A DNA stretch of 64,000 nucleotides from sequence record PP445229.1; one strand, written 5' to 3'. Below are positions 1 through 64,000 of this stretch, in pieces. The stretch comes from Escherichia phage EC.W2-6. Both the position numbers and the translations under genes were made by a program. Under the pieces are notes generated by a model, which did not search any database, had not been told where the DNA came from, and saw only the letters and a list, made by a program, of their open reading frames with translations. Numbering within the stretch: the first letter of the stretch is position 1; each line of letters opens with the position of its first letter.

Positions 1-9293: not shown

Positions 9294-9569
9294 ATGTCTA
9301 AAGTAATTAAGTTTTATAGCGATCAGTGTGCTCCATGTAAAGCAATGGCTCCTACCTTTGAGAAGGTTGTTAAGGAGTTTGATGTAGAAGTGGAAGAGAT
9401 TAACATCCTTGAAGGTGATGGTCGTGAACAAGCTGTTAAGTATGGTGTACGAAGTATCCCTGCTTTCGTTGTGCCTGACCGTAACAGTGGTGCGCACTAC
9501 AGCCTCTCCGGTATGCAGACTGAAGCAAACCTGAAAGCATTTTTGGACACAGCCCTGAGAAATAAGTAA
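9294..9569 (+). CDS. thioredoxin
   Basis: CAPC active site in a ~90-aa thioredoxin-fold-sized protein with the cis-Pro context (IPAF). Confidence 0.75.
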   Translation: MSKVIKFYSDQCAPCKAMAPTFEKVVKEFDVEVEEINILEGDGREQAVKYGVRSIPAFVVPDRNSGAHYSLSGMQTEANLKAFLDTALRNK

Positions 9570-9584
9570 TAAGGATATTCACGG

Positions 9585-10241
9585 ATGAATGAACAACTAC
9601 AAGCAACATTAATCGAAGCTATGGGAAGTGATCGTAGCGTAGTAAACGCAGCTCGAGTTTCCTTTGGCGTAACCCGTGAAGGTGATTTAAATGAACGTGA
9701 TGAACGTCTCATCAACTTTCTCGCAAGAGAGAAGCATGTTACCCCATTCCGACACCCGCAAGTCAGTTTCCGATGCAAAGCACCTATCGCAATTGCGAGA
9801 CAGCTGGGCAAGCATCAGGTTGGATTCTCGTGGAACGAAATGTCCCGGCGGTATAAAGATGGAGCAGTTGAAGTCTTCATCCCTAAAGAGATTTTTGCGA
9901 GACCTTCGGACCTCCATGCAGGTTCAGGGATTCAACTCATCGACGGAGAGCGAGCTGAAGCATTAATGCTGATTAATGATGCATATGAAGCTTCTCTAGC
10001 AGCATATGACAAGTTGATTGAATTTATTGCACCAGAGCAGGCTCGATTTGTTCTTCCTCAGGGGATGATCACTGAGTGGGTGTGGACTGGTTCTTTGTAT
10101 GGCTGGTTTGAGTTGTGCCGTCAGCGACTCTCCTCTCACGCTCAATATGAAGTTCGAGTGTTTGCTAAATCTCTAGATGAAGAGATGGCTAAACTCTACC
10201 CAATCTCGTGGGCAGCTCTGAAGAAAACTTTGGAGAGTTAA
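9585..10241 (+). CDS. thyX: ThyX-like flavin-dependent thymidylate synthase family protein (divergent signature motif)
   Basis: ARVSF, CKAPIAIARQ, SWNEMSRRY and SSHAQYEVR are collinear with ThyX blocks as I recall them; the canonical RHR is KHQ here. Confidence 0.65.
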   Translation: MNEQLQATLIEAMGSDRSVVNAARVSFGVTREGDLNERDERLINFLAREKHVTPFRHPQVSFRCKAPIAIARQLGKHQVGFSWNEMSRRYKDGAVEVFIPKEIFARPSDLHAGSGIQLIDGERAEALMLINDAYEASLAAYDKLIEFIAPEQARFVLPQGMITEWVWTGSLYGWFELCRQRLSSHAQYEVRVFAKSLDEEMAKLYPISWAALKKTLES

Positions 10242-10242
10242 A

Positions 10243-10491
10243 ATGGCTAGTAAAAGTATTTGGATTCTGAGTCGTGTTGAAGAGACAGACAGAGGGGAGT
10301 ACACAGAAGTGCTTTGCTCTTTCATTACATACCCCACAAAACAACAGCTTGAAGATGCTGGAGTAGAAATAAATCTTTCTCAATCTCTTTTTGATAAAAA
10401 GGTTTCCAAGTCAACAGCCCCATTCTTTGGTTATTACTACACACTTGATAGTTTGGAGCTACTGATGAATGATTCTTGTTTGGAGAATTAA
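10243..10491 (+). CDS. hypothetical protein (82 aa)
   Basis: ORF in operon context. Confidence 0.45.
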   Translation: MASKSIWILSRVEETDRGEYTEVLCSFITYPTKQQLEDAGVEINLSQSLFDKKVSKSTAPFFGYYYTLDSLELLMNDSCLEN

Positions 10492-10625
10492 TGTTGGAAG
10501 AAGATGACGATGTGTTCTGCACCAAGTGTGGGATGACAGTTGATGATGCATATGACCCAAGTGTAGAAATTTGTCCATGTTGCAGAGTATGTGAATATTG
10601 CTGTTCCCACAACTCAGAGGATTAG
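10491..10625 (+). CDS. small Cys-rich protein (44 aa)
   Basis: Not in track; TAATG overlap with upstream gene; CxxC ... CPCCRVCEYCC pattern. Confidence 0.3.
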   Translation: MLEEDDDVFCTKCGMTVDDAYDPSVEICPCCRVCEYCCSHNSED

Positions 10626-10637
10626 CAGGAATTCCTT

Positions 10638-10871
10638 ATGAAGATAAAACATATTACAGATATTCAGGAGGCATTTAGAATGCTTCCTCGAAGAGAGAAA
10701 GATAAGATTAAGAAGCTTATTCAAGTCTATGGTCATACATCTGAAGGTGATGTAGATTATATGCCTGCCACTTTTAGAGAATGCGGAATTGCTCGTAATT
10801 TCACATTTGATCATAAAGTATTTCAGCAATTCGTTGACCACTGGAGAAAAGATGGAAAAGAAAGTCTGTAG
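10638..10871 (+). CDS. hypothetical protein (77 aa)
   Basis: ORF with AGGAA Shine-Dalgarno. Confidence 0.45.
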   Translation: MKIKHITDIQEAFRMLPRREKDKIKKLIQVYGHTSEGDVDYMPATFRECGIARNFTFDHKVFQQFVDHWRKDGKESL

Positions 10872-11037
10872 CTTCTGTAATAAAGAGAAGACTGTCGCCA
10901 ACTTTAAACCTAATCCTGTAACTGGTCTGACCCATGTCATGTGCCACTCTTGCAGGATATATCTTGAAACAAAACACACTATCAATAGATTGCATTATTA
11001 TCACCCAACAACATTCAAATTTAAGGTTGTGAAATGA
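10852..11037 (+). CDS. small zinc-ribbon protein (61 aa)
   Basis: CSFC ... CHSC cysteine pairs; start taken at internal ATG with GGAGAA upstream. Confidence 0.4.
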   Translation: MEKKVCSFCNKEKTVANFKPNPVTGLTHVMCHSCRIYLETKHTINRLHYYHPTTFKFKVVK

Positions 11038-11363
11038 TTGACAGTAATACATTTAGGACTTCAAATGGAAGTGAAATAAGTCCCGCTGAAGTAATCAATC
11101 GGCATAGAAGGCAATTGATCATCCATTCCTATTTGTATTACTGGTTGGATGACCCTATCTGGTCTGATGATAAATGGCAACAAGTTGCTAATGATCTAGT
11201 GGAGCTGCAAGCTCTGTATCCAGAGCCTACCGGAGTCTTTGACAGTGAGTTCAAAGATTGGGATGGTTCTACAGGGATGCACCTCCCACACAATGAGACT
11301 GTTGCTTGTATGGCGACAGCTGTTTACAGGATTCATAAAGATATGAACCATGAAGTGCTCTAG
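11034..11363 (+). CDS. hypothetical protein (109 aa)
   Basis: ORF overlapping upstream stop. Confidence 0.45.
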   Translation: MIDSNTFRTSNGSEISPAEVINRHRRQLIIHSYLYYWLDDPIWSDDKWQQVANDLVELQALYPEPTGVFDSEFKDWDGSTGMHLPHNETVACMATAVYRIHKDMNHEVL

Positions 11364-11535
11364 ATGTGAAGGAACAAACCTTCATTTAAGTAACAAGGTT
11401 ATCAGAGAGCTTGCCAAAGGCTCTCCAACCAAAGGGAAGAACAAACGATTTACTAACGTCAGGGTTTATACAGCAATCTGCAAAGACTGCTTAACTACTG
11501 AGTGTCATTACGAAGAAATTGGAGAGCGTAAATGA
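11350..11535 (+). CDS. small zinc-ribbon protein (61 aa)
   Basis: CSRC ... CKDC pairs. Confidence 0.4.
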   Translation: MKCSRCEGTNLHLSNKVIRELAKGSPTKGKNKRFTNVRVYTAICKDCLTTECHYEEIGERK

Positions 11536-12269
11536 GTCGTCGTCAATCACGGAAAGAATCACGGAAAGACCTTCGTCGAGAAGCACTTGTTACTCGTAAG
11601 GGTAAGCGAGAGTATGAAGAGGTGGTTTTAGCAAAGCCTGTAGTCCCTCAGAACCAGTTTCAGTCTGAGCTACTCAATGCTATTAAGACTAAACAAGTTG
11701 TGTTCACAGACGCTCCTGCGGGCTGTGGTAAGACCTTTGTAATCACTTCCACGGTTATTGATGCACTGAAGAGTGGTAAGATTCAGAAGATCATCCTGAG
11801 TCGACCTTCAGTTGGCATGGGTAACTCTCTTGGGTTACTTCCGGGAGGAATGCGTGAGAAGTTTGAACCATACCTGATGCCTATCATTGATGTTATTACT
11901 CAGCGATACGGTAAGGGATTCTATGAATGCCAAATCGGAAATGGTAACATTGAATTTGTACCTCTGGAATATCTCCGTGGTCGCTCTTTCAACGATGCCA
12001 TTGTTATCGTAGATGAGTTCCAGAACACAACTAAGGATGAAGCCTTCTCCATCATGACTCGATTGGGAGAAACCTCTCAATTGTTCTGTATGGGTGATAC
12101 AAACCAGCATGATATGCGTGGTCGCGAGAGTGGTCTAACTTGGGCTACTAACTTTATTGATGAACACGATCTGTATGAGTTTGCTGAGATTGTAGATGGT
12201 GAATCAGATGATATTGTTCGTTCTGGTTTCTGTAAGGCGATTGTTAAAGCAATGGAAAAGAAAGCTTAA
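11532..12269 (+). CDS. phoH: PhoH-like ATPase
   Basis: Walker A DAPAGCGKTF, Walker B IVIVDEFQN and PhoH-type GDTNQHD motif. Confidence 0.8.
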   Translation: MSRRQSRKESRKDLRREALVTRKGKREYEEVVLAKPVVPQNQFQSELLNAIKTKQVVFTDAPAGCGKTFVITSTVIDALKSGKIQKIILSRPSVGMGNSLGLLPGGMREKFEPYLMPIIDVITQRYGKGFYECQIGNGNIEFVPLEYLRGRSFNDAIVIVDEFQNTTKDEAFSIMTRLGETSQLFCMGDTNQHDMRGRESGLTWATNFIDEHDLYEFAEIVDGESDDIVRSGFCKAIVKAMEKKA

Positions 12270-12280
12270 ACAGTAACTTA

Positions 12281-12289
12281 TAATGTATA
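12281..12289 (+). promoter_or_regulatory. TAATGTATA element (candidate phage-sigma-dependent promoter)
   Basis: Exact 9-mer about 37 nt upstream of the 12326 start codon. Confidence 0.45.
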
Positions 12290-12325
12290 CTCCTTAGTGT
12301 ACACTGATATATTAAGGAGTTTTAA

Positions 12326-12643
12326 ATGGCAGATCATGTAGGAAAGAGAGATTATGCACAAGAAAGACGTACCGCAATTGCCCGTGGTGAGACAGGCGTT
12401 GGGAGCAAGAGCGGAGATGCTCAGCGCCACCGTGCACGTCGCATCGTTGAAAAGCGCGATGGAAAAGCTGCTGTCAGAGGTAAAGACGTTGGACACAAAC
12501 GAGCTGTCAAGTCTGGAGGCTCTAATGCGTCAAGCAACTTACGTGTTGAATCAGTCAGCTCAAACCGTTCAAACGGCGGCAAAAGTGGTGATCGAGCTGG
12601 AAAAGCAAACGGAGCTAGGAAGGGGGCGTTGAGTGGTTCTTGA
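12326..12643 (+). CDS. basic Gly/Arg/Lys-rich low-complexity protein (KGG-repeat-like)
   Basis: AAGGAG Shine-Dalgarno 8 nt upstream; T/A-ending codon preference like the rest of the phage; TAATGTATA element about 37 nt upstream. Confidence 0.5.
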   Translation: MADHVGKRDYAQERRTAIARGETGVGSKSGDAQRHRARRIVEKRDGKAAVRGKDVGHKRAVKSGGSNASSNLRVESVSSNRSNGGKSGDRAGKANGARKGALSGS

Positions 12644-13124
12644 TGACACCTTATCTTACGATGCGGTCACAGGTAACCTATATTACACAAAATCTCCTAG
12701 CAAAGGAGTGATGTGGAACAAAAGCCACCCCGGAAAGATAGCTGGATGTATGATATCGAAAGGCTATATCGGTGTGTATTTCCAAGGAAGACGATGGAGA
12801 GCGCACCGACTTATAGCTACGCACTTTATACCAAACCCTAACAATTATCCAGAAGTCAACCACATCAATGGGATAAAAGACGATAATCGACTGGAGAATC
12901 TTGAATGGGTATCCGCTTCTGAAAACATACAACATTCCTTTGATACAGGGTTGAATAAAGGGCACACTCGTGACAATAACGGAATGACCAAATTATCCTC
13001 TGGAGATGTTGTAAAGATTAAACAGATGTATGTGAAGGGTTCTAGGGATTTTGGCTCTAGAGGTCTTGGTAAGTTGTTTGGCGTGAGCCATACAGCTATA
13101 CTCCATGCTTTAAAGGAGCTTTAA
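12633..13124 (+). CDS. HNH-family homing endonuclease
   Basis: HFIPNPNNYPEVNHINGIKDDNRLENLEWVS is the classic HNH (HNH_3) core; C-terminal helix-turn-helix-like tail; GTG start overlapping upstream stop. Confidence 0.75.
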   Translation: MVLDDTLSYDAVTGNLYYTKSPSKGVMWNKSHPGKIAGCMISKGYIGVYFQGRRWRAHRLIATHFIPNPNNYPEVNHINGIKDDNRLENLEWVSASENIQHSFDTGLNKGHTRDNNGMTKLSSGDVVKIKQMYVKGSRDFGSRGLGKLFGVSHTAILHALKEL

Positions 13125-13140
13125 GCTCATCGTAATATGA

Positions 13141-13169
13141 GGCTACCCAAATGGGTGGCCTTTTCTTTC
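13141..13169 (+). terminator. rho-independent terminator
   Basis: GGCTACCC-AAAT-GGGTGGCC hairpin followed by TTTTCTTTC. Confidence 0.6.
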
Positions 13170-13203
13170 ATATAAACCAAAATAAACTTCTTAGGTAATA
13201 AAT

Positions 13204-13458
13204 ATGTCTATTGTAAAAATCGTAAATATTTTTGATGTAACCAGAGATGGCAAGATTGTTAAGTGGACTTTCACTAACCACCACAACAAATCAAACAAGA
13301 TCATCGAACGGATGATTGAGATTAACCCAAAAACAGCTCGCACTAACGTACTCCTTCGAGGAGCTGATGGAAAATTTATCTCTTATAAGAATAAGAACGT
13401 AGAAAAATCTTTCCGTGTTGCAGTAGAAAATCTCATCCCATTCCCTAAAGGAGTTTAA
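13204..13458 (+). CDS. small protein, paralog 1 of a tandem pair
   Basis: Shares KTARTNVLLRGADGKFISY ... AVENLIPFPKG with the next ORF. Confidence 0.55.
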   Translation: MSIVKIVNIFDVTRDGKIVKWTFTNHHNKSNKIIERMIEINPKTARTNVLLRGADGKFISYKNKNVEKSFRVAVENLIPFPKGV

Positions 13459-13459
13459 T

Positions 13460-13744
13460 ATGAATAAGTTAGCTATGGTTCAGATTCGAGACACATACCC
13501 TAACCGCCCGGAGCAGAAACCGCGTACTTGGTCTTATCTGTTGGCTGAAAGTAAGACTATTGACAAATACGCTGTAGGGATTGATGCTATTCCAAATAGT
13601 GTCACATTACTCCCTCACAAAACAGCCAGAACTAATGTAATGTTACGTGATAGCAAAGGTAAGTTTATCTCTTATCGTGATTCAAGAATCAATAATGAAA
13701 TTAAATCTGCTGTGGAATTTTTGATGCCATTCCCAAGAGGTTGA
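13460..13744 (+). CDS. small protein, paralog 2 of a tandem pair
   Basis: KTARTNVMLRDSKGKFISY ... AVEFLMPFPRG. Confidence 0.55.
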   Translation: MNKLAMVQIRDTYPNRPEQKPRTWSYLLAESKTIDKYAVGIDAIPNSVTLLPHKTARTNVMLRDSKGKFISYRDSRINNEIKSAVEFLMPFPRG

Positions 13745-13747
13745 GTT

Positions 13748-13906
13748 ATGAAAGAGTATATTTACGTTGGTCAGCGGTGGTTCGGTGATGAATGGGAAGG
13801 TGGATACAGCGTTGTGAAAGCTTTTAAGTCTGAAGAAGATGCCAAGGCATGGGTCTTAAAAGATGACGTTGGCGAGAGAACTTACATTGAAGTAGAGGTG
13901 GAGTAG
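13748..13906 (+). CDS. small hypothetical protein (52 aa)
   Basis: Not in track; tightly packed between flanking genes. Confidence 0.3.
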   Translation: MKEYIYVGQRWFGDEWEGGYSVVKAFKSEEDAKAWVLKDDVGERTYIEVEVE

Positions 13907-13907
13907 A

Positions 13908-14330
13908 ATGCCATTACCAGCTAGACACCAAAACCGTTTCTTAGTTCTTAAGTGGGATGATATCGAAATGAATCTCACTGAACATGAACTTGATTTGTTC
14001 CATGAACTACTGTCAGAGATTCGCTCTGGTATCCCTGAACGTCAGTATGTGGTTATCAGTGATAAGCACCCTCAAGAGTTTGAAGAAGCTTGGGGTATGA
14101 AGTTGGCTTACATTCAGAGAGCTATCCGAGAAAGAGAAGAAGTCGCTAACCAAAGGGTTGTGGCTCATTTAGTACGAGAGCAACCTCGTGAAGCTAGGGC
14201 TAACCATGCACCACCTCCACCTACTCCTCGGATAGTTGTTAACGGGGCGGTTAGGGCTTACAGTTATGAAGCTACCGCGTTAGATGTGATAGAAGATAAC
14301 CAAGCATTTACAGATTTACTTTACCAATAA
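13908..14330 (+). CDS. hypothetical protein (140 aa)
   Basis: ORF immediately upstream of DNA polymerase catalytic gene. Confidence 0.5.
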   Translation: MPLPARHQNRFLVLKWDDIEMNLTEHELDLFHELLSEIRSGIPERQYVVISDKHPQEFEEAWGMKLAYIQRAIREREEVANQRVVAHLVREQPREARANHAPPPPTPRIVVNGAVRAYSYEATALDVIEDNQAFTDLLYQ

Positions 14331-14346
14331 TTTAAAGGAGTATAAA

Positions 14347-16191
14347 GTGAGCAACCCGGACGCTCTTCCATTTTTGACAGAGATGACTGTCGCTGATATA
14401 ATCTCTAAGCAAGCAAAGCACGGAGTTAGTTTCAACCGAAGAAATGCTCGGTGGTATGTTCACCTCCTTAAAGAGATTATTGTTAATATTGACAGAGAGT
14501 TGATTCCTCTCTTACCTAAGATGAGATTAGATGGCTCTACTTATATGAAGCCGTTTAAGAAGTCTGGAGCTTTACAGAAGTGGCCTCAAGCTTATTGTGA
14601 TAGGGTTGGGCTGAAAAGAGAAGACATTGGTGGAGCATTCACCTGTGTCGAATATGTAGACTTTGATCCATCGAAAGATGCACGAGTTAAAGAAGCTCTT
14701 ATGGATGAGGGCTTTCTTCCTCCAGAGTTTAACGTATCTAAGAAGCCTTGGAATACTTTCGAAATTAAGAAAGATATGAGAAAGTATGGAACATACCAAG
14801 CATGGTATACTGCTTGGATGCGAGGTAATGCTAAACAGAAGCAGACAGCCGAGATGGTTGACGCTGATATTAGAAAGTTCTTAGAGAAGCATTTTCGGTT
14901 TAAAACTAAGAACTACATGAAGGCTTACGTATTTGGTTTGGGATTAAACCCTAATCGCCGTAATCCTGTAACGTTTGATGAGATTAAGAAAGCACTAGCC
15001 ACATCAAACAAGTGGCCTACAGCTCCTACAAACCTCGAGGAGACTCTTGAAGAAGGGTTAGGGGGTGAGCTAGGGAGTGTCGGAAGTTTGCTTAAGAGAC
15101 GCGTTGTGGCGGCTCACAGGCTAGGTCTTATCAGTGGACTCATAGCAAAGGAACGCGAAGATGGTAAACTTTCGGCAGAAGCTAACAGCTGCGCTACGCC
15201 GACTTTTCGATTCAAACATCGTATCGTGGTTAATATTCCCTCCCGTGGTCTGTTTGGTCACGAGTGTCGCAGTTTGTTTGAGTCTGACTATAACTCAGAC
15301 AGTGATCACTCTCGTCCTTTCGTTATTACTAACGTTGTTCCTGATGGTTGTTATATACGAAAAGGTACTAACGTAATTTACGAGAAAGGTAAGCCGGGGA
15401 AGAAAGACAAACCTGTAGGCGCTTACAAATATTACATACCCACTGGTAAAGAAGTATTCTTAGGGTATGATGGTTCTGGACTGGAACTTCGTATGCTCGC
15501 TCACTACCTCATTAAAGAGTGTAGGGATATGCTTGCTGAGGCAATTGAAGAGAACAACCCAGCTAAGAAAGCTCTGGCAGAACGTGGTTTAGCTTCTGCT
15601 ATTATGTATCGTGATATTCTCCTTGAAGGTGATATCCACTCCCACAACCAGAAACTTGCTGGTCTTCCTACTCGTGACAACGCTAAGACATTTATCTATG
15701 CATTCAACTACGGTGCTGGCGATGCTAAGCTTGGTTCAATTGTAGGTGGTGGGGCTGACGAAGGTTCAGTGATGCGAGCACGTTTCTTAGCAGAGAACCC
15801 ATGTATTGCAATCCTCATTGATCGTATGACAGAGAAAGCTGCTCAAGGATACTTGATTGGAGTTGATGGTCGTAAGATTACAATGAGACGGGATGCCACT
15901 GGTAAGGTTATGGTTCATAAAGCCCTTAACACACTCCTGCAATGTGCTGGTGCTGTTGTTATGAAATATGCTATGATGTTCCTTAACAAGTGGATTGAGA
16001 AAGATAAGGTTCGTTGTGCTAAGGTAATTGATATGCACGATGAAGGTCAATTCTCAGTAAACCGTAATGATGTACAGAAACTCAAAGAGCACACTGAGCT
16101 TTGTGTTAAGAAAGCTGGCGAGTATCTGAACATGGAATGTCCTCTGGCATCTGATTGTCAGATTGGACTTAACTGGATGCATACACACTAA
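14347..16191 (+). CDS. DNA polymerase I family (T7 gp5-like), polymerase domain; C-terminal part of split polymerase
   Basis: GYDGSGLELRMLAHY (motif A), LPTRDNAKTFIYAFNYGAGDAKLG (motif B), VIDMHDEGQF (motif C); AAAGGAG Shine-Dalgarno before GTG start. Confidence 0.85.
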   Translation: MSNPDALPFLTEMTVADIISKQAKHGVSFNRRNARWYVHLLKEIIVNIDRELIPLLPKMRLDGSTYMKPFKKSGALQKWPQAYCDRVGLKREDIGGAFTCVEYVDFDPSKDARVKEALMDEGFLPPEFNVSKKPWNTFEIKKDMRKYGTYQAWYTAWMRGNAKQKQTAEMVDADIRKFLEKHFRFKTKNYMKAYVFGLGLNPNRRNPVTFDEIKKALATSNKWPTAPTNLEETLEEGLGGELGSVGSLLKRRVVAAHRLGLISGLIAKEREDGKLSAEANSCATPTFRFKHRIVVNIPSRGLFGHECRSLFESDYNSDSDHSRPFVITNVVPDGCYIRKGTNVIYEKGKPGKKDKPVGAYKYYIPTGKEVFLGYDGSGLELRMLAHYLIKECRDMLAEAIEENNPAKKALAERGLASAIMYRDILLEGDIHSHNQKLAGLPTRDNAKTFIYAFNYGAGDAKLGSIVGGGADEGSVMRARFLAENPCIAILIDRMTEKAAQGYLIGVDGRKITMRRDATGKVMVHKALNTLLQCAGAVVMKYAMMFLNKWIEKDKVRCAKVIDMHDEGQFSVNRNDVQKLKEHTELCVKKAGEYLNMECPLASDCQIGLNWMHTH

Positions 16192-16196
16192 GGTGA

Positions 16197-16565
16197 GTGA
16201 TGAAAGAAACCAATATCATCTACAGAACATTGAGATGTTTAGCTAAAGAGAGGGGGATGGAGGATTTCCTCCTCCAATATTATGAAATAACTAAGACTGG
16301 AATTTATCCAAAATGGTTTAGTGAAGATCACGGATTATGCTTCAACTTTCGCTGTTATAAGAGGTATTACTATTTCACAAAGCATTTAGATATTGACGAC
16401 ATGAAGAATATGTTTAATCAAGAAAAGTTTTTGGACCCAACATACCCATTCGGATGTTATCAATATTTTAGAGATAGGGAAAACGGGGCACATCATAAGA
16501 ATCCAAAACGACGGGCTTGGATTAAAGATACACTGAAAACTCTGTACAGTATTGAGGTTGAGTGA
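16197..16565 (+). CDS. hypothetical protein (122 aa)
   Basis: ORF in operon context. Confidence 0.45.
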   Translation: MMKETNIIYRTLRCLAKERGMEDFLLQYYEITKTGIYPKWFSEDHGLCFNFRCYKRYYYFTKHLDIDDMKNMFNQEKFLDPTYPFGCYQYFRDRENGAHHKNPKRRAWIKDTLKTLYSIEVE

Positions 16566-16756
16566 TGAGTGTTCGTGGTTATTATGAATCTTGGGCCGTC
16601 TTCAGCGGTGGCTCCACTCTCGTAGCATTAAATGGTCAACTGTGTATCTTTGAGACAGAGAACTTAGCAATAACCAAAGCAGCAGAGCTAGTTCGAAAGT
16701 TTCCAAACAAGACATTCACAGTTAAAAGGATAGAAGTACCTGCATTGGTAGAGTGA
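16562..16756 (+). CDS. hypothetical protein (64 aa)
   Basis: ATGA start/stop overlap. Confidence 0.4.
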   Translation: MMSVRGYYESWAVFSGGSTLVALNGQLCIFETENLAITKAAELVRKFPNKTFTVKRIEVPALVE

Positions 16757-16912
16757 ATAAATAAGACGAATGAACTATTCTTATTGATTGGTTCGTAACA
16801 AGGAGATTGAAGTGGAAGAGATGCCATCGGATTGGTGTTATCGTCAGAGCGCCATCTGTAATGAACAAGGTCGTCCTGATGAGGCTGAGTTCTATCTAGA
16901 GCTAGCCGAACT

Positions 16913-17107
16913 GTGGAAAGAACGAGAGGAGAAAGAGTGATGGAAGGTATTTACCGTAAACCGCCTCCAAAATATAACATCCTTTATACTGATGCAACAG
17001 GTGAGTTTAGAAGTGTGTTAGTTTACACGGATGAAGAACGAAACCAAATGGTTGCTGCTATTGAAGCCAATGGTGGTACAATCATGCGAATTTATAACAT
17101 AACATAA
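16913..17107 (+). CDS. hypothetical protein (64 aa)
   Basis: ORF with GGAG upstream. Confidence 0.4.
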   Translation: MERTRGERVMEGIYRKPPPKYNILYTDATGEFRSVLVYTDEERNQMVAAIEANGGTIMRIYNIT

Positions 17108-17116
17108 GGAATATCA

Positions 17117-17293
17117 ATGACTGCTTCTGAATTAAAAGAAACCCTATCCACTGAAGAAGGTAAAGCTTTCTTCTTATCTCAAGTACACTCTATGGGTAAA
17201 GATGCCCTTCGCCAAGCAGTCGTTGAGCTTACTGGTGTAGTGATTGACTTGAGTATTGAAAATGAAACACTTGAAGCTAAAGTGAACGGTTAA
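17117..17293 (+). CDS. small hypothetical protein (58 aa)
   Basis: Not in track; AAGGAATATCA upstream; followed by hairpin terminator. Confidence 0.35.
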   Translation: MTASELKETLSTEEGKAFFLSQVHSMGKDALRQAVVELTGVVIDLSIENETLEAKVNG

Positions 17294-17300
17294 ATAAGAA

Positions 17301-17323
17301 GCTGCCTTCGGGCGGCTTTTCTT
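17301..17323 (+). terminator. rho-independent terminator
   Basis: GCTGCC-TTCG-GGCGGC hairpin followed by TTTTCTT. Confidence 0.6.
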
Positions 17324-17339
17324 GTCTAAAGGATTTGAC

Positions 17340-17732
17340 ATGAATATTGGTTTAGATTATGATGACACTTACACAGCAGATAGACGTCTGTGGAGAGATG
17401 TGATAGGATTGATGAAAGGGTATGGACATGATGTAAGATTCGTGACTTTCCGTTTCTCAGAGCCTAATGGTTATGATAACGTGGATATCCTCTATGATGC
17501 AGAGACCCTGCAAATCCCTGTCATCTTTTGTAATGGTGTGCAGAAGGATGAGGTGTGTCGACAGTTAGGTTTCTTCGTCGATATCTGGATTGATGACTTC
17601 CCTGTTGGAATCCCCAAAAAGGACCACCTAGATGGTATGCTGAAGGGCGTAAGACTTAATGACCTTAGGGCAGCACCTCCTGTAGAAATAGCCGCTCCTG
17701 TGTACTCTGAAGAGCCTTTGGTGATTCGATGA
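17340..17732 (+). CDS. HAD-superfamily-like hydrolase (putative nucleotidase)
   Basis: N-terminal GLDYDDTYT fits the DxDxT motif I; IWIDDFP is motif IV-like. Confidence 0.45.
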   Translation: MNIGLDYDDTYTADRRLWRDVIGLMKGYGHDVRFVTFRFSEPNGYDNVDILYDAETLQIPVIFCNGVQKDEVCRQLGFFVDIWIDDFPVGIPKKDHLDGMLKGVRLNDLRAAPPVEIAAPVYSEEPLVIR

Positions 17733-17896
17733 AGAAATATAGTGTATGGATTAACGAGGAAGAAGAAGGTTTTGATGAAGCTGGAGGGTGGGTGAATATC
17801 CTAAACACCGACGACATAGAAGAGGCCGAGAAGTGCGCCCTAAACTATAACTCTGGATATTATGAAAGAAATTGGGAATATGGGGAAGAAGAATGA
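17729..17896 (+). CDS. small acidic hypothetical protein (55 aa)
   Basis: Not in track; ATGA overlap with upstream gene. Confidence 0.3.
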   Translation: MKKYSVWINEEEEGFDEAGGWVNILNTDDIEEAEKCALNYNSGYYERNWEYGEEE

Positions 17897-18114
17897 TTTG
17901 GGTTCACACTTATAGAATTGGAAAGAAAGGGCTTACTACTATTCATACCTCTGAAGACAGTGCTAAAGCATCTCAGGCTGTACTGAAAGGGAAGATCACA
18001 CCTTATGTAGTCGCTGAAGAAAAGAAGAGTCCTCCAGTTTTGGAATACTTAGGAACAGGTAAAGCTTATACAGCACTGGATGTTATTAACAACAAACAAG
18101 GAGATGTGGCATAA
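17893..18114 (+). CDS. hypothetical protein (73 aa)
   Basis: Start moved to ATG overlapping the upstream stop (ATGA). Confidence 0.4.
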   Translation: MIWVHTYRIGKKGLTTIHTSEDSAKASQAVLKGKITPYVVAEEKKSPPVLEYLGTGKAYTALDVINNKQGDVA

Positions 18115-18116
18115 AA

Positions 18117-18332
18117 ATGGAATACATTGATAAATACTCAAGTGAAGACTCAACCAACGCTGAAGTTTTGTTCGTACTAAAAACAGACTGCCTCGAACAT
18201 GGTCAGCTCATTAACTTTATGGAGTTGGCAAAACTTAAAGAAGAGATTGATCAACTATACAGCGATGAGCAATCCAGATTACTTTCCCTGTCCCTGCTAG
18301 GTGACTTAACTTGTGATGGGTGTACTATCTAA
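18117..18332 (+). CDS. hypothetical protein (71 aa)
   Basis: ORF in operon context. Confidence 0.4.
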   Translation: MEYIDKYSSEDSTNAEVLFVLKTDCLEHGQLINFMELAKLKEEIDQLYSDEQSRLLSLSLLGDLTCDGCTI

Positions 18333-18341
18333 GAGGTCTTT

Positions 18342-18845
18342 ATGGCTGAAGTTTATTTTGCAGGGGATGGTCACTTAGGCCATCGCAACATCTGTAGTTT
18401 TCGTAAGCAATTTAAAACCATCGAAGAACACGACAAAGTAATCCTAGCTGCATTTGATCATGTAACTAAGCGTGATAAAATCTTCTTTACCGGTGATTGG
18501 GTGTTTGAAAAGTATGCCCTTGATATCATCGCTGAAGTAAGAGGAGAGAAGCATCTAGTCTTAGGAAACCATGACAGGTTAGAACTTCTCCCTGATATGA
18601 TGAAAGTCTTCCGTAGAATCTCTGGTGATTATAAATATAAAGAGTTTTGGGTAACTCATATTCCTATTCACACTGATGAGATGAGAGGAAAGTTTAACAT
18701 TTATGCTCATACACACAACCATGTAATTGATGATTGGAGATATTTCTGTACATCAATGGAGCAAATTGACTATAAAGCTGTTTCTCTGCAAGAGATTAGG
18801 AAGGTCTTTGATGAAAGAAGAAAAGAACAAGATCTCATTATTTAA
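18342..18845 (+). CDS. calcineurin-like metallophosphoesterase
   Basis: GDGHLGH, TGDWV, GNHD and HTHNH motifs in the canonical order. Confidence 0.7.
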   Translation: MAEVYFAGDGHLGHRNICSFRKQFKTIEEHDKVILAAFDHVTKRDKIFFTGDWVFEKYALDIIAEVRGEKHLVLGNHDRLELLPDMMKVFRRISGDYKYKEFWVTHIPIHTDEMRGKFNIYAHTHNHVIDDWRYFCTSMEQIDYKAVSLQEIRKVFDERRKEQDLII

Positions 18846-19323
18846 AGAACCTGTAGTACATAAAGATTCTATCAGAGATCAATATAATGAGATGTTAAAG
18901 AAACAAGCTGATTCTAATCTTCGTTATCAGAGGATAGTAGAACAATCTAACTTTAAAGGTTTACTTGAATGGTAACTTATATCCTTTACTTTTTAGCTTT
19001 CTTAGGAATAGTCTTTTTATCTATTCTTATTGAATTTGGTTTAAGTAAGTTAGTTAATTATTTAGGTAATAAGTAATTAATATTCTTTTAAATAGAGAAT
19101 CAAAGTCCCTAGGAGTCCCTACAACCTAAATCAAGGATTCCTTAATTCTCTATTTTTATCTCGCAGGTGGCTCCTGCCCTTCGGTACTTGCAAGGGATTC
19201 TGTGAATTGCCCAATATACAAGCCTGCAATAACTTTATCAGCTATACAATATATACATTACTAGTGTGATATATCTACTACCAAAGATACTTATATTATA
19301 TAGTACTCTTATCGGTATAAGCG

Positions 19324-19332
19324 TAATGTATA
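19324..19332 (+). promoter_or_regulatory. TAATGTATA element (candidate phage-sigma-dependent promoter)
   Basis: Exact 9-mer about 60 nt upstream of the putative SSB gene; mirrored by an inverted copy at about 19255. Confidence 0.45.
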
Positions 19333-19391
19333 CTATACATAACCGCTCAAAGAGAGCAACAATCTTTCAAATTAAATAAGGAAATTAAAAT

Positions 19392-20138
19392 ATGTCTATG
19401 ATTCCAACTATCGCAACCGCTTCCCGTAAATCCAACTACGATGTAATCCCTGATGGTGAGTACGAAGCACGTATCGTTCGTGTAGTAGGTTTGGGTGTTC
19501 ACAATCGTGACCCTTGGATTGACCCGAAGACCAAAGCAGTGACTCCTAAGAATCCGGCTTTCCGTATGGATTTAGCTTTCGAGCTGATTGGTGTTGATGC
19601 TACTGGTAAAGATTCCGATGGTAAGGCATTAGAACCACGTCCAGCTTGCCAGTTCAAGAGCTATGATGTAAACCCACGAGCTAAGAACTCTGGTATTCTT
19701 GATCTTTGCAAGATGATTGACCCAAGTATTCAAGCACTGAAAGGTGATCTATCTTGGTTCAAGGATGTTCTGTTAGGTCAGCCTGTTAACATTCTGGTTA
19801 ACTCTTATACTAACAAAGCTGGTGAAGTTAAAAACTCCATCAAGACCATTTCTCCAATCCCAACCAAATATCGTGCAGCAGTTGGTGAAGCTCGTAGTCC
19901 TCTGGTATTCTTCGAACCATATGCTGAAACCGACGAGAACGTAGCATCCTACCAACTGATGTTCCCGTTCCAGCGCAACCTGCTTACTCAAGCTAATGAC
20001 GCTAAGAACATGCCTCTGGCTGGTCGTGAAATTACTCGTGCTTCTGAAACAGAGCAGAAAGAAGCTACTCCTTCAATCCCTACGATTGATAAAGAGCCTG
20101 CTTCTACTTACGAAGACGACAACGATAGCCCATTCTAA
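19392..20138 (+). CDS. putative single-stranded DNA-binding protein
   Basis: Acidic C-terminal tail ending in Phe (EDDNDSPF), as in T7 gp2.5 and bacterial SSB; long promoter-bearing leader upstream and hairpin terminator downstream. Confidence 0.5.
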   Translation: MSMIPTIATASRKSNYDVIPDGEYEARIVRVVGLGVHNRDPWIDPKTKAVTPKNPAFRMDLAFELIGVDATGKDSDGKALEPRPACQFKSYDVNPRAKNSGILDLCKMIDPSIQALKGDLSWFKDVLLGQPVNILVNSYTNKAGEVKNSIKTISPIPTKYRAAVGEARSPLVFFEPYAETDENVASYQLMFPFQRNLLTQANDAKNMPLAGREITRASETEQKEATPSIPTIDKEPASTYEDDNDSPF

Positions 20139-20160
20139 TAACTCTCCTTGTTATAGCTTA

Positions 20161-20182
20161 GCCACCTCCGGGTGGCTTTTTT
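20161..20182 (+). terminator. rho-independent terminator
   Basis: GCCACC-TCCG-GGTGGC hairpin followed by TTTTTT, directly after the putative SSB gene. Confidence 0.65.
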
Positions 20183-20195
20183 CGTTGGAGACAAC

Positions 20196-20546
20196 ATGCA
20201 AAACACATTAAGTGATAACTTAGGGTTTATCGTTTTCTCAGCTCTTGTATTCTTTGGTGGTATGAAGTTTAACGAATATCAAACAGACAGCAGTAATCTG
20301 GACAAAGAGAAGCACCAGCAAGAGTTAGAGATTGAAAGAAGTAGAGCAGCTGATGAAGTTGCTCAGAGAGTTCTTACCGGTTTATCTAACTGGAAGAAGA
20401 ACACAGAAACCGTTTATAAAGAGATGCATTATGAGAAAACTAAACCAGTTTTTTATGATGTCTGCGCTAGTGATGACTATGTCCGCATGTTCAATGATCG
20501 ACAGCAGCAGGCAATCAATGCCCTTACCAACAAACCTAAAAGCTGA
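20196..20546 (+). CDS. putative i-spanin (Rz-like)
   Basis: N-terminal TM helix (LGFIVFSALVFFGGM) followed by charged coiled-coil-like periplasmic region; contains an overlapping lipoprotein ORF in another frame. Confidence 0.5.
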   Translation: MQNTLSDNLGFIVFSALVFFGGMKFNEYQTDSSNLDKEKHQQELEIERSRAADEVAQRVLTGLSNWKKNTETVYKEMHYEKTKPVFYDVCASDDYVRMFNDRQQQAINALTNKPKS

Positions 20547-20690
20547 ATGCAGGGTTGACTTACCTTTTTTAGAGAGTGCTCAAGGAAAAGCACTAGCCAC
20601 TACGTTGGAGTGGTATCAGGACCAGTACACAGAATGTGCTGCCAATCACAATGGATTGTTAGAAGCTCTGAAAGAGCGTGGAATAGAATA

Positions 20691-20691
<1 letters not shown>
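20431..20691 (+). CDS. putative o-spanin (Rz1-like lipoprotein), overlapping the i-spanin gene
   Basis: Signal peptide MRKLNQFFMMSALVMTMSAC with lipobox-like MSAC; Pro-containing mature part; overlapped architecture. Confidence 0.45.
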
Positions 20692-22183
<1,492 letters not shown>

Positions 22184-22187
<4 letters not shown>

Positions 22188-23077
22188 ATGAAGAGGTAAA
22201 AGCTTTAAAGAAAGCTCTTGCAATTAAAATCAAACATTTAAATTTCGTCAGAGATGAGTTGGAGGAGCTATCCAACTTATCAGGATATGAGTTACAGAAT
22301 GAGCTTGTAGAGTTTCAAATCAATATTGATGGCGGTAAATACGTAGAAACAACTAGAGCGATTTTACCTAAAGTTACTGGTAACAAAACTTCTCCAGTAG
22401 ACTACTCACATGACCACACGGAGCAATTAGAAATGGAATCTCAAGGCAATCCAGCACTGACCAATATGGTGGGAGATTCCCATTATAAGCCTTTAGTAGT
22501 AATTCTTAATGGGCCTCCGGGTTGTGGTAAAGATACGATAGCCAATGCTTGGGTCAATGCCCATTCATACCATCACAATTATTCAACCAAATCCTTCAAG
22601 GAGCCAATGTACAAGGTAGCTGCTGCTGCACTAGGCATACCTCTAGAAAACTTTCTAGCACGCTATGAAGACCGTGAATGGAAAGAAAAACCTAGACCAG
22701 AATGGGGAGGGAAGTCTGTAAGAGATTTGATGATTTCTACAAGTGAAGACTTCTTAAAACCTATGTTTGGCAACAGCCATATGGGGGATCTTGCTGTAAA
22801 AAGCATCAAACAAGAAGGGTTAGGTCAGGATGATATTGTCATGTTTACTGACGGAGGTTTTGATGCAGAGGTACGAGAACTAGAAAAGAATTTCCATGTC
22901 CAAGTTGTACAAGTTCTTAGAGATGGTTGCTCTTTTGATGGAGACTCTCGCTCATATATTGAAGGCGAACAGAGAAAAACATATCTACTGTTTAATGACT
23001 CAACTATTGAATCAGCAGTATCAGATCTAGATTGGATTATTGCTCAAGCTCAGGATGATATTTATGGAAGAAGTTAA
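22184..23077 (+). CDS. deoxynucleoside monophosphate kinase-like P-loop kinase with N-terminal coiled-coil extension
   Basis: ILNGPPGCGKDT Walker A and C-terminal VQVLRDG ... NDS blocks resemble T4 Dnk as I recall it; start at ATG overlapping upstream stop. Confidence 0.6.
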
Positions 23078-23882
23078 GCTCCCTGAAGTTGCTATAGTGG
23101 ACGCTGACGTTCTTCGGTATGAAGTGGGCGCTCTTACTCAGGAGCATCCCTTTCTTGACACAGGACGTGTTCCAGTTGATTACAATTTCATGATTGAACG
23201 ACTTCAGTACAAGATCGATACAATCATAGCTCGCTCGGGTTGTAGTAAGGTTGTATTCTACTTCAGCGAAGGTGGTAACTTTCGTTTCGATGTTGCTAAG
23301 CAACAAGACTACAAGGCAAATAGACCTCCCGGAGAAAGACCTTTTCACTGGCAAAACGTTGGCGATTACATTAAAGCCAAGTACGAATATGTTGAGGTCT
23401 TTGGGAGAGAAGCTGATGATGCATTAGCTGAAAGGCAACGTAGGGATAAGAATACTATCATCTGTACTAGAGACAAGGATTTGTTGATAACTCCCGGATG
23501 GCATTATCGCTGGGCTTGTGGAGAAAGACAGAAAGAAGTACCTCCTCATTATGTATCTGACTTGGTATCATGGCAAAATTTCTTCTATCAAATGTTGATT
23601 GGGGATGGGACAGATAACATTCCCGGATGTGGTGAACGTAAAGAAGTTATGTGGGGCGGTAAGCTCCAGCTACGACGTCAAGGTGTCGGGAAGAAAGCAG
23701 CAGCTAGTCTGTTGGCTGGTGTTGCAGATAAGTGGACCATGTATCATATAGTACGAATGGAATATTATAAGAAGTTCGATACTGAAGATGAAGAGAAGAT
23801 GCTCGAGAATGCTCGGCTTCTCTTTGTTGGTCAGACTCCGGAAGACCTGTTCGACTGGACATGGTTAGATAAATCTTGGTAA
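23064..23882 (+). CDS. 5'-3' exonuclease (FEN / T7 gp6-like)
   Basis: VAIVDADVL, GREADDALAE and ICTRDKDLL fit the metal-binding motifs of 5'-3' exonucleases. Confidence 0.7.
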   Translation: MEEVKLPEVAIVDADVLRYEVGALTQEHPFLDTGRVPVDYNFMIERLQYKIDTIIARSGCSKVVFYFSEGGNFRFDVAKQQDYKANRPPGERPFHWQNVGDYIKAKYEYVEVFGREADDALAERQRRDKNTIICTRDKDLLITPGWHYRWACGERQKEVPPHYVSDLVSWQNFFYQMLIGDGTDNIPGCGERKEVMWGGKLQLRRQGVGKKAAASLLAGVADKWTMYHIVRMEYYKKFDTEDEEKMLENARLLFVGQTPEDLFDWTWLDKSW

Positions 23883-23895
23883 TAAGGATATTATA

Positions 23896-24075
23896 ATGGG
23901 TAAATTTGATTATCGTTCATATGATGAAAACTCCTCCAACCGTGAATCTCGTAAAGACCAAAAGATTAAACATCAACTGTTTGATCAGAGAACTGGTCGT
24001 ATTCCTCGTGAGGGTAAGGTGAGCCATCGTGTAAACAAACGAGTTTGGGAAGAAGCTGATTATGGCGAAGTCTGA
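23896..24075 (+). CDS. small basic hypothetical protein (59 aa)
   Basis: Not in track; AAGGA upstream. Confidence 0.3.
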   Translation: MGKFDYRSYDENSSNRESRKDQKIKHQLFDQRTGRIPREGKVSHRVNKRVWEEADYGEV

Positions 24076-24463
24076 GAAGACTCGCTGTAGTGGAATGTGG
24101 ACTGAAGCTCGTTACAACTCTTTCATCAAGTCAGGGATTCGTTCTCTGACTAGAAAGTGGAAGCCCATGTTCGATGCACTAGCAGACGCCAAGACAGAGC
24201 AGAAGATTAATCCAAAGACAGGAAGACTGGCAATGCACTTTAAATGTGCCATGTGTGGTTCTGACCACCCTGTAAAGGATATGGCTATTGACCACATAGA
24301 GCCTATAGTTCCCTTAGATCATGAAGCAACTTGGGATGAAATCATCTCTCGTGCTCTGTGTGAGAAAGAAGGTTTTCAGGTTCTATGTAAAGACCCTTGT
24401 CATAAGATTAAAACAAAAGAAGAGAATGATGCAAGAAAACAATTCAAAAAAGGAAATGAGTGA
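24062..24463 (+). CDS. HNH endonuclease (zinc-binding)
   Basis: CAMCGS ... IDHIEPIVP ... CKDPCHKIK HNH/zinc-finger signature. Confidence 0.7.
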   Translation: MAKSEKTRCSGMWTEARYNSFIKSGIRSLTRKWKPMFDALADAKTEQKINPKTGRLAMHFKCAMCGSDHPVKDMAIDHIEPIVPLDHEATWDEIISRALCEKEGFQVLCKDPCHKIKTKEENDARKQFKKGNE

Positions 24464-24683
24464 TGATCAAAAATCTACGCAACAAGTGCTTCGCTTTCGC
24501 TATCGCAATTGGAGAGGCGAGGTTGCTGACCGGTCCGTTATTCCACTCCGAACCTCCGTTGCTAGCTCCCGTTTTCATAACGGTGGCAAACCTTGTTGGA
24601 TTATGACAGCGATAGATGTAGAGAAAGATGAGATTCGAGAGTTCAAACTCTCTGACATTATTCAGTATTACGATTTAATCTAG
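24456..24683 (+). CDS. hypothetical protein (75 aa)
   Basis: Start at ATG with AAAAAGGAA upstream, overlapping HNH stop; last gene before bidirectional terminator. Confidence 0.4.
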   Translation: MSDDQKSTQQVLRFRYRNWRGEVADRSVIPLRTSVASSRFHNGGKPCWIMTAIDVEKDEIREFKLSDIIQYYDLI

Positions 24684-25007
24684 GAACTGACATTATCACA
24701 CAAGCAGATAAAAATAAACTCTTCGACTTAATCCACGACCTATTAGAAGCTCAGAGCTTTATTGACAATGCCGATACTTGGGAGATGGAAGCAGCTGGAA
24801 AAGCTTTTGATGAAAGTGAAGAGAAACTTACTAATTTTATAAACACAATCTAGGAGGGTATATGAATGAAGAAGTTGTTATCCTTGGAAGTAAATCAGAT
24901 TGGTTCTATGGAGGCATCTCAGGATGCTTTGAAGATGAACATCCAGACTTCTGAAGAAAATTGGGATGTATGACGAATTTGATGGTTTTTAAAACTTAGA
25001 AACAAAT

Positions 25008-25041
25008 AAAGCCCCTTCCTTTCGGTTGGGGCTTTTCTTTT
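25008..25041. terminator. bidirectional terminator between convergent arms
   Basis: GCCCC-(loop)-GGGGC hairpin flanked by A-run upstream and T-run downstream, so it reads as a terminator on both strands. Confidence 0.6.
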
Positions 25042-25042
25042 A

Positions 25043-28000
25043 TCACTCCTTAGGTCGAACTCTTACACGGAGTCTCGATTGACGCTTACTGCGTTCAAGC
25101 TTCTCTGACAATGAGCCACGTTTAATCTTAGGCTTCCCTTCGTCATTAAACTTCTCCAAGAACTGCAAGTACTCAGTACGATTTGTTGTCTTGTAAGAAG
25201 GAATCTTGATATCAGGGTTCTCTTCAATCACACGTCTCATCTTCGCTACATCATCCCTACCAAGCAACTTACTCTTAGCCTGTTCAGCTGTAGAACCAAA
25301 GATCTTCTCCAGTGCTCTGGATTTGTTACCACCTGCGGAAGAAGCACCAAGTTTAGCAATGGCAGAGTAATCATCAGCACTAAACCAAGCTACTGGATTA
25401 TCACCATACTTCTTCTTGTTTTCAGCAGCAGTCTGCAATGCACGTACAAAGCGACGGTTGTTACCAGCCTTATCTGCACCATGAACCCTGTCTAAAACTT
25501 CAGCCACACTAGCTAATTCATCCAAGCTCTTCCCGCTTAAGAAAGCTTTCTCTACTTTATCAGCAAAGACCTCTTCCTGTTGTTTAATGCTTTCCAAGAT
25601 ATCAGAATTTGCTTGAGATTTTTCATCATCAGGTAGAGCAGAACGAATCTTCTCCATCTCCAATTCTTCCTCTTGCAGTTTCTTAATATCAGAGTCAACC
25701 TTCTGAGCCTCCTCAATAGCCTTCCTAGTATCCGCATCCAAGTTATCAAGCTTACCTTCAGTATCTCCAGTAACCTTAACAATCTCTTTCTCGATAGGAG
25801 TCATTGATTCGTACTTCTTAGCAAACTTCTCAACATCAGCTTCGATACGAGAACGAGCATTCTGATGTTCAGTAGGAGTCATAGGTTTCTCAAGAAGTGC
25901 ATAACGGTTGTCCATATAGGAACCAGCAAACGCTTCAGCATCCTCTCTAGATATGCCCTTATCTTCCATAGTACGCATCAGGCGGCGATGAATGTCATCA
26001 CGTTGACGTTGTACTGCCATAAGATCATTCTCACGCTCTTGGGCCGCTTTAAGCTCTTCACTGCGCTTAACTCTCTTGTCCACATCAAACTTACGGTTCA
26101 TCTCTTCCGCTTGCTCGTACATCTTGTTCCACTTGGCCTGACGAGCATCTTCCTCTGCATCAGTTAAACGACGCTGACGATCAAGGTAATCTGACTCGGC
26201 GTTGTGGATACGTTCAATGTAACTACGGAACTTCTCTGGAGGAACTGGAGAGTTCTTGTCATGGTGAGCAGCCAACTGTTTCAATGTACGAGATTCCTGA
26301 GCCTCACGAACAGGTTTAGGTAAACCTTCCATCATCTTCTCAATCTCACTCTTCTGAGCTGCAATAGCCTCTAAAGTTTTACGTTCATTCTCAACAGCAG
26401 CCTTAGCATCTGAACGAGCCTGAGCCTTTTTCCTGAGGGTAGCAAGACGTTCTTCACGAGCCTGTAAGTGCTTAGCAGCAGCTTCGTACTGAGAGTTCTT
26501 GTTAGCTTTGTTGAAGGCATTCACTTCTCTGTTGTAGGTGTTAATAAACCCATCCCAAATATCCTTCATCTGACCAACTTCCAAAGCCTCTTCCCTACCA
26601 GCCTTCTCTGAAGATTTAAACTTCCCATCTACAAAGTCATTCATCAGCTTACGCATAGCATCTTTCTGAGCAGGACGTAAAGGTTCTGAATCAATCAAAG
26701 CATCAATCTCAGACTGAAGCTCTTTCTTCTGATCAACCAGTTTAGGAGCATCTTTCTTATCGAAAGCTTTGTTCTCTTCTAGAGCTTGTTGGTACAGTCT
26801 ATCAAACTCATCCTCACGCTGCTTCTGATACAACCTTTCAGCACGACGTTTCAGACTATCCAAGTTAGTTACGTTCCCACCTAAACCTTTCTCTTCAGCA
26901 CGTAATGCCTTAGTAGCAATGTCTTCTGGCAGACCACGTTCTTTAACCCATTCAGCAAAATTAGTTCGTACAGTGTTGTTCTTAGCAGTAGCAATACCTT
27001 GCTGAGAGGCCAGCTGGTTACGAGCCATTTCTTCATGACGTTCAGTGTTGATAGCATTATCTTCCTGACGAATACGACGCATCAGTTCCTTAGGATCGCC
27101 TTTATAAGCCAAGAAGTTTTCAGCAGTAGCTTTAGCTTTAGCAGCCTTAGAGTACAGAGAACGAGCAAAGCGTTCTGCACGATCTTTAGTAGCCTGACGA
27201 GCAGCACTAGACATAGCAGCTAAACGTTCTACACCACTTGCCGGTTTAACGTCCTGTACAGCTTCCTTAGGAGCTTTAGGAGCACGAGCAGGTAACGGCT
27301 CAGCTTTGACTGTTGGTTCCTCTACGGTTGGTTCTGGAGCCTGTGCGGCCTCTTCTTGAGCACGTTGCTGTTCCATTGCACGACGCTCCTCTAGAGGGTT
27401 ACGAGCAGGGAGAGGTTCAGCCTGTGGAGCTTGTTCGACCGGAGCTTCTTGAGCTGCTGCTGCCTCTTCTTCAGCTCGACGCTGTTCAGCCTGACGGATA
27501 GCGCGTCTTTGCGCAACTAAATCACGAGCTGTGAGAGGGGTTTCTTGAGGAGTAGAAGAAGGAAGATTTTCTTCCGTCACAGTACTAGAAGAAGGCTCCC
27601 GAACCGGTTCGGTTTCCACGTCATTTTGCGTCTTAAATTTAATGTCATCAACAACTGGTTCTTCTTCCATCTTAGCACGAGCTTCATCAGCAGTAGATTT
27701 AGCACGAGCAACTTCCAAATCACCACGAGCCAGAGAGCGGATAGCTTCACTATTAGACTCTTGTTGCTTAACACGTTGAGAACGGGCACGCTGAGAAGAG
27801 AAGCGATTCAGAGCATATTTAGCAGCACCGAGAGTGTTCATCACCAGACTAGGAGAAGAAGCCTCACGGAATCCATCATCAGTCAAGGAAGTCCAACCAC
27901 GATCTTGGTTGCTCATGAATTTAGCTGTATTGTTCAGAGTATAAGCATCTTGAATAGGATTAAAACCTTCAGGCATACCTTTCAGTTTCTTCAACCCACC

Positions 28001-29464
28001 AATAGCTTTCTTCATCTCTGGAGAAACATTATCAGCCATCTTCTGTAGTTCAGCAGCTTTCTCTACAAAGTTATTAAAGTCTTCGCCATCACGAGCTTTG
28101 AATCGATTTGCTTCATTGTAGAAAGTCTTGTAAGCATCAATGAAATCACGGTCGGCTTGTGTACGGTTCTTAATATCAATCGGACTACCAGTAAAATCAC
28201 CAGAAGCTCGGAGAGAGGTTAATTCACGATCTAGATTATCTAGAACATCTGTAAGAGCTTTCGTGTTGTCTTTGGTGTAGTCAGCCATTGCATCCTTCAT
28301 AGCAACAGCCTGCTTCTGGTTGTGCTCGTTATCAGCGAATGCTTTACCACGAGTCTTAGCAGGAGAAGCTAAAGGGTTGAGGCCCGGAATGTTGGAATGT
28401 TCTTTCTGAATGGAAGCAGCTTTCTCAGCACGAGCTTGGTCAGTATTAAGAATACGCTGAGCAGCAGGAGAGTCTACAGCAACAGCATCTGTAATACGGA
28501 ATCCATTCTCATCCAGAAGGTTCAGAGCAGAAGCAGCGTTAGCAGTTTCAGCTTTAGAGTAAGCTTCTTTCAGTTCATCAATATTCTTAGCACTACGAAT
28601 TAGTTCATCATCAGCAGCAATATCAGTCTTCGCATACTCTGGAGTGTTCTTGAAGACAGTAGAATCCGGACGGTTAATCAAACCATGAACCCCACCAACT
28701 GCACCACCGAATGCAGCACCCATAGCACCTTCTTCGATAGCACCTTCTAATACATTAGCAAAGGTTGTATCATCTCCATGCTTGTTCTGAGCTTCAGCAG
28801 CACCTACAAGAGCGCCACCTTTAGCACCAGCCACTGCGTTAGTAGCAACGTTCTGACCAATACGTCCAAGTGTGGACTCAGCTGTACCAACAGCGCCCGG
28901 AAGGATTCTCTGAGCCGCATAGTTAGCACCACCAACTAAGGCTGCATCTAGAATAGATTTATCTTCCCCCTCTTCAGGGGTTTGGTCTGCATATGCACGA
29001 CCTGTCTCACGACCTGCGATGATAGCAGCAGCAGCCAATGGGTTAGCAACAGTCATACCAATATCACCAGCAACGCCAGCATACTGACCTACAGTTTTAC
29101 CAATCCCATCCTCAATCTTATCCATACGTTCTTTCAGAAGATTCTGAGAGTTCTCTTGGATACGCTTACCATAACTAGTTTGTGCTCCAGCTAGATTCTC
29201 ACCAATCTCAACTAAACCACCAATACCTTTAGCAGCACTAGCTGCAATATTTGCACCACCAGATTGAAGAGCATTTGACACACCTTGAGCAAACTCACCT
29301 ATAGCACCACGTTCTTCTTGTTGTGGTTGTGCTACTGGCTGTTCCTCAGGAATAGAGCCACCTGCTGCCTTATATTGTTCTCTCATTTGAGCTTGTTGCT
29401 CCGGAGAGGCATTCAGATACGCAGGAGCTTTGGAAGCTTCTTCCCACGGTTTAATGTTAGCCAT
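25043..29464 (-). CDS. large internal virion / ejection protein (1473 aa)
   Basis: Start placed at internal ATG (MANIKPWEE) about 40 nt downstream of a TAATGTATA element; Gly/Ala-rich N-terminal region and long coiled-coil-rich body. Confidence 0.55.
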   Translation of the reverse strand: MANIKPWEEASKAPAYLNASPEQQAQMREQYKAAGGSIPEEQPVAQPQQEERGAIGEFAQGVSNALQSGGANIAASAAKGIGGLVEIGENLAGAQTSYGKRIQENSQNLLKERMDKIEDGIGKTVGQYAGVAGDIGMTVANPLAAAAIIAGRETGRAYADQTPEEGEDKSILDAALVGGANYAAQRILPGAVGTAESTLGRIGQNVATNAVAGAKGGALVGAAEAQNKHGDDTTFANVLEGAIEEGAMGAAFGGAVGGVHGLINRPDSTVFKNTPEYAKTDIAADDELIRSAKNIDELKEAYSKAETANAASALNLLDENGFRITDAVAVDSPAAQRILNTDQARAEKAASIQKEHSNIPGLNPLASPAKTRGKAFADNEHNQKQAVAMKDAMADYTKDNTKALTDVLDNLDRELTSLRASGDFTGSPIDIKNRTQADRDFIDAYKTFYNEANRFKARDGEDFNNFVEKAAELQKMADNVSPEMKKAIGGLKKLKGMPEGFNPIQDAYTLNNTAKFMSNQDRGWTSLTDDGFREASSPSLVMNTLGAAKYALNRFSSQRARSQRVKQQESNSEAIRSLARGDLEVARAKSTADEARAKMEEEPVVDDIKFKTQNDVETEPVREPSSSTVTEENLPSSTPQETPLTARDLVAQRRAIRQAEQRRAEEEAAAAQEAPVEQAPQAEPLPARNPLEERRAMEQQRAQEEAAQAPEPTVEEPTVKAEPLPARAPKAPKEAVQDVKPASGVERLAAMSSAARQATKDRAERFARSLYSKAAKAKATAENFLAYKGDPKELMRRIRQEDNAINTERHEEMARNQLASQQGIATAKNNTVRTNFAEWVKERGLPEDIATKALRAEEKGLGGNVTNLDSLKRRAERLYQKQREDEFDRLYQQALEENKAFDKKDAPKLVDQKKELQSEIDALIDSEPLRPAQKDAMRKLMNDFVDGKFKSSEKAGREEALEVGQMKDIWDGFINTYNREVNAFNKANKNSQYEAAAKHLQAREERLATLRKKAQARSDAKAAVENERKTLEAIAAQKSEIEKMMEGLPKPVREAQESRTLKQLAAHHDKNSPVPPEKFRSYIERIHNAESDYLDRQRRLTDAEEDARQAKWNKMYEQAEEMNRKFDVDKRVKRSEELKAAQERENDLMAVQRQRDDIHRRLMRTMEDKGISREDAEAFAGSYMDNRYALLEKPMTPTEHQNARSRIEADVEKFAKKYESMTPIEKEIVKVTGDTEGKLDNLDADTRKAIEEAQKVDSDIKKLQEEELEMEKIRSALPDDEKSQANSDILESIKQQEEVFADKVEKAFLSGKSLDELASVAEVLDRVHGADKAGNNRRFVRALQTAAENKKKYGDNPVAWFSADDYSAIAKLGASSAGGNKSRALEKIFGSTAEQAKSKLLGRDDVAKMRRVIEENPDIKIPSYKTTNRTEYLQFLEKFNDEGKPKIKRGSLSEKLERSKRQSRLRVRVRPKE

Positions 29465-29502
29465 AACGTCTCCTTTTATAAATAAAAATGTCCTACCCCC
29501 TA

Positions 29503-29511
29503 TATACATTA
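29503..29511 (-). promoter_or_regulatory. TAATGTATA element on minus strand (candidate phage-sigma-dependent late promoter)
   Basis: Exact 9-mer (minus-strand sense) about 40 nt upstream of the large internal protein gene start. Confidence 0.45.
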
Positions 29512-29531
29512 TAGAAGGCAGGACTTAGGTC

Positions 29532-31187
29532 TTATTGAGTAAACCAGCTAGTGTCTTCGACAGCTGATAAAGCACCATTGAGCTTAGGATTGGTTGCTGC
29601 ACCACCAACTGCTTCTTCTGCTTGTTCAGAGAAAACACCTAGAGGGTCATAGAAACCACCAGAAGGGATTGCACGGTTAACCAATGCAGTAGCTCTCTTC
29701 TTATCCATACCAGAACCGATGTAAGCTTCAATCGTAGCTCTCTTAGCATCAGCAACACCTTTCATTGCAGAGGTGTGACCAACGTTAGCTTGCTTACGAG
29801 CATAAGCAAGAGCAGAATCAGTAGGACGCCATCCAGATTTCAGTGCAAACTTGTTGCCAACACGAACGAAGATTGATGGGTCTTCTGCAAAGTGCCCCAA
29901 GTCTTCTTCGGTAAGAGAACGAGTAGCACCGATTTCAGCCCTTGCGGAGTTCATGATAGCCTGCATGTAAGCAGAACGAGCTGTCTGATAGTCTTTATCC
30001 TTAACAGCCTTATCAGCCAAATCCAAGTCTTTGTTAGACTGGTTAAACAGGCCACCTTTCTCTGCCCACTGCTTAGCAACCGTACCTTCAGCTGTATTCT
30101 GAGCAAGACGAACTTCTTTCGGGTTAAAGTTAAAACTCTGAGCAGCTTGTTCAGCACGTTCAGCCTTAACCTTATCACGATAACCAATCAACTCTTTCTG
30201 ACGTTCAAAGTTCATGTTAGCTCTTTCTTCAGCGGCACGACGAGTTTCATCAGCACGCTCACGCATAGTTTGCTCTTGAATCTGTTGACGTCTATCCCAT
30301 TCAGCATTTTGTCGTTCTTCACGAGCAGCATACAACGCTTCTTTCTGAGCAGGGTCTACAGCTCTCATCTTCAGTAGAGATGGGTCTCCGTTAGCAATAG
30401 CAGCTGCAATCGAGTCTTGAGAGAAGCCTTGTTCAATCAGAGCATCACGGTTAGCTTCCAGTTGCTTCTTAGTCTCATCTTGATTAGCCATTCCCTGACC
30501 AATCTGGAAAGCTTCAATAGGAGACTTACCTGACATAATGGAAAGACCTACACCCATCAAACCTGTGTAGAAACTAGAGTTCTGATAGAATGGTTCTTTC
30601 TGTAGCTTGTTCCAAGCTTCCGAAGGGTCTTTAGCTTTCGCAACTTGCAAGATATCATTGTTAACACGTTCCTGATCTTTAGCACGAGTAGCAGCAGCCA
30701 TTCCATCACCAGTATCTTGTCCTTGAGCAAGAGTATTAATCACACCTTGTGCCTGTTCCACCTGAGAAGGAGTAAACTCCATAGGACCAGCTTCTAACGG
30801 TTTAGTAGGAGGTGTTACCGGAAGAGGGTCACTAGGCATAAGCCCAGCATCCTGTAAACCTTGATCAGTGGATAGGTTAGGGTTAGACGCTACAGGGGCC
30901 GGTGCTCCAATATCAATACCTTGAAGACTTGTAGGAGTTCCTTGATTCTGCTGTTCCATAAGACGTTGCTGGAATCCCGGATTAACCATAGCAGTCTGAT
31001 CTTCTTCTGCCTGAGAGACAAGACCCGCAAGAGATGAAGGTACAGCAGGACGTTGATACATAGAAATATCTGCTGTCTGAGTTGGTCTAGCCATATAAGG
31101 AGAGGCCGAAGCCGCTCCCGGATTAACACCATAGAAAGTATTTCTCGGGTCACGACTTCTGACCTGAGCGTAAGTTGTCTGTTGCAT
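29532..31187 (-). CDS. internal virion protein (551 aa)
   Basis: Position in virion gene block; mixed low-complexity N-terminus and helical C-terminus. Confidence 0.45.
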   Translation of the reverse strand: MQQTTYAQVRSRDPRNTFYGVNPGAASASPYMARPTQTADISMYQRPAVPSSLAGLVSQAEEDQTAMVNPGFQQRLMEQQNQGTPTSLQGIDIGAPAPVASNPNLSTDQGLQDAGLMPSDPLPVTPPTKPLEAGPMEFTPSQVEQAQGVINTLAQGQDTGDGMAAATRAKDQERVNNDILQVAKAKDPSEAWNKLQKEPFYQNSSFYTGLMGVGLSIMSGKSPIEAFQIGQGMANQDETKKQLEANRDALIEQGFSQDSIAAAIANGDPSLLKMRAVDPAQKEALYAAREERQNAEWDRRQQIQEQTMRERADETRRAAEERANMNFERQKELIGYRDKVKAERAEQAAQSFNFNPKEVRLAQNTAEGTVAKQWAEKGGLFNQSNKDLDLADKAVKDKDYQTARSAYMQAIMNSARAEIGATRSLTEEDLGHFAEDPSIFVRVGNKFALKSGWRPTDSALAYARKQANVGHTSAMKGVADAKRATIEAYIGSGMDKKRATALVNRAIPSGGFYDPLGVFSEQAEEAVGGAATNPKLNGALSAVEDTSWFTQ

Positions 31188-31200
31188 ATTTATCTCCTAA

Positions 31201-32169
31201 TTAAGTACTAGCCAACCCACCGATTACACCCCCAGCTAATGCACCCCAAGGCCCAAAGGAAGAGCCAGCTGCTGCACCACTCATAGCTCCACCAAGGAAA
31301 CCACCTTTGCCACCAGATGTTTTAGTAGTTGTAGTTTGTCCGAGAGCACCGTTAAGTACACCTGCTGCACCGAGTTGGTTATTGATATCTTGCCATCCCC
31401 AATTAGCTGCGTTCTGAGCATTCTGGTAGGCATTATCATATTCATTCTGTTGTTGCTGTTGTTGCTGCAACCCTGCATTCCATTGATTCATTATTTGCTG
31501 TTGAGACAAATTAGCACCCTGCTGACCTAGGTTAGAAAGGTTAGAACCAATATTAGAAAGACCAGAGAGAGCAGCTGCCTGATTCTGTCTATTACCAGAG
31601 AGGATGCTTTCAGCTTGGCTAATAGCCGAGTTATAGGCACTATTGGTAATATCTGTTGCTTGGCCTTGCATCTGATTCAGAGCATCACCTTGGGCAAAAG
31701 ACTTAGCCATACGAGCACCTGAACCTTGTTGACCAGCAAACTGTTGAGCTAACTGAGGAAGAGCATTACGTGCCAAGTTCTGTTGAACCTGTTCATTATT
31801 AGCTGTAATGGCTGCTTGCACAGCGTCATCATCATACAGTTGACCAGCGAGAGCACCAATCTGCTCTCCAGTAATCCCACCTTGTCCAGAGAGGCTCTGA
31901 TAACCTTTATAGGCATTATCTAGATAACCCAAGCCTTGACCTGCTGCATCCATATACTGCTGTGAGAGAGTACCTAGAGCGCCAGATTGTGCTAGGTTGT
32001 TAAGTGCCTCTGTCTGATTGTTATTAAACCCTACATTGTCACGATAAACATAATCCCCTGAACTAGTATTACCAATCTGTTGGTTAAGCTGGTCAATATA
32101 CTGTTGAATGTATTCAGGGCGAATCATTTGGGAAGTAGTTTTACTACCCCCGCCTCCGAAAAGTCCCAT
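31201..32169 (-). CDS. Gln/Asn/Gly-rich internal virion protein
   Basis: Strongly Q/N/G/A-biased low-complexity composition (QQQQQQQNEY, NLSNLGQQGANLSQQQ). Confidence 0.45.
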   Translation of the reverse strand: MGLFGGGGSKTTSQMIRPEYIQQYIDQLNQQIGNTSSGDYVYRDNVGFNNNQTEALNNLAQSGALGTLSQQYMDAAGQGLGYLDNAYKGYQSLSGQGGITGEQIGALAGQLYDDDAVQAAITANNEQVQQNLARNALPQLAQQFAGQQGSGARMAKSFAQGDALNQMQGQATDITNSAYNSAISQAESILSGNRQNQAAALSGLSNIGSNLSNLGQQGANLSQQQIMNQWNAGLQQQQQQQNEYDNAYQNAQNAANWGWQDINNQLGAAGVLNGALGQTTTTKTSGGKGGFLGGAMSGAAAGSSFGPWGALAGGVIGGLAST

Positions 32170-32181
32170 ATCAAATCTCCT

Positions 32182-33234
32182 TTAGTTTGCTCCAAATGCC
32201 CCTAAGACACCACCTAAGATATTACTACCTGCTGTGGATAACCAGTTAGACTGACCTTTCTGTTGAGAAAGATTAGAACCACCAATCATAGGACCAGCCA
32301 TTCCAGATTGCCCACCTGAGTTGTTATAGGAACTCCAAGCATTCTGAGTCTGTTGATTAGGAGAGAAAGCACCCATACGACCTGCAATACCTAATCCAGT
32401 GATACCAGCACCTAGGAGCTGTTGTCCAGTATTAACCCCCGGAGCAGCATTCTTAATCGTGTACCCAGCCATTGGGCTTACACTATTTAATACATTAAGT
32501 TGGTTGTTAAGCTGATTCCACCTATACTGTTGAGAGCCAATAGCGTTCTGCCAATTAATATCAGCTTGAGCTTGGGCTTGTTGCTGTTGTAGATTACCAG
32601 CCATGAGTTGATTCTGGATAGCTTGTTGAGTTGCCTGAACACCTTGAGCACCAAGATTGAGATTCTGTCCAGCCAATCCTGACTGAGCACCAAGTAAGCC
32701 CCTCTGGAAGTTTTGGTCTTGTTGAAGAGCACTGATTCCCATATTCTTGCCACTGATAGTACGAGCTAAGTTTGTATTAGCACTGTTCAGAGCAGCACCT
32801 TGAGCAGCAGCTCTACGGAGAGAGCCTGAATCAGAACCATTTCCGAGGGATACATTGGAAGCTGCCTTACTAGTCGCTTGAGCAAGAGCTGAGTTATTCA
32901 ATCCTTTACTAAAGTTATTAACACCATCAGCAGTTAGACCACCACCATTGACAATATTCTGATACTGCTGTGCAAGAGAGTTTAATTGGTCCAACCCTTG
33001 CTGTGTACGAGGCGTGTACATATCAGCCAATTGCTTCTGAGTAGTAGAAGCTGCTAAGTTGTTCAGAGCACCCTGTTGGTTGCCATTAAACCCAGCCAGT
33101 TGTTGGGAGATGAATCCCGGATCGTTGTTCTGCATATTCTGAGCATTAGCAACAATCTGCTTCAGCAGGGCATCAACCTGAGAGGAAGGGGCCACTGTGG
33201 TTTTGCTAGAAGCTGATTTTCCAAATAAAGACAT
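32182..33234 (-). CDS. Gln/Asn/Gly-rich internal virion protein
   Basis: Similar composition to the downstream gene; likely paralogous. Confidence 0.45.
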   Translation of the reverse strand: MSLFGKSASSKTTVAPSSQVDALLKQIVANAQNMQNNDPGFISQQLAGFNGNQQGALNNLAASTTQKQLADMYTPRTQQGLDQLNSLAQQYQNIVNGGGLTADGVNNFSKGLNNSALAQATSKAASNVSLGNGSDSGSLRRAAAQGAALNSANTNLARTISGKNMGISALQQDQNFQRGLLGAQSGLAGQNLNLGAQGVQATQQAIQNQLMAGNLQQQQAQAQADINWQNAIGSQQYRWNQLNNQLNVLNSVSPMAGYTIKNAAPGVNTGQQLLGAGITGLGIAGRMGAFSPNQQTQNAWSSYNNSGGQSGMAGPMIGGSNLSQQKGQSNWLSTAGSNILGGVLGAFGAN

Positions 33235-33253
33235 AAGTCCTCCTTAAAGATTA

Positions 33254-34036
33254 TTACTTTACACCAATGCTAGCCAGACGTCTGAGCACTGCTTGTGTTT
33301 GTGGACTGTACTGAGAACCTGCTGCATGTGGTGCACTTGCCCTCTGAACTGTTTGAGAAGTGGGAGGTTTACCAGCAAGCATAGCAGCTACCCCTAATAC
33401 TGCATTACCAAAGTTCTGTTGAGGTTTCTGATTTTCGCCTTCCTGCACTTCATCAGAGTAAAACTCTACTGGATTTCCACCTAAAGCACCTGTCTTAGAA
33501 GCAGCAATCTCTGCCTGAGTTGGAGCTTGTGCGGCCTTCTCTCTATCTAACAAGTCAGGACTAAACTGATTGACTGGTTGAACAGCTTGCAAAGCTCCAA
33601 CAGGGTTAGCAATCTGAGAAGCTGCATCACCATAGAAAGGAAGAAAGTGTTTATTGTTCATGGAGTCAAGAGCTTGTGGAGTAAACCCCTTTTTACCAGC
33701 GAACATTTGCTTAGCTCCACCGATACCTTCTGAATAACCAACCATTGCTTTCTTAACATCACCATTAAAAGCTTTTAAGTTATCTCTTATGTAACGAGCG
33801 CCCATATCAATATTCTTTGCTGGGTCAAGTCTATCTTCTAGTTTGTAACCGTAATCTTTAGCCAACCCTTTACTGATCTGCATTAAACCTACAGGACCAG
33901 TTCCAGAGGCCACTGTAGGACGACCACTGGACTCTCTTTGGATGACAGCATGAATCAAAGCAGCAGGAATCCCATACTTCTTTGAAGCTTGCTGTACCAT
34001 TGGGTCTAGTTCTTCGATACCCATTCTGATTGCCAT
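33254..34036 (-). CDS. virion-associated lytic transglycosylase (SLT domain)
   Basis: IQRESSGRP ... GPVGLMQIS ... AYNGG-like SLT motifs (ES, GLMQ). Confidence 0.7.
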   Translation of the reverse strand: MAIRMGIEELDPMVQQASKKYGIPAALIHAVIQRESSGRPTVASGTGPVGLMQISKGLAKDYGYKLEDRLDPAKNIDMGARYIRDNLKAFNGDVKKAMVGYSEGIGGAKQMFAGKKGFTPQALDSMNNKHFLPFYGDAASQIANPVGALQAVQPVNQFSPDLLDREKAAQAPTQAEIAASKTGALGGNPVEFYSDEVQEGENQKPQQNFGNAVLGVAAMLAGKPPTSQTVQRASAPHAAGSQYSPQTQAVLRRLASIGVK

Positions 34037-34045
34037 AATATCTCC

Positions 34046-35080
34046 TTATTGTATACTCCTGAATATCTTTCTAGCATCTAATATTGGAATACTTAACCCG
34101 AGGGCACCACCCCCTCCTAAATCATATTGACTACTCCAAGAGTAAATCATCCTTCCGAAACCTGTACCGAAAGAAGAGCCATTCATCATGTGAGATCTTG
34201 TGTGTTGAAAATACCAACCACTAGCCTTGCCTCTTATTGCTCCTGCTCCGTAAGATAGTGGTATCATTGGATAGGCCAGAGATGTGTTACCGCCACTCAT
34301 AGGCATAAATCCCTCAACACTAAAAGGGGTTCTATATGTAGAAAATACACACTGAGACCCATTTGGAGAGAAGATATTTAAACCACCATTGTGGGTTGGT
34401 ACTCCAGAACCATCACAGAAGACGGCAATTCTAACACCACCAATGTATCCTGTTTGGTTTGTGTTACCATTATCATGAGACCTGTTCTGGTACACATAAA
34501 CAACCCTATTGGATGGATTGTATAGCAGCCCTGCTCCACCGTTACTCCAATTCGCGTAGACAGTTGCTCGGCTCATATCAAAACCACCAATATCTGGTAT
34601 TTGAAGAGAACCATTTATGTCACCCTCCCAAGCCCAAATACATTGACCAACAACCCCAGAATCGGATATTGAGAAATAGTCAGCAGAGTTGGAGAATGTG
34701 ATTCCATAATTCCTGTTAGCTCTAGGCCATATTTGATACACATTAAAAGCCATATCAAATACCCAACCGTTTACATTATAGTCCATAGTAACTCTGAAGG
34801 TTGAGTTATTAATAACAGATATATCCGTTATCCAATACACATCAGACGTTACGTTAGGAGGTATGTATCTCTCCCAAACAACAGACCCTGTTGGAACTAC
34901 AACTATCTGACCACTACCATCCCAACCACTTATAGGCAAGTCACAGGTATTTCCACTAAAAGAGAAATTCCCACTGACTCTATTTCTGAGTTGAGGGAAT
35001 GTGCTACCACTATCGATGTAAATATCAGCAGGTGCCGCTGGACCCGGACCAACCGGGCGTGTCCATATTCCATATGCCAT
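34046..35080 (-). CDS. tail/baseplate protein (344 aa)
   Basis: Position; beta-rich, Gly/Asn/Ser-rich. Confidence 0.4.
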   Translation of the reverse strand: MAYGIWTRPVGPGPAAPADIYIDSGSTFPQLRNRVSGNFSFSGNTCDLPISGWDGSGQIVVVPTGSVVWERYIPPNVTSDVYWITDISVINNSTFRVTMDYNVNGWVFDMAFNVYQIWPRANRNYGITFSNSADYFSISDSGVVGQCIWAWEGDINGSLQIPDIGGFDMSRATVYANWSNGGAGLLYNPSNRVVYVYQNRSHDNGNTNQTGYIGGVRIAVFCDGSGVPTHNGGLNIFSPNGSQCVFSTYRTPFSVEGFMPMSGGNTSLAYPMIPLSYGAGAIRGKASGWYFQHTRSHMMNGSSFGTGFGRMIYSWSSQYDLGGGGALGLSIPILDARKIFRSIQ

Positions 35081-35081
35081 G

Positions 35082-36116
35082 TTACCAACTCCCTATTCTT
35101 ATGCGAAGAGTTCCACTCCCATCATAAAAATCTATTCTATTACCATTCATCCACAACTGAGAACCACCTGTACCACCCATAACAAAATCACCACCAACAG
35201 TAAGTCTCCAGTTAGAACCCCACATAGAACCAGCAGTGATTTTATCCGCTGATAAGTTCTGAATCTGAGCATTGGAGATAGATACGTTATCAATCTGTGC
35301 CCATTGGATCCTAGCGTTGGCAATCTGAGCAGTTGTGATGTTGACGTTCTTTATGTCAGCGAATTCCATCCTAGCTCGCCCACCCTCAAATACGAAGGGG
35401 GTATTCCCAGAGCTGCCATCACCAACAATAAATTTGTTAGCTGTTACTTGGAATTGACTGTTTGTTCCGTTGTTAGTTAACTTGACCCCAGCATATCTTC
35501 CGTTGACTGTAGAGTTAACACCCCACGTAGCTTCATACTCAGAGAGTTTCATATACTGAGAAAGGCTTCCGTTGATATTTTGCAGTTCTGTCTGAACAAG
35601 AGCAATCTCTTGACCTTGATCGTTAACAATACCTTCTACTGTCTGAATTTTAGTTGTGTTACCTTCGATGCTGGTCTTAAAACCAGATACAGTGCTTTCT
35701 AGCTTCACAGGGGGTTGAACAGAATTATCCCAAATGTCCTCAGTGGACAGGTTCCCCATCTGGGTTTGGATATCTGCAATAGCTGTTTCTATCTCTGTAG
35801 TAATTCTATTCTCAAGCTCATCAAATTGTAGATTCATTGCATTAAGAGCTTTAATACGAACATCAATCTCTTCGTGAATTTCATCTATAGCTTGGAACAT
35901 TTGGTTAGTAGCTGTGCTAACTTTTTGTAATTCATCATACACGGCTACGTTATATGTTTCTGTGTCCTGTACATTATTGAGAAACCCAACGTTGTACGGG
36001 AGTGTGGTGTTGTTGCGACCAGTGTTCTTACGAAAACCACCTGCACCCATAAGTTCCTCCAAAACAATAAAAGGGGCACGAAGCCCCTTGTTGTTATCTC
36101 CGCCCGCCAACAGCAA
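35082..36116 (-). CDS. tail fibre-like protein (344 aa)
   Basis: N-terminal coiled coil then repetitive ANARIQWAQIDNVSISNAQIQNL segment. Confidence 0.4.
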   Translation of the reverse strand: MLLAGGDNNKGLRAPFIVLEELMGAGGFRKNTGRNNTTLPYNVGFLNNVQDTETYNVAVYDELQKVSTATNQMFQAIDEIHEEIDVRIKALNAMNLQFDELENRITTEIETAIADIQTQMGNLSTEDIWDNSVQPPVKLESTVSGFKTSIEGNTTKIQTVEGIVNDQGQEIALVQTELQNINGSLSQYMKLSEYEATWGVNSTVNGRYAGVKLTNNGTNSQFQVTANKFIVGDGSSGNTPFVFEGGRARMEFADIKNVNITTAQIANARIQWAQIDNVSISNAQIQNLSADKITAGSMWGSNWRLTVGGDFVMGGTGGSQLWMNGNRIDFYDGSGTLRIRIGSW

Positions 36117-39111
36117 ACTCTATCGTTAAACCATTGATAGCAGCATTACTATTAACATCATTATCTATAACATTATAGAAAAGGTATGGATGGTTCAGTC
36201 TCACCGAGACATGCCTGTCAACACCGATCGTATATGTCTTAGATGTGTGTGGGTGTCCATATTCATTTGAGAATTGACTACCACCAGCTTCAAATATGTA
36301 AGTACCTGAACCAGTTGTCTGAGGTCGGAACCTGTTAATATGCTTCTGATTCCACTCATTCGTCACATTATCAAAATCTATACCAGTCCTCTCCAACCTC
36401 ATTTCCAGAGGCTTCTCTATAACAACATCATTTAGCCTGTCATAGAAGTAATCAAGAGCACCTACATCCACTTGATAGAATCCCTTCAAGAATGAACCTA
36501 CTATCGTAACCCTCTGTCTAAAGTTTGTTGCATCCTTTCTCCAAACGAGTTCTTTAATAGATGGGTCATCCCAAGTGATTTCTTGGAAGTCAGACCAGAT
36601 TGGACCTCTTTCTAAAACAGGAGGATCAACCAGACCAATACACTGAGCATATGGGATAGTACGGAATGACCAAGTATCAAACTCGTAGTTCCATACAGCA
36701 GCTTTAGTACAAGCGAAGCTTTCTTTTGGCTCTCCCGGACCTACGTACAGAACCCAAACTTCTTTCTTATCCTGATGCAAATGCACTCGAGTTGCTAGAG
36801 GGTTAACCAGACATACCTCGTTAATCAGCATATTCTTAACACGGTTAGATGCAATTGACTTCTTAGTTGCACCGTTGTGTAAGATTACATCGTTCTGAGT
36901 AACTACGAAGTGACTACCTTCTACTTCAACCACACACTCAGGAGCAAGGATACCAGAGTCGTTAAAGAGCTTCTTGAACATTAGAGGTTGGTACGTGTTA
37001 TTAGTCGGAGAACCAATATACGTTTCAAACTCTGTATAAACGAACAAGTAATCTTTAAGAGGTAGGATATCAATCAAGCTACCATTAGAATCTGCTAAGT
37101 CAATGTAACCAGCATACCCATTCTCTAGAGCCTGAGTCTGCCCTACGATGTTAGAAGCTAAGTCCGAAGACACAACTCGATCATAGGCAAAGTCATCCCA
37201 CAGTGTAGGAGCCTTGTTCTCATTGGCAAAGTTAGACCAACGAAGACGAAGCGGGTAGTTAGTGGTAACACCAGAAGCATTAGCCTCTCTCATATTCAGA
37301 GCAAAAAGACGGTTGTTAAAAGATCTTACTCTCTCACATTTCCAGTTAAACTTCTTGACTGAAGGGTTTCCATCACTATCCACCACTGTTTGCTCACCCC
37401 ACCCCGGAAGGTCTACAAAGTATTCTGATTCGAATTCTTTTACCTGAGGAGTTTCATAGTGAGTTGTAGCAACTGCACAGTTAGAGATAACAGCGTGATA
37501 CCAAGGGTAGTCATCAAAAGCATCGTAATCCTTCTGAGTCATCTGACTGACAGTACATGTTACGTTAATCTCTCCTTTACGAAGAGCAACCAGTTTGATA
37601 GATTTACCAGTGACTGAAGTTGTAGAAACATAACCAGTTTTATCAACAGACCACTGATAAGAGTACTCACCTTCTGGAGAAGCTGTGGCTGTAATGACAA
37701 CCTCTTCACCAACATCAAGAGAAGCGCTGACAATATCTAAGGTTACAGATGACAAAGGGGTTGCCAGTAAAGAAGCTCTTGCAAAACCTTCAATGTCATT
37801 CACGTTAGAGTAGTCATAGAAGTTATTACCTTCGTACATCCCTGACGTATCAATACCGGATGTAGGCTCAGCAAAATAAACCGTCTCTTCACTTTCAGGA
37901 GGAGTTACTACTTCTTCCTCTTGAGTTTCTACTGACTCTGACACAGGAGCAGCAAATGCCATAGAACTTGTTCTCATTGTTCTTCCAGCTAAATCTACAC
38001 GTACAGTACAGACAGCAACCCTGTTGCCTTCTTCAGTGGTAGCTGTAATCTCAGTAAAGCCAGCAAGTAAAGCGTTGATCGTCCCTTGTGTGCTAGTCCC
38101 TGATACTGTTGCAATATTTGGATTAGAAGAGGTCCAAGTAATATTTTGATTAGGGGCGTTAGCAGGAGAAAGGGTAGCAGTTAAGATATACTGAGAACCT
38201 CTACTCACAATAACATCTGACTGGCTTAAAGAGATACTATCAATCTGAGGGATGGAAACAACCTCACAAGAAGCAGTCTTAGTTCCGTTATCAGCAGTGA
38301 TTGTTACATTACCTTCTCCATTCGCTGTAATGACAGCAGTTAAAGAATTGGCGTTAGGGGTTACGGATACAATAGAAGCGTTATTGCTGGACCAAGTTAC
38401 AGGAGTCTTGCCAGTAACAGCCGTGAGAGTAGTAGTCCCTCCTTTACGAATTGTAACAGTGTCTTGACTCAAGAAGATGCCTGAATCACCGTCGATGATA
38501 TTAACAGCAATCTGAGCCACTACGGATTCGTTGGCAGTAGAGATAGTTACTACAAGATTACCTTCTTTCTCAAAAGATGTTAGAGTAGCAAGTTTAGAGT
38601 CACTAGGGTCTACCGTAATACTTCCATAGGATGAGTTACTAACCTCCCAAATAAGATCAGTATTGTTAGCATCAGCAGGGAGAAGAGAAACCTCTAGATT
38701 CTTGGTCTGATTGAAGTTCATTGAGATAGTTGATTCTTTAGGAACGATCTGAGAAACAACTGGATAAATCTTAATTGAGGCAGAAGCCTTCTTAGTGACT
38801 GTAGCAACCTTACGGCTAATATCAGTCAAGCTTTCATCTGTCAGTTTATATAACTTCTTATCCGTACCTACAACAAGAAAGCTATTACCTGCGCTATAAT
38901 AATCGAAAGGCATAGAAACGAAAGACAGAGGGGTTAAATCCTTATCTTCATCTACATAAGAAAGAGGGGCATTGCCCCCCGTCTTAAATACTCTCTGCTC
39001 AACAAATCGAGCATTTATAGCATTAGTGAAAGCATTAGGAGCTAAGTCTGTCGGAGCCTGATCAGCGATAATGCCTACAGCACCTAGTGACTTTATTGGA
39101 TACAGCGCCAT
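36094..39111 (-). CDS. large tail protein with Ig-like (BIG2-type) domains
   Basis: Several ~80-aa Thr/Ser/Val-rich repeats resembling bacterial Ig-like domains in the N-terminal third. Confidence 0.45.
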   Translation of the reverse strand: MALYPIKSLGAVGIIADQAPTDLAPNAFTNAINARFVEQRVFKTGGNAPLSYVDEDKDLTPLSFVSMPFDYYSAGNSFLVVGTDKKLYKLTDESLTDISRKVATVTKKASASIKIYPVVSQIVPKESTISMNFNQTKNLEVSLLPADANNTDLIWEVSNSSYGSITVDPSDSKLATLTSFEKEGNLVVTISTANESVVAQIAVNIIDGDSGIFLSQDTVTIRKGGTTTLTAVTGKTPVTWSSNNASIVSVTPNANSLTAVITANGEGNVTITADNGTKTASCEVVSIPQIDSISLSQSDVIVSRGSQYILTATLSPANAPNQNITWTSSNPNIATVSGTSTQGTINALLAGFTEITATTEEGNRVAVCTVRVDLAGRTMRTSSMAFAAPVSESVETQEEEVVTPPESEETVYFAEPTSGIDTSGMYEGNNFYDYSNVNDIEGFARASLLATPLSSVTLDIVSASLDVGEEVVITATASPEGEYSYQWSVDKTGYVSTTSVTGKSIKLVALRKGEINVTCTVSQMTQKDYDAFDDYPWYHAVISNCAVATTHYETPQVKEFESEYFVDLPGWGEQTVVDSDGNPSVKKFNWKCERVRSFNNRLFALNMREANASGVTTNYPLRLRWSNFANENKAPTLWDDFAYDRVVSSDLASNIVGQTQALENGYAGYIDLADSNGSLIDILPLKDYLFVYTEFETYIGSPTNNTYQPLMFKKLFNDSGILAPECVVEVEGSHFVVTQNDVILHNGATKKSIASNRVKNMLINEVCLVNPLATRVHLHQDKKEVWVLYVGPGEPKESFACTKAAVWNYEFDTWSFRTIPYAQCIGLVDPPVLERGPIWSDFQEITWDDPSIKELVWRKDATNFRQRVTIVGSFLKGFYQVDVGALDYFYDRLNDVVIEKPLEMRLERTGIDFDNVTNEWNQKHINRFRPQTTGSGTYIFEAGGSQFSNEYGHPHTSKTYTIGVDRHVSVRLNHPYLFYNVIDNDVNSNAAINGLTIEFAVGGRR

Positions 39112-39120
39112 AATTCCTCC

Positions 39121-39924
39121 TTAGCTAATACGTCTCCAAATGTGAGCTGCTCTGAATGGTGGCAAAGTGTTAATAGGTTGACGAGAGATATCATCACGAC
39201 CAAGACTTACACTACCAGAGATTGTATGAGTGTGAGTATCATTATCAGTTCTCTGACTGTATCCACCACCCGGACTATACCAGTTTGGCGAGCTGTTATG
39301 ACCACTAGCATCTCCACGACCAAATACCATGTTGTGACTGTGAGTATTACTGGATAGAGAGAAGCTGGAGCCATTAACTGTCATCAAAGGTACGTTCTCA
39401 GTTCGAATAGTATTGAAGACACGACCACCAGTACCACCTGCTTGGAACTCAACTCTCTGAGCATTAGGGACAGAACCATCAGGGTTTACTACACCAGTAC
39501 CCATGATAACACCAGTCACTTTAGCCCAAGAGCCAAACCCTAAGGAGATGGAATCACCGGGGTTAATATCTTCTTCAGTGATGTAGTAAGAACCAATTCG
39601 ATAGAGCTTATTCTCCATCCAGTTCTTCATGAACGCTTCCATCTGGCCTTTAGTAACAACATCCTTGTCACCAGTTCCCGGAGTAACGTTCTTGATCATA
39701 AGACCACCAACATCCATTGAATCACCAGTAAACTTGAGCTTCTCTGACATAATCTTAAAGGTGTCAGAATCTATATCAACTGGTTCTGTAACATTGGGGA
39801 ATGTGTTCTGTAACGTTTGTTTAATGAGGCGGATTTGAGCCGCCCCTTCGTAGATGTAATCCCTGTCTCTAGGATAGAGCGGGTTTAAGTCGGTAATAAC
39901 TACCGCATTAGTTTCGATAGCCAA
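39121..39924 (-). CDS. tail fibre / receptor-binding-like protein (267 aa)
   Basis: Position between large tail gene and endolysin; Gly-rich beta composition. Confidence 0.35.
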   Translation of the reverse strand: MAIETNAVVITDLNPLYPRDRDYIYEGAAQIRLIKQTLQNTFPNVTEPVDIDSDTFKIMSEKLKFTGDSMDVGGLMIKNVTPGTGDKDVVTKGQMEAFMKNWMENKLYRIGSYYITEEDINPGDSISLGFGSWAKVTGVIMGTGVVNPDGSVPNAQRVEFQAGGTGGRVFNTIRTENVPLMTVNGSSFSLSSNTHSHNMVFGRGDASGHNSSPNWYSPGGGYSQRTDNDTHTHTISGSVSLGRDDISRQPINTLPPFRAAHIWRRIS

Positions 39925-39936
39925 AAGGCACCTCCA

Positions 39937-40428
39937 TTAATATTTACCTTCGGTGTAAAGATTAGCTTCTGCAACTCTTCTATTATGAAGACCCTGACTT
40001 CTCTGCTTCTCTCCCTTGACCGTTATTTTATCCCAACGAAGAAATTCGGAATAAACATCCCCCTTAACATCTCCATTGATTACCTTCCTTAACTTAGATG
40101 TGCTCAAAGCCCCACTGCCAACATTGAAGTTGAAAGAAGTGAGTGCATCAAACTCATGAACTAGTAAAGGAACCTTTATGTTCTTCTGAGTAGCACGAAC
40201 AGAGTCTTGTGTGTCTCTATCTAGCAGAGCTAGACAATCCTCTATAGAATACGTTAATCCTTGTCTAACCGGATAACCATTCATATCGCGCGTAGCCCCT
40301 ACACATATAGTCCAGATACCTGCGGAATCTTTATAAGCCTTGGTTCTCATACCCTCATGCTTCATGATGAATTCCATTCCAGCTGGGCTTAAGTTTAATT
40401 GTACAGGTGGCAATGCGGCGTTATCCAT
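39937..40428 (-). CDS. endolysin, T4-lysozyme-like (GH24)
   Basis: FIMKHEGMRTKAYKDSAGIWTICVGAT matches the catalytic E ... D ... T region of phage lysozymes. Confidence 0.8.
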   Translation of the reverse strand: MDNAALPPVQLNLSPAGMEFIMKHEGMRTKAYKDSAGIWTICVGATRDMNGYPVRQGLTYSIEDCLALLDRDTQDSVRATQKNIKVPLLVHEFDALTSFNFNVGSGALSTSKLRKVINGDVKGDVYSEFLRWDKITVKGEKQRSQGLHNRRVAEANLYTEGKY

Positions 40429-40457
40429 TTCTAACCTCCTTTTGTAGTCCCTTTAAA

Positions 40458-40676
40458 TTAAGGTAGTATCTTTCTCAGAGCGTTAGATTCAGCATCAGGG
40501 CAAATAACAACTAAGTTATTTTGAATTGTTCTCTGCTTGCATTGAGAGCTAAGCTTCTCTACTGGAGCAGGGACAGTTACTAATGGATGAACTGCGCCTA
40601 CAGGAACTGCGGTGGATACCACAACACCTGCGCCTAAACATATTAAACCATATGCAGCTTGTTTCATCATTTTCAT
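40458..40676 (-). CDS. small secreted protein (72 aa)
   Basis: N-terminal signal-peptide-like hydrophobic segment; two Cys in mature part. Confidence 0.4.
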   Translation of the reverse strand: MKMMKQAAYGLICLGAGVVVSTAVPVGAVHPLVTVPAPVEKLSSQCKQRTIQNNLVVICPDAESNALRKILP

Positions 40677-40742
40677 TTGAGTGTCTCCTATATATTAACC
40701 TCTTGGGATATAGTAGTTTCATTACTTATTCACCAGTTTTAC

Positions 40743-40766
40743 TCCTAAAAGCCCCCGAAGGGGCTT
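40743..40766 (-). terminator. rho-independent terminator (minus strand)
   Basis: GCCCC-CGAA-GGGGC hairpin with T-run in minus-strand sense, after the tail fibre gene. Confidence 0.5.
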
Positions 40767-40769
40767 ATC

Positions 40770-42938
40770 TCACTTCTCTGCTAACTTCGCTTCTAGAACT
40801 TCAATACGCTTCAGCAGATCTTGAACAACCTGCATGGTATCTAAAAGCATTGGAGTTGCATCCAACTCTTTCTGTTCCTGCTCTACCCCATCGTTGTCAT
40901 GGAATTTACGAGTTTTAACATAAAGAGGTTCAACTTTCTCTGCCTGCTGTGCAATGATACCACGACGAGTTCTTCCTTGATTATCATTGTTGTACACAAA
41001 CGATTTGAAATCCAAACCTTTTATCGCACGAATTGCTTCATCAGGAGAGATATCTTGGATGTTATGTTTCAACTTTTCATCAGATACAGGATTCATAGCA
41101 AGAGTATAAGTTCCGGTTGAACTTGGCTGCCAAGTGTAGTAGTAAATCTCGTTCCTGTTTGGTCGGAGAGTTAAACGACAACCATATTTGTTGTCTTCAT
41201 CTCCCGAAACATGCCAACAGGAATCAGCAAAAGATCCAGCATCATTGTGAATCATCCCTACATGGGTAGTAGTTTTGTATCCACCTTGGGATGCTTGGGA
41301 AGCACTCAGTATAGAGTTAAAAGAGTAGTTAGCACCAACCCCTTGGTTGTCTATAGAAAACGTCCCTCTGCGACTTCCTGTTTCACTCCAAGACATCAAT
41401 GTTCTAGACCGAGCAACATATCTATCAGAGTTCAGGGTTCCAGAATCGTCAAAAGCTAATTGCTTGGTAACTCCTTTGGTTTTATTATAAACATTGATAA
41501 TCCCATAATAAGCTCCGTCGATATAAGCATCAGTTTGGAGCGTAGTAGAGGCTTCTACTTCTGAACCTATTTTATATTCAGAAACAACTGAACCGCTAGT
41601 TACCCTAGTTCCACCAGCAGGACGGTTTGCATCACTGTTAATAACTGACCAAGAGGTGTTAGCAGCAGTAAAACCTCCATGAGCACGAATAGTCCAAACA
41701 CCTACAAAGTTACGGGTCAGAATCTCCTCAGTGGAGCGACCATAAATAGGACTGGAACGCGATGCGTCAAAGTTTGTGGATATGTATTTACCTCCAGCCC
41801 CCACTGGAGCCACATCGTCTGTAGAGGTGATTGATTGAATTGCCCCGTTAGTCGCCACCTGCCCCGGAGCGGAGGCTAGTGTTACCATTGTGTGAGGGGA
41901 CGCATATGTGATATTCGGTGCAGCAGAATCAAACACTTGGCCATTTGCAGCAGAATTACCACCATCACCACGGCCATATAAAGCTCTCAGTGACCCCTCT
42001 TGGATACCATTTCGGTCAGGAACACGGAAAGTTGTTGTACCATTTCCGGTAGAATACCTACCCCTCTGATAGATATTAGACAACCAAAGAGAGTCTTCAA
42101 TTGGGGATAGCAGTTGTGCATAAGCCCATAAATCTGGGTAGTCAGCACGATTCAAAAGCTGCCCATCCGACACAACCTCAAAAGCTGGGATGAAAGCTCG
42201 ACTGTCACGTAAATGGAAATCACCAATACCAAAGTTAGAGATACCGCTCATCGTAGGACCACCAGAGCCACCACCACTGTTTCGAAGCTGTCTCAAAGTA
42301 ACCGCATCATAATCACCAACTGCATCAGGGACAGTTACTGGTTGAGTGAAAGTAACTTTCTGTGTGAGCTGTTTGATATCAGAGTTAATCCCTGTACGAG
42401 TAACACCTACCGTACGACCTTTAGAGTCTTTAACATAAGAACCAATTGCAGCAAAAGGCAAATCCTCAATCTCAGGACGGTAACGTTTAGAATAAACTGG
42501 ATACTTAGTTTCTACCCCAGAGTCATTCTGGTCAACAACCTGAAGACGACCAGCAGAATGAATCTCTACACCTTGAACTGAAGAGGCATAACTACCAATC
42601 TTGATTGAGTTATCAGTAGTAACTTTCATCATATCAACTGATTCTACACCATTAGCTCCAGTAGAACGGAATGGGGTATCATTAACAACCCAAGGGTCTT
42701 CTCGGAACAGCGCACCAGACATAATAGGTTGAATCGAATCCAGCACAAAATCTTTAGATGCACCCTCTGTTTTAGTTTGATAGGTAGCAGCTGCGTCGGT
42801 TTTCTGTAAATATTTTCCGGTGAGGTTAATAGCTCCAGTCTGTCCATCTACAGTAGAAACCCCAACAACAGCCGCGTCTCTGGTTACAACCACATGAGGC
42901 ATCATTATACCAGATTTGGGCATTAATTCTCTAGACAT
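40770..42938 (-). CDS. tail fibre / tail spike with C-terminal intramolecular chaperone (peptidase S74-like) domain
   Basis: C-terminal SDEKLKHNIQDISPDEAIRAIKGLDFKSF ... GIIAQQAE matches the self-cleaving chaperone domain of endosialidase/L-shaped tail fibres as I recall it. Confidence 0.6.
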   Translation of the reverse strand: MSRELMPKSGIMMPHVVVTRDAAVVGVSTVDGQTGAINLTGKYLQKTDAAATYQTKTEGASKDFVLDSIQPIMSGALFREDPWVVNDTPFRSTGANGVESVDMMKVTTDNSIKIGSYASSVQGVEIHSAGRLQVVDQNDSGVETKYPVYSKRYRPEIEDLPFAAIGSYVKDSKGRTVGVTRTGINSDIKQLTQKVTFTQPVTVPDAVGDYDAVTLRQLRNSGGGSGGPTMSGISNFGIGDFHLRDSRAFIPAFEVVSDGQLLNRADYPDLWAYAQLLSPIEDSLWLSNIYQRGRYSTGNGTTTFRVPDRNGIQEGSLRALYGRGDGGNSAANGQVFDSAAPNITYASPHTMVTLASAPGQVATNGAIQSITSTDDVAPVGAGGKYISTNFDASRSSPIYGRSTEEILTRNFVGVWTIRAHGGFTAANTSWSVINSDANRPAGGTRVTSGSVVSEYKIGSEVEASTTLQTDAYIDGAYYGIINVYNKTKGVTKQLAFDDSGTLNSDRYVARSRTLMSWSETGSRRGTFSIDNQGVGANYSFNSILSASQASQGGYKTTTHVGMIHNDAGSFADSCWHVSGDEDNKYGCRLTLRPNRNEIYYYTWQPSSTGTYTLAMNPVSDEKLKHNIQDISPDEAIRAIKGLDFKSFVYNNDNQGRTRRGIIAQQAEKVEPLYVKTRKFHDNDGVEQEQKELDATPMLLDTMQVVQDLLKRIEVLEAKLAEK

Positions 42939-42978
42939 TTAAATCTCCTTAAAGCCCCCCGAAGGGAGCATTGTTAAA

Positions 42979-45537
42979 TTACTCAGAAGGCATTTCAACA
43001 CGAACTGAAATAAAAGCATCACTCGGGATATCAATAGGATCACCGTCAGAAAAACCTTCTATCTCATTTCTAGAAAAAACCGGAGAGGTTGGATGGGTTC
43101 TGTGATAGGTTTTAACTAAAATAGAACCATCTTCTTTAATCTCATAGTCCAGCCAAACCCTAGGTTGTTTGTTGCGGTCAGTAGGGATTTCAAAGCCGCC
43201 GTCAATGCCTCCCCATTTTGCATCTGCGTTTAAGCCAAGGCAACCGGTAATCAAGTACTCACCAACACCTTGCCGAATGACATTAACCCCCTCAGATTCC
43301 TCGTTCGTCTCATATCGACCGTCGGAGTAAATATGAACTACCGGAGATGCCGCTTTGATAAATCCGTTTACATCAACAGTGGTGTTTTTGTTTGTAAGAC
43401 AATGGACATATTTTATTGTTCCGTCTGCAATCTTTATTGCGTAAGATATGCGACCGTATTGTGAGGCTTCGCCACCAGACCCTGCATATGACACACCGTG
43501 GGCAATCCAGAAGTTAGTATCCTCTGGCTGCATATACCAGTAGCAGTTAAACAAGTCTAAAGTAAACAGGCCGTTCCCGGAGGCATGTTGGACACGATCC
43601 CCAGTACCACCTACGCCTGAATTTGCTGGGGTGTTACTTAGCGCTCCAATATTGAACCTTGCACCAGCAGCATCTCCAGCCCCTGTCCCACCATTAGCAA
43701 TAGGTACATTATCCAGAGTAGAAACACTTCCCAACCCTAGATTAGAACGAGCACTAGCAGCATTTTTAGCTCCAGTGCCTCCTCTTTCAACACCTAGAGC
43801 CAAATCGCCAACTCTTCCAGGCGAGGTACTGTAACATCCCCACCCATTATTATCCACAAAGAGGTAGGTTTCTTTGTTAGGAGATAGTAATCTACTCTCC
43901 CCAGAGGCTTGATCAACTCTATCTATAGATAAATTGGAACGAGCAGCATCAACAGTAGTTGCCCCTGTACCACCATTAGCTATAGGAATTGTGTTGAGTG
44001 TAGCTATGGAGCTTAGACCTAGATTAGAACGAGCACTAGCAGCGTCTTTAGCTCCAGTGCCTCCTTGTGTGACAGACAGTGCTGTAGTGAGTCCCGTGAG
44101 GGATGTTATATCAGAGTTTGTACCAGAAGCGGCAGCACCTAAAATTGATCTGGAGATGTTCACATTACCAGTAATCTCATCAGGAGCTTGGTTATTTACA
44201 GTAACAACATAAGGTTTCTGAGCCTGTACAGACCCATTGTACTGAGAGTCTTTATCAGAATCTGGTGCTCTTATTGCCTCCCCTCCAGTCCAATCAGGAA
44301 GTCGAATGTTGATAAAATTAGTAGAATCTGCATCGGTAATACCATCTGCCAATTTACCCCAAGAGAAGTATTGTTTAGCCCCTGCTTGCCATTCAGTTTC
44401 AGAAACAACAGGAAGTTGTCCACTGACAAGGGATGGGCCTAAATCTGAAGCAGACTCTTTAGACACTAGACGACCATCGGCTGGAAGAACGCCCGGATAG
44501 GAGATATTCTTTGTTGGGTCATAAGGGAACATTACCATCTCACCAAGATATAGAGAAGGGTTTCCTGTTGGAATGGTAATGTCAATATTACCACTGGAGT
44601 CTGGAGAACGGGAATTAACAGTAAGAATTCTACCTTCAGTTTTAACAGGAGTTAATGTTTTGTTAGCAGCAACAGTATAAAATTCATACTTAGTAGCTTC
44701 CCAAACTAAGACCTTCTCACCAACTTGGCGATACTGAGCGTCAGCATCAGCTTCTGCTTTAGATTGATATGTCTTGGTGGTTTTATCAAACTTGTCATTA
44801 ATCTCTTGACGACTGTACTGAGCAACGTTCAGAACATTTCCTAAACCTACCGTCTCTTTGTTAAGCGTTAGAGCAACCTCTCCATCAAGAGCTGGACCGC
44901 CGTTAATAGAGACAGAACGGACAGATGGGATTAAGTTAGCAATGTTATCTAGAGTAGTTTTGTGGACGGTGTTGTCATCTTTGTCAACATAGAAACCTAA
45001 ATCACCTAGCTCTGGAACACCTGTAGGTGCTGTATCCAAATCCTTAACAGAACCATCTTTTCCGGGATCACCTTCTGGAATACCTAAAGAGATTACACCA
45101 GTGTTAGGATTAAAAGAGCCAGTAGCTGGAGTTCCCGGAGGGAGAGTTGTTACATCAACAGACATTCCTAACAGAACATCAAGCTGATTCTGGACTTCAA
45201 TAAGTTTTTGGTTAATGAGAGCAACGGCATTATTAGCATCCGATACTGCTGCGTTGGTTTGGGCAATCAGAGTCATCAAACGAGCATCTTGATCCTTAAA
45301 ATCCTGCTTAAGATCTTCAATATCCTGCTTCATCAGAACACCCTGTTGATATAGACGCTCTACTTCAGCGATTAAATCATCAATTGTACCAAACTTAGAT
45401 TCTGCTAGCAGTGCCCAATATTTGGAGTCAGCTGCATATTCTGCTGCTTGCTTGTAAGCTCCGATAGAGCCTTCAGTAGCACCAAACTGCCCAACGTTAT
45501 TCACTGCATCAGGTGCTTGGTTATTATAAACGATCAT
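42979..45537 (-). CDS. tail fibre protein with internal repeats
   Basis: N-terminal coiled coil; two copies of a ~45-aa unit (GGTGAKxAASARSNLGL ... PIANGGTGA). Confidence 0.55.
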   Translation of the reverse strand: MIVYNNQAPDAVNNVGQFGATEGSIGAYKQAAEYAADSKYWALLAESKFGTIDDLIAEVERLYQQGVLMKQDIEDLKQDFKDQDARLMTLIAQTNAAVSDANNAVALINQKLIEVQNQLDVLLGMSVDVTTLPPGTPATGSFNPNTGVISLGIPEGDPGKDGSVKDLDTAPTGVPELGDLGFYVDKDDNTVHKTTLDNIANLIPSVRSVSINGGPALDGEVALTLNKETVGLGNVLNVAQYSRQEINDKFDKTTKTYQSKAEADADAQYRQVGEKVLVWEATKYEFYTVAANKTLTPVKTEGRILTVNSRSPDSSGNIDITIPTGNPSLYLGEMVMFPYDPTKNISYPGVLPADGRLVSKESASDLGPSLVSGQLPVVSETEWQAGAKQYFSWGKLADGITDADSTNFINIRLPDWTGGEAIRAPDSDKDSQYNGSVQAQKPYVVTVNNQAPDEITGNVNISRSILGAAASGTNSDITSLTGLTTALSVTQGGTGAKDAASARSNLGLSSIATLNTIPIANGGTGATTVDAARSNLSIDRVDQASGESRLLSPNKETYLFVDNNGWGCYSTSPGRVGDLALGVERGGTGAKNAASARSNLGLGSVSTLDNVPIANGGTGAGDAAGARFNIGALSNTPANSGVGGTGDRVQHASGNGLFTLDLFNCYWYMQPEDTNFWIAHGVSYAGSGGEASQYGRISYAIKIADGTIKYVHCLTNKNTTVDVNGFIKAASPVVHIYSDGRYETNEESEGVNVIRQGVGEYLITGCLGLNADAKWGGIDGGFEIPTDRNKQPRVWLDYEIKEDGSILVKTYHRTHPTSPVFSRNEIEGFSDGDPIDIPSDAFISVRVEMPSE

Positions 45538-45546
45538 ATTATCTCC

Positions 45547-46299
45547 TTATACACGAGAAGTACGAATACCATAAATATCAGGCAAGCTGCTCTGAAGCCG
45601 AGTCATGTTATTCGGAATTGCGATAGGTGAACCTGAGTACTCTTGTTTCTTATTCTGCTCTACCATTTCATCAAGGATAGCTTTTCCTAATGCTGACCAT
45701 TTCTGAACACCGTTATCATCTTGAACAAAGAGACAAGCATGACGTAGGGTGAAGTACAGAAGAAGTTCTGGTGCGATAGTAAGAATAGCACTGGTATCTG
45801 TATCTTCGTGGAATTCCGGTGGGTCTGCATAATAGCTAAGAATCACTGAGTTTTCTGCTGGAATTAAAGGGCTTCCATCATCAGGATAAACAGGAGTATC
45901 TGCTTCAATACTAGGGTAGAAAATGAAACGACTCCCGAAACGAGCAAAGTTAACAGGTTGGTTATTCCAGTGAGATGGATTAATTGTTCCATGCTGTCTA
46001 CGATAGCTAATCTCCTCAGGAGAGGTTACTTGGAAGATTGTACCATCTTTGGCTCTCATCATCCATTGAGCTTCTAAGTAATCAGGAGGAATATAAGCTA
46101 CTCCATCTTTGATATCTAAATACACTTCTTTTTCCAGAGGAGGAATACGTAAGTTACGATAAATCTCTTTCTCTGCAAAGTTAATAAAGTTTGGAATTTG
46201 ATTAACAAATTCATCGTCGTCCCTATCTGCCCAGAGGGCCACGGCCTTCTTTAGCCACCCATAGGTATTGATGGGGTATTGAACATCTGGCATTGCCAT
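45547..46299 (-). CDS. hypothetical virion protein (250 aa), possible head-tail adaptor
   Basis: First gene after the capsid terminator; TAATGTATA element about 34 nt upstream of its start. Confidence 0.35.
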   Translation of the reverse strand: MAMPDVQYPINTYGWLKKAVALWADRDDDEFVNQIPNFINFAEKEIYRNLRIPPLEKEVYLDIKDGVAYIPPDYLEAQWMMRAKDGTIFQVTSPEEISYRRQHGTINPSHWNNQPVNFARFGSRFIFYPSIEADTPVYPDDGSPLIPAENSVILSYYADPPEFHEDTDTSAILTIAPELLLYFTLRHACLFVQDDNGVQKWSALGKAILDEMVEQNKKQEYSGSPIAIPNNMTRLQSSLPDIYGIRTSRV

Positions 46300-46332
46300 A
46301 GGTTGTCCTCCTTGTTATATGTAGACAAAGAA

Positions 46333-46341
46333 TATACATTA
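46333..46341 (-). promoter_or_regulatory. TAATGTATA element on minus strand (candidate phage-sigma-dependent late promoter)
   Basis: Exact 9-mer about 34 nt upstream of the 46299 start, just after the capsid terminator. Confidence 0.45.
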
Positions 46342-46361
46342 CACACTAGCTTGTATAGGTC

Positions 46362-46392
46362 TTAAAACGAAAAAACCCCGCCCGAAGGCAGG
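46362..46392 (-). terminator. rho-independent terminator after the capsid/Ig-like ORF (minus strand)
   Basis: CCCTGCC-TTCG-GGCGGGG hairpin followed by TTTTTTCG in minus-strand sense. Confidence 0.6.
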
Positions 46393-46400
46393 GTCTGATT

Positions 46401-46913
46401 TTAAGCAGGTGTTACACCAGTAAAAGTGCATGTTGCATTGATGGACGGGTCAGCTGTCAAACTTGCTTGAACAGTAACTTCGCCACTTGCAGCAGCATCT
46501 AAGGTTAACGCACCAGCGGCGCTTACTGTACCGGCTTCTGTAGGAGTTACAACAAACGTGTAATCCGCAGCAGCAGAGTTAGTTACAGTAAACATGGTAG
46601 TGAAATTAGTGGAAGAACCACCAGTTTTACCCGTAATTGGACCCTTAGCTACAATAGTAGGAGCAGGAGCAACAATTTCAGAAATGGTTGCTGTACCAGA
46701 AACACCTTCTAAAGTTGCAGTAATGGATACATCAGTGGATTGAGACGCACTCGGAGCAGTATACAAACCAGACTGAGTGATAGAACCACCTCCTGTCACT
46801 GACCAAGTAAAGCCAGTTGTTTCGGTAGAACCATCACTTTTCTCCGCGCTTGCAGTGAACTGCCGAGTAGCCCCTGTCTCTAGACTTGCTAAAGACGCAG
46901 GGCTAACAGTCAC
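46401..46913 (-). CDS. Ig-like domain ORF, probable -1 frameshift extension of the major capsid protein
   Basis: Open in the -1 frame relative to the capsid gene from a GGGAAAG heptamer 4 codons before the capsid stop; Thr/Ser/Gly-rich Ig-like composition; hairpin terminator just downstream. Confidence 0.55.
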   Translation of the reverse strand: MTVSPASLASLETGATRQFTASAEKSDGSTETTGFTWSVTGGGSITQSGLYTAPSASQSTDVSITATLEGVSGTATISEIVAPAPTIVAKGPITGKTGGSSTNFTTMFTVTNSAAADYTFVVTPTEAGTVSAAGALTLDAAASGEVTVQASLTADPSINATCTFTGVTPA

Positions 46914-46924
46914 ACTGTCTACTG

Positions 46925-47983
46925 TTACGCCGCCACCTTTCCCGCAGCAGTGAACAGAACGCCGGAAGCATACGGGTTGCGGTGACGCAGACCAACTTCC
47001 ATTTCAATCATCCACTTCTCGTAAGAACCGTCTTTAGCCAGTTCAGTACGTTTCGGAGCACGCAGAACCATCTGAGTCCAGTCAGCGCTACGGAAGAAGT
47101 AAACTGCATCGGTAGGCATCCAACGGTTAACGATGATTTTGTAGCTCTGGCCCAGCGGGTCAGTGATGCTGTTAACTTCGTAGATGAACTGCTTGGTGTT
47201 CTCAAAGATACGCTTACGTGAACCCTGAGTATTTTCTTGCAGACCAGCAAAGATCTTAGCATGAGCCGGGTTAATCATGATGATATCTGCTTCAGAACCA
47301 GCGGTATACAGTTGCAGAGTCATATCAAAGATATCAGCTTCGTCGAAACCAATGTTAGTGGTCGGGTTAGAAGCATTCTGTGCAACTTTAACAGTTACTG
47401 CACCAGTGTCCGGGTCAGCAGGACCATTCTTGGTCTTGTCAACAACGCCACCAGCCAGACCACCGTGAGCACACAGGAACTGGAATGCACCAGTCTTACG
47501 AGCTGCATGGGTGTCATTCAGACCAACAACAGCAGGATCAGTTGCAGAGTTAGTCAGATACTGGTCAGCCAGAACGTCGGTACGAGCCTGACCGGACAGA
47601 AGGATTTTCTCGAGGTCACGCTTGATCTCTTTACCTTTCTTCTCCAGCTGATACATCAGTTCACGACCACGACCGTAGTTAGCGGTGGTGTTAGCAGTAT
47701 CAGAAACACGAACAACCTTACGCAGAATCTGAGTAACGTTAGATTTGATAACAGTCGGTTTCATTTCACCGTCTTCAGCACGAGAGCCTTCGACGTGTGC
47801 GTTATTACCGTCAACGCTTGCCAGTGCATCGGTCTGCCAGCTAAAGATAGTCTGGTTGATAGACTCTTTACCGGTCATAGATACGAACGGGGTATCCTGA
47901 GGGGACAGAACAGAAATCCAGTTAGCAAAAGAAAGTTTTTTACCATTCTGGTCATACGATACAAATAAAGTTGGATTAGCCAT
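46925..47983 (-). CDS. major capsid protein
   Basis: 352 aa, directly downstream of scaffold gene and upstream of the strongest late terminator. Confidence 0.7.
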   Translation of the reverse strand: MANPTLFVSYDQNGKKLSFANWISVLSPQDTPFVSMTGKESINQTIFSWQTDALASVDGNNAHVEGSRAEDGEMKPTVIKSNVTQILRKVVRVSDTANTTANYGRGRELMYQLEKKGKEIKRDLEKILLSGQARTDVLADQYLTNSATDPAVVGLNDTHAARKTGAFQFLCAHGGLAGGVVDKTKNGPADPDTGAVTVKVAQNASNPTTNIGFDEADIFDMTLQLYTAGSEADIIMINPAHAKIFAGLQENTQGSRKRIFENTKQFIYEVNSITDPLGQSYKIIVNRWMPTDAVYFFRSADWTQMVLRAPKRTELAKDGSYEKWMIEMEVGLRHRNPYASGVLFTAAGKVAA

Positions 47984-48024
47984 GTTATGTTAGCTCCTAT
48001 ACTATTAATAATTTAATTTGTCGA

Positions 48025-49101
48025 TTAATCTACGAGGAATTTGAATGCGTCTTCGTGACTAACGCGACCCTCTGCGAATGCCTTGGCAACCTTAGCGTTG
48101 TCGGGCTTATTGGAAGTGCGAGACTTTGCAGCATCAGACTTCACAACCTTGCGTGGAGCACCGGGACGTTTAATCTTAGCCATCACCTGTTGCTTACCTT
48201 TATCAAATTGGTATGCTTTGTGGAGAGCTAGGAAAATAGACGGACGGTTTTCCTTCAATACTTCTTCTTCAGTAGCACCTAAGTCAATTGCGTATTGCAT
48301 TAAGTTTTGATATAAGTTTTCATCCCAATTTGGAATCTCACGTTTCAGAATATTAACACATTCAATACTCTTGGCTTGGAAAGCTTCCTGCTCTTTAGCT
48401 GCTGCTTCCTGCTTAATACGGACCTGAGCCTGTTCAAGCTGTTGACGGCGAGCTGTGTACTTCTCTAGGAAACGTTTGTTTTCAACATATGCTTGAGGAT
48501 CTTCTACTGCAAGCTTGTCCCAATCAAAACCGTTATAATCTTCAATTACTCGGTCTGCTTCTAAAGACGCTAGTTCTAATACATCCTTCAAACCTACTAC
48601 ACGTTCCTCGAATGCTTCCATATGACGCTGAAGAGTTGATTCTCGTTCTGTCATATCAGCACCAGTAAGATAGCCATTAGAAAGTTCTTCAATAGTCATC
48701 TCACGTCCATCAGGAAGGGTGATAACGGTTTCGTAGTCTACATCAAAGACTTCACCTTCACCGTCAGCAGAATCATCTTCATACTCTGCATCGCTTGAAT
48801 CTTCTTCCTCTTGTTCTTCTGCTTCAGAGGATTCGTCTTCATCTTCTTCGACTTCGCCTTCCTCTTCACGATCTTCCCAACCATCTTCATCTTCGAACTT
48901 AAGCTCATCGCTTTCACCGAGAAGGTCGGTATCAAAGTCGAAATCGTCACCGTCTTTTTCCGGGAACTCATCGTCAATGTCCACTTCTGGTTCTTGTTCA
49001 GATTCTAATCGACCGAGTTCTTCTTTGAAAGAACCTTTCAGGTCATCCAGTTGGAGGAAAGATTTAAAATCGTTCGGGTCAATATAATTATCTTGTGGCA
49101 T
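48025..49101 (-). CDS. scaffolding protein
   Basis: Extremely acidic N-terminal third followed by coiled-coil-like helical region; between portal and capsid genes. Confidence 0.55.
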   Translation of the reverse strand: MPQDNYIDPNDFKSFLQLDDLKGSFKEELGRLESEQEPEVDIDDEFPEKDGDDFDFDTDLLGESDELKFEDEDGWEDREEEGEVEEDEDESSEAEEQEEEDSSDAEYEDDSADGEGEVFDVDYETVITLPDGREMTIEELSNGYLTGADMTERESTLQRHMEAFEERVVGLKDVLELASLEADRVIEDYNGFDWDKLAVEDPQAYVENKRFLEKYTARRQQLEQAQVRIKQEAAAKEQEAFQAKSIECVNILKREIPNWDENLYQNLMQYAIDLGATEEEVLKENRPSIFLALHKAYQFDKGKQQVMAKIKRPGAPRKVVKSDAAKSRTSNKPDNAKVAKAFAEGRVSHEDAFKFLVD

Positions 49102-49337
49102 TATGAAACATCTCCTGCACTATTGATAGCAGCTTTTATGACCTCTTTTAAGCTACCAACCATTTTATACTTTTGATAACAATCTTCGCGTTTCTTATTC
49201 TCATGAGGTTCTGTTTGAACTATCTCTGTCATGAGTCTTTCTTTCAATGCCTCTAATGCTGCGTCAAGACTGCCGTTAAGGTTGAGAGCCGCCAAAGCGG
49301 CGGCGTGCTCTTTATTAAATTGATGTCTAATGTTCAT
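49101..49337 (-). CDS. hypothetical protein (78 aa)
   Basis: Small helical ORF between portal and scaffold. Confidence 0.4.
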   Translation of the reverse strand: MNIRHQFNKEHAAALAALNLNGSLDAALEALKERLMTEIVQTEPHENKKREDCYQKYKMVGSLKEVIKAAINSAGDVS

Positions 49338-49346
49338 TCGACGTCC

Positions 49347-51590
49347 TTAGTTTTTACTTCCAAGACGTTTGCCTGGAATCCGTGAATCTTTGAGAGAAGC
49401 TTGTTGCTCTTTCTTAGTTACATTAGCTTCTTTCTTTTGGAGTTCCAAAGTTTTATCCTGAACACGAGCTTGCTGAACAATCTTCTCTTGGTCTACCTGA
49501 TGCTCCATAACCATCTGCAATTCTTTCAGTACAGACTCATACTGACGGACCTGCTGTTGCATAAGAGCTAACTTGTGCTTAGCTTGTTCCAGAGTAGCAT
49601 TGTTATCCTCTTTACGGTTTTCCAGAGTCATAGCATCTGCTGCATTTTCTTGCTTGAACTGCAACTCTTCCTGACGCAGACTTAATTCATCCGCAGCTTT
49701 CTGCTGTTCGAATGTAGTACGTTCACGTTGGTCGAATGCATCAGCAATCATCTTCTGAGAAGAAGCCTGTACGTTCTCAACCTGTGCTTTAGTCATCTCG
49801 AGTTGGAGGATTTCCATTGGAGACGGCTCAGGAGGCTGATACTGTTCCAGAGGCAGTAAGTATTTATGAGTGTCCTTAATACCCATCAACTCAAAGATCT
49901 GTGCAGTCATGTAACGGTCTTGCTCCAAACCGAAGAGAGGTGCTAACTGTGCATCTGCTGCAATCAGCTGTTTCAAGCTAATCAGTTTCTGTGCACGTTC
50001 TGCTTTCTCATTAGGAGAGATAGCTACAACAACTTGAAGATTGTGACGAGCTGGCAATTGTTTCGGATTTACCTGAACCATACCACGAGGGGTTTGTACC
50101 TCAATAGGAACTTCACCATTTTCTCTGATAAGGCTGTAAATACCACGCATCAATTCAACCATACCATTGTGAGCAATGTTACGACATACCATACGGAGAC
50201 GGTTCTGTGCAGCATTCATCATCAAGCCTACAGTTGCATAAGCGTTATCATTCTTAAACACATCAGGGTTGATACCCATGCCTAGTTTGGTTACACCTGT
50301 ACGTGTCTCTTTAAGCTCCTCAGACATGCCTAGGAGGCCGTCAATACCTTGAGGTAGGTTATGGTATGGGAACAGGTCAATAGCGTCCTGACGTTCCATT
50401 TCAACCACTCCACCGGGACGGTTATCAAGCAGAGAGCGACGGTCGTATGCACCAACAAGAGCTTTGTATCGACCATAGTTAGCATTGTTGACGTTATCAA
50501 TATAACCACGAACTAACGCGGTACGTAAATCTTGAATATCTTTCGTAATGTCATAGACCGATTGACCATAGAAGGAACCCGGAATCGGATATGGGCAGAA
50601 GGTTACAAACGGAATGTGAGTTACTTCTTCAGTGTGAAGGATATGCTCACCAGCTTGGATAACCTGATAGAGTTTAGACTCTTTATTCTTATCTAGAACA
50701 CCAGTACGAATGTAGTGCTCGTAAACCCAAACCATAGAAGCGATATCTTCGGTATCTGTACCAATATCAGCATCAATATCTTGACGCCAGTCAGTACGAG
50801 ACCAAGCAACTGTAGATTGAGTAGTATCCATCGTGTCTGTCCAGTCGTTGAATGCTTCAATCTCATCTTTAGGGAAGCCCATAGCAACCAGATCTTCTTT
50901 AGAACGACGTACACGATGACAGAAGTATTGTGCATCTGCAAAAGAGGTAGCATGTTCATCAACAAAGATTTGCTCTGAAGGAACATATTCAACTTTCACA
51001 CGTTTAACAGTTTGTTCGTAAGTAACTTTAACATCGACTGTACCGTCTTCATTTTCTTCAGTGAAGACTTCCAGATTCTTGAGTCCACCAGCTTCTAATC
51101 CCTGAACATATGCAGCCAATGCTTCCGGTGGTACACCTTCAGCTTCTTCAGTTTGAGTAGAAGTTTGTTCATCCCAATAATACTTGATAAAAGAGTTACG
51201 AGTAACTAGACATTCTTGTGCAGCAGAAGAGATAATATTGTATCCCGGATTATCACGCAGAAGAATTTGGTTAACTAATTTAGTTGCTACATCAGCAGCA
51301 TCAGAATCCTGTTGGTTGTCAGCTACGAAAGTAACTGCTTCATCACCAGAACAGAATACGTTAATAATATCTTGCAATGTACCGTTAACAGATTCCCAAA
51401 CAGTACGATCTACCCAACTAGAGCTGCCAGCAGTTACTGGTGCAGGTAAGTTACCATAGAAATATTCCCAAGCTTCACGAGCATAGCCCTTAACAGCCAT
51501 GTCCACGTAACCTTGAGCGTAATTAAAACGACGTTGAAGGTCAACACGTAACTCGTCCAACACCTCTTCACTATATTTTTGCTTAGCCAT
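49347..51590 (-). CDS. portal protein
   Basis: 747 aa, immediately downstream of the large terminase gene; long C-terminal coiled coil. Confidence 0.65.
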   Translation of the reverse strand: MAKQKYSEEVLDELRVDLQRRFNYAQGYVDMAVKGYAREAWEYFYGNLPAPVTAGSSSWVDRTVWESVNGTLQDIINVFCSGDEAVTFVADNQQDSDAADVATKLVNQILLRDNPGYNIISSAAQECLVTRNSFIKYYWDEQTSTQTEEAEGVPPEALAAYVQGLEAGGLKNLEVFTEENEDGTVDVKVTYEQTVKRVKVEYVPSEQIFVDEHATSFADAQYFCHRVRRSKEDLVAMGFPKDEIEAFNDWTDTMDTTQSTVAWSRTDWRQDIDADIGTDTEDIASMVWVYEHYIRTGVLDKNKESKLYQVIQAGEHILHTEEVTHIPFVTFCPYPIPGSFYGQSVYDITKDIQDLRTALVRGYIDNVNNANYGRYKALVGAYDRRSLLDNRPGGVVEMERQDAIDLFPYHNLPQGIDGLLGMSEELKETRTGVTKLGMGINPDVFKNDNAYATVGLMMNAAQNRLRMVCRNIAHNGMVELMRGIYSLIRENGEVPIEVQTPRGMVQVNPKQLPARHNLQVVVAISPNEKAERAQKLISLKQLIAADAQLAPLFGLEQDRYMTAQIFELMGIKDTHKYLLPLEQYQPPEPSPMEILQLEMTKAQVENVQASSQKMIADAFDQRERTTFEQQKAADELSLRQEELQFKQENAADAMTLENRKEDNNATLEQAKHKLALMQQQVRQYESVLKELQMVMEHQVDQEKIVQQARVQDKTLELQKKEANVTKKEQQASLKDSRIPGKRLGSKN

Positions 51591-51617
51591 CTATTCTCTC
51601 CCTCGGTTGATAGCTTA

Positions 51618-51646
51618 AATAAAAGAAGGGAGGACAAACCTCCCCC
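51618..51646 (-). terminator. rho-independent terminator after large terminase (minus strand)
   Basis: GGGAGG-(loop)-CCTCCC hairpin followed by TTCTTTTATTT in minus-strand sense. Confidence 0.5.
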
Positions 51647-51651
51647 TTACT

Positions 51652-53193
51652 TTAGTAACTCTGATTCCATCTGCTTACGTTTGCCTCATACAGAGAAGCA
51701 CTTCCGTAGCTAACGTCATGCTTAGAGCGACCACGATGTGTAACAGAGCACGCTGAATAGCGCATTGCATCCATTAAGTCATCATGTTCTTTAATAATCT
51801 TACCAACCTTACGGTGATATCTAGCTTTCTCTTCGAATAGCTTAGCATTAGCGGCTGTGTTAAAGATTTTAAAGCGTCCACTCATCATTCTTTCTCGGAT
51901 ATCTGTGATTCCCGGTTCTACAAAGAAGTTCTTTTTACCATCCATTCCAATTTTGTTGTAGAAGGTCTCACTCTGTACGTTAACTCCTGCATTCTTATAG
52001 AATTGAGCAACAGATGAGCCACTACCTTTCTCAATATTGTCCGCATCGTGCGGTAGGATGACAGGAATCCACTGACCACGACCATTAATAGCTGGAGCAT
52101 GATACACTGGAGTAAAGCCACCTTCTTTATATGAGTCGTAAACATAGATAGTATCCGTGTTTGCATCGTAAGCTGTCCAAACAGCAGCAGTTGGGTGATC
52201 AATACCAATATCAATTGCACAGACACGTTTCCACGTATCAGGAATTTCGAATGGTTCACATTTAATTGTGTCATCCGATACATCATAAATCAAACCACTT
52301 CCTAACAATGGCATACCTTTCGAACGCATCTCTAACTGCCACGCTGGAATACCTTCAGTCATATCTTTTATATCTTGGTCAGTGATATGTCCACCTAGGT
52401 CTGCATGAGCATCCCACCAAGAAGCGTTCTGGAAATATAGAGAACCTGTGTTCTCATCCCCTTCGCCTTTCATAAATTTATCTACCAGTTCAGTTAAACC
52501 GTTCTCTGGTGTAGCTGTAATTGTAACTAGACCTTTAGTTGTGAGTGTACGTGTGACGCACTGTGCGAATATAGCCATAGACTCGTATGGATCTTCTTCG
52601 TCTAACCAAATGTAGTCAACTGTTGCACCCATCAATGTGTGTTCACCCTGTTGGGTTGAACGGAATTCTAATGTACTTAAACCGTCAAACTCCCCTCTCT
52701 CATTTTGATGTTTGATTTGTACGATTTGAAGTTTGTTACCATCTCGTTCTATCGTGTCAATGACGATAGCATCACGAGGAATGACACCTGTCCCCAATAA
52801 GTTTGTATCCTTTCCGATAGGTGTACCAAACAATTCCTTTTGCAATACTTTCCTTGTGGAATCCCCTGTAATACCAACTGCCCATGCTAAGATAGGTCTT
52901 TTAAATTTATATCCTGTCCACCAAGTTGGGTAGCGACCTGTGACATGACAAGCAAACTCGTATGCCTCGCTATAAGATTTACCAACACGGTTCGCTGCAC
53001 ACAAGAATCTAAAGCGATGCTTCAATCCTGCTGCATAAAATTTCTTTTGGAAGTCATACGCCTTGAAAGACAAAATCTTATTATACTTCCTCCATTGGTC
53101 ACGCTCTTTCAACATATTCAATAGTGCTTTCTTTTCCTCTACACTAAGATTGTTACCAGTTAGAGCTTCATAAATTTGTTTATCTAATGACAT
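51652..53193 (-). CDS. terminase large subunit
   Basis: Walker A AANRVGKS, Walker B YIWLDEE, C-terminal nuclease-like acidic motifs (AIDIGIDHP, DAMRY). Confidence 0.85.
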   Translation of the reverse strand: MSLDKQIYEALTGNNLSVEEKKALLNMLKERDQWRKYNKILSFKAYDFQKKFYAAGLKHRFRFLCAANRVGKSYSEAYEFACHVTGRYPTWWTGYKFKRPILAWAVGITGDSTRKVLQKELFGTPIGKDTNLLGTGVIPRDAIVIDTIERDGNKLQIVQIKHQNERGEFDGLSTLEFRSTQQGEHTLMGATVDYIWLDEEDPYESMAIFAQCVTRTLTTKGLVTITATPENGLTELVDKFMKGEGDENTGSLYFQNASWWDAHADLGGHITDQDIKDMTEGIPAWQLEMRSKGMPLLGSGLIYDVSDDTIKCEPFEIPDTWKRVCAIDIGIDHPTAAVWTAYDANTDTIYVYDSYKEGGFTPVYHAPAINGRGQWIPVILPHDADNIEKGSGSSVAQFYKNAGVNVQSETFYNKIGMDGKKNFFVEPGITDIRERMMSGRFKIFNTAANAKLFEEKARYHRKVGKIIKEHDDLMDAMRYSACSVTHRGRSKHDVSYGSASLYEANVSRWNQSY

Positions 53194-53204
53194 ACTTCCT
53201 CCAG

Positions 53205-53245
53205 TTTAAAAATAGAAAAGGGAAAGTCCCTTCGTCAAAGAACCT
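53205..53245 (-). terminator. possible attenuator hairpin between small and large terminase genes
   Basis: AAGGGA ... TCCCTT hairpin with T-run in minus-strand sense in the 70-nt gap. Confidence 0.3.
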
Positions 53246-53262
53246 CCCCTTCTTTCCTTTAC

Positions 53263-53736
53263 TTAACTCTCGTCCGCTTCCTCCCCCTTTTCAGCGTCCT
53301 CAGAGTTGTCTTCTTCTGGAGGCATAACGTCGATACCAAGTGCTCCAGTCAAGAAGTCCTTGATTTGTGCATTCAATGATTCTTCGTTGATTACATTCTC
53401 TTCCTCAATCTTAACTTCAACAGAGGCCGCCTTAGGATATACCAGATCTGCAACTTTTGATGCAGCCTTGAATCTAAGATCAGGTGGAATATTAGGATCT
53501 TCGTAAATTTGAATTAACACTTCATCAGGAGACAAATGACTTGCAGCAACACGGTCCAACATTAATTGTGTCAGTTTACCTCTACTACCTCTGGGTCGTC
53601 CGAATTTATTTCCCTTTTGAAACTTCCCATTGCTTGGGTTCATACCACGGCCTTCAAGTTCTTCCGTTACTCCGGGTAATCTTCCTGTAATCTCAGCTAC
53701 CTGTGCAGGCGTGAGTTCTCCGTTTTCTCCAAACAT
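53263..53736 (-). CDS. putative terminase small subunit
   Basis: N-terminal helix-turn-helix-like LTPAQVAEITG, basic GNKFGRPRGS segment, acidic C-terminus; directly upstream of large terminase. Confidence 0.5.
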   Translation of the reverse strand: MFGENGELTPAQVAEITGRLPGVTEELEGRGMNPSNGKFQKGNKFGRPRGSRGKLTQLMLDRVAASHLSPDEVLIQIYEDPNIPPDLRFKAASKVADLVYPKAASVEVKIEEENVINEESLNAQIKDFLTGALGIDVMPPEEDNSEDAEKGEEADES

Positions 53737-53792
53737 TTTATACTCCTTCTACATTATCAACAACACAAAAAGCCTCCCAACGGAGGCAAATA

Positions 53793-54425
53793 TTACTTAC
53801 AATCACCAACGGACAGGTTAAACATCTTACCTAGAGCAATCGTCTCACCTTCCCACGGAAGTTCTGCACCCTTCTCTTCCTCTAAAAGAATAGAGCCGTC
53901 GACCAAAAATTTTTCGTAGTCTCGCAGTGCGTCGTCTACTAGCTCACTCTTGTGAATCCATGTAATTGTTTCTGTACCATCCTCTTCGATTCTAACATCA
54001 CGATGCCATTCATCTTTGGAGGTAATATAATCATGGAGCATTTCGTATTCAGCTTCTTCAATCATCTCAATCATTGCACGAGCATAGTCAGGGAGGTGAT
54101 CATGTTTAGTAGATTCGTATTCAACTACTTCCAGAGTAGAAGGCTTAGCCCGTGCAACTTCTTCAAGTACTTTTGAGCGATCTTTGTAGTAGTTCTCATA
54201 TTTATCACCAATAGTACCGACTTGAAGTCCACGGTATTGTTCTACTAAACTCATCATATCTTTCTTCTCCGTAATAGTTGGTTTAAGAATACTTCCACTA
54301 TATAAATCTTGTACAGCCAATCCTGAAACATTTCCCATAGTTTCTAAATGCTGTAAGCTACAACCAGATCGACATAGCTGTGAATTGTAATCGTTAAGGT
54401 CCATCGCTTGGATTAAATTATTCAT
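53793..54425 (-). CDS. hypothetical protein (210 aa)
   Basis: Start at internal ATG overlapping upstream gene stop by 8 nt. Confidence 0.4.
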   Translation of the reverse strand: MNNLIQAMDLNDYNSQLCRSGCSLQHLETMGNVSGLAVQDLYSGSILKPTITEKKDMMSLVEQYRGLQVGTIGDKYENYYKDRSKVLEEVARAKPSTLEVVEYESTKHDHLPDYARAMIEMIEEAEYEMLHDYITSKDEWHRDVRIEEDGTETITWIHKSELVDDALRDYEKFLVDGSILLEEEKGAELPWEGETIALGKMFNLSVGDCK

Positions 54426-54672
54426 TTGTATCTCCCTTGCTGTAATCTTTGTATGTTTCTTTTCTGTAAGTGCGGAATGCTCTGAAGAAGAGCCAACCAA
54501 AACTACTTACATCAATTGTAATATCGAAATCTGTTTCATCATCTAAATCAACAAGACGGCCTAAGCAAGTAGCTTCCATCCCTTCTTCAGAGTCACTGTT
54601 GACCACGAAAGCGTATGTCTCCGTTCTGAACCGAGGCACCATCTCTGATAAAAAGTCTAGTACTAAATTCAT
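54421..54672 (-). CDS. hypothetical acidic protein (84 aa)
   Basis: First minus-strand ORF after the large non-coding junction. Confidence 0.4.
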
Positions 54673-55261
54673 AATTCTTCTCCTCTGAATAAGAGTATAA
54701 AGGGCACATCATAAGACCTACCCGTAAAGGCCACCTCACATTAACACCCGTGAGAATACCTGTATTCATTTTCGTAGTCTTCTTCAGAGAAGCTACCGTA
54801 TTCATCTTCTGTCATACATCCCTCTGATAAAGTTAAGACATAAAGGGGACGTCATCTTTGATGACTACTTCACATTAAGGCACCCCCATAAAGGCCATGT
54901 CACGTTAAGGCCTATCCATCCATGTGCTGTGTTTAAGCTTACCACATTTACTACATCTCCAAGTGGACTTATAAAGGGTGTGAACTCTTTCATCCCCGTA
55001 AGCTTTGCGTATCCGATAGTACTCATGATCACATTTGAATTGCTTAATGATTAACTTAATTTTCCACATAAGTTCTCTTTCAACCTTATATATAAGAGTT
55101 TAAAATACAGATTTATAAAAAATAAAGATGTATATATCTGTTTAAAATTCTGATTTGACCGAGTGGGGCTAGCCGCTCGCCGCGCGTTTCCTAAAAGGGG
55201 GGAGTCCTCATTTAAAAAAGGGTTATTGGCAATGCCTTTACACCTCCTTCCACGTTCCAAC

Positions 55262-55330
55262 CTTTCCCCGTGCCTACTCCCCGTTATTCTTTCCCCGTGT
55301 ATACCATCCTATTCATTAGCTACCCGTTTA
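55262..55330. repeat. iteron cluster 1 (four YCCCGTR repeats)
   Basis: TTTCCCCGTG, CTCCCCGTT, TTTCCCCGTG and CTACCCGTT within 70 bp. Confidence 0.55.
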
Positions 55331-55635
55331 TTTAGTACCCCTTTAGAGAGTGAGAGAAAGGCTATACTCTGATAAGGCACAATCATAACAGGTCTAATAA
55401 TACCGTATTGTTACCGTTCAGCTCCCCATAGTTTGAATGTAAATAGTTTCAATAGTAATGATTATGAGTGCAATAATGATGTATGTATTAATTAAGTGGA
55501 TGATTGTAATTCTTTTAATAATTGCTTTTATTCTTTTCTTTTTCAGCGTGCCTTTGTGAGCGTAGCGAACGTCTTTGATGTTTGAGTTATACAATTATTT
55601 AAGTGGTATATTATTACCGCACTATCTTGCTATGT

Positions 55636-55722
55636 TTCCCCGTGGTCTACCCTGCGGTTGTATGCTCCCCGTGTCCTGGTCTGTTGGTCTGCTACCCGTA
55701 GCACCAGCGTAACACCCGTAGG
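55636..55722. repeat. iteron cluster 2 (four YCCCGTR repeats, ~25 bp spacing)
   Basis: TTTCCCCGTGG, CTCCCCGTG, CTACCCGTAG and AACACCCGTAG; separated from cluster 1 by an AT-rich stretch. Confidence 0.55.
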
Positions 55723-55836
55723 ATTAGTGTTATAAAGTAACAATAGCTAGTAAGCTGATTCTCTGAGTATGGAAGGTTTAGTAAATTAAATTCCTTTAGT
55801 TTTCAGTGAGTTATAAGAAAGTTAGAAAATAAATGG

Positions 55837-55866
55837 TTGACAGGTTTTTCCTTTATTATATAGTTG
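55837..55866 (+). promoter_or_regulatory. sigma70-like promoter (TTGACA-N16-TATAGT)
   Basis: Near-consensus -35 and -10 hexamers about 45 nt upstream of the 55909 gene; spacer closely resembles the promoter at 58091. Confidence 0.55.
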
Positions 55867-55908
55867 CGATTGTAATTTGTAGTTTTCATCAACCATAAGG
55901 AATATCAA

Positions 55909-56781
55909 ATGTCTAAAGTAGCAATTAACCACTTGAACAAAGCAAACGAAAGCCTTTCCTCTTTAGGCTTAACCGTTGGTAGTCCTGATGCGTGGATGGA
56001 AAACGAAAGCGCACGTAAAGGATTCAAAAACTCTGTAATGCTGGCTTGCTTGATCATTAATTCTACTGCGAACGCCTTACAGTGTGAAGATGAAAGCACG
56101 TTCAAAGAGAATGGCTTTACCGATATACAGGACGCTATCAACTGTTACATTCAGGCAAATTTGGATAGCTGGAATCAGAAAGATTGGCCTGAGTCATGCC
56201 GTGATGTGAAAGCTGAATTATCCCGCTTGTCTGTCATGGTTGAAGCATGGAACAAGAAAAACAAGAAACAACCAATCAAGCCTACTGTTGCAAGTAAGAT
56301 TATGAAGTCTGTTAATCTGGCAAGTTATGCACTGGTTGCAGCTATCGGTGTTAGTGCACTGGTCACGTCTCTTTCTGATAAGGCTATCGCTAGTCCTGCT
56401 CCTGCAACTGATGCGGCTAGTGTCTTCTCTAGTTCCATCAATAAGGGTTGGATGATTTGCAACGGTGCGGATAGTGACGGCAATAATATCGTGCTAAAGA
56501 TGAAATTTAGCAACGTAACAAATGATGGAGTTCTCTTTCAATCTAAAACGTTAGATAATCAGCCTAACAGTGATCTAGTTCTCAAGCGTACTGATAACGA
56601 TGCGGATATGGTGACATTTGGCACTGTACAACGTTATGAAGACGTTAAAGCTGTAACCAACCTAGTGAGCTATGGCCCGATCAATGAGTCGATGATCGCC
56701 ACCACGGTTTACAATAACGCTGATAATGCTGTTTATACTGTTCACGTTAATTTAGCCAACTGCATTAAGGCTAGTAAGTAA
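55909..56781 (+). CDS. membrane protein with central TM helix (290 aa)
   Basis: Hydrophobic LASYALVAAIGVSALVTSL between a helical N-domain and beta-rich C-domain; sigma70-like promoter about 45 nt upstream. Confidence 0.5.
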   Translation: MSKVAINHLNKANESLSSLGLTVGSPDAWMENESARKGFKNSVMLACLIINSTANALQCEDESTFKENGFTDIQDAINCYIQANLDSWNQKDWPESCRDVKAELSRLSVMVEAWNKKNKKQPIKPTVASKIMKSVNLASYALVAAIGVSALVTSLSDKAIASPAPATDAASVFSSSINKGWMICNGADSDGNNIVLKMKFSNVTNDGVLFQSKTLDNQPNSDLVLKRTDNDADMVTFGTVQRYEDVKAVTNLVSYGPINESMIATTVYNNADNAVYTVHVNLANCIKASK

Positions 56782-56805
56782 ATAACCTATTTTGGGAGTG
56801 TAAAA

Positions 56806-57069
56806 ATGGCTATCAAAGAAATTAAGTTATCTAATGGCTTTTCTTGTTTTGTTGGTGGAAGCTCTATCCTGTTTAATACACTTGATGGTCAGATAACGTT
56901 ACCTGTTATCACTTTTTGCAGGATGGAATATCAGCCTCTTAAAGATTGGCTAGCCTTTGCTGATTTTGAAATTACCCGTGAAGACTTCAAATCAATCTAT
57001 ATTGACGGTGATTTATCACTGGCTAACCTGCTCAATCATGGACTAATTAAGGGTGATATTAATGGGTAA
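56806..57069 (+). CDS. hypothetical protein (87 aa)
   Basis: ORF with GGGAG upstream. Confidence 0.4.
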   Translation: MAIKEIKLSNGFSCFVGGSSILFNTLDGQITLPVITFCRMEYQPLKDWLAFADFEITREDFKSIYIDGDLSLANLLNHGLIKGDING

Positions 57070-57316
57070 TGAAACAATCGCACTGATTGACACGCACAAT
57101 TACGGTGGCGTTACGCTCTCCTTTGATGAGTCAATCGACTACACTTATTTGTCCTTTCTAACTAAGGGTGAAATAAAAACTATTAGCTTTCCTGCGGTCT
57201 ATTTAGTACAGGATTATCTCACTATTGGGAAGTATTTAGCCCAACGCGGGATTCTTCTGTCGCTGGAAGAAGTGGAACAGGTTAGCGTAGCATTTTTTGG
57301 CGAGGATAGCAACTAG
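57053..57316 (+). CDS. hypothetical protein (87 aa)
   Basis: Overlapping ORF in operon. Confidence 0.4.
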   Translation: MILMGNETIALIDTHNYGGVTLSFDESIDYTYLSFLTKGEIKTISFPAVYLVQDYLTIGKYLAQRGILLSLEEVEQVSVAFFGEDSN

Positions 57317-57408
57317 TGATTCATGATTATTTTTGGCGTTGCTTGTTCGTTGTTACAGTGGCGTTATTCGTCGCTGATATGCTTTATTCTTATATTCTCT
57401 AACTATAG

Positions 57409-57786
57409 GTGATTATTATCATGGGTATTATCAAATTTGTAGTAAAAGTATTCGTGGGCTTCTTCCTTGTCGTTCTCCTGCTGGGTGTGCTCCTATCGGC
57501 TATGGGTAGCGTTAAGGCTGCAACATTCTCCCCTGCTACGGTGGAAGGTTTACAGTGCACCTATTTGATAGAAAATTATGATACCGGTAAAAAGTCACCT
57601 AAAGTTATTATTTTGCATGTAAATGATTTCGATCATGTGCAATCAGATAGTAAAACTATTCTACTGGTAAATGAAACTACTGGTAAACAAATCACGGTCG
57701 ATCACTTGATGCGCTCATCGTTAACGCTCTTTGATGAGTCCATGAATGAAATGGCATCCGGTAATGGTCAATGTGTAAATCCATAG
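57409..57786 (+). CDS. membrane-anchored/secreted protein (125 aa)
   Basis: N-terminal hydrophobic segment (IIKFVVKVFVGFFLVVLLLGVLLSAMG); two Cys in extracytoplasmic part; terminator downstream. Confidence 0.45.
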   Translation: MIIIMGIIKFVVKVFVGFFLVVLLLGVLLSAMGSVKAATFSPATVEGLQCTYLIENYDTGKKSPKVIILHVNDFDHVQSDSKTILLVNETTGKQITVDHLMRSSLTLFDESMNEMASGNGQCVNP

Positions 57787-57862
57787 GCTTAATCTTTCTC
57801 CTGTATTGTGCCGTAGTCATGCCTATGGTCATAATTTATCTGATGCTTTAAATCCTTCCTGT

Positions 57863-57890
57863 AAGCCTCCTAGTGAGGCTTTTCTCTTTT
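57863..57890 (+). terminator. rho-independent terminator
   Basis: AAGCCTC-CTAGT-GAGGCTT hairpin followed by TTCTCTTTT. Confidence 0.6.
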
Positions 57891-58090
57891 ATGAGGTGAT
57901 TGTATGCCTTACTCCCTTTTAGCTCGTTGTGGTGCGTTACAGGCCGCTTATTATTGCTTTACAAGCCGTTTTCTATGATGTATCACGCGCCCCCGCTCTT
58001 TTACCTCCTGATTTCTTCCGGTGTCCTACCGACAATAAAATAAATTCCTTTATAAAACAGTGAGATGAAAAATAATTTGAAAAAAGGGTA

Positions 58091-58118
58091 TTGACATGAT
58101 TTTCCTTTATAGTAATAT
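58091..58118 (+). promoter_or_regulatory. sigma70-like early promoter (TTGACA-N16-TAATAT)
   Basis: Consensus -35, 16-nt spacer, good -10; preceded by an A-rich UP-like tract. Confidence 0.55.
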
Positions 58119-58296
58119 GAATCCCGTAGTAAGCAGTAAGTAACAACAAGTAGTAAAAACTCCTCGATAGGTGATTAGCATCACGGTAAAAGGCTTCAAC
58201 GGGGAGCGGTAGGAATACCGACAGTAAGACGCACAATGAAGGTGCTACGCTCTTTAAAAATCAGGCTAGAAAGTGAAAATATTCTTAAAAAGAGTA

Positions 58297-58325
58297 TTGA
58301 CACCGAAAACAGCCTGATTCATAAT
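58297..58325 (+). promoter_or_regulatory. sigma70-like early promoter (TTGACA-N17-CATAAT)
   Basis: Consensus -35 with 17-nt spacer; near-duplicate of the promoter at 58600. Confidence 0.6.
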
Positions 58326-58444
58326 AAGCACTCAGTCAGCGATGACTTAAAAAATCCCGCTCTTTAAAAACTTATCATCTTGCCTTTTCGCATAGATTCA
58401 CGCGAGATAAGGGAAAAGAATAAAAGAAGATGATAAAAAAGAGA

Positions 58445-58479
58445 TTGACAAGCTAACACGATGTGTTAAGCTGTAAATG
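58445..58479 (+). promoter_or_regulatory. possible weak promoter (TTGACA with poor -10)
   Basis: Consensus -35 only; no good -10 hexamer at 16-18 nt spacing. Confidence 0.25.
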
Positions 58480-58599
58480 CTACACCGCTCTTTAACAATA
58501 TGAATCATAAGTTAAGCATCACCGCTTAATCTTCAATCAAATAAAGCTGATTGATATATCCTCCCAATAGCGGGAACGACGAAAAAGATTAAAAAGTGG

Positions 58600-58628
58600 T
58601 TGACAGCGAAAACAACATGATTCATAAT
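58600..58628 (+). promoter_or_regulatory. sigma70-like early promoter (TTGACA-N17-CATAAT)
   Basis: Same architecture and nearly identical spacer to the promoter at 58297. Confidence 0.6.
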
Positions 58629-59549
58629 GAGCACTCACTAAGCAAATCACCGCTTCAGTGAAAAGCGTAACAACGGCTAACAGTTGCATAGTGTGAGAAA
58701 GCACACTGATAGATTTACCGCTCTTTAATAATTTAAACATTCTCCTATATCGGTTGAATATGTTAGATGATAATAACCATCGGATAACATACCAGATAAA
58801 ACGGTGTAAGATTCTCTAAACTATCAGAGAAAACAATCTTATAATCCCTTGCTGGAAACGTCACCACTGATAAACGGATTCATTGAGTGTACGCAAAGAT
58901 TTAAGCTAATCGCCCACGGTTAAGGGTAGCGGCGGTCATCGCTAACAAGGCGCTACAGTGAAAGAAGTTAATCAGGGTAGGCAAGCCCGAAGAATTAACG
59001 CTCAATTGAGAGCGGCGGGGAGTGGTTAAAAAGTGGCAAATTGCTATTTAACAATAAGGTTTAGTGTGAACGTTTACGATGTGAATGATTTGAGGCCACT
59101 ATTGATGGCGTACATAGTCAGTTTATGTAGTAAACTTGCCGAAAGATATAAAACGTCAGAACATTAGACGGTCAATGACTCTTTCACAATAGCATCCCGT
59201 TGTGGGCGATGGCTAGTGATTGAGAGTTGATACAAAAGGATAGGCGAGAGCGAAAGCAAAGTAGACGATATTGCCGACGGTTACAATAAACGTAACTAAT
59301 TAGAGTCGGACGCACTGCCTTATTGTGATGATTGATCATCGCTATCAGGTCGGCTTCGTTTATAGCGACTAATTAAAGATACCAGATGAAACATCACGGA
59401 TAAGGGGGCGGCAAGGTTAACTCCTGATAAGACCGCCCCGCTTACCTATAACTACTTAACAACGAGTGGTTATAGTTAAGTTAATAGTGACTTAAACAAG
59501 CTCATAGAGAGCGGGGCAATAGCGCCCTTACAAGTGAAAGGTGAATATC

Positions 59550-60449
59550 ATGGCTAAAATCTTTACTCTGGTTAACGAATCCGGTTTTAATGCTCTGGCT
59601 AACAACATTCGCAGTAATAACGCGGCGATCAAACAAGATGTTTCTAACTTCCTGTTAGGGCACTTACAGCACTTCCGCAGTAATGGTAAGAAGCTGGACG
59701 TATTGCAGTCGGCGGTTGACTTTCTGTTAACTGAACGTTTCCGTGATATGGATGTTATTGCCACTGCAATTACTTTCTTAACTCCTATCAAGTTTAACAC
59801 CGATGCGGCAAATGGTCGTAAAAAGTGGATTAATCTGGAAGGTGAGGCGAAAGCTAAAGAAGACGCGAAAGAAGCGCAAATTAAAACCAAAATGGAACAA
59901 AACCGCGCTCGCTGGTCAAATGCTTTCGAGAATTTTGCTTTAGGCCGTGAAATTGAAGTTGATAATCCTAACTTTTACAAGGGTTGCAATGACAACGTGG
60001 CGGCACACCTGCAAATCCCGGCGAAAAACAAGGAAGATTTTAATCAGGATATTTACGCTTTAGTTGAACGCTTGAATGCAATCCGTATTGAAGCCAAATT
60101 ATTGGCTGATGAGCGCAATGGTGCTACCAGCGATAACACTATCGCCTTAAGTGAAGAAGTGGGCAAAGTTAAGAAGTCATTCGACTCGCTCATCAAGAAA
60201 GTCACGGCCTCAACGGTAGCGATCTCTGATAACTACCTGATGAACGCATCAAGCAAGGAATTAGAATCACTCGATTCATACGCTGATGAAATGGAAAAGA
60301 CTGTTGCAGCTATGCAGGAGAAGTTAGAAAGTCTGCGCGGTCGTATCTCTTCAACGGTTGCTACCCGTACCGAACAAGCTGCGAAAGCAGAAGAGGAAGA
60401 AGTATTGCGTAAAGCGGCTGAAATTATGGCGGCACGTCAAGCGGCATAA
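59550..60449 (+). CDS. hypothetical alpha-helical protein (299 aa)
   Basis: First ORF after the ~0.9 kb untranslated leader; GAAAGG Shine-Dalgarno; terminator downstream. Confidence 0.5.
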   Translation: MAKIFTLVNESGFNALANNIRSNNAAIKQDVSNFLLGHLQHFRSNGKKLDVLQSAVDFLLTERFRDMDVIATAITFLTPIKFNTDAANGRKKWINLEGEAKAKEDAKEAQIKTKMEQNRARWSNAFENFALGREIEVDNPNFYKGCNDNVAAHLQIPAKNKEDFNQDIYALVERLNAIRIEAKLLADERNGATSDNTIALSEEVGKVKKSFDSLIKKVTASTVAISDNYLMNASSKELESLDSYADEMEKTVAAMQEKLESLRGRISSTVATRTEQAAKAEEEEVLRKAAEIMAARQAA

Positions 60450-60473
60450 GTAAGACAATTTAAATAAACATAA

Positions 60474-60506
60474 GGTGCTATCTTAACGGGTAGCGCCTTT
60501 TCTTTT
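60474..60506 (+). terminator. rho-independent terminator
   Basis: GGTGCTA-(10 nt)-TAGCGCC hairpin followed by TTTTCTTTT. Confidence 0.5.
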
Positions 60507-60551
60507 ATCAGTGCATTGATTCAGTGCATTAATCAAAGAATTTAATCAAAG

Positions 60552-60779
60552 GTGATGATCATGTTAATTACGCATACCACGATTTATAGGAATCTTGTCA
60601 ACGGTCAACATTACCGCCTATCTAAAAAATATGGCGTTGAATGTAAATGTATTATTACCGGTGAATGGTATCCGTCACCAATGAAGATTGAAACATTGGA
60701 ACGTGAAGCGATCAGCTATATTATCACGCAAGAAACAACGTTAGGCCGTATCTTAAGAAAGTTGGGATTGAGAAAATGA
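60552..60779 (+). CDS. hypothetical protein (75 aa)
   Basis: ORF with AAAGG upstream; exact start (GTG 60552 / ATG 60555 / ATG 60561) uncertain. Confidence 0.4.
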   Translation: MMIMLITHTTIYRNLVNGQHYRLSKKYGVECKCIITGEWYPSPMKIETLEREAISYIITQETTLGRILRKLGLRK

Positions 60780-61000
60780 TATTCAGTAATAATTTTGGCA
60801 AGTGTCCTATTTGTGAGAAACATCGCAGCACGGGAAACCATCGCAAATGTAGTAAGATATTACAGCGCCAACGTGATAACAACCATTGGGATACTGTACA
60901 CGCTAATCAGCGTAAAGAAGAAGTTAAAGAAATGGCTGTTAAAGCATCCTTTGCCCAATCCACCCGTATTGAACACATCCAAAGGTATCAAGCATTATGA
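60776..61000 (+). CDS. small zinc-binding protein (74 aa)
   Basis: CPICEKH ... HRKC pattern. Confidence 0.4.
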   Translation: MIFSNNFGKCPICEKHRSTGNHRKCSKILQRQRDNNHWDTVHANQRKEEVKEMAVKASFAQSTRIEHIQRYQAL

Positions 61001-61206
61001 TCACTAATATTTCAGAGTTTAAGAAAGCGCCTTCTCGTCTGTTAGGTCGTCGTGTTGTGTATCTTTATAGCAATAAAGGTAAAGCTACAACTGGACGAAT
61101 TACAACAGTAAGTAGTGTTACTAAAGGTTTGCTCAAGTTATGTGTAGCTATGGACGATGGTACAATCCTGCTACGCAGTTGGAAGTCATTTAGTTTACTC
61201 GATTAA
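60997..61206 (+). CDS. hypothetical protein (69 aa)
   Basis: ATGA overlap with upstream gene. Confidence 0.4.
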   Translation: MITNISEFKKAPSRLLGRRVVYLYSNKGKATTGRITTVSSVTKGLLKLCVAMDDGTILLRSWKSFSLLD

Positions 61207-61275
61207 GTTATTTGTTCAAGCCTGTCACCTTGATGGGCTTGCCCGATATAATTTATCACTAAAAGGAATAAGGTT

Positions 61276-61719
61276 GTGGCTAAATCTAAAATCAGCATGA
61301 AGGGCGGGCGTTGTTTTTCTATATCTGAACTGGAGAAAGAGAATCCAAAGGCAACCAATCACGTCAGCAAGCGTAGTTTAAAACGTCGTGCTGCAAAGGC
61401 TGAAGCTGAATCCCATATCCCTTCTAGTGTGGCAAAACGTGTAGGCCATCGTGTCCATCGTGCTGATGCGTTATTGTTAGCCGATCATAAACGTTCTTTG
61501 TTAAAGAGCGGGGGAGCAAAAACAGAAGAGGAGAAGAAGTTAGAAATCTTCTGTAATGGTCGCACCCGTGGTAAACAGAAGTTTAAGGGTAGCACGAAAG
61601 ACCCGCAGGCTTTTCCTAAGACAAGCCAGTGCGCACCTGATGTTTTCTACGCAGACAGTAAACACAAGTGGGGCGTTGAAAAATACATTGATCCCATCAA
61701 AGAGGCGAGGGTAAAATGA
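61276..61719 (+). CDS. highly basic protein (147 aa), possibly nucleic-acid binding
   Basis: Lys/Arg-rich throughout; GTG start with AAAGGAATAAGG upstream. Confidence 0.4.
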   Translation: MAKSKISMKGGRCFSISELEKENPKATNHVSKRSLKRRAAKAEAESHIPSSVAKRVGHRVHRADALLLADHKRSLLKSGGAKTEEEKKLEIFCNGRTRGKQKFKGSTKDPQAFPKTSQCAPDVFYADSKHKWGVEKYIDPIKEARVK

Positions 61720-61889
61720 TTTATTCAGAGATTCTAAATAAAGTCAGAGAGATGCGGCAAGGTGATGCAGTAGTTGATGTTCTGGTCCATCTGGTAGCAT
61801 CCTTGCAAGAAGAAAACGAATTGGTTAAACAAGAAAACAAGGCATTAAGGAAGGCAATAAGTAACCTCTCCAATAGCCTCTCTTTTTAG
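61716..61889 (+). CDS. small coiled-coil protein (57 aa)
   Basis: Not in track; ATGA overlap; leucine-zipper-like heptads. Confidence 0.3.
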   Translation: MIYSEILNKVREMRQGDAVVDVLVHLVASLQEENELVKQENKALRKAISNLSNSLSF

Positions 61890-62040
61890 TACTATGACGC
61901 TCTTTCTGTCGCGTCGTGCCCTCTCCCCATTTGAAGCTTCCGCATAGCCGCCTTTGAGCGGCTTTTTGCGTTGCTGTAAGTGCATTTGCGAGTGTATTTA
62001 TAGCAACGGTCATGTGTTGCTTTCAGGTTTGCCCCGGCTA

Positions 62041-62067
62041 CGGCTGGGGCTTTTTTATGCCCGTAAA
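62041..62067 (+). terminator. rho-independent terminator
   Basis: GCCCCGGC-TACG-GCTGGGGC hairpin followed by TTTTTTA. Confidence 0.65.
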
Positions 62068-62105
62068 ACAGGAGGTATCAAGTTCTGATAACAACGGCAC
62101 AGCTA

Positions 62106-62495
62106 ATGTTGACATTGACTATTTATTATGAGGCAGGGAATCAGCCAACCGCATGTAAGGCTTTAGTTGCGGATACCGTGATAAATAGAATGGCCCAACG
62201 AAAACTGACCGCTGAACAGGTGATAAGACAAAAGAACCAGTTTGAGTGGATTCCGGTACTATTAAAACAGGAGAAACCTTATAAACGTTATGTAAAGCTG
62301 ATTCGTGATAAAAATCCGATGACTAAGCAAGCCATTGGAGAAAGCGAGCGGCTGGCTAAACGTGCCCTTAAGAAGAATTATGTTCCGCTGTACAGTGGGA
62401 CTTACTTTCAGAGTAAGAGCGAAGGGGTGCCAAAATGGTATGCCAATCCTATGTATTGTGGTGATTTAGTATTTGATAATAGCTCTAGGGAATAA
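62106..62495 (+). CDS. cell-wall hydrolase, SleB-like (Hydrolase_2 family)
   Basis: TIYYEAGNQP ... KALVADTVINRM and GTYFQSKSEGVPKWYANPMYCGDLVF parallel the conserved blocks of SleB-type hydrolases as I recall them. Confidence 0.55.
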   Translation: MLTLTIYYEAGNQPTACKALVADTVINRMAQRKLTAEQVIRQKNQFEWIPVLLKQEKPYKRYVKLIRDKNPMTKQAIGESERLAKRALKKNYVPLYSGTYFQSKSEGVPKWYANPMYCGDLVFDNSSRE

Positions 62496-62694
62496 TCACT
62501 AGTGCCAGATTTGACAAACTAAATTCCTTTATAAACCAACCACTTAGTAAATTTATTGAAAAAGATGGTAGTATTCTGGGACTATGGGTAATGCTCTGTA
62601 TATAGACCCTTTGAAAATTTCTTAGAAAATAAGTTTACTAAATATAACTTACTTAAATAATATTACTTTTAATCTCTGATAAAGGGTAAATAAT

Positions 62695-62991
62695 ATGACT
62701 TTAGAAGTATATAAATTCCTTTTTGTAAGCTGTTTAACTATCAGCGTTCTAGGATTTATTGTTCTAAGAAACAAAGCAGCAAGCTGGGAAAGAATGTATA
62801 AATCCCTAGTCCGAGTGGATGAGATGTATAATGAGAAGGTTAAAGTAACACTCAACGATCTTATTATGCAAGTTGAGGACAGAAACAAGCGTCTTCAGAA
62901 CCTCAATCACGAAGTGTTACGCCTTGCTCGTGCTAATGAAGACTTGCGAATAGCTATTGCTAAGCAGCAGGAGATTAACAGTGATAATTGA
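62695..62991 (+). CDS. membrane protein with N-terminal TM helix and coiled coil (98 aa)
   Basis: FLFVSCLTISVLGFIVL hydrophobic segment followed by heptad-rich helix. Confidence 0.45.
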   Translation: MTLEVYKFLFVSCLTISVLGFIVLRNKAASWERMYKSLVRVDEMYNEKVKVTLNDLIMQVEDRNKRLQNLNHEVLRLARANEDLRIAIAKQQEINSDN

Positions 62992-63217
62992 TATGAACAA
63001 CGCCCCAAAGGTTTTAACTCTTGGGGATTTAGAATCAGGTGATGTATTCCAGTTCCCTCTGGATGGGGAGAATTACTATATGTTATCTAGTCAGAAGTTT
63101 GGGACAACAGACAAGAGAAGTTATATCAATCTTTCCTGTGGCGTTATTGCAACGGATGAAGGTAATACAGTCATCAAGAAGGTCAGCAATGCTCGGCTTA
63201 CCAATAAGGTGGATTAA
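62981..63217 (+). CDS. small protein, paralog A of a tandem quartet
   Basis: Shares LGDLxxGDVFQ ... Y ... N-L motif with the next three ORFs; GTG start 6 nt after AGGAGA. Confidence 0.5.
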   Translation: MIIDMNNAPKVLTLGDLESGDVFQFPLDGENYYMLSSQKFGTTDKRSYINLSCGVIATDEGNTVIKKVSNARLTNKVD

Positions 63218-63219
63218 CA

Positions 63220-63456
63220 GTGAAAGTTAATATTAAATCCGATCGTACAATGCTTCGCTTAAACAACATGAAGCCGGGCGTTCTATTTGAGCGTAAAGAA
63301 TCCCTTTACATTAGAACCGACACATTGTACGCAGACAATTATGTCAACTGTGTTGATGTGGTAACTGGAAAGCTCATTCCTTTTAAACGGGATGAAGTCT
63401 GCCAAGTACGCAGCGATCTCCACATAACTAACATAGAGGCTAAAGATGAAGATTGA
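63220..63456 (+). CDS. small protein, paralog B of a tandem quartet
   Basis: Same length class and motif spacing; GTG start. Confidence 0.45.
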   Translation: MKVNIKSDRTMLRLNNMKPGVLFERKESLYIRTDTLYADNYVNCVDVVTGKLIPFKRDEVCQVRSDLHITNIEAKDED

Positions 63457-63703
63457 TTTGAAGGTAAATGAACCATCTTTGTGTGTTGGTGATCTCAAAC
63501 TTGGAGATGTATTCCAAATCAGGGAAACACGAGCAGATTTCTACATGGTTGTTCAGCTATTTACCTCACAGATTGAAGAGACCAAGCCTTCTGATGGGGG
63601 TTGTGTCGTCCTTAGTCTGACAAATAAGCAAGTCCTTAAGCTTAGCTCGAAAAGCAAGGTTGTTCTTCTTCATGATGTTGTTATTACTAACAAGGGCAAG
63701 TAG
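63446..63703 (+). CDS. small protein, paralog C of a tandem quartet
   Basis: VGDLKLGDVFQIRE ... YMVV core. Confidence 0.5.
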   Translation: MKIDLKVNEPSLCVGDLKLGDVFQIRETRADFYMVVQLFTSQIEETKPSDGGCVVLSLTNKQVLKLSSKSKVVLLHDVVITNKGK

Positions 63704-63922
63704 ATGGAAATTAAAGTAGTTGATTATCCTAAATATGCAAATGCAGAAGATGTTAAAGGTGGTGATGTTTTCTCTTACGACAGACGTTTCTGGCTGATGT
63801 TAGAAGATAAAACTCCCGATGGTTTATGTAAGGCCGCCAATCTGAACAGCGGTTCTGTTGAAGTCTTCGGTCTATCAACCACTGTTATGCCACGCCCTGA
63901 TCTGTGTTTATCCCAAAAGTAA
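63704..63922 (+). CDS. small protein, paralog D of a tandem quartet
   Basis: DVKGGDVFSYD core. Confidence 0.5.
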   Translation: MEIKVVDYPKYANAEDVKGGDVFSYDRRFWLMLEDKTPDGLCKAANLNSGSVEVFGLSTTVMPRPDLCLSQK

Positions 63923-64000
63923 CATCGACTTATAGCCCTTGTGTTTATCAGAGGGCTATGTGAGGGTGTTCCTCATTAACTTATTAATTCAGGCATATGC

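Follow-up and report, generated by a model that had tools for sequence, protein, structure and literature searches.

In SU10 (PDB 7z47, 7z4a, 7z4b, and 7z4f), gp12 (proximal) and gp13 (distal) are described as together forming a single long tail fibre, in which contact with the adaptor is made by the N-terminus of gp12 only; gp12 itself is resolved for residues 1-90 only (PMC9509320). The equivalent pairs of phiEco32 (gp14/gp15) and DT57C (LtfA/LtfB) have been reported to form branched fibres (PMC4728585). For phiEco32, the branched arrangement comes from a cryo-EM personal communication cited in that paper, where the other evidence is genetic and where the conserved trunk module is proposed as the docking site for the second fibre protein. 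ESI-MS of EP335 gp13 showed that the protein cleaves itself after Ser621, with a loss of 11.8 kDa (PMC8217332). A collar or T4 gp12-like first domain has been assigned in such orthologues by HHpred (PMC8217332) and by InterPro (PMC11990801), and the role of the short tail fibre has been described in SU10 (PMC9509320). Host range in Kuraviruses, phages that are often put forward for therapy against uropathogenic, avian-pathogenic, and Shiga-toxin-producing E. coli, depends on the long fibre; to engineer it, one has to know the ligand of each subunit and module and the place at which the subunits are connected.

We analyzed a 64,000-nucleotide stretch of Escherichia phage EC.W2-6 (PP445229.1; the window), which is 100% identical to Escherichia phage EC.W8-1, a Kuravirus. 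The original prediction, made from the sequence alone, had placed fibre genes for an 852-aa and a 722-aa protein at 40770-45537; the position is exact, and the genes lie on the minus strand at 42979..45537 (852 aa) and 40770..42938 (722 aa). Both genes are of a known kind, namely the subunits of the composite long tail fibre of a Kuravirus, and SU10 has the orthologous pair in identical gene order: adaptor, 852-aa gene, 722-aa gene, holin, endolysin, short fibre, and nozzle. The finding is real but ordinary, and it is already known: both proteins carry annotations, and structural and biochemical work has been done on their orthologues. The genes that frame the comparison are as follows.

45547..46299, minus strand: adaptor protein, 250 aa, attachment site of the long fibre (Pfam SU10_adaptor, E = 4.9e-29)
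42979..45537, minus strand: 852-aa trunk ("proximal") subunit of the long tail fibre (ORF; orthologue of SU10 gp12, phiEco32 gp14, and EP335 gp12)
40770..42938, minus strand: 722-aa "distal" or T-shaped receptor-binding subunit (ORF; orthologue of SU10 gp13, phiEco32 gp15, and EP335 gp13)
39121..39924, minus strand: short tail fibre, 267 aa (Pfam Gp10_C)

Around the long-fibre genes, identity to SU10 is 99% for the adaptor, the short fibre, and the nozzle: 248 of 250 residues are shared between the adaptor and gp11, and 265 of 267 between the short fibre, with HxH motifs at residues 195-197 and 231-233, and gp16. The two long-fibre proteins showed no paralogy when one was compared with the other by BLASTP (best E = 0.91), and an NCBIfam search gave no matches.

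In the 852-aa protein, three regions outside its repeats could be delimited by comparison with other fibres.

45268..45537, minus strand: residues 1-90, N-terminus that binds the adaptor, with the start of the coiled coil (likeness to SU10 gp12)
44119..44823, minus strand: residues 239-473, conserved trunk module, common to T5-like LtfA (sequence matches)
42985..43386, minus strand: residues 718-851, C-terminal tip domain PF25670 (Phage_tail_C_2; Pfam E = 9.3e-60)

PDB entry 7z47_D, the SU10 "putative tail fiber", matched this protein with E = 0 and was collinear over residues 1-508; identity to SU10 gp12 is 94% over residues 1-538. Within residues 1-90, 89 of 90 positions are identical to the part of gp12 that was built into the cryo-EM map (PMC9509320), and the AF2 model has helices at 22-123. 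The trunk module corresponds to residues 223-471 of LtfA, in the group of branched lateral fibres made up of DT57C/DT571/2 LtfA/LtfB and phiEco32 gp14/gp15 (PMC4728585, PMC10713586; 8hqz chain d), matching residues 242-454 of DT57C LtfA (8hqz_d) with E = 2.4e-47 and residues 223-442 of oldekolle LtfA at 43% identity. Among 34 homologues, invariant columns are dense up to approximately residue 467-470 and rare beyond. In comparisons of fibre pairs, the trunk keeps 75-98% identity and the distal half can be unrelated, some of the protein pairs being presumed to come from the same genome. Judged by sequence, the N-terminus and trunk are those of a Kuravirus long-fibre trunk subunit of the SU10 gp12/phiEco32 gp14 type.

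The distal half of the 852-aa protein has other relatives. Compared with SU10 gp12, it is longer by a 94-aa stretch, which supplies an additional repeat block, and its segment upstream of the tip differs. Residues 580-852 match residues 144-397 of HK446 gp24, a side tail fibre, at 47% identity, and this match takes in one GGTGA block and the tip. For residues 482-852, the counterpart in TrudiRoth is the C-terminal half of its single lateral fibre. Lateral or side fibres with a PF25670 tip also occur in mEp237 and Dhillonvirus. All these fibres are single proteins in which the tip is the sole distal end, whereas the 852-aa trunk would also carry a second subunit. On these alignments, the C-terminal half makes up an exchangeable tip module, which in lambdoid and T5-like phages forms the free fibre end. 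A Foldseek search with the AF2 model of the 852-aa protein returned nothing significant (best E = 0.12).

The 722-aa protein is 74% identical to SU10 gp13, from which it differs in the allele of residues 421-618, and PHROG 6921 matches it over its full length. Its domains are as follows.

42783..42938, minus strand: residues 1-52, LtfB-type N-terminal docking peptide (sequence matches; docking putative)
41679..42332, minus strand: residues 203-420, conserved first receptor-binding-type domain (homology to DT57C LtfA)
41085..41678, minus strand: residues 421-618, variable second domain, "T5-like RBD2" in the literature (most variable part of the alignment)
40773..41084, minus strand: residues 619-722, S74 intramolecular chaperone (Pfam, profile, and fold matches)
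41082-41084 and 41067-41069, minus strand: codons of Ser619 and Lys624

The protein had been predicted to end in an S74-type chaperone on the strength of the stretch SDEKLKHNIQDISPDEAIRAIKGLDFKSF, which is residues 619-647, and the domain is genuine. Pfam Peptidase_S74 (PF13884) matched residues 619-672 with E = 8e-13 and 48.9 bits (cut-off 22), covering profile positions 1-55 of 58, and was found in all 120 of the homologues listed out of 811. The catalytic motif S619-D-E-K-L-K624 (S-D-x-x-x-K) is present; across 31 homologues (57-98% identity), Ser619 and Lys624 never vary, and at least 90% have Asp620. When the chaperone alone was run against the PDB with phmmer, it found DT57C LtfA only; the solved chaperone domains 7dc3, 8jov, 6f45, and 3gud came up when the family profile was used instead, and the motif S619-K624 aligns with SDERLK, SDRRIK, and SDERHK of 8jov, 6f45, and 3gud, respectively. 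The AF2 monomer models of both long-fibre proteins are poor (mean pLDDT 43.9 and 47.8), as expected for trimeric fibres, and the chaperone is the only usable domain in them, with a pLDDT of ~65-91 over residues 620-722. Foldseek matched this domain to 7dc3 (E = 2e-5, target-normalised TM ~0.6, rmsd 3.4 Å, 118 alignment columns) and to 3gw6 (E = 3e-3). The chaperones of endosialidase K1F (3gw6), GA-1 gp12 (3gud), S16 gp37 (6f45), and MyRF ICA (7dc3) have the same S-D-x-x-x-K where the domain begins; they too lie at the extreme C-terminus and have an alpha/beta fold that ends in a long helix. Identity to the solved S74 chaperones in fold alignments is 14-19%, and the chaperone of the 722-aa protein follows a fibre tip, not a sialidase beta-helix stalk.

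Cleavage is predicted at Ser619|Asp620, giving a mature chain of 66.4 kDa and a fragment of 11.9 kDa. EP335 gp13, which is 57% identical to the 722-aa protein and has the same chaperone motif, aligns its Ser621|Asp622 with this site, and the measured loss of 11.8 kDa (PMC8217332) stands against the 11.9 kDa predicted here. The two proteins have different receptor-binding alleles: the cells bound by EP335 gp13 are O157 and O26, and the host of the phage studied here is ATCC 25922.

Upstream of the chaperone, the 722-aa protein combines an LtfB-type N-terminus with an LtfA-type receptor-binding part. Its N-terminus is 66% identical to residues 1-56 of oldekolle LtfB and matches T5-like phages; the reciprocal search gave 235 records, which include DT571/2 ltfB and Kuraviruses. 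In DT57C/DT571/2 LtfB, the homologous part is the N-terminal ~50 aa, and a C-terminal S74 chaperone is common to systems of the LtfA/LtfB type. Residues 203-721 are homologous to residues 559-1071 of DT57C LtfA (E = 6e-99). For the first receptor-binding-type domain, Pfam Collar scored 18.3 bits, below its cut-off of 24; the T4 gp12 match by hhalign was not significant for either fibre family profile (E = 0.33 for the 722-aa family and 0.12 for the other), and the 722-aa family profile did not reach gp12 entries in the PDB. The "T-shaped" dual-RBD fibres of the BASEL collection (Bas87 Gp10, Bas32 Gp24, and Bas99 Gp114; PMC11990801) belong to the same family and appear to share the layout of N-terminal attachment, putative gp12-like domain, putative T5-like tip, and chaperone; their T shape and two folds were not reproduced by the monomer model of the 722-aa protein, in which pLDDT is <50 over residues 1-432. 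Foldseek matched no fibre tip, from a model that is only moderately confident at residues 430-500 and 560-618, and T5 pb1 was not matched by the sequence of the 722-aa protein in the PDB. The allele of residues 421-618 shares 89.9% identity with the one in AnnaHegner (Bas87) and is 86-100% identical across Kuraviruses from very different hosts, and ~62-65% identical to those of T5-like phages. We considered this allele as a clue to the host and rejected it, as it is shared at 86-100% by phages from ETEC, CFT073, ATCC 25922, K-12, and Shigella.

The original prediction had read the locus as two tail fibres that act as dual receptor-binding proteins. Both gene products are tail-fibre proteins, labelled "tail fiber" in GenBank, and both have receptor-binding-type C-terminal modules, as two independent fibres would, each attached to the tail by itself and each with its own receptor. 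We give such a pair of separate fibres almost no credence: the fibre densities in SU10 are explained by six long fibres, held to the tail by gp12, and six short ones of gp16 (PMC9509320), and the N-terminus of the 722-aa protein lacks an adaptor- or nozzle-binding part and is instead of the LtfB type, which in DT57C/DT571/2 needs LtfA for attachment (PMC4728585). Single-chain versions also exist: DT57C LtfA (8hqz_d) and the LAMP proximal protein unite the trunk found in the 852-aa protein with the receptor-binding part found in the 722-aa protein. The two proteins thus do not stand as separate fibres, their orthologues forming one long fibre in SU10 (PMC9509320) and a branched pair in phiEco32/DT57C (PMC4728585); dual receptor binding may hold within one composite fibre, and the independent second fibre of this phage is the short fibre at 39121-39924. 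Within a single long fibre, the subunits could be joined end to end, with the 852-aa protein as a proximal rod only and the 722-aa protein, as sole receptor-binding subunit, docked on PF25670 at the elbow. In micrographs of SU10, the fibre has a single elbow between segments of 300 and 400 Å, and the two proteins are called proximal and distal (PMC9509320); predicted BASEL complexes attach the T-shaped protein to a "proximal fiber" (PMC11990801), and no target could be assigned to GFP-gp12 of EP335 (PMC8217332). Comparison of modules nevertheless favours a branched fibre, and we consider the end-to-end arrangement unlikely. In LAMP and IMEP8, the C-terminal half of the proximal protein is unrelated to that of the 852-aa protein, lacks PF25670, and has its own S74 domain at the end, yet the N-domain of the distal protein is 86-88% identical and the trunk 79-82% identical, some of these pairs being presumed to come from the same genome. 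The trunk module (245 phage records) is distributed almost exactly like the LtfB-type N-terminus (235 records), the two occurring together in about 235-245 phage genomes, whereas PF25670 (326 records, including Klebsiella, Acinetobacter, and Proteus phages) is uncoupled from that N-terminus. Besides generic GGTGA repeats and receptor-binding modules, T5-like LtfA/LtfB share only the trunk and the N-terminal ~50 aa with the pair studied here, and PF25670 is a free distal end in the single-protein fibres of HK446 and TrudiRoth. Co-occurrence and conservation could partly reflect shared ancestry. The modules found are those of an LtfA/LtfB-type branched fibre, with attachment to the side of the trunk as the inferred geometry. 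DT57C differs in having its receptor-binding module fused to the trunk protein, with LtfB as an added branch, whereas the EC.W2-6 trunk has a PF25670 tip and no chaperone at its end; the fibres also sit on a siphovirus tail tip in DT57C and on a podovirus adaptor in EC.W2-6.

The GGTGA repeats raise a related question of origin. The 852-aa protein was predicted to have internal repeats of ~45 aa; the repeats exist, but their size was imprecise, as they form two blocks of ~50 aa that lie 94 aa apart and are not in tandem.

43642..44082, minus strand: residues 486-632, repeat region (motif search and self-alignment)
43924-44082, minus strand: repeat block 1, residues 486-538
43642-43800, minus strand: repeat block 2, residues 580-632
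44014-44064, 43924-43974, 43732-43782, and 43642-43692, minus strand: four GGTGA..AR.N(L/I) motifs

The repeat is real and far beyond chance: residues 486-538 aligned to 580-632 with a local score of 173, compared with 35.9 ± 6.3 (maximum 60) for 500 shuffles. The motif GGTGA-x5-6-AR-x-N-(L/I) begins at residues 492, 522, 586, and 616, i.e., each block has two motifs 30 aa apart and a 41-aa spacer separates the blocks. At the DNA level, there are four 48-nt copies with spacings of 90, 192, and 90 nt. A recent tandem duplication with a function of its own (an extra ligand site, for example), as opposed to a generic shaft module, would explain why the outer-block copies, the 48-nt cores of both blocks, are 96% identical in DNA and why SU10 gp12 has one block only. 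We regard this origin as improbable. Module shuffling at a conserved linker motif fits better because the motif recurs in many unrelated fibres (among them the solved 8vbx gp47, the R2 pyocin fibre 6ct8, and 9zd7 gp92) and in LtfA/LtfB, because homologues of the 852-aa protein have from 0 to 5 copies in many arrangements, and because the spacer between the blocks is unrelated.

We suggest that a composite branched long fibre, in which a self-cleaved 722-aa subunit is carried on the 852-aa trunk, is the best explanation and probably the correct one. Homology, domain layout, catalytic residues, and module co-occurrence were computed here, and adaptor binding, cleavage, and O-antigen binding are taken from the literature on orthologues; we infer the branch point and the receptor-binding role of the 852-aa tip. 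There would be six long fibres per virion, as in SU10. The 852-aa protein would trimerise, bind the adaptor ring through residues 1-90, and continue as a coiled coil and then as the conserved trunk to approximately residue 470. The C-terminal S74 chaperone would aid trimerisation of the 722-aa protein and then cut itself off after Ser619 by means of the Ser619/Lys624 dyad, leaving the 66-kDa mature chain. The mature trimer would dock by its N-terminal ~50 residues on the trunk module (residues 239-473), most likely generating a branched fibre. One branch would be the 722-aa subunit with its two receptor-binding-type domains, and the other the C-terminal half of the 852-aa protein, with a shaft of GGTGA..ARxNLG repeats and the PF25670 tip at its end. 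This second branch is possibly an overlooked receptor-binding one. The long fibre would touch the cell first and reversibly, probably at O-antigen, and the short fibres and nozzle would act later. More tentatively, the branched organelle might bind receptors at as many as three sites, a pair on the 722-aa protein and a third on the PF25670 tip, with the number of GGTGA modules (0-5) setting the reach of the branch and the motif serving as a recombination joint for tip swaps; we hold this extension to be conceivable, though somewhat short of an even chance. The value of the comparison is modest, in that it adds comparative evidence favouring the branched model (phiEco32/DT57C) over the linear one (SU10).

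Outside the coding regions, tRNA and Rfam scans of the whole window found nothing, and promoter-like and terminator-like sites between 39900 and 46950 were not commoner than in shuffled sequence. The 722-aa gene is flanked by two copies of one hairpin.

42955..42968, minus strand: UUCG-loop hairpin between the two fibre genes (sequence)
42945-42950, minus strand: Shine-Dalgarno AAGGAG of the 722-aa gene, after this hairpin
40747..40764, minus strand: second copy of the UUCG-loop hairpin with a TTTT run, just past the stop codon of the 722-aa gene (sequence)

The hairpin sequence, CCCTTCGGGG, occurs twice in the window, against 0.02 occurrences expected, and the copy after the stop codon is kept at the equivalent position in SU10, LAMP, and IMEP8.

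The segment 40770-45537 holds exactly two open reading frames (ORFs), both on the minus strand. The DNA of the window is 100% identical to that of Escherichia phage EC.W8-1 (PQ030848.1), and coordinates coincide in both records; EC.W8-1 is entered as a Kuravirus of the Gordonclarkvirinae with E. coli ATCC 25922 as host, and both fibre genes are labeled "tail fiber" there. Genes in the window run in the order portal, scaffold, capsid, Ig-like protein, adaptor, 852-aa protein, 722-aa protein, holin, endolysin, 267-aa protein, and 1005-aa protein, and the Kuravirus SU10 has the same order from portal through the 1005-aa gene. The features considered are as follows:

39121-39924, short fibre, 267-aa ORF
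39937-40676, minus strand, holin (72 aa) and endolysin (163 aa, Phage_lysozyme)
40747-40764, minus strand, GC hairpin with UUCG loop, copy 2, after the 722-aa gene
40770..42938, minus strand, 722-aa ORF
42955-42968, minus strand, GC hairpin with UUCG loop, copy 1, after the 852-aa gene
42979..45537, minus strand, 852-aa ORF
46373-46396, minus strand, strong terminator-like hairpin (10 pairs, TTCG loop, T run) between the Ig-like and adaptor genes
46401-46913, minus strand, Ig-like protein (170 aa, weak Big_2) between the capsid and adaptor genes

The original prediction took the two ORFs for two tail fibres. Both products are tail-fibre proteins, but they are two subunits of one long fibre, an arrangement already known in this genus. 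SU10 gp12 is orthologous to the 852-aa protein (PDB 7z47_D, E = 0; 94% identity over residues 1-538), which retains 89 of the 90 gp12 residues built in the cryo-EM map; identity between the 722-aa protein and SU10 gp13 is 74%. The SU10 study described gp12 as the proximal and gp13 as the distal subunit of a single long fibre, six of which are joined to the adaptor via gp12, and the short fibre is gp16 (PMC9509320). The gp16 counterpart here is the 267-aa protein (265/267 residues identical; HxH motifs at residues 195 and 231). Hence, the phage has two kinds of fibre, the second of which, the short fibre, sits outside 40770-45537. An independent argument for a single long fibre comes from fused versions. 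LtfA, a lateral fibre protein of the T5-like phage DT57C, is a 1076-aa chain (PDB 8hqz chain d; PMC10713586). Its residues 242-454 are homologous to residues 253-473 of the 852-aa protein (E 2.4e-47), and its residues 559-1071 to residues 203-721 of the 722-aa protein (E 6e-99). The proximal protein of the Kuravirus LAMP is fused in the same way: its residues 1-470 share 82% identity with the 852-aa protein, and its residues 538-1068 share 44% with residues 168-722 of the 722-aa protein.

Golomidova et al. (PMC4728585) reported that LtfA residues 223-471 resemble residues 239-508 of phiEco32 gp14, that the first 45 aa of its partner LtfB resemble phiEco32 gp15, and, crediting cryo-EM data communicated to them personally, that the fibre made of gp14 and gp15 is branched. 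We probed the branching idea in four ways: module homology, conservation without the C-terminal half of the proximal protein, co-occurrence, and the tip module as a free end. In Tequintavirus oldekolle, the N-terminus of the LtfB-type protein is 66% identical to residues 1-52 of the 722-aa protein, and the LtfA-type protein shares 43% identity, over its residues 223-442, with residues 239-461 of the 852-aa protein. The proximal proteins of LAMP and IMEP8 are without the entire 474-852 half and end in an S74 domain of their own; their trunk residues 1-470 keep 79-82% identity to the 852-aa protein, and residues 1-202 of their distal proteins keep 86-88% identity to the 722-aa protein. The trunk module (852-aa residues 253-473) occurs in 245 phage records (Escherichia 112, Salmonella 95, "Phage" 7, "Bacteriophage" 6, Shigella 5, Klebsiella 3), and the breakdown is almost identical for the 235 records with the LtfB-type N-terminus (60-aa query; 111, 91, 7, 6, 5, and 3, respectively). 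The PF25670 tip of the 852-aa protein differs from both, its 326 records including phages of Klebsiella (60), Acinetobacter (51), and Proteus (18). This type of tip module is the free distal end of the fibre in lambdoid HK446, whose 427-aa side tail fibre is 47% identical over residues 144-397 to 852-aa residues 580-852, and in TrudiRoth, whose single lateral fibre aligns through its C-terminal half with 852-aa residues 482-852. A 35-aa TrudiRoth ORF labeled "tail fiber protein" (5540-5647 of that locus) adjoins this fibre gene downstream and resembles neither the LtfB-type N-terminus nor the 852-aa or 722-aa protein.

Together, these four lines point to docking of the 722-aa protein on the trunk of the 852-aa protein, whose C-terminal half would then be a second branch. 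On this sequence evidence, the long fibre is probably branched. A linear fibre would fit the SU10 micrographs, which were interpreted as showing one rod bent at an elbow between segments of 300 and 400 Å; only 90 residues of that fibre were resolved (PMC9509320). Our AF2 models are monomers, and the interface between the 852-aa and 722-aa proteins is outside their reach. The 852-aa tip may have a role in receptor binding. In LAMP (locus positions 7001-12382) and IMEP8 (7001-11963), an S74 chaperone ends both long-fibre proteins. The LAMP proximal protein is the trunk fused to a second T-shaped receptor-binding module, and its fibre would carry two such modules.

A self-cleaving chaperone had been proposed from a C-terminal string that corresponds to residues 619-647 of the 722-aa protein, and the S74 assignment is correct. 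Residues 619-672 score 48.9 bits with Pfam Peptidase_S74 (E 8e-13), for which the cut-off is 22. Across an alignment of 31 homologues (57-98% identity), Ser619 and Lys624 never vary and Asp620 rarely does. The profile of this alignment reaches the solved chaperones of MyRF (7dc3), a phage fibre (8jov), S16 gp37 (6f45), and GA-1 gp12 (3gud), in which S-D-x-R-x-K aligns with S-D-E-K-L-K of the 722-aa protein. The AF2 monomer model is poor overall (mean pLDDT 43.9), but pLDDT reaches about 65-91 over residues 620-722, and the fold of this part resembles those of 7dc3 (E 2e-5) and of the endosialidase chaperone 3gw6 (E 3e-3). Cleavage is predicted to release an 11.9-kDa fragment and leave a mature chain of 66.4 kDa. 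Mass spectrometry of the fragment, suggested as a check in the original prediction, has in effect already been performed on the orthologue EP335 gp13: GFP-gp13, which binds O157 and O26 cells, lost 11.8 kDa by ESI-MS through a cut between Ser621 and Asp622 (PMC8217332). Ser621 of EP335 gp13 shares an alignment column with Ser619.

Elsewhere in the 722-aa protein, the variable residues 421-618 form an allele that is 86-100% identical among Kuraviruses from very different isolation hosts, in agreement with the remark from the BASEL collection that the corresponding domain does not track host range (PMC11990801). For residues 203-420, labeled gp12-like, the Pfam Collar match is below threshold, and hhalign of the 722-aa family against T4 gp12 was not significant.

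The repeat ascribed to the 852-aa protein is real, although it is not a tandem array of ~45-aa units. GGTGA-x5-6-AR-x-N-(L/I) starts at residues 492, 522, 586, and 616, forming two ~50-aa blocks 94 aa apart, each of two motifs 30 aa apart, with an unrelated 41-aa spacer between the blocks. Residues 486-538 align with 580-632 at a local score of 173, compared to 35.9 ± 6.3 (maximum 60) for 500 shuffles. In the DNA, four 48-nt copies lie at intervals of 90, 192, and 90 nt, with 96% identity between the first motif of one block and that of the other. SU10 gp12 lacks a 94-aa stretch that in the 852-aa protein is flanked by two copies of GGTGAK(D/N)AASARSNLGL. Among 120 homologues, the motif count ranges from 0 to 5, always beginning near residue 492, where family conservation stops. 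Deposited sequences of unrelated fibres with solved structures (8vbx gp47, R2 pyocin fibre 6ct8, and 9zd7 gp92) also contain the GGTGA motif, as do LtfA and LtfB. We read the repeat as a generic shaft and linker motif where fibre modules recombine, not special to this phage.

Each fibre gene is trailed by the same short UUCG-loop hairpin and then CTTT(T/A)AGGAG. CCCTTCGGGG has two sites in the 64-kb window, both at these hairpins, versus 0.02 expected, and the copy 3' of the distal gene is kept in SU10, LAMP, and IMEP8. Possible roles for the hairpin are weak termination, stabilization of the mRNA 3' end, or marking of a cassette boundary. SU10 has an annotated terminator at the position equivalent to 46373-46396; the fibre and lysis genes downstream therefore need read-through or bypass. 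The holin and endolysin genes interrupt the tail gene block, with long-fibre genes on one side and short-fibre and nozzle genes on the other, an unusual position for a lysis cassette yet one kept in SU10, LAMP, and IMEP8. The 170-aa Ig-like protein exceeds that of SU10 (about 132 aa) in length and is possibly a variable decoration of the head. No tRNA genes or Rfam families were found in the 64-kb window. At around 24-26 kb the GC skew reverses, a possible sign that transcription changes direction there.

Follow-up and report, generated by a model that had tools for sequence, protein, structure and literature searches.

A −1 frameshift at the end of the major capsid gene of a phiEco32-like coliphage and its predicted fusion product with tandem Ig-like domains

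The major capsid protein (MCP) gene of Escherichia phage EC.W2-6 very probably gives rise, by a −1 frameshift at the heptamer G_GGA_AAG, to a minor second product in which the MCP is fused to two immunoglobulin (Ig)-like domains. The window analyzed here is a 64,000-nucleotide stretch of DNA from this phage (record PP445229.1), and all features described below lie on its minus strand. The source phage is a phiEco32-like (Kuravirus) coliphage, and the capsid–Ig frameshift at GGGAAAG is real but not new, having previously been published for phages of this type. A minor fusion made by programmed −1 frameshifting, as proposed in a preliminary description of the DNA, is supported by the papers on SU10, YF01, and Privateer and by the RefSeq record of Paul, as well as by the comparative tests reported below.

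The DNA of the locus is 100% identical to that of Escherichia phages EC.W8-1 and SkaterBoy_Bas90 and 98.8% identical to that of phiEco32. The gene order (scaffold, MCP, −1 Ig-like ORF, adaptor) is the same in phiEco32, SU10, and Paul, and the features of a Kuravirus-type locus are all present, with Pfam matches to SU10_MCP and SU10_adaptor and an Ig-like ORF in the −1 frame. For SU10, slippage at GGGAAAG was described as joining CDS9 to the Ig-like CDS10, “as in phage phiEco32,” and mass spectrometry revealed two MCP forms of 38.5 and 55.4 kDa (PMC4281155); the masses computed for the two products of the present gene are 38.66 and 55.62 kDa. The frameshift has also been described for the whole phage group in the YF01 paper (PMC9965538), the longer capsid protein of Privateer was found in virions by LC-MS/MS (PMC7881722), and the RefSeq record of Paul contains a joined CDS with the note “Frameshift at GGGAAAG; Frameshift in PhiEco32....” The two-form capsid result for phiEco32 itself reaches us second-hand, through the SU10 paper (PMC4281155), the Privateer paper (PMC7881722), and the RefSeq record of Paul. 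The gp11 and gp12 proteins of phiEco32 (“major head protein” and “bacterial Ig-like domain”) represent the same locus, with the same heptamer position and the same 180-codon extension. The product sizes agree as well, and the site shows no substantive difference in SU10, Paul, or YF01; the extensions of Paul (547 codons) and YF01 (892 aa in total) are longer because the second module is repeated. The top database match to the predicted fusion is the 892-aa YF01 fusion, at 99% coverage.

The MCP gene (46925..47983, 0 frame) encodes a 352-aa, 38.7-kDa protein with an HK97 fold that belongs to the SU10_MCP family (Pfam PF17236, E = 9e-77), and its residues 1 to 350 are near-identical to the solved SU10 MCP chain 7z45_A. 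The gene ends with GCG GGA AAG GTG GCG GCG TAA. The expectation of an in-phase X_XXY_YYZ heptamer near the capsid stop was thus borne out: G_GGA_AAG occupies 46943..46937, with GGA as codon 348 and AAG as codon 349, and only three sense codons separate it from the 0-frame stop TAA (46925..46927). This heptamer has been listed as highly shift-prone in E. coli (PMC5009743), and the GGA that it contains is the sole GGA among the 26 Gly codons of the MCP gene. Note that the number of GGGAAAG occurrences in the whole window (8, vs 7.4 ± 2.6 expected) is at chance level and is therefore uninformative. An in-phase X_XXY_YYZ sequence within the last 15 codons occurs in 4 of the 67 window ORFs of at least 100 aa (about 6%), and only in the MCP gene is it coupled to a long −1 extension, which spans 180 codons compared with 8 to 36 for the other three. 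The significance of the site rests on its conservation, its codon usage, and the domain boundary, and three attributes of a canonical −1 site (heptamer phase, an open and coding −1 frame, and conservation among relatives) are found here. Transcriptional slippage was considered and ruled out because the A-run is just three bases long. No phage-encoded tRNAs able to modulate slippage were found in the window.

The −1 frame had been given as GGG AAA GGT GGC GGC GTA ACA GTA GAC AGT GTG ACT..., which matches the DNA exactly and remains open for 180 codons. Its first new codon, GGT, re-uses G46937, and the extension (46401..46936) comprises 178 residues (GGGVTVDS...TPA) before the TAA at 46403..46401. 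The predicted fusion, MCP residues 1 to 349 followed by these 178 residues, would be 527 aa long with a mass of 55.6 kDa. The annotated 170-aa ORF, which begins with the GTG at 46913, lies within this frame; the ten open codons between the heptamer and this GTG are unremarkable by chance. Only the −1 frame encodes the tryptic peptide GGGVTVDSVTVSPASLASLETGATR, with a monoisotopic mass of 2331.19 Da, in part through codons 5′ of the GTG. No promoter-like site was found on the minus strand between the MCP and Ig ORFs, an intrinsic terminator (46373..46396) lies directly 3′ of the extension stop, and the MCP gene and its extension form one transcription unit.

The Ig-like nature of the extension, which the preliminary description had treated as a single domain, was confirmed, but the structural model and fold matches point to two tandem domains. 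The first (46683..46922; extension residues 8–87) belongs to the Big_2 family, with residues 8 to 85 passing the Pfam threshold for PF02368 marginally (24.8 bits vs a gathering cut-off of 22.8). An AlphaFold model of the extension, built with a 24-sequence alignment, is all-beta with two domains and a pLDDT of 96.1, whereas a single-sequence run gave a pLDDT of 54 and is uninformative. Among PDB entries, Leptospira LigA, with its tandem Big domains, gives the best fold match (E = 5e-11). The second domain (46410..46658; extension residues 96–178) is assigned from the model and the tandem Ig fold matches; it has no Pfam match above threshold and is Ig-like by fold alone. Its module is repeated in the longer extensions of Paul and YF01, the repeats being visible in Paul. 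The Ig fold begins 5′ of the GTG, since the Big_2 match starts at residue 8 and beta-strand A is formed by residues 8 to 14 (VDSVTVS), while the GTG corresponds to residue 11.

Each of the 18 other Kuravirus loci examined has the unchanged heptamer in the correct phase, although flanking codons vary, and 17 of them have a −1 frame that stays open over 180 to 547 codons. Three of the four Kuravirus lineages (NJ01-like (L004), Paul, and KBNP1711, the last with GTA) have GTA or ATA in place of the GTG annotated as a start; in these lineages the first start-type codon of the −1 frame is codon 36 or 49 and lacks a Shine-Dalgarno (SD) sequence. Within the 30 codons 3′ of the MCP stop, 15 to 16 of the 24 to 26 differences fall at third codon positions. 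The ratio of synonymous to non-synonymous changes over the same codons is 12:6–7 in the extension frame for Paul-type comparisons and 10:9 for L004, and it is 3:14–15 and 1:15–16 in the other two frames. This third-position bias indicates purifying selection on the −1 frame, and the comparison shows that the part of this frame lying 5′ of every start codon is itself selected as protein-coding sequence.

These data bear directly on whether the Ig-like ORF might instead be a separate gene whose product, translated from the GTG at 46911..46913, would be a free decoration protein of 170 aa (16.6 kDa) attached to the capsid non-covalently. Such a GTG does exist 11 nt 3′ of the MCP stop, a separate CDS is annotated in the EC.W8-1 and phiEco32 records, and the SU10 cryo-EM paper discusses whether gp10 might be a minor capsid protein that was lost in purification. 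However, the GTG has no SD sequence, and its anti-SD duplex energy (−1.7 kcal/mol) equals the random-position median, compared with −6.5 to −11.4 kcal/mol for neighboring genes. The codon is missing in three of the four lineages, whose first start-type codons lie 36 to 49 codons in, within the Ig domain, and coding selection acts on the codons 5′ of those starts as well. Moreover, the fold starts upstream of the GTG, which is located within beta-strand A and takes part in the base pair that opens a conserved hairpin, and gene callers choose inconsistent starts that yield proteins of 110 to 254 aa. We consider a separate gene very unlikely, and the GTG is unlikely to serve as a main site of initiation. 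That the Ig ORF is translated independently from this codon, named at the outset as the outcome that would overturn the frameshift proposal, is contradicted by the lack of an SD sequence and by the absence of the GTG in most relatives.

Termination at the MCP stop followed by reinitiation is just as improbable. On this route, ribosomes that end at the TAA would move along 11 nt and, with no SD sequence to guide them, begin again at GTG 46913, making a free Ig protein besides or instead of the fusion. Short stop-to-start spacing is compatible with translational coupling in bacteria, and the 11-nt gap fits this route. Nevertheless, reinitiation is impossible in the lineages that lack the GTG, which keep both the heptamer and the upstream codons, and it leaves unexplained the unique GGA codon, the in-frame fusions found in relatives, and the 55.4-kDa MCP form of SU10.

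SU10 presents a further consideration. A 1-nt insertion in the SU10 record truncates the −1 frame after 13 codons, and the cryo-EM study of this phage saw neither an extended isoform nor additional density on the capsid. Because of the insertion, SU10 is best viewed as a special case and not as a counter-example. Least plausible of all is a heptamer that arose by accident next to an Ig ORF that is an unexpressed or dispensable, decaying remnant: SU10 is viable with its truncated frame and a capsid that shows no extension, and about 6% of window ORFs carry a terminal in-phase X_XXY_YYZ by chance, but the long open −1 frame in 17 of the 18 other Kuravirus loci, the purifying selection indicated by third-position-biased substitutions, the confident two-domain model, and the recurrence of the same architecture with other slip sites and Ig families at 49 to 66% MCP identity all argue against it.

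The frameshift at G_GGA_AAG can be pictured as follows. Most ribosomes on the late MCP mRNA would end at the TAA (46927..46925) and release the 352-aa subunit. A minority would slip back by 1 nt with tRNA-Gly on GGA and tRNA-Lys on AAG, the two tRNAs re-pairing with GGG and AAA, and reading would resume with GGT GGC GGC GTA... in the −1 frame. The resulting 527-aa product would consist of MCP residues 1 to 349, a Gly-rich linker, and the two tandem bacterial Ig-like domains. Because it carries the full MCP body, the fusion would be expected to co-assemble into the prolate head as a minor subunit with its Ig domains facing outward.

Potential hairpins had been noted 3′ of the heptamer, and this observation holds for a conserved hairpin at a distance but not for a stimulator at the canonical spacing. 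No hairpin at 5 to 9 nt exceeds shuffled sequences (z = +0.39 for a 66-nt fold around the site), and no SD-like element is seen 5′ of the heptamer in the sequence. The extension does contain a 59-nt hairpin (46855..46913), whose 5′ end lies 23 nt beyond the heptamer and which sequesters the GTG. The RNAalifold consensus of nine Kuravirus sequences includes this hairpin, with three pairs showing compensatory changes; its cells are paired at 98.4% compared with at most 53% in slid controls, and a 97-nt fold that contains it gives z = −2.05. Acting from unusually far away, the hairpin could set the ratio of frameshifting, or it could block internal initiation. A stimulator is not obligatory, as lambda G-T, which uses the same heptamer, is not known to rely on a strong structure. 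The stem-loop proposed in the SU10 paper (CUGCUGC...GYGGCGG) is present but is no more stable than shuffles, and we rejected it because it encloses the heptamer and the ribosome decoding the site would melt the stem. An Rfam scan of 46300..47100 (E ≤ 1) detected no frameshift element, and two sub-threshold sRNA matches were located at the terminator.

The arrangement invites comparison with two classical systems. Phage lambda uses the identical heptamer, G_GGA_AAG, for G/G-T, where the slip site likewise lies near the end of the upstream ORF. However, the lambda proteins are tail assembly chaperones that are unrelated to those considered here, and their product is absent from the virion. Gene 10 of T7 has a slip site of the G_GUU_UUC type. 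As in the 10A/10B proteins of T7 and T3, the shift occurs a few codons before the MCP stop and a minor, C-terminally extended subunit co-assembles. The T3 extension is also Ig-like (PMC5009743; PMC9965538), whereas that of T7 is short and not Ig-like (PMC5009743), and the MCPs are not close homologues. Frameshifting in T7 depends on a distant element in the terminator (PMC5009743), and the ratio for lambda G-T, as cited in PMC9965538, is low and fixed at about 3.5%. By analogy with lambda G-T and T7 gene 10, the efficiency is probably between a few per cent and about 10%, which would correspond to tens of copies of the fusion among roughly 715 subunits.

Linkage of an MCP to Ig-like domains in the −1 frame extends to more distant relatives at 49 to 66% MCP identity, with other slip sites and other Ig families. 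In Privateervirus, G_GGA_AAG directly abuts the TAA, Lahexavirus-like phages carry G_GTA_AAG, and a further locus (L038) carries C_CCA_AAA. Privateer, a Proteus phage of the Grimontviridae, resembles the present phage in its MCP (57% identity), its heptamer, its Ig-like −1 extension, and the minor protein in its virions, but its gene ends with GGA AAG TAA and its extension is composed of I-set and Big_2 domains instead of Big_2 and the Kuravirus module. A second MCP gene, joined in frame to Ig domains, is present in phage 7-11 and in the metagenomic loci L035 and L082 (P0062). Salmonella phage 7-11 and relatives with tandem MCP genes make the same two species, a plain MCP and one that bears Ig-like domains at its C terminus, and the fusion junction aligns with that predicted here. 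They differ in that the long form is read in frame from a duplicated MCP gene and no recoding is needed. Alignment of the predicted fusion with P0062, a natural in-frame MCP–Big_2 protein, crosses the junction unbroken.

Judging from these sequences, the SU10-type MCP family appears to swap at least four slip motifs (G_GGA_AAG, G_GUA_AAG, C_CCA_AAA, and A_AAA_AAG) with duplication and in-frame fusion. The non-canonical G_GUA_AAG cases carry no frameshift annotation in the records compared, and a literature search for GGTAAAG frameshifting gave unrelated papers only. If the interchange is true, the family would offer a natural series for the gain and loss of recoding sites. These less ordinary readings, of the conserved hairpin as a functional modulator and of the exchange of slip motifs and duplication as such a gain–loss series, strike us as rather doubtful. 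Across the wider family, recoding and gene duplication come across as interchangeable routes to a minority decorated subunit.

We infer that the Ig domains of the fusion are located on the capsid surface, where they probably adhere weakly to carbohydrates. The presence of Ig-like adhesion domains on some of the subunits would be relevant to how a therapeutic-candidate coliphage contacts surfaces and mucus, and the MCP C terminus would be of interest as a display site. There is also value for annotation, as many Kuravirus records split the locus into a capsid gene and a “hypothetical” or “Ig domain” CDS; the EC.W8-1 record PQ030848, which is 100% identical at the locus, leaves the frameshift unannotated and lists separate CDSs. 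The locus should be annotated as a major head protein in two forms, a short one and a long, joined one.

The major capsid protein (MCP) ORF of 352 amino acids occupies 47983..46925 on the minus strand, matches Pfam SU10_MCP (E = 9e-77), and encodes a protein almost identical to the major head protein of phage SU10 (PDB 7z45). Its 3′ end reads ...TTC ACT GCT GCG GGA AAG GTG GCG GCG TAA, and because of this sequence the heptamer G_GGA_AAG (46943..46937, minus strand) falls in the exact X_XXY_YYZ phase. The -1 frame from the heptamer (GGG AAA GGT GGC GGC GTA ACA GTA GAC AGT GTG ACT...) translates openly for 180 codons to a TAA at 46403..46401, and an intrinsic terminator (46396..46373, minus strand) lies directly after this stop. 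No promoter-like site was seen on the minus strand between the MCP and Ig-like ORFs. The computed masses of the short and fused products, 38.66 and 55.62 kDa, agree with the 38.5- and 55.4-kDa MCP forms published for SU10 (PMC4281155). The preliminary description of an in-phase heptamer before the capsid stop, with an open -1 frame through the Ig-like ORF, was correct in every statement about the sequence. Its reading as a -1 frameshift that fuses the capsid protein to an Ig-like domain is supported by the literature, site conservation, coding selection, and the domain boundary, and the feature conforms to a textbook-type -1 programmed frameshift.

This capsid–Ig frameshift is already known: descriptions for the genus go back to 2008–2014. 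Escherichia phages EC.W8-1 (PQ030848, at identical coordinates) and SkaterBoy_Bas90 match the window region at 100% identity, and phiEco32, type member of Kuravirus (subfamily Gordonclarkvirinae), does so at 98.8%. Slippage at GGGAAAG that joins CDS9 to the Ig-like CDS10, as in phiEco32, is set out in the SU10 paper (PMC4281155), where both MCP forms were seen by MS. The longer capsid protein of phage Privateer was found by LC-MS/MS in a paper that also notes the frameshift product as seen in phiEco32 and SU10 (PMC7881722), and the YF01 paper describes a short and a -1 extended isoform across the whole Kuravirus-like group (PMC9965538). The predicted 527-amino-acid fusion has as its top database match the 892-amino-acid YF01 “major capsid protein” (99% coverage), and a joined CDS is present in the RefSeq entry for phage Paul (with a note that places the frameshift at GGGAAAG and refers to phiEco32) and in the Privateer record. 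The EC.W8-1 record (PQ030848.1) carries two separate CDSs within 46401..47983 (minus strand), “capsid and scaffold” and “hypothetical protein”, without a frameshift. Many sister records likewise split the two ORFs with no frameshift annotated, and the ShigP1 record names both “major head protein”.

The heptamer alone is not significant, as GGGAAAG occurs eight times in the window versus 7.4 ± 2.6 expected. About 6% of window ORFs hold an in-phase X_XXY_YYZ within their last 15 codons, and the ten open codons from heptamer to annotated GTG are unremarkable by themselves. Taken together, however, the heptamer, its proximity to the stop, and the long -1 frame are informative. Among 67 ORFs of at least 100 amino acids, the MCP alone joins an in-phase heptamer near the stop to a long -1 frame, with an extension of 180 codons versus 8–36 for the other ORFs with such heptamers. 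The heptamer also contains the sole GGA among the 26 glycine codons of the MCP (21 GGT, 4 GGC, 1 GGA). Elsewhere in the window, T_TTT_TTA stands in phase at ~20565 within a small annotated gene (20518..20691, plus strand), and the -1 frame after it has 188 open codons and runs into the next annotated gene (20691..21131, plus strand); this is probably a coincidence (42 open codons needed, chance ~0.13).

Conservation was assessed in 18 other Kuravirus loci from phage, IMG/VR, and metagenome collections, whose MCPs are 93–100% identical. GCG GGA AAG is in phase in 18/18, with flanking codons that differ at synonymous and nonsynonymous positions, and a -1 frame of 180–547 codons follows in 17. 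The sole exception is the GenBank record of SU10, where one extra base, inserted 25 nt beyond the MCP stop, cuts the -1 frame off after 13 codons, a truncation also remarked on by the YF01 authors (PMC9965538). The SU10 difference (locus L014, KM044272, ~4560..4600) comprises this insertion and also a substitution, GACACTGTCTACTG against GACAGTGTGACTG. The cryo-EM structure of SU10 shows no extended subunit, probably because of this truncation; the record is consistent with the structure but at odds with the 55.4-kDa form from the 2014 proteomics. Extension lengths within Kuravirus are 180, 374, 439, and 547 codons (Paul, locus L015, 4541..6184; loci L024, L025, and L026), and the differences arise from repeats of a second module (KGPITGK..GG....F..MFT.TNS...), the one that forms the second Ig-like domain in the window.

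Independent initiation at the annotated GTG (46913), or termination–reinitiation, may provide minor extra routes to the Ig-like ORF in the window's lineage. No Shine–Dalgarno sequence was found at this GTG, where the anti-SD duplex energy of -1.7 kcal/mol equals the median of random positions, versus -6.5 to -11.4 for the MCP, scaffold, fibre, and adaptor genes. The KBNP1711-, Paul-, and NJ01-like (L004) lineages have GTA or ATA in place of the GTG; their first start-type codon in the -1 frame is codon 49 or 36, which lies within the Ig domain and likewise has no Shine–Dalgarno sequence. N-termini assigned by gene callers are inconsistent (Ig ORFs of 110 to 254 amino acids) because there is no clear independent start. 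The Pfam Big_2 match begins at extension residue 8, and an AlphaFold model of the extension (24 homologues, pLDDT 96.1) has two beta-sandwich domains at residues 8–87 and 96–178. Since strand A of this model spans residues 8–14, the GTG (residue 11) lies inside it. Among PDB folds, the closest match is Leptospira LigA with its tandem Big domains (E = 5e-11).

Coding selection was evaluated over the first 30 codons past the MCP stop by comparing the window with other lineages. Of the 24–26 differences, 15–16 are at the third position of the -1 frame. Synonymous changes outnumber nonsynonymous ones in this frame by 12 to 6–7 for Paul-type comparisons (10:9 versus L004), whereas the other two frames give 3:14–15 and 1:15–16 in the Paul-type comparisons. 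In lineages lacking the GTG, these codons are translatable only by ribosomes coming from the MCP frame. Initiation at the GTG or reinitiation leaves unexplained this selection on codons that precede any start in sister lineages, as well as the heptamer conservation, the unique GGA codon, and the 55-kDa MCP form. The idea that the Ig ORF is decaying and unexpressed is contradicted by purifying selection on the extension and by the recurrence of the same architecture in relatives. Transcriptional slippage is implausible, with an A run only three long.

As to the mechanism of the -1 frameshift, G_GGA_AAG is also the lambda G-T heptamer. The site is described as highly shift-prone in E. coli, where weak pairing of the sole tRNA-Lys with AAG is put forward as the cause (PMC5009743). 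Across the entire window (1..64000), ARAGORN detected no tRNA genes. Potential hairpins had been proposed to follow the heptamer: a conserved one does lie 23 nt downstream, but there is no stimulator structure at the usual 5–9 nt spacing (fold z = +0.39), and no Rfam frameshift element was found at the locus. The conserved hairpin (46913..46855, minus strand; 59 nt) starts from the GTG within the Ig extension. Across Kuraviruses, 98.4% of its cells are paired versus ≤53% in slid controls, and the 97-nt fold has z = -2.05. Three pairs have compensatory changes, a covariation that comes from only ~3 lineages; in one example, a synonymous Ser codon change (UCU/UCG) pairs with a nonsynonymous Glu/Gln/Pro codon change. 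A distance of 23 nt is unusual for a stimulator of frameshifting; the hairpin could modulate frameshifting, occlude the GTG, or have no role. An SU10 head has about 715 MCP copies, so tens of decorated subunits would result if a few per cent of ribosomes shifted. The frameshift efficiency, surface display, and Ig-domain function envisaged here are inferred from analogous systems (T7/T3 gene 10 and lambda G-T) and from the phage Ig literature.

More distant relatives have the same or other slip sites. Privateer and Cronobacter phage 009 (57% MCP identity) carry G_GGA_AAG immediately before TAA and a 171-codon extension with I-set plus Big_2 domains. Aeromonas phage LAh_9 (locus L020, 4412..4690) and several uncultured phages (L008–L011, L033, L034, and L039, near the MCP stop), with 57–66% MCP identity, carry the noncanonical, A_AAG-type G_GTA_AAG two codons before the stop, and their open -1 frame encodes Ig_3 or two Big_2 domains. 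These loci probably represent the same recoding at another slip site; the LAh_9 record has no frameshift annotation. Locus L038 (49% MCP identity; 4038..4685) has C_CCA_AAA, and its Ig_3 extension is 215 codons long. In the Privateer/009 and LAh_9-like relatives the domain starts a few residues from the slip site, ahead of any start codon; L038 is an exception, with its Ig_3 match from about residue 20 and the first start-type codon shortly after it, at residue 23. Locus L013 (4921..5055) has A_AAA_AAG in phase and an extension of just 44 codons without a recognisable domain. The arrangement is absent from LUZ24-like phages (25–31% MCP identity).

Other relatives have tandem MCP paralogues. 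Salmonella phage 7-11 (L017, 2482..5258), L035, and L082 (331..1803) each have one short MCP gene and one long one with in-frame Ig domains, the fused last copy being 585 amino acids in 7-11 and L035 and 490 in P0062, the L082 protein. The last copy is also longer in ECO319P1 (L019) and APT65 (L021; three plain copies, then a 428-amino-acid ORF), as judged by length. This arrangement is a gene-duplication alternative to frameshifting and fits a published account in which phage Ig domains become attached through frameshifting or in frame, roughly by chance insertion (PMC5009743). The way the SU10-type MCP family interchanges gene duplication with recoding is of modest interest, as are the distant conserved hairpin and the noncanonical G_GUA_AAG sites. 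P0062 aligns straight through the predicted junction, with ...NPFASGVLDVTPPKP-PVESVTIAPKTLA in the window fusion against ...NPYASGVLFTAAGKGGGVTVDSVTVSPASLA.

Follow-up and report, generated by a model that had tools for sequence, protein, structure and literature searches.

At the left end of the genome of Escherichia phage EC.W2-6 (PP445229.1), a phiEco32-like coliphage of the genus Kuravirus with a 76.4-kb genome, short repeat units of a single orientation occupy the spacers separating three small minus-strand genes, and a unit of the same type abuts the genome end itself. We tentatively propose that these units serve, at the DNA level, as accessory terminase sites or as sites of terminus recognition, in functional analogy to the T7 arrays, lambda cosB and pac boxes. 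With similar reserve, we suggest that the array and the module ahead of the terminus may form one motif family within the terminus-recognition architecture of this phage group. Positions refer to the window, that is, the whole 64,000-nucleotide stretch that was analyzed; the minus strand is the sense strand here.

Architecture of the array and its surroundings

The array comprises four same-orientation bipartite units of about 22 bases with the minus-strand consensus RTGA-N5-SCCTTWAY. The TAA of unit u1 (CCTTAACGTGACATGGCCTTTATG, 54887-54910, minus strand) is the stop codon of the upstream gene (54905-55069, minus strand), which encodes a 54-aa zinc-ribbon-like protein (C-x-H...C-x2-C) homologous to SU10 CDS1 (phrog_7696, E 6e-17) and is conserved and unannotated in the GenBank record. 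Unit u2 (54839-54880, minus strand) is made up of CCTTAATGTGAAGT, an 18-nt palindrome (AGTCATCAAAGATGACGT, 54849-54866) and CCCCTTTATG; its counterpart in phiEco32 and FH3 lacks the palindrome insertion, and in IMEP8, Bas92 and KBNP1711 the palindrome is found at the same relative position but in a different unit. Spacer module I ends with a TTTATCAGAGGG box, whose AGAGG is able to pair with the CCUUU of u2, and with the start codon of a 24-aa acidic ORF (box and start codon, 54814-54834, minus strand). This ORF (MTEDEYGSFSEEDYENEYRYSHGC and a stop codon; 54741-54815, minus strand) is homologous to the C-terminal half of phiEco32 phi32_2 and divides the two spacer modules. Its stop codon is the TAA of unit u3 (TTAATGTGAGGTGGCCTTTACG, 54723-54744, minus strand), which is flanked by the iteron-like words CACGGGT (54745-54751) and TACGGGT (54719-54725), the latter overlapping the 3' end of the unit. 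Unit u4 (GTCTTATGATGTGCCCTTTATA, 54696-54717, minus strand) gives way to another sequence (ATATGCCTAGCCCTTTATAC) at the corresponding position of SR02, Paul and IMEP8, where ATG-N6-CCTTTAT is still kept. Spacer module II ends with CTCTTATTCAGAGGAGAAGAATTATG (54670-54695, minus strand), containing a TCAGAGG box, a ribosome-binding site and the start codon of an 84-aa gene (54418-54672, minus strand; homologous to SU10 CDS2 and phi32_4) that lies directly downstream of the array. Two of the four units are followed by a TATCAGAGG box.

An earlier note on this DNA had described degenerate direct repeats of about 25 bp at the start of a non-coding junction. Both of its long copies are real: the quoted strings start at 54724 and 54888 and belong to a 33-nt repeat pair (54712-54744 and 54876-54908) that is 76% identical, each copy sitting within a spacer module of about 80 nt that is itself duplicated and finishes with TTATCAGAGG and a start codon. 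The shorter copies could be located at 54697 and 54840 (ATAAAGGG) and at 54970 (TATAAAGGG). The last of these (CACACCCTTTATAAGTC, 54966-54982, minus strand), a supposed fifth copy, lies within the 54-aa gene and outside the array, is mutated in phage EK5 and missing from the FH3/NJ01 lineage, and is best taken as a match due to chance or to coding. The description of the region did not survive: because the stretch holds the 54-aa gene and the 24-aa ORF, and the repeats are the intercistronic spacers of an operon, the region is not simply non-coding. Short minus-strand peptides, which the note had offered as an alternative, exist in the form of these two reading frames but not in the repeat units. 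The repeats are also a genuine second family, as the note had it, but their separation from the iterons is incomplete, with YACGGGK words flanking u3. For the left-end annotation this means that one real gene is absent from the record and that two doubtful gene calls overlap the repeats.

Toward the genome end, the array is followed by an AT-rich stretch (55075-55160), with YACGGGK iterons also nearby, and by a 193-bp direct terminal repeat (55171-55363, minus strand) that we place by homology to phage Paul (repeat_region 1-193). The repeat begins AGCCTTTCTCTCAC, and the base past its inner end again opens AGCC (AGCCCCAC). Measured from the left terminus (55363), the array occupies the interval 453-667 bp, and it starts about 260 bp past the inner edge of the terminal repeat. 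In the other direction, the operon, which the SU10 paper predicted to be early, closes with the only intrinsic terminator found (53772-53787); there is none in the array, and the u2 palindrome has no T run. The first gene past this terminator (53263-53736, minus strand) encodes a putative small terminase subunit of 157 aa, begins about 1 kb downstream of the array and is preceded by a gp36-type late promoter (TAATGTAGA, at about 53747-53755); the large terminase is encoded at 51652-53193.

A profile built from four sequences of the 157-aa gene matched only small terminases in the PDB, namely 7JOQ and 6W7T of phage PaP3, at borderline E values (0.019 and 0.049), while nothing informative came from Pfam, PHROGs and NCBIfam or from a PDB search with a single sequence. 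The YF01 paper also assigns this gene as the small terminase (PMC9965538). In PaP3 the small terminase binds to the cos site, GCCGGCCCCTTTCCGCGTTA, in a sequence-specific manner (PMC7672466), and this site contains GGCCCCTTTC, a word of the type seen in SCCTTT and in the kuravirus terminus.

Enrichment, conservation and recurrence at the genome-end cut

Chance falls far short of explaining the array. On the minus strand of the whole 76.4-kb genome there are four full units, RTGA-N5-CCTTWAY, all inside 54712-54903, against an expected mean of 0.44 and a maximum of 3 in 200 dinucleotide shuffles. Likewise, seven same-strand SCCTTWAY cores fall inside 300 nt, compared with a shuffle maximum of 3. 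The array is one-stranded and unique in the genome.

Across three genera the array is 96-100% conserved, where the flanking genes are only 60-70% identical, and in u1 23-24 of the 24 bases are identical in SU7, KBNP1711, NJ01 and FH3. Among 57 distinct units, CCTT.A and the S at -1 are invariant, and RTG stands at -9 to -7 in 53. A search of IMG/VR for further related loci returned phiEco32 and NJ01 only. The earlier note had named poor conservation in related genomes, together with translation of the region, as what would speak against its repeats; instead, they are strongly conserved in relatives and hold no conserved coding sequence, as neither the frame nor the length of the ORFs across the array nor a synonymous bias is kept.

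A pre-terminus module (CCTGTTATGATTGTGCCTTATCAGAGTAT, 55364-55392, minus strand) abuts the left genome end and consists of an array-type unit (ATG-N6-CCTTAT) and TATCAGAG. In all 13 relatives with a readable junction, with terminus positions taken from records and papers, SCCT[T/G]WAY followed by TTATCAG[A/T/G]G or TATACAGTG is located 6-20 bp ahead of the left terminus, |RGCCTYTC, and the terminus itself opens with AGCCTTTC. In KBNP1711 the junction word, GTGCCCTTTACTT, is identical to an NJ01 array unit. Forward transcription is not expected at the junction module, which argues for a role of the motif at the DNA level.

Related arrays are also present in more distant phages. In 7-11, GAP52, vB_CsaP_009 and LAh_9, of which vB_CsaP_009 and LAh_9 have a large terminase about 60% identical and 7-11 and GAP52 were found through the small terminase, arrays with a shared first half and a lineage-specific second half precede a PaP3-type small-terminase gene by about 100-400 nt. 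These phages are without the three small early genes, yet each has 3-6 units. Their units, ATGA-N3-SSC followed by ATC[A/T]A(TCAGTG) or GGCATG, stand between a terminal-repeat-like region and the small-terminase gene, the termini having been deduced for these distant relatives. In vB_CsaP_009 a unit of its own type and TATACAGTG lie about 145 bp upstream of a GCTAGC box, the expected left cut; among the Privateervirus relatives, a search for a record starting at the physical terminus gave no informative record break. In a comparison that spans few lineages, the second half of the unit reads CCTTWAY in Gordonclarkvirinae; in the phages with deduced termini it reads (G)CATC[A/T]A for Grimontviridae and GGCATG for Lahexavirus. 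Across families, the small and large terminase genes are the only neighbor genes conserved along with the array.

A possible packaging role and its alternatives

The earlier note had guessed at packaging sites, among other functions, and the guess has gained comparative support, as the motif adjoins the terminal-repeat cut and, in several phage families, the small-terminase gene is preceded by an array. Several features expected of terminase-recognition sites can be seen here: the array is beside the cut site and the terminase genes, it contains several short asymmetric copies of a motif above chance, and the motif is also at the cut site. In our model, the array would be read by the packaging machinery, most likely by the PaP3-type small terminase encoded about 1 kb downstream, which might assemble on several sites as lambda gpNu1 does on the R sites of cosB. 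The array would then provide accessory or cooperative sites that aid the search for the concatemer junction or orient packaging toward the terminase and structural genes. That a protein binds the array, that the small terminase is the protein in question and that packaging is affected by the binding are steps that we infer from sequence comparison. Several observations count against a packaging role. The distance of the array from the terminus exceeds that of lambda cosB and the T7 arrays; the RTGA half is absent from the junction module of several phages; and an array of this motif was not found in the 2-kb left non-coding region of PaP3. Moreover, the kuravirus units are in transcribed intercistronic spacers, with stop codons of upstream ORFs and an RTG start at a fixed 6 nt, and may therefore have a role in RNA or translation, either instead of packaging or besides it. 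There is a slim chance that the units are dual-use, serving as terminase or terminus sites on DNA and, once transcribed, as anti-Shine-Dalgarno and stop/start (mini-ORF) cassettes; if so, one sequence code would couple translation of the left-end genes with packaging access to the genome end.

The array might instead be bound by a DNA-binding factor other than terminase, such as an origin initiator, an early repressor for which it would be an operator array, or a DNA ejection or end-protection factor. Same-orientation direct repeats near an AT-rich stretch and the YACGGGK iterons of the terminal repeat are what such a factor might use, iteron words border u3, with one of them overlapping its 3' end, and the operon is predicted early; however, no gene that could encode an initiator or repressor varies together with the array, conservation across families extends to the two terminase genes only, and the closest paralog of the motif is the cut-site sequence. 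We consider such a factor unlikely. Quite unlikely, in our view, is an element acting in RNA, in which the units would be stop/start cassettes with an anti-Shine-Dalgarno (CCUUUA) that set or couple translation of the 24-aa and 84-aa frames or drive M-x-x-P-L-stop mini-ORFs. All units run in the direction of transcription and are bracketed by a probable promoter region ahead of the 54-aa gene and by the terminator at 53772-53787, u1 and u3 supply stop codons of upstream ORFs, RTG is fixed 6 nt ahead of CCT in 53 of 57 units, and in 13 of 13 modules the unit nearest the downstream gene can pair with its Shine-Dalgarno sequence (CCUUU:AGAGG) across a loop of variable length. This invariant 5-bp helix is, however, all that RNAalifold detected in the 13 modules, with no covariation, and both strands fold no better than shuffles (z -1.39 and -0.56). 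A relay of coupled small ORFs that would connect the 54-aa with the 84-aa gene is unbroken in only 7 of 18 phages and broken in 11, the present phage included; unit spacings show no triplet phasing (8 of 22 are multiples of 3 by programmatic count, P 0.46); some units (those of Paul and SU7 and the palindrome-bearing ones) have in-frame stops; third codon positions are conserved as much as or more than first and second ones; and the motif family is also found at the untranscribed pre-terminus junction and in relatives without these genes. An Rfam search of the array (E<=10) gave no relevant match, type III antitoxin repeats included.

Recombination could have left such units behind as functionless boundary cassettes or relics, if a module was duplicated upon insertion of a small ORF (moron) and kept by gene conversion. 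The array is indeed an approximately 80-nt module duplicated around the 24-aa ORF, a 26-aa membrane-peptide ORF sits exactly at the TAATG junction in IMEP8, ECBP2 and KBNP1711, the number and spacing of units differ between phages, and one palindrome turns up in different units. Against this, the unit is near-invariant across genera while neighboring coding DNA has diverged by 30-40%, and its first half is kept as far as Grimontviridae and Lahexavirus, both of which would be surprising unless the sequence itself were under selection, making relics very unlikely. It is highly improbable that the units are promoters, either weak ones of the gp36 (phage sigma) type, as suggested by TTAATGTGA, or sigma-70 ones. 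AATGTG, one base off the gp36 element AATGTA(TA), is present in u2 and u3 and includes the four gp36-contacted bases (AATG, -14 to -11), but it is found in only two of the four units and is replaced in other phages, with ACATGA, GTATGA or ATATGA in SU10, NJ01, SR02, KBNP1711 and ECBP2. Elsewhere in the genome there are nine AATGTA[T/G]A words, of which seven stand in intergenic contexts resembling promoters, SU10-listed ones included; all nine are without CCTTTAY, and a scan of both strands of 54690-54920 for sigma-70 -35/-10 hexamers with a 16-18-nt spacer returned no site. Just as hard to credit are functional small peptides encoded by the units (MTWPL..., MRWPL...), even though RTG-frame ORFs exist and have been annotated (phiEco32 phi32_1 and phi32_3; GenBank CDS 54593-54805): past the fifth codon their length and sequence differ in close relatives, indels break the frame, some units carry in-frame stops, CCT and TTA have no synonymous variants in 57 units, and 80 nt are shared between the frame-A ORF and the well-conserved 84-aa gene.

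A range of known elements was also compared with the units informally, by eye, using their consensus sequences. None of boxA, the T4 MotA box, sigma-32 and sigma-54 promoters, the CRP, IHF, DnaA, PhoB, OmpR, ArcA and Chi sites, the RF2 frameshift site, the consensus pause element, ToxI and the E. coli CRISPR repeats fits all units.

Relation to known repeat arrays, packaging sites and cassettes

Among phages with short direct terminal repeats, T3 and T7 are the only ones in which recognition and cutting of the concatemer junction is understood, and the SU10 paper called the mechanism in phiEco32-like (C3-morphotype) phages unknown. Several phiEco32-like phages have been isolated as therapeutic candidates. 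If the motif is a recognition code, the pre-terminus module and the array would together be a concrete candidate for a packaging signal, termini would become predictable from sequence in this group, and there would be a handle for transducing particles or contained phages.

The T7 arrays (C[C/A]TAAAG at a period of about 13 nt, T7 positions ~174-345 and also inside the repeat, as checked on the T7 sequence) offer a parallel in layout. T7, like the present phage, is a podovirus with a short direct terminal repeat (160 bp compared with 193 bp here), a 7-nt core of single orientation with a period of 12-16 nt within clusters (14 or 16 nt here), and core copies at or inside the terminal-repeat region in addition to an array in the left unique region. 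Unlike in T7, however, the unit here is bipartite (RTGA-N5-core), and there is no sequence homology (CCTAAAG in T7, CCTTTAY here) and the opposite orientation relative to the end. Also, in T7 the array directly adjoins the repeat and precedes the early promoters, whereas here a gap of about 260 bp holds a gene and the units are interleaved with small genes. To our knowledge, no function has been established for the T7 arrays either.

In lambda cosB (R3, R2 and R1, bound by gpNu1) and in the pac boxes of SPP1 and P22, several short small-terminase sites lie between the cut and the terminase genes at the first-packaged end, as do the candidate sites here. Lambda cosB reaches no further than about 170 bp from the cut and has an inverted site as well as one for IHF, whereas the four units here, at a distance of 450-670 bp, all run in the same direction. 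A summary of what cos, pac and the small terminase generally do is given in PMC7672466. PaP3 (6W7T) provides the nearest detectable relative of the 157-aa gene product, its large terminase is 38.6% identical, and the word GGCC(CC)TTTC is common to the PaP3 site, the kuravirus terminus AGCCTTTC and the units, although a word this short could be shared by coincidence; unlike in the present phage, the PaP3 genome carries cohesive ends of 20 nt in place of a terminal repeat.

A different parallel is found in the PeSLs of T4-type phages, mobile promoter/stem-loop cassettes that lie between small early genes and that Arbiol et al. reportedly described in 2010. The units here have neither the sigma-70 early promoter nor the stem-loop of a PeSL, but in both cases repeated non-coding cassettes flank tiny variable early ORFs and apparently mediate their insertion and shuffling.

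A conserved array of direct repeats among small left-end genes

The stretch 54400-55950 is identical (100%, same coordinates) to that of Escherichia phage EC.W8-1 (PQ030848.1; Kuravirus, phiEco32 group), and 97 phage records match it. Every gene from 55069 down to the portal gene lies on the minus strand, which is the forward strand in the phiEco32 and SU10 records; the sequence upstream of CDS1 in the SU10 paper (SU10 position 177) matches the reverse complement of ~55070-55180.

All strings quoted in an earlier note as degenerate direct repeats were found where that note had placed them, while a short copy near 54970 that it had counted among them lies inside a gene and is unconserved. The array comprises four minus-strand units: u1 (54887-54910; CCTTAACGTGACATGGCCTTTATG), u2 (54839-54880; CCTTAATGTGAAGT + AGTCATCAAAGATGACGT + CCCCTTTATG, with an 18-nt palindrome in the middle), u3 (54723-54744; TTAATGTGAGGTGGCCTTTACG) and u4 (54696-54717; GTCTTATGATGTGCCCTTTATA). 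The 76.4-kb genome contains the bipartite motif RTGA-N5-CCTTWAY four times, always in the array and on one strand (shuffles: mean 0.44, maximum 3), and seven copies of its second half, the SCCTTWAY core, fall within 300 nt, versus a shuffle maximum of three.

As the earlier note's reading implied, the repeats are conserved in related genomes: 18 of 18 phages from three genera, Kuravirus, Nieuwekanaalvirus (KBNP1711) and Suseptimavirus (ECBP2, SU7), carry four to five CCTTTAY cores, and CCTTAAY cores as well, at the same location and pointing the same way. Within clusters the core-to-core distance is 14 or 16 nt, and the larger spacings (25, 27, 34, 37-39, 49 and 56-58) are accounted for by indels and the 18-nt palindrome. 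Across 57 distinct units CCTT.A is invariant and always preceded by G or C, with RTG exactly 6 nt upstream in 53. The u1 sequence of EC.W8-1 is identical at 23-24 of 24 positions to that of SU7, KBNP1711, NJ01 and FH3, against just 60-70% identity for the two genes beside it when the more distant pairs are compared. The sequence itself is thus under constraint.

The array does not lie in a non-coding junction, as had been supposed. The region holds a gene for a 54-aa protein (54905-55069, minus strand; C-x-H...C-x2-C pattern; phrog_7696, E 6e-17), conserved at the amino-acid level across the three genera, and a 24-aa acidic ORF (54741-54815, minus strand) homologous to the C-terminal half of phiEco32 phi32_2; the units are the intergenic spacers between these and a conserved 84-aa gene (54418-54672, minus strand). 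The TAA stop codons of the upstream ORFs lie within u1 and u3, and each ~80-nt spacer module runs from two units through a TTATCAGAGG or TATTCAGAGG box to the next start codon, the two modules being duplicates of each other. The PQ030848.1 annotation looks wrong at 54418-55069, leaving the 54-aa gene uncalled and shortening the 84-aa gene to 54418-54579.

Short minus-strand peptides, the alternative in the earlier note, thus hold as a reading of the 54-aa gene and the 24-aa ORF but not of the units, in which frames are broken between relatives. Conserved coding sequence was rejected as a reading of the units, with neither frames nor lengths conserved. Annotated ORFs run through them (phi32_1 and phi32_3 in phiEco32; 54593-54805 in PQ030848.1) and differ in length and sequence between close relatives via frame-breaking indels; some units contain in-frame stop codons, the u4 reading frame varies among phages, and variation is not concentrated at third codon positions. 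Of 22 unit spacings, 8 are multiples of 3 (P 0.46), so that triplet phasing is absent, and in just 7 of 18 phages, EC.W8-1 not among them, does a ribosome relay run unbroken from the 54-aa to the 84-aa gene.

The palindrome (54849-54866; 6-bp stem, 3-nt purine loop) splits u2 between its halves, and its 3' arm recreates an ATGA-N5-CCTTTAT unit. IMEP8, Bas92 and KBNP1711 have a AGTCATCAAAGATGACGT-type palindrome in a different unit at the same relative position (loops AAA, GGG or GAG), and phiEco32 and FH3 are without it; it is a tiny mobile element or else arose by unit conversion.

The same motif before the left terminus

AGCCTTTC opens the records that start at the physical left end (phiEco32, SU10, Paul, IMEP8, SU7), which places the left genome end at 55363 and the direct terminal repeat, of literature length 193 bp, at 55171-55363. 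The stretch singled out in the earlier note thereby sits 360-670 bp in from the left end, and its repeats are on the window's antisense strand. In all relatives with records spanning the concatemer junction, the same two motifs recur in the same order in unique DNA directly before the left terminus, a module paralogous to the array units. A selection of these junctions, with a slash at the terminus, reads ATGATTGTGCCTTATCAGAGTAT/AGCCTTTC in EC.W8-1, GCCTTAAC-N8-TTATCAGAGTAT/AGCC in TH06, GTGCCTTAAT-N9-TTATCAGTGACT/AGCC in SR02, AAGCCTTTAC-N8-TTATCAGTGCT/AGCC in Bas92, AAGCCTTTAC-N8-TCATCAGGGCT/GGCC in ECBP2 and GTGCCCTTTAC-N9-TTATCAGGGCT/GGCC in KBNP1711; the KBNP1711 junction word GTGCCCTTTACTT is identical to one NJ01 array unit.

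AGCC follows both terminal-repeat boundaries, with AGCCTTTC at 55363 and AGCCCCAC at 55170 (55360-55366 and 55166-55173). The inner boundary is contained in an 8-bp palindrome, GGCTAGCC, and the outer is also CTAGCC in most relatives, suggesting a common cut-site word, (C)T^AGCC. A 42-nt tandem duplication (55089-55156; TATATA..GTTTAAAAT..GATTT, 81% identical) falls within AT-rich, promoter-like DNA ahead of the 54-aa gene; NJ01 has both copies, and SU10 and phiEco32 have one.

YACGGGK iteron words (plus strand MCCCGTR), all in one orientation, are found to the left and right of the terminal repeat, within it and at either side of u3 (54719-54725, 54745-54751, 55262-55320 and 55630-55730), one copy overlapping the 3' end of u3. 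Terminal-repeat iterons and array both read ATGGGT instead in Suseptimavirus, so that the two repeat families intermingle and vary in concert. The second family beside the iterons proposed in the earlier note is genuine, but the two are not simply adjacent.

Distant relatives and the putative small terminase

More distant relatives were found through the large terminase (~60% identical in Cronobacter vB_CsaP_009 and Aeromonas LAh_9) and the small terminase (Salmonella 7-11 and Cronobacter GAP52). All four lack the three small left-end genes and keep the 157-aa gene, the putative small terminase gene (44-51% identity), and in 4/4 three to six same-orientation units lie directly upstream of its homologue. 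The units of 7-11 are ATGACCTCCCATCAAAC, ATGACAAGCCATCAATCAGTG, ATGATATCCCATCTATCAGTG and ATGAATAGCCATCAATG, 26-27 nt apart; GAP52 has three like them, vB_CsaP_009 six of the form ATGA-NNT-SSCAT, and LAh_9 ATGA-N3-GGCATG units. Kuravirus and distant-relative units have their first half, ATGA-N3-SS-C, in common, whereas their second is lineage-specific. ATGAGGTGGC is identical in vB_CsaP_009 and LAh_9, its EC.W8-1 counterpart being GTGAGGTGGC. In vB_CsaP_009 an own-type unit followed by TATACAGTG lies ~145 bp upstream of a GCTAGC box, where by analogy the left cut would be expected, making this a predicted terminus.

Searched with a profile built from the 157-aa protein and homologues, the PDB gives only two matches, 7JOQ (E 0.019) and 6W7T (E 0.049; Pseudomonas phage PaP3), both small terminase subunits; the YF01 paper (PMC9965538) arrived at the same assignment by HMM. 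The PaP3 protein binds sequence-specifically to a 20-bp cos site, GCCGGCCCCTTTCCGCGTTA (PMC7672466). This site includes GGCCCCTTTC, a word of the type seen in the units and at the kuravirus terminus; the likeness is short and PaP3, unlike EC.W8-1, has no array of this motif, making it a lead and not a test.

On the minus strand, the intrinsic terminator ending the left-end operon (53772-53787; GCCTCCGTTGGGAGGC + TTTTT) is followed by a gp36-type late promoter, TAATGTAGA, the 157-aa gene (53263-53736) and the large terminase gene. Terminator, promoter and putative small-terminase ribosome-binding site are tightly packed at 53737-53792, a compact border that sets the small genes of the left-end operon off from the late genes.

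Possible roles of the units

We tentatively favour a model, somewhat short of an even bet and built on sequence comparison, whereby the repeats act on DNA. The array, whose units are paralogous to the module marking the left cut, would provide additional recognition sites for the terminus or packaging machinery, and the small terminase would be their most probable reader. What the sequences show is the motif, enriched, conserved and non-coding, its paralogy with the junction module and its association across families with the small-terminase gene; binding, the binder and a part in packaging are inferred. The logic would resemble that of the lambda cosB R sites, of pac boxes or, from the T7 sequence and with T7 pac signals considered, of the arrays of unexplained function beside the T7 terminal repeat. 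A different DNA-binding function, as an origin or operator, seems unlikely to us, and that the array is a recombination relic very unlikely.

An RNA or translation role, alone or in addition, we consider slightly less probable than an origin or operator. The fixed RTG, the stop codons embedded in the units and their anti-Shine-Dalgarno pairing speak for it: RNAalifold on 13 modules gives a single helix between CCUUU of the gene-proximal unit and the downstream Shine-Dalgarno AGAGG in 13/13. This helix is invariant, and covariation therefore neither supports nor refutes it. An Rfam search of the array returned nothing, and folds of either strand are no more stable than shuffles (z -1.39 and -0.56). 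At the junction module such a role is unlikely, since upstream of it the forward strand holds neither a gene nor a promoter-like site. Packaging recognition would place the array within a known class, the terminase-recognition sites and arrays of short direct repeats that mark the ends of phage genomes. As an element type it is not surprising, yet it supplies a concrete candidate for the packaging signal of this phage group. No description of the array appears in the genome papers on SU10, SU7 and YF01 or in the paper on the gp36/gp79 structure.

The array contains no sigma-70-like promoter or terminator. In u2 and u3, TTAATGTGA is similar to the gp36 element AATGTA, in which gp36 contacts the AATG bases (PMC12276001). 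A gp36-promoter reading was rejected: other phages have ACATGA, GTATGA or ATATGA in those units, and AATGTA[T/G]A words, among them those on the SU10 list of gp36 promoters, stand at other places in the genome and lack CCTTTAY. Between u3 and u4, TAAGACCTA (54712-54720, plus strand) matches a 9-mer located 23 nt upstream of AATGTATA in two minus-strand gp36 late promoters (near 29503 and 46333), in the opposite orientation and possibly by coincidence.

Solitary copies of the composite motif occur at 63925-63975 (plus strand; TAGCCCTTGTGTTTATCAGAGGGCTATGTGAGGGTG, 7-bp stem, then ~350 nt without an annotated gene) and, outside the window, at genome position 74540-74570 (minus strand; GTGCCCCTTTATCAGAGGCAC, directly past a gene end). 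Hairpins are possible at both, with TTTATCAG in the loop.

Follow-up and report, generated by a model that had tools for sequence, protein, structure and literature searches.

Kuraviruses are phiEco32-like podophages with elongated heads, and phiEco32-like phages use the host polymerase. Among phages with short exact terminal repeats, detailed knowledge of how the ends are recognized and duplicated is limited to T7 and T3, in which the RNA polymerase of the phage is involved. Terminase sites with repeated sub-sites include the R sites of lambda cosB, the pacL and pacR boxes of SPP1 and the hexamers of P1 pac that flank the cut. The short direct terminal repeats (DTRs) of the phiEco32-like group are attributed to Savalia et al. 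2008, as cited in PMC9965538. To map the virion ends of these relatives, restriction mapping and primer walking, PhageTerm and full-length nanopore reads have been used (PMC9965538, PMC6787329, PMC4281155). In particular, the DTR of YF01 was read from full-length nanopore reads (PMC9965538) and the 193-bp repeat of Paul was predicted independently with PhageTerm (PMC6787329). For SU10, a sharp drop-off of reads at the repeat ends indicated blunt ends, an internal repeat of the form CCCTTTTTTA-10 nt-CCCTTTTTTA was described, and the authors stated the mechanism generating the ends of their phage to be unknown (PMC4281155). DTR length, blunt ends, this one internal repeat and a conserved block are covered by the three papers (PMC4281155, PMC9965538, PMC6787329), and the DTR itself is already known for the genus.

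The window analyzed here, a stretch of 64,000 nucleotides, is identical to the first 64 kb of the record of Escherichia phage EC.W8-1 (PQ030848.1; 76,408 bp, deposited as circular), which is classified as Gordonclarkvirinae, Kuravirus. According to the record annotation, the genes to the left of the junction lie on the minus strand and comprise small ORFs, a 210-aa protein, a 157-aa protein, TerL and the portal, and the early genes to the right lie on the plus strand, the first starting at 55909. Between 54805 and 55909 the source record contains no annotated gene. The features relevant to the following comparison are, in window coordinates:

51652 to 53193, minus strand: large terminase (TerL) by annotation; homologues carry Terminase_6N/6C domains
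53263 to 53736, minus strand: probable small terminase (TerS), 157 aa, directly upstream of TerL and 1.5 kb from the junction
54712 to 54999, plus strand: scattered copies in the other arm, CCCGT at 54721, 54747 and 54995, CCCAT at 54885
55167 to 55174, unstranded: left DTR boundary, palindrome GGCT^AGCC, cut between 55170 and 55171
55171 to 55363, unstranded: DTR of 193 bp, as placed by the ends of phiEco32, YF01 and Paul, which align base for base
55192 to 55222, plus strand: most conserved DTR block, TAAAAGGGGGGAGTCCTCATTTAAAAAAGGG, invariant in alignment A3 and corresponding to the internal-repeat region of SU10
55262 to 55330, plus strand: cluster 1, four CCCGT within the DTR at 55267, 55280, 55294 and 55323, spaced by 13, 14 and 29 bp
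55360 to 55367, unstranded: right DTR boundary, AAAGGCT^A, cut between 55363 and 55364; bottom strand T^AGCC
55364 to 55635, unstranded: AT-rich spacer, 272 bp, 31.2% GC, with conserved non-coding blocks
55422 to 55431, plus strand: isolated variant copy CCCCATAGTT, invariant across relatives, 55–120 bp beyond the DTR
55635 to 55722, plus strand: cluster 2, four CCCGT at 55639, 55668, 55695 and 55715, spaced by 29, 27 and 20 bp
55837 to 55864, plus strand: sigma-70 early promoter of the first early gene, TTGACA, 16 nt, TATAGT
55909 to 56781, plus strand: first early gene, 290 aa, homologue of phiEco32 gp128

Judged by alignment to relatives with mapped ends, the locus is almost certainly the DTR, or concatemer junction, of a phiEco32-like podophage. 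The end of the annotated 193-bp DTR of YF01 aligns to the window from exactly 55171. After reverse complementation, the right end of phiEco32 starts at 55171 (AGCCGCTCGCC...) and its left end stops at 55363 (...GAGAAAGGCT); the 193-bp DTR of Paul has the identical two boundaries. With 55171 and 55363 matched exactly by the mapped ends of these three phages, positions 55171–55363 are assigned as the DTR. It shares 84–93% identity, the length of 193 bp and the boundary words with the repeats of phiEco32-like relatives. The DTRs of SU10, Paul and YF01 represent the same element as the one found here, including the internal landmark repeat. A single copy is present in the record because the assembly was circularized, and virion DNA would have one copy at each end. 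The first-pass annotation had proposed a replication origin or a terminus or packaging region for this place. The terminal repeat is borne out by these alignments, whereas an origin of the iteron type is weakly supported, as discussed below.

The boundaries themselves follow a common pattern. At the left boundary the word (G/C)CT^AG(C/G) is conserved across 17 related junctions. The virion 5' ends read AGCC at both ends in phiEco32 and Paul and at the one YF01 end that was checked. Each AGCC end is preceded by T, so that each boundary has the form YT^AGCC, one on either strand and both directed into the repeat. Inside the repeat, the block at 55192–55222 is kept in distant relatives with a TerS of 66–77% identity and is a candidate core recognition site of the terminase, proposed from its conservation. 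A hairpin at the left boundary (GAGTGG-GGCTAG-CCGCTC) was considered and rejected, as the DNA fold is no more stable than that of shuffled sequences (z 0.74).

Besides these known elements, the junction carries an array of a short motif. At least eleven copies of a motif written as YCCCGTR had been reported between 54721 and 55722, eight of them in two clusters and far more than chance for a 5-mer core. The count was reproduced, with eleven CCCGT cores on the plus strand, eight at the reported places, compared to none on the minus strand (54721–55719). The excess over chance was likewise confirmed: outside the array kilobase each strand carries 0.29 copies per kb, and the Poisson P is about 3e-14. 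First-order Markov simulation of the window (200 runs) gave a maximum of five copies per strand in any 1 kb, and the next-best 1-kb window in the whole 76.4-kb genome contains three. All three genomic occurrences of the 10-mer TTTCCCCGTG are at the junction locus. The full consensus YCCCGTR, in contrast, fits just five of the eleven copies and is found window-wide at chance level (11 observed, 10.8 expected); it was dropped in favor of the core, CCCGT or CCCRT. The unit consists of this core with C or A before and G, A or T after it, and is better written CCCRT, because relatives carry CCCAT as well as CCCGT. By zone, and all in one orientation, four copies lie in the DTR, four plus one on the early side and three plus one on the other side, where some are part of a longer repeat CCCRTAAAGGCC..CACRTTAA. 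Cluster 2 is located in the early-gene arm, 276–356 bp beyond the DTR and 150–230 bp upstream of the sigma-70 early promoter. The plus strand at the junction is C-rich (GC skew −0.15 to −0.26). Local duplications are also present in the junction, as seen from one of 42 bp.

Seventeen related junctions were compared, including those of phiEco32, YF01, Paul, XT32, Bas94, Bas92 and Bas89. Further junctions were those of EP335, which belongs to another genus and shares about 67% DNA identity here, and of MLP3, TH42, TH34 and SU7; the set also comprised two IMG/VR contigs and four Logan metagenome contigs from 88–100 kb relatives with a TerS of 75–77% identity. The array layout is kept in 16 of the 17 junctions, down to 66–75% identity of the intervening sequence, and alignment A3 displays copies that persist while the sequence between them diverges freely. 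In a table of 11 junctions, four to five plus-strand CCCRT copies occur in the repeat, one invariant CCCCATAGTT follows 55–120 bp beyond it, and two to five copies (at least three in most junctions) are located 276–450 bp beyond it. On the other side of the repeat, three to six copies were found within 500 bp. The minus strand of the same 11 junctions holds no CCCRT, rarely one or two, and none on the other-arm side.

Positions are conserved as well. The cluster 1 copies occupy DTR positions 97, 110, 124 and 153, and the same positions are taken by the CCCGT copies in Paul, XT32 and an NJ01-like contig. Every kuravirus-like junction has four to five copies at the place of cluster 1. In SU7, MLP3, TH42 and TH34 mostly TACCCAT with some TACCCGT is observed, with positions and number kept. 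Neighbor spacings fall into two narrow modes, 12–16 bp (19/60) and 27–31 bp (37/60). The distant Logan relatives retain GGCT^AGCG as boundary word and the block AAAAGGGGGAGTCCTCATT. Also retained are one or two copies by the inner repeat edge, a TTAAGTG box, a T-tract that ends in TTTTCAGCG or in a variant of this word, and a three-copy cluster of the ACCCGTTTA type. The junctions share ancestry, and the conservation counts are therefore not independent observations. That core, number, polarity and spacing have survived this divergence nevertheless indicates selection on the copies themselves. In the literature the arrays and their extension into the flanks are not described in PMC4281155, PMC9965538 or PMC6787329, and judged by these three papers a conserved one-directional CCCGT array has apparently gone undescribed.

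A parallel is found in T7 (NC_001604), which serves as the model for phages with short DTRs. Its 160-bp terminal repeat contains CCTAAAG at positions 17, 41 and 60, eight more copies follow at 175–340, partly with a 13-bp period, and the right repeat is preceded by additional copies and variants. The orientation is the same throughout, and the dense array is found on the side of the early genes, before promoters A1–A3. We take these arrays to be the SRL and SRR of Dunn and Studier 1983. To our knowledge no function has been proven for them, and a search of the open literature for the heptamer arrays returned no paper. Both systems share a short single-orientation motif inside the repeat with denser arrays in the unique DNA on either side of the junction, the richest array on the early-gene side before early promoters of the host RNA polymerase, and a period of about 13 bp. 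The motifs themselves are unrelated (CCTAAAG, CCCGT), so the likeness is architectural only. In T7 the array directly adjoins the repeat; in the kuravirus junction the AT-rich spacer intervenes, and cluster 2 is about 275 bp away. In addition, T7 RNA polymerase takes part in concatemer processing whereas kuraviruses have no phage RNA polymerase, and the terminases of T7 and kuraviruses are only distantly related. The arrays are best filed as a further example of a known feature, in which short repeats of one orientation occur within and next to a short terminal repeat. LUZ24, with a related terminase and a 184-bp DTR, was also considered as a parallel and set aside, since it contains only loose GGTAT/ATACC repeats and no clean array.

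We assign a probability of roughly 0.45 to the reading that the CCCRT arrays act as directional cis-signals through which the terminase recognizes and cuts the concatemer. The place of the ends, the enrichment, orientation, spacing and conservation of the copies and the presence of a TerS-like gene are observed, while binding by TerS and a role in packaging are inferred. The copies would represent short, single-orientation, regularly spaced sub-sites for protein binding, to which an oligomeric phage packaging protein would bind cooperatively, the best candidate being a TerS of the PaP3 type. Together with the arrays, the invariant block AAAAGGGGGAGTCCTCATTTAAAAAA may mark the junction and assemble the terminase there. 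The terminase would then nick YT^AGCC on opposite strands, 193 bp apart, leaving 5' overhangs, and fill-in synthesis would yield two blunt ends with a full repeat on each. Nicks followed by fill-in are the classical scheme for T7-type ends.

Several observations are in accordance with the packaging reading. The enrichment is extreme and confined to the junction locus in the genome, and the cut sites 55170/55171 and 55363/55364 fall within or beside the arrays. The two narrow spacing modes are as expected for cooperative binding of an oligomer. A single polarity on the two sides of a divergent transcription switch agrees with a directional process acting along the concatemer; functions symmetric to the ends, or control of two outward promoters, would account for it less well. 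The lambda cosB, SPP1 pac and P1 pac sites are similar in that an oligomeric HTH protein presumably reads multiple short sub-sites near the cut, and in P1 pac clusters occur on both sides of the cleavage site, as they do here around 55363/55364. In contrast to these sites, the predicted sub-sites of the kuravirus junction are spread over more than 1 kb, and its ends are exact DTR ends instead of cos or headful ends. Other points speak against the packaging reading. The most deeply conserved DTR element is the GGGAGTCCTC block and not the CCCGT array, and it may suffice for recognition. For an element of cleavage-site recognition, cluster 2 is remote, with about 275 bp between it and the nearest cut site. 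Moreover, no residue change in TerS follows the motif type, and the TerS fold search was uninformative.

The arrays are probably bound by the PaP3-type TerS, and gene position and profile comparison make the 157-aa protein a probable TerS. TerL is 39% identical to the TerL of LUZ24. A profile of 41 TerS homologues compared to the PDB returned small terminases as the top two matches, 7joq (E 0.0024) and 6w7t (PaP3, E 0.044); both are weak and extend over the oligomerization core. The authors of the YF01 study arrived at the same TerS assignment by profile comparison (PMC9965538). The TerS of PaP3 is a nonamer with nine peripheral HTH motifs arranged in a ring and binds its packaging site specifically in vitro (PMC7672466). 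The 157-aa TerS has no Pfam match, and a single-sequence phmmer search against the PDB returned nothing. Its AlphaFold model is of low confidence (pLDDT 69, pTM 0.35), and a Foldseek search of this model against the PDB gave nothing significant, with PaP3 TerS at rank 23. Searching viral contigs with TerS recovered five close loci only.

To look for covariation between protein and motif, the EC.W8-1 ORFs were compared genome-wide by tblastn with MLP3, of the CCCAT type, and with EP335, of the CCCGT type. Neither TerL nor TerS differs in conservation between the two. Throughout the array-bearing phages examined, CCCGT and CCCAT types alike, TerS identity is about 91%, and no TerS residues track the motif type. 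This speaks neither for nor against TerS, since recognition of the site as CCCRT would accommodate either variant. The early arm as a whole covaries with the motif class, as one linked block, so that no single binder is singled out.

A more specific version is put forward tentatively, as a possibility to which we would not yet give even odds. The CCCRT arrays would form a multi-site docking platform on which a nonameric PaP3-type TerS recognizes and measures the junction in a phage without its own RNA polymerase. If true, this would represent a T7-independent route to exact duplication of the terminal repeat, by YT^AGCC nicks 193 bp apart, and by analogy a first functional assignment for the short-repeat arrays of T7. 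If the arrays were dispensable, the finding would shrink to the known DTR.

Control of transcription or of DNA entry is the alternative that survives best, although we consider it unlikely. The arrays would bind a regulator, either an early protein of the phage or a factor of the host, that tunes the outward early promoters, or would pause or anchor the entering or last-packaged end. Cluster 2 lies 150–230 bp upstream of the strong early promoter at 55837–55864, which is the one listed upstream of CDS125 in SU10, and the other arm has a potential sigma-70 promoter directly beside the DTR (supplement S2 of PMC4281155). The sites would be presented by whichever end enters the cell first. Yet all copies keep one polarity across the divergent promoter pair, and they are situated far upstream of, or downstream from, the promoters. 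No E. coli regulator is known to have a motif matching CCCGT, which also counts against a transcriptional role. A phage-encoded candidate for the regulator is an early tandem-HTH protein (103 aa, 67544–67855 of the full genome, outside the window), the only one with a Pfam-detectable HTH among 20 ORFs scanned, ten flanking the junction and ten in the early arm. It is absent from MLP3 while the arrays are present there, which argues against this protein as the general binder. Neither intrinsic terminators at the junction nor Rfam families in 54400–56100 (E up to 1) were found, and the search for sigma-70 consensus promoters at the junction returned just one. The promoter motif of the phiEco32 sigma factor (gp36), TAATGTATA, has no exact copy in the junction; a one-mismatch match on the minus strand at 55310–55318 is unremarkable, given 22 found and 19 expected.

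A replication origin, the other option of the first-pass annotation, is less probable still and in our view doubtful. The CCCGT copies would be sites for an initiator of the phage or the host, with the AT-rich spacer as unwinding element, or priming would occur by transcription, similar to T7, through promoter-like blocks in the spacer. The spacer was correctly described as strongly AT-rich and without ORFs. Its GC content of 31.2% compares to 42.1% for the window and is in the lowest 0.8% of equal-sized windows; it separates the two repeat clusters and lies within the stretch without annotated genes. Comparably AT-rich stretches were found in the window only at about 18.6–18.9 kb and 62.4–62.6 kb, and their existence weakens the argument from composition. 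The spacer also holds strongly conserved non-coding blocks, namely GATTATGAGTGCAATAATGATGTATGTATTAATTAAGTGGAT (about 55455–55506), the T-tract TTCTTTTCTTTTTCAGCG (about 55531–55548), a pyrimidine tract counted in favor of an origin, and AATTATTTAAGTGGTATATTATTACCGCA (55593–55621), which contains the extended −10-like word TGGTATATT at 55604–55612. These blocks make a transcription-primed origin of the T7 secondary type possible, or else an extra early promoter, which the spacer may contain. In T7 the secondary origin, phiOL with an AT-rich stretch, follows directly after the left-end repeat array, with phiOL annotated at 405. A literature search yielded no relevant paper with an origin mapped in this phage group.

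Direct repeats beside an AT-rich stretch are indeed shared with iteron origins such as lambda ori and plasmid oriV, AT-richness alone not being specific. The proposal of iterons flanking an unwinding element is nevertheless not supported. The core shared among copies and phages is 5–8 bp instead of an iteron of 17–22 bp. No Rep- or initiator-like protein is encoded nearby, ten flanking genes being without Pfam or informative PHROG matches, and matches to the DnaA box are at chance level with none in 55171–55900. The replisome is T7-like, with DNA polymerase and primase-helicase, a type not known to use iterons. An origin would also leave unexplained the half of the copies that lie in the terminal repeat and the opposite arm.

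That the copies have no sequence-specific function and are remnants of local duplications in C-rich non-coding DNA is very improbable: the skewed plus strand and the 42-bp duplication would be compatible with such an origin of the copies, but the flanks diverge around a core that persists, copy number, spacing and orientation are kept to 66% DNA identity and in the 88–100 kb relatives, and the other strand has zero copies.

For experimental work, the oriented, regularly spaced and conserved array offers concrete targets for mutagenesis and TerS-binding experiments. Since kuravirus-like phages are developed for E. coli therapy, correct ends and packaging signals matter for engineering and transduction risk. 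A simple rule can be given for placing the true ends in circular or arbitrarily opened kuravirus records, namely AGCC at both 5' ends together with the GGGAGTCCTC landmark. In a more distant contig (TerS 66%), the landmark block is the only one of these elements left, and a local excess of ACTAT was observed there, with 8 copies compared to 0.7 expected.

At both boundaries of the 193-bp direct terminal repeat (DTR, window 55171-55363) the junction carries YT^AGCC, on opposite strands, and AGCC is the start of both 5' ends in the genomes of mapped relatives (window 55167-55174, 55360-55367). The left boundary is held by an 8-bp palindrome, GGCTAGCC (window 55167-55174). The recurrence of the boundary word on opposite strands suggests that one nicking specificity would work at both sites, 193 bp apart. 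The record PQ030848.1 was deposited as circular, with an arbitrary opening point and a single copy of the repeat. Provided that the ends are as inferred, the virion DNA of EC.W8-1 would comprise 76,601 bp, with 55171 as its start or 55363 as its end. Among relatives the length inferred for the repeat differs, with 192-193 bp, 205 bp in Bas89 and 249-280 bp in the SU7 type. The annotated repeats of SU7 and PAS59 (53 bp and 275 bp) conflict with the conserved boundary words.

Comparison of MLP3 (OK148440) with the window revealed a mosaic genome. Its tail and structural genes (counterpart of window 40.7-47 kb) show 95-100% identity to EC.W8-1, and its early arm and terminal repeat (249 bp, inferred length) are SU7-like. 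Judging from this combination, the terminal-repeat region is co-travelling with the early arm and not with the terminase genes. An early 103-aa protein encoded beyond the window (EC.W8-1 67544-67855) contains tandem HTH motifs (Sigma70_r4_2, E 3e-7); its identity in EP335 is 89%, and MLP3 lacks it.

The CCCRT arrays, one-orientation copies of CCCGT or CCCAT in and beside the DTR, are missing from the most distant relative examined (contigs Logan SRR6957156 and JGI 3300013307). There, ACTAT/AACTAT occurs on one strand in 8 copies compared to 0.7 expected, at about 30-280 bp beyond GGGGAGTCCTC, the most conserved block of the DTR, which is the equivalent place to the CCCRT arrays. This excess in place of CCCRT may reflect motif turnover with the architecture retained. 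LUZ24, with a terminase 39% identical and a 184-bp DTR at the junction, gives a weaker hint that this design also exists in a related clade of terminases: about ten loose copies of GGTAT/ATACC type lie in and around its repeat.

Highly conserved non-coding blocks were observed inside the AT-rich spacer that follows the DTR (window 55455-55621), together with a short box:

55492-55499 and 55599-55606, TTAAGTGG box, two copies in the AT-rich spacer

The spacer unit TTCTTTTCTTTTTCAGCG is present in duplicate in some relatives. At 55604-55612, TGGTATATT is similar to an extended -10 element, and a transcript begun there would read through cluster 2, the CCCRT copies beyond the spacer. Only two other stretches of the window match the spacer's AT-richness, at about 18630-19200 and 62400-62900. 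Next to the former, motifs of the phage sigma promoter (TAATGTATA) are clustered at 19243-19342.

In the other arm, on the packaging and structural side, window 55089-55156 holds a 42-bp tandem duplication relative to phiEco32 (TATATAAGAGTTTAAAATACAGATTT / TATATATCTGTTTAAAATTCTGATTT), within the stretch given by the SU10 authors as a potential sigma-70 promoter of the arm's first gene. Longer, composite repeats occur further inward:

54712-54744 and 54876-54908, composite repeat TAAGRC..CCCRTAAAGGCCAYSTCACRTTAA, two copies
within 54690-54930, composite repeat ATAAAGGGSACRTCAT, two copies

Annotation of tiny ORFs at 54690-54930 varies by record (gp1-gp4 in phiEco32 and a single CDS in EC.W8-1, with no ORF annotated in MLP3), so part of this stretch may be non-coding signal DNA.

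Near the junction, the following GenBank/PHROG names are without Pfam support and look like annotation errors passed on:

53793-54425, - strand, 'ABC transporter', 210 aa
56806-57069, + strand, 'DNA polymerase B region', 87 aa
57421-57786, + strand, 'terminase', early gene, 121 aa

Follow-up and report, generated by a model that had tools for sequence, protein, structure and literature searches.

A predicted early operon near the right genome end of a phiEco32-like coliphage and its two putatively exported beta-barrel proteins

The rightmost operon and its genomic setting

The window, which comprises the whole 64,000-nucleotide stretch of Escherichia phage EC.W2-6 analysed here (PP445229.1), belongs to a Kuravirus (phiEco32-like) coliphage and is 100% identical to phage EC.W8-1. 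Positions 55837-57891 form the region orthologous to, and syntenic with, phiEco32 genes 128-125, in which one promoter is followed by gp128, gp127, gp126, and gp125 and then by one intrinsic terminator (Table 1). [quoted passage not shown] The physical right end of phiEco32 maps to window position 55171, ~670 bp from the operon promoter, and megablast matches to phiEco32, SU10, and YF01 begin at query base 172 (window 55171) and run to the end of each record. The terminal-repeat match occurs at two places per record and is annotated as "direct terminal repeat" in YF01; a repeat of 193 bp has been reported (PMC4281155; PMC9965538). An Rfam scan of 54.5-63 kb retrieved no match.

Table 1. Features of the operon and of the genes discussed with it, in window positions
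Feature	Position	Strand	Description
Terminal repeat (inferred)	55171..55363	.	~193-bp direct terminal repeat, collapsed into one copy; outside the operon
Sigma70 promoter "P128"	55837..55864	+	TTGACA-16-TATAGT; 11/12 consensus positions
gp128 orthologue (phiEco32)	55909..56781	+	290 aa; N-module, TM/signal segment, predicted barrel
gp127-like protein	56806..57069	+	87 aa; small, acidic, soluble; variable slot of the operon
gp126-like protein	57062..57316	+	84 aa, ATG 57062; small, acidic, soluble; conserved in other genera
gp125 orthologue (phiEco32)	57421..57786	+	121 aa; predicted Sec signal peptide and barrel
Intrinsic terminator	57863..57891	+	AAGCCTCCTAGTGAGGCTT, then T-rich tail; closes the operon
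gp117 orthologue (phiEco32)	62106..62495	+	129 aa; single-domain Hydrolase_2 (SleB/CwlJ-type)
Canonical late endolysin	39937..40428	-	Phage_lysozyme PF00959; no SAR or signal sequence
Holin candidate	40458-40676		72 aa; single TM; adjoins endolysin
Internal (ejection) virion protein	33254..34036	-	SLT lytic-transglycosylase domain (Pfam SLT, 83 bits)

This layout is already known from the literature as early, with no function assigned to it there, and for SU10 the unit has been described as four genes under a single sigma70 promoter, followed by a terminator (PMC4281155). The promoter, downstream of an A/T-rich region, is conserved in phiEco32, Paul, and divergent genera and has been described for both SU10 and phiEco32 (PMC4281155). 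Three sites matching at least 11 of the 12 sigma70 consensus positions occur in the 8-kb region, all on the + strand, against 0.27 expected from Markov-1 randomised sequence. The original prediction of a strong sigma70-like promoter is thus upheld, as is its placement of these genes among the early ones, since in phiEco32 and SU10 the right arm counts as early (PMC8948821; PMC4281155; PMC12276001); the timing is taken from such secondary descriptions in the literature. Host sigma70 RNA polymerase would transcribe the operon shortly after DNA entry and would be halted by the terminator at 57863; for SU10, a "putative terminator downstream of CDS121" has been noted (PMC4281155). Early sigma70 transcripts are shut off by gp79 (PMC12276001). 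In contrast to the main early promoters further in, the operon promoter is devoid of a boxA-like element. We observe boxA-like elements at 58.2-58.7 kb.

Three genera retain both gp128 and gp125 but have exchanged or lost the genes between them. In Suseptimavirus-type contigs an unrelated gene of 82 aa fills the gp127 slot; gp127 has no match in EP335, and gp126 relatives in other genera show 42-85% identity. No Pfam match at E<=0.1 was obtained for gp128, gp127, or gp126, and only a subthreshold one to YobH for gp125 (14 bits versus a cut-off of 27). Searches of PHROGs with the operon proteins retrieved unannotated or misnamed families only, and none was retrieved from NCBIfam or PADLOC. Three PHROG/RefSeq names were rejected as propagated misannotations, namely "polymerase" for gp127, which has no Pfam support, and "terminase" for gp125 and "DNA helicase" for gp116, which are without domain support. 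A word-indexed search found homologues of gp128, gp125, and gp117 in Gordonclarkvirinae-type contigs only, and an exhaustive profile search yielded remote relatives for the N-terminal module (N-module) of gp128 only.

Two predicted exported barrel proteins

Residues 1-33 of gp125 form a predicted Sec signal peptide, which reads MGIIKFVVK, VFVGFFLVVLLLGVLLSAMG, and SVKA↓A, the arrow marking the presumed cleavage point. It was called by sequence features and displays the positive n-region, hydrophobic h-region, and small residues at -3/-1 typical of type I signal peptides. The hydrophobic N-terminus ends with an invariant V-x-A↓A (V31, A33, and A34), and divergent orthologues carry a short, canonical 20-aa signal peptide, MKIKLAVCAALFAVSSVSYA↓A, which together point to removal of the signal peptide and not to a signal anchor. 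A 125-aa signal-anchored protein had been proposed here. Its open reading frame (57409-57786) stands, but a length of 121 aa is likelier, as is a cleavable signal peptide; the GTG at 57409 falls within the Shine-Dalgarno sequence AGGTGA, and the relatives and the GenBank record all start at ATG 57421. The mature protein of ~88 aa is confidently predicted as an 8-stranded beta-barrel (pLDDT 92-96 per 10-residue block), with the invariant C46 and C118 located in the first and last predicted strands. We propose that gp125 would pass through Sec, lose its signal peptide, and fold in the periplasm as a small 8-stranded barrel, probably closed by a first-to-last-strand disulfide.

The second protein, gp128, is a fusion of a ~115-aa cytoplasmic module, a TM/signal segment, and a second Cys-paired periplasmic beta-barrel, the locations and the barrel fold being predicted. 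The central TM helix expected for this 290-aa protein is confirmed as its one hydrophobic segment (~residues 134-156; KD19 maximum, 1.92 at residue 137). The Lys-rich KKNKKQPIKPTVASKIMK preceding this segment indicates an N-in/C-out topology. With a single hydrophobic span, a positive-inside flank, and an AXA site after the span (KAIA↓SP, conserved in type A, and NVQA↓KD in type B), the sequence has the features of a bitopic N-in/C-out protein or of an internally cleaved signal. The helical module, predicted to be cytoplasmic, spans residues 1-115 and is modelled with low confidence (pLDDT 41-53 per 10-residue block across residues 1-120). The predicted 8-stranded, presumably periplasmic barrel spans residues ~162-290 (pLDDT 66-86 per 10-residue block over residues 171-290), and its invariant C184 and C285 fall in the first and last predicted strands. 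The PHROG matches split in the same protein, the N-terminal half belonging to phrog_15368 and the C-terminal half to phrog_21410. The 172-1-type phages, which are also Kuraviruses, encode only a secreted barrel of 163 aa that has a promoter and an N-terminal signal peptide of its own; in these forms the hydrophobic segment of gp128 doubles as the N-terminal signal peptide. Upon synthesis, gp128 would insert N-in/C-out and place its Cys-paired barrel in the periplasm, where signal peptidase possibly frees it at the conserved AXA site.

Export of both gp128 and gp125 to the envelope is well supported by these sequence signatures. Their conserved Cys pairs are confined to the exported domains, and AXA-type sites persist in each protein across the two allelic types; from such features we infer cleavage of the signal peptides and the disulfides, and all functional statements made below are of the same kind. 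The barrels are predicted to be soluble in the periplasm. Lacking a lipobox and an outer-membrane beta-signal, the two proteins should stay periplasmic or inner-membrane bound. An assignment as outer-membrane barrels was rejected, as the strands span only 4-10 residues, a C-terminal aromatic signal is absent, and the Cys staples are in keeping with a soluble barrel. A lipoprotein nature was likewise rejected, with the sole signal-region Cys (LAVC in type-B gp125) at residue 8 and Val at -1. Paralogy between gp125 and the C-domain of gp128 was also discarded on sequence grounds, the two having no detectable sequence or profile similarity. Fold matches of the barrels are generic, with de novo designed proteins at the top, and matches in BFVD are uncharacterised phage proteins only. 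Comparison of relatives splits the gp128 barrel into two discrete classes, with identities of either at least 85% or below 60%, and the nearest relatives of the N-domain and of the C-domain differ, which would be consistent with the barrel being a specificity-determining module.

The N-module of gp128 is present in 145 phage records, comprising Kuraviruses, ~48-kb Klebsiella siphophages, ~150-kb E. coli myophages, and Pantoea/Erwinia/Serratia elements. Elsewhere its fusion partners are soluble C-termini of high variability, and at several loci it directly follows the repressor/cro switch or sits close to a genome end. This breadth of hosts and of fusion partners, together with locations common among early takeover or anti-defence genes, speaks for an operon devoted to envelope takeover or anti-defence, in which the barrels would bind host periplasmic or inner-membrane proteins and the N-module would act early in takeover or anti-defence, thereby keeping the first infection productive instead of excluding other phages. 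Envelope-stress or protease systems and membrane-embedded abortive-infection or defence sensors would be candidate targets, and Gordonclarkvirinae have been reported as highly resistant to tested defence systems (PMC11990801). However, the N-module matches neither PADLOC nor any annotated family, a profile search of the PDB gave chance-level matches only, and no host partner can be named. Moreover, a TM segment is absent from every remote N-module protein, indicating that the module itself is not envelope-directed, and the 172-1-type phages do without it. We therefore regard takeover or anti-defence as possible but unlikely.

Pairwise dN/dS values of 0.04-0.24 for gp128 and gp125 mark them as real genes under purifying selection. 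The strength of this selection counts against the view that the operon consists of dispensable accessory genes, niche-specific or redundant, which would show no laboratory effect on envelope, entry, or lysis. So does the retention of both exported genes, their Cys pairs, and their cleavage sites across three genera, along with a conserved near-consensus promoter. The limitation of the operon to Gordonclarkvirinae, the free replacement of its middle genes, and the missing N-module of 172-1-type phages would fit such an accessory nature, as would the fact that the early genes here are mostly short ORFs with no function known (PMC9965538). On balance, we consider dispensability rather improbable.

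The Hydrolase_2 gene and the lysis genes

The Hydrolase_2 domain of the presumed cell-wall hydrolase that had been read from the sequence at 62106-62495 is confirmed in gp117, which matches Pfam PF07486 with 32.2 bits (gathering score, 27; E = 1.7e-7) over residues 13-114 (profile positions 2-85 of 100). All 15 relatives either have a precomputed PF07486 match or are truncated. Four residues before the Pfam match, E9 lies in a YYE-A-G-N-Q-P motif and is invariant in 11 orthologues; we take it to occupy the position of the SleB catalytic Glu, from an alignment made by eye to the SleB motif YGE-S-R-G-E-P. This Glu is essential in SleB (PMC12331253). Both phmmer and profile searches of the PDB with gp117 gave chance-level matches only and no significant SleB chain. 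No signal peptide or TM segment was detected, with no window exceeding a KD19 of 1.6 or a KD17 of 1.5, even with the 7-aa N-terminal extension that results if translation starts at CTG 62085 (136 aa). A SAR-type signal was rejected, as the hydrophobic stretch spans only ~14 residues, lacks a charged n-region, and stays below a KD17 of 1.5. Judged by sequence, gp117 is probably a catalytically competent, cytoplasmic muralytic enzyme.

This gene is separate from the operon, unexported, and part of its own transcription unit. It lies 4.3 kb downstream of the operon, beyond three or four additional strong promoters. Seven genes, a 1.7-kb promoter cluster, and a terminator intervene, as do two further terminator-like hairpins (61946 and 62031), which are immediately upstream of gp117. 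A promoter for the phage sigma factor (gp36) was not found upstream of gp117. As originally noted, the hydrolase is far from the endolysin, which is encoded ~21.7 kb away on the opposite strand. A holin and an endolysin have been assigned (PMC9965538), and the conclusion once drawn, that the hydrolase serves something other than lysis, does not follow, because a cytoplasmic endolysin acting with a holin would free any cytoplasmic muralytic enzyme at lysis. We suggest that gp117 would reach peptidoglycan only after the holin permeabilises the membrane and would thus serve as an auxiliary lysis enzyme.

These observations also bear on the idea of an early envelope-targeting programme, of which the part concerning two exported proteins is retained on their sequence signatures, while the hydrolase drops out as a member for want of an export signal and by its separate unit. 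A joint programme in which the membrane or periplasmic proteins and the Hydrolase_2 enzyme remodel the wall locally or mask receptors early appears very improbable. All the genes do lie in the early arm on the same strand, and a third muralytic domain, besides the endolysin and the SLT ejection protein, needs explanation. Yet gp117 has no export signal and is set apart from the operon, position alone links the genes, and their conservation differs, with gp117 89% but gp128 70% identical in EP335. Receptor masking, one of the roles initially suggested, is unlikely, given that Kuraviruses use the O-antigen and LPS core on the cell surface as receptors (PMC11990801) and that the exported proteins carry neither a lipobox nor an outer-membrane beta-signal.

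The holin candidate has an N-proximal TM segment and a ~40-aa, probably periplasmic C-terminal tail with two Cys. Its overall topology, with a single TM, resembles that of the T4 T holin, which raises the option of lysis-timing control. One or both barrels would then bind the periplasmic tail of the holin and, much like T4 RI, serve as antiholin or lysis-inhibition sensor. An early, exported, small protein would suit an antiholin role. However, there is no sequence similarity to RI, the barrels contrast with a helical RI, and we found no report of lysis inhibition in Kuraviruses in the literature consulted. In addition, an early-only transcript shut off by gp79 (PMC12276001) demands a protein that is stable until lysis, and we give this option little credence.

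A possible role in superinfection exclusion and comparison with known systems

Our best guess for the gp128 and gp125 barrels is superinfection exclusion at the periplasmic entry step, a tentative reading to which we assign a probability of roughly 0.3. The barrels would be periplasmic binding or inhibitor proteins guarding the already infected cell, and would most plausibly block the periplasmic genome delivery of later phages, i.e., the ejection-protein channel and the SLT transglycosylase. This would resemble exclusion by T4 Sp/Imm, though reached with another fold. Five ejection proteins form a periplasmic channel (PMC9509320), and the SLT ejection protein, which would open the wall during entry, could be what a periplasmic exclusion factor targets. 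A comparison of EP335 with a type-B phage for covariation with the ejection proteins was set aside, since the type-B phages are another genus (Suseptimavirus), in which everything has diverged. The ~115-aa N-module of gp128 would stay cytoplasmic and has no role assigned in this model. Cryo-ET and fluorescence of SU10 at an MOI of 10 have shown that many particles bind to one cell and deliver their genomes into it (PMC9509320), which argues against strong or immediate exclusion and does not address exclusion after early expression. Searches of Pfam, PHROGs, PADLOC, NCBIfam, and PDB sequences revealed no link to known exclusion, immunity, or inhibitor families, and neither sequence nor profile places the barrels in the superinfection-exclusion families T4 Imm, T4 Sp, SieB, Cor, or Llp. 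It is a long shot that they represent a new exclusion or immunity class, that is, disulfide-stapled periplasmic mini-barrels of at least two exchangeable specificity types that would jam the podophage channel or SLT enzyme, one of them fused to phrog_15368, an early cytoplasmic module found across very different enterobacterial phages and prophages, which would be a new anti-defence or takeover domain in its own right.

Kuraviruses are common, broad-host-range, and defence-resistant phages used in therapy cocktails, and their early genes are almost wholly unannotated. That two of the first-made Kuravirus proteins are predicted exported, Cys-paired barrels, one of them in two discrete types, opens the way to cheap and concrete experiments, and the early module phrog_15368 is flagged for functional screening. 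Nothing is overturned by these results, as exported early proteins that alter the envelope of the infected cell are a familiar phage theme.

Of the known systems, the SleB/CwlJ spore-cortex lytic transglycosylases are resembled by gp117 in its score above the Pfam gathering threshold and its invariant Glu. Unlike SleB, which has both a signal peptide and a peptidoglycan-binding domain (PMC12331253), gp117 is a single domain of 129-136 aa with neither of these hallmarks of SleB proper. It also differs in coming from the early gene arm of a phage with a Gram-negative host. T4 RI is early, secreted, and helical and binds the periplasmic domain of the T holin, a single-TM protein whose periplasmic tail contains a disulfide. 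The likeness to RI lies in an early, secreted, small periplasmic protein and in a Kuravirus holin candidate of T-holin-type topology, whereas homology is absent and the fold class is another. Small exported phage proteins expressed early or in lysogens also stop further infection in the case of T5 Llp and phi80-type Cor, which are outer-membrane lipoproteins plugging the protein receptor FhuA; in contrast, gp125 and gp128 have no lipobox, and the receptors of Kuraviruses are O-antigen and LPS core. The periplasmic lysozyme inhibitors MliC/PliC/PhiA are among the closest systems, but the barrels do not qualify as MliC/PliC proteins, which are defined by a match to the Pfam MliC profile, conserved inhibitory loops, and an 8-stranded barrel. 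Finally, T4 Sp (spackle) and Imm are early periplasmic or inner-membrane proteins that hinder the wall-degrading or DNA-entry machinery of an incoming phage. No sequence similarity connects them to gp125 and gp128, no exclusion phenotype is known here, and Sp is helical whereas the Kuravirus proteins are predicted beta-barrels. The likeness consists in the early timing described in the literature, the predicted periplasmic or inner-membrane location, and an SLT ejection protein as the possible target.

Layout of the early unit and its position at the genome end

The gp128, gp127, gp126 and gp125 genes (numbering after phiEco32) make up one early transcription unit that ends at its own terminator, an anatomy that we consider solid; its two conserved products are predicted to reach the periplasm as compact barrels, each with a Cys pair that probably forms a disulfide. 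The sigma70-like promoter of the original prediction is present where stated (TTGACA-16-TATAGT, with 11 of 12 consensus positions matched). Sites of this quality number three in the 8-kb stretch, against 0.27 expected in Markov-1 randomised sequence, and all three are intergenic and on the + strand. Its conservation extends to phiEco32, Paul and two divergent lineages; in 172-1, the equivalent position is occupied by a different promoter. The same arrangement has been described before for SU10: one sigma70 promoter precedes the last gene, the fourth gene is followed by a putative terminator, the spacer beyond holds three more promoters, and the whole arm is of the early class (PMC4281155). The phiEco32 arm is likewise early, according to the 7-11 paper (PMC8948821) and the gp79 paper (PMC12276001).

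Features of the early arm and the lysis genes, in window coordinates
Feature	Coordinates	Strand
Promoter of the gp128-125 operon	55837-55864	+
gp128 orthologue (phiEco32)	55909-56781	+
gp127 orthologue (phiEco32)	56806-57069	+
gp126-like (phiEco32)	57062-57316	+
gp125 orthologue (phiEco32)	57421-57786	+
Hairpin and T-run closing the unit	57863-57891	
gp117 orthologue (phiEco32), Hydrolase_2	62106-62495	+
gp116 orthologue, 98 aa	62695-62991	+
Endolysin (PF00959)	39937-40428	-
Holin candidate, 72 aa	40458-40676	-

RefSeq, GenBank records and PHROGs 14176 and 13168 name the small gp127, gp125 and gp116 ORFs “polymerase/DNA polymerase B region,” “terminase” and “DNA helicase”; we reject these labels as propagated misannotations without any domain support.

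By megablast of 55000-63000, Escherichia phages EC.W8-1 and EC.W14-3 are 100% identical over the full length, and phiEco32, SU10, YF01, Paul and the BASEL phages Bas90/91 are 91 to 95% identical. The circularly permuted GenBank record PQ030848 shares the window's coordinates. Linear records (e.g., phiEco32, SU10 and YF01) match from window position 55171 to their final base, and this match occurs at two places in each, annotated in YF01 as “direct terminal repeat.” The YF01 authors describe positions ~130-170 of the terminal repeat as a highly conserved block. Short C-rich repeats (CTTTCCCCGTG and similar) at 55246-55304 and 55630-55710, within and just past the terminal repeat, are possibly packaging or end-recognition signals. 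In addition, the gp128 promoter region (55782-55856) and 58036-58110, which holds the first promoter of the main early cluster, form a 72% direct repeat (TAAATTCCTTTA...CAGTGAG...TTGACA...TTTTCCTTTAT), a sequence similarity that suggests promoter duplication.

The most interesting by-product lies outside the finding on the operon itself. CGCTCTTTAA occurs in four exact + strand copies within 480 bp (58248, 58358, 58486 and 58719), a cluster spanning 58248-58728 of the noncoding spacer at 57.9-59.5 kb, between and 3' of strong sigma70 promoters at 58091, 58297, ~58446 and 58600. The copy at 58486 reads CGCTCTTTAACAATA, a near-match to the E. coli rrn boxA, whose consensus we take to be TGCTCTTTAACAA. 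The cluster is kept in phiEco32, Paul, 172-1, EP335 and Suseptimavirus-type contigs with 3 to 5 copies and with spacer and strand unchanged. Each main early promoter is followed by an rrn-type boxA-like element, a pattern conserved across the subfamily. The gp128-125 operon has no such element and ends at its terminator. The cluster points to antitermination of the main early transcripts by Nus factors, and may explain read-through of early terminators in phiEco32-like phages, an open question in the 7-11 paper, where the antitermination strategy “remains to be defined” (PMC8948821). We found no mention of boxA together with phiEco32 in the literature searched.

Two barrel proteins predicted to be exported

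We find that gp128 consists of two fused modules, and PHROGs divides it into phrog_15368 (N-terminal) and phrog_21410 (C-terminal). The central TM helix attributed to this 290-aa protein corresponds to its sole hydrophobic segment (residues ~134-156); a Lys-rich stretch precedes it, and therefore the N terminus should be cytoplasmic and the C terminus periplasmic. The segment ends with a conserved AXA site, KAIA/SP in most phages and NVQA/KD in the divergent type. Residues ~170-290 are predicted to form a short helix and then an eight-stranded barrel (pLDDT 66-86 per 10-residue block), with invariant C184 and C285 in its first and last strands. Many Kuraviruses (172-1, MN05, 4E8 and XT32) have only a 163-aa version. 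In 172-1, the N-module (gp128 residues 1-115) is absent altogether and the first gene, under its own promoter, encodes just MTKPMQMINLASYALVAAIGVSALVTSFPDKAVA, followed by SPAP... and the barrel, so that the “TM helix” is there an N-terminal signal peptide.

The ORF of the 125-aa signal-anchored protein is real, but its start and its anchoring probably do not hold; gp125 looks like a secreted protein instead. Translation of gp125 most likely begins at ATG 57421 (121 aa), because GTG 57409 lies inside its own Shine-Dalgarno AGGTGA. The N terminus comprises a basic n-region, a hydrophobic core of 20 residues and an SVKA/A site (V31, A33 and A34 invariant in 18 orthologues), and the most divergent orthologues have in place of the long hydrophobic segment a textbook 20-residue signal peptide, MKIKLAVCAALFAVSSVSYA, followed by AVF. 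AlphaFold2 predicts mature gp125 (~88 residues) as a seven- to eight-stranded antiparallel barrel, with pLDDT 92-96 per 10-residue block. Of the two invariant cysteines, C46 is in the first strand and C118 in the last, and these strands would be neighbors in a closed barrel; this placement suggests a barrel-closing disulfide, which would fit an oxidizing periplasmic location.

The two barrels belong to a common fold class without detectable shared ancestry. Their short strands and lack of a C-terminal aromatic signal or lipobox argue for soluble periplasmic proteins; we rejected an outer-membrane reading on the first two features and a lipoprotein reading on the third.

Both gp128 and gp125 are kept in Kuravirus, Nieuwekanaalvirus (EP335) and Suseptimavirus-type contigs; across these genera, gp127 is lost or swapped for an unrelated gene and gp126 is sometimes lost. 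Pairwise dN/dS is 0.04-0.24, and so the genes are functional. That they are dispensable accessory genes is unlikely. The gp128 barrel (56389-56778) occurs in two discrete types: identity to the Suseptimavirus type is at least 85% in 17 of 92 phage records and below 60% in the other 75, with none between. Against one Suseptimavirus-type contig, identity is 76% for the N-module, 41% for the barrel and 96% for the large terminase. EP335 gp128 has a Suseptimavirus-like N-module (dN 0.05), but its barrel resembles that of Kuravirus (dN 0.70 to the Suseptimavirus type); the halves therefore differ in history, with a recombination joint inside the gene.

The N-module itself (55909-56253; ~115 aa) has a near-invariant MSK-x-A start, R36, E60, Y80 and W88. 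An exhaustive profile search places it in 48 representative proteins of 84 to 563 aa, Kuravirus-type ones included, and tblastn in 145 phage records (Kuraviruses, ~48-kb Klebsiella siphophages, ~150-kb E. coli myophages, and Pantoea, Erwinia and Enterobacter phages). Remote members are joined to unrelated hypervariable soluble C termini, many of which contain AHxEALExN-like repeats; all 38 remote members that we examined lack a TM segment. The module has no match in Pfam, NCBIfam or PDB. Its family, phrog_15368, is unannotated and also present in Serratia prophage-like loci; the gene is usually the first early gene or just past the repressor, and several prophage-like loci carry it as the first gene past the repressor/cro switch.

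The gp117 hydrolase and the lysis genes

The Hydrolase_2 match of gp117 is genuine (32.2 bits; gathering score, 27), and the gene does lie far from the endolysin, a cytoplasmic, T4-lysozyme-type enzyme that adjoins the holin candidate. Invariant E9, four residues ahead of the Pfam match start, occupies what we tentatively take to be the position of the SleB catalytic Glu. For that residue in SleB, see PMC12331253. The gp117 sequence contains no hydrophobic segment. A strong AGGAGG (62070-62075) lies 5' of the annotated ATG, and in-frame codons CTG-ATA-ACA-ACG-GCA-CAG-CTA (within 62067-62108) encode (M)ITTAQL, reproducing the 7-residue N-terminal extension MLTTAAL of 136-aa homologues; translation may therefore begin at CTG 62085. 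This extension is not a signal either. The phage also encodes an SLT-domain ejection protein (cf. PMC9509320).

The simplest reading is that gp117 would be a cytoplasmic muralytic enzyme with access to the wall only after holin triggering. We see no link between it and the exported proteins: it has no export signal, and it lies 3' of two terminator-like hairpins (61946 and 62031), 4.3 kb and several promoters from the operon. A combined envelope programme including the hydrolase, as originally predicted, is thus very improbable. Receptor masking is also unlikely, given that the receptors of these phages are glycans on the cell surface (PMC11990801).

The holin candidate has a single TM segment near its N terminus and a C-terminal tail of ~40 aa with C46 and C59, a T4-T-like topology in miniature. 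With this Cys-containing tail probably periplasmic, an exported early protein could conceivably act as an antiholin, although we consider such control of the holin quite unlikely. Next after the hydrolase, the gp116 orthologue resembles an i-spanin in its overall shape: an N-terminal TM helix leads into a long coiled coil. The EP335 annotation places an “Rz-like spanin” at a different site, in the middle region.

A possible role in superinfection exclusion

We propose that the gp125 and gp128 barrels would act at the periplasmic step of genome delivery to protect a cell that is already infected, and we give superinfection exclusion at this step a probability of about 0.3. To our knowledge, protection of the infected cell is the characterized role of early exported proteins of virulent coliphages, and we favor exclusion for this reason, as well as because the virion's periplasmic channel with its SLT enzyme could be blocked and because one barrel (gp128) shows discrete, recombining types. 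Against exclusion, the operon proteins have no homology to any exclusion protein, and imaging of SU10 at an MOI of 10 shows many genomes entering a single cell. Alternatively, the exported barrels might bind host envelope or defense components, which is possible but doubtful. Beyond the question of exclusion, gp128-125 is an ordinary but uncharacterized phage early operon, here more sharply described; early exported phage proteins are already known as a kind, to which gp128-125 adds.
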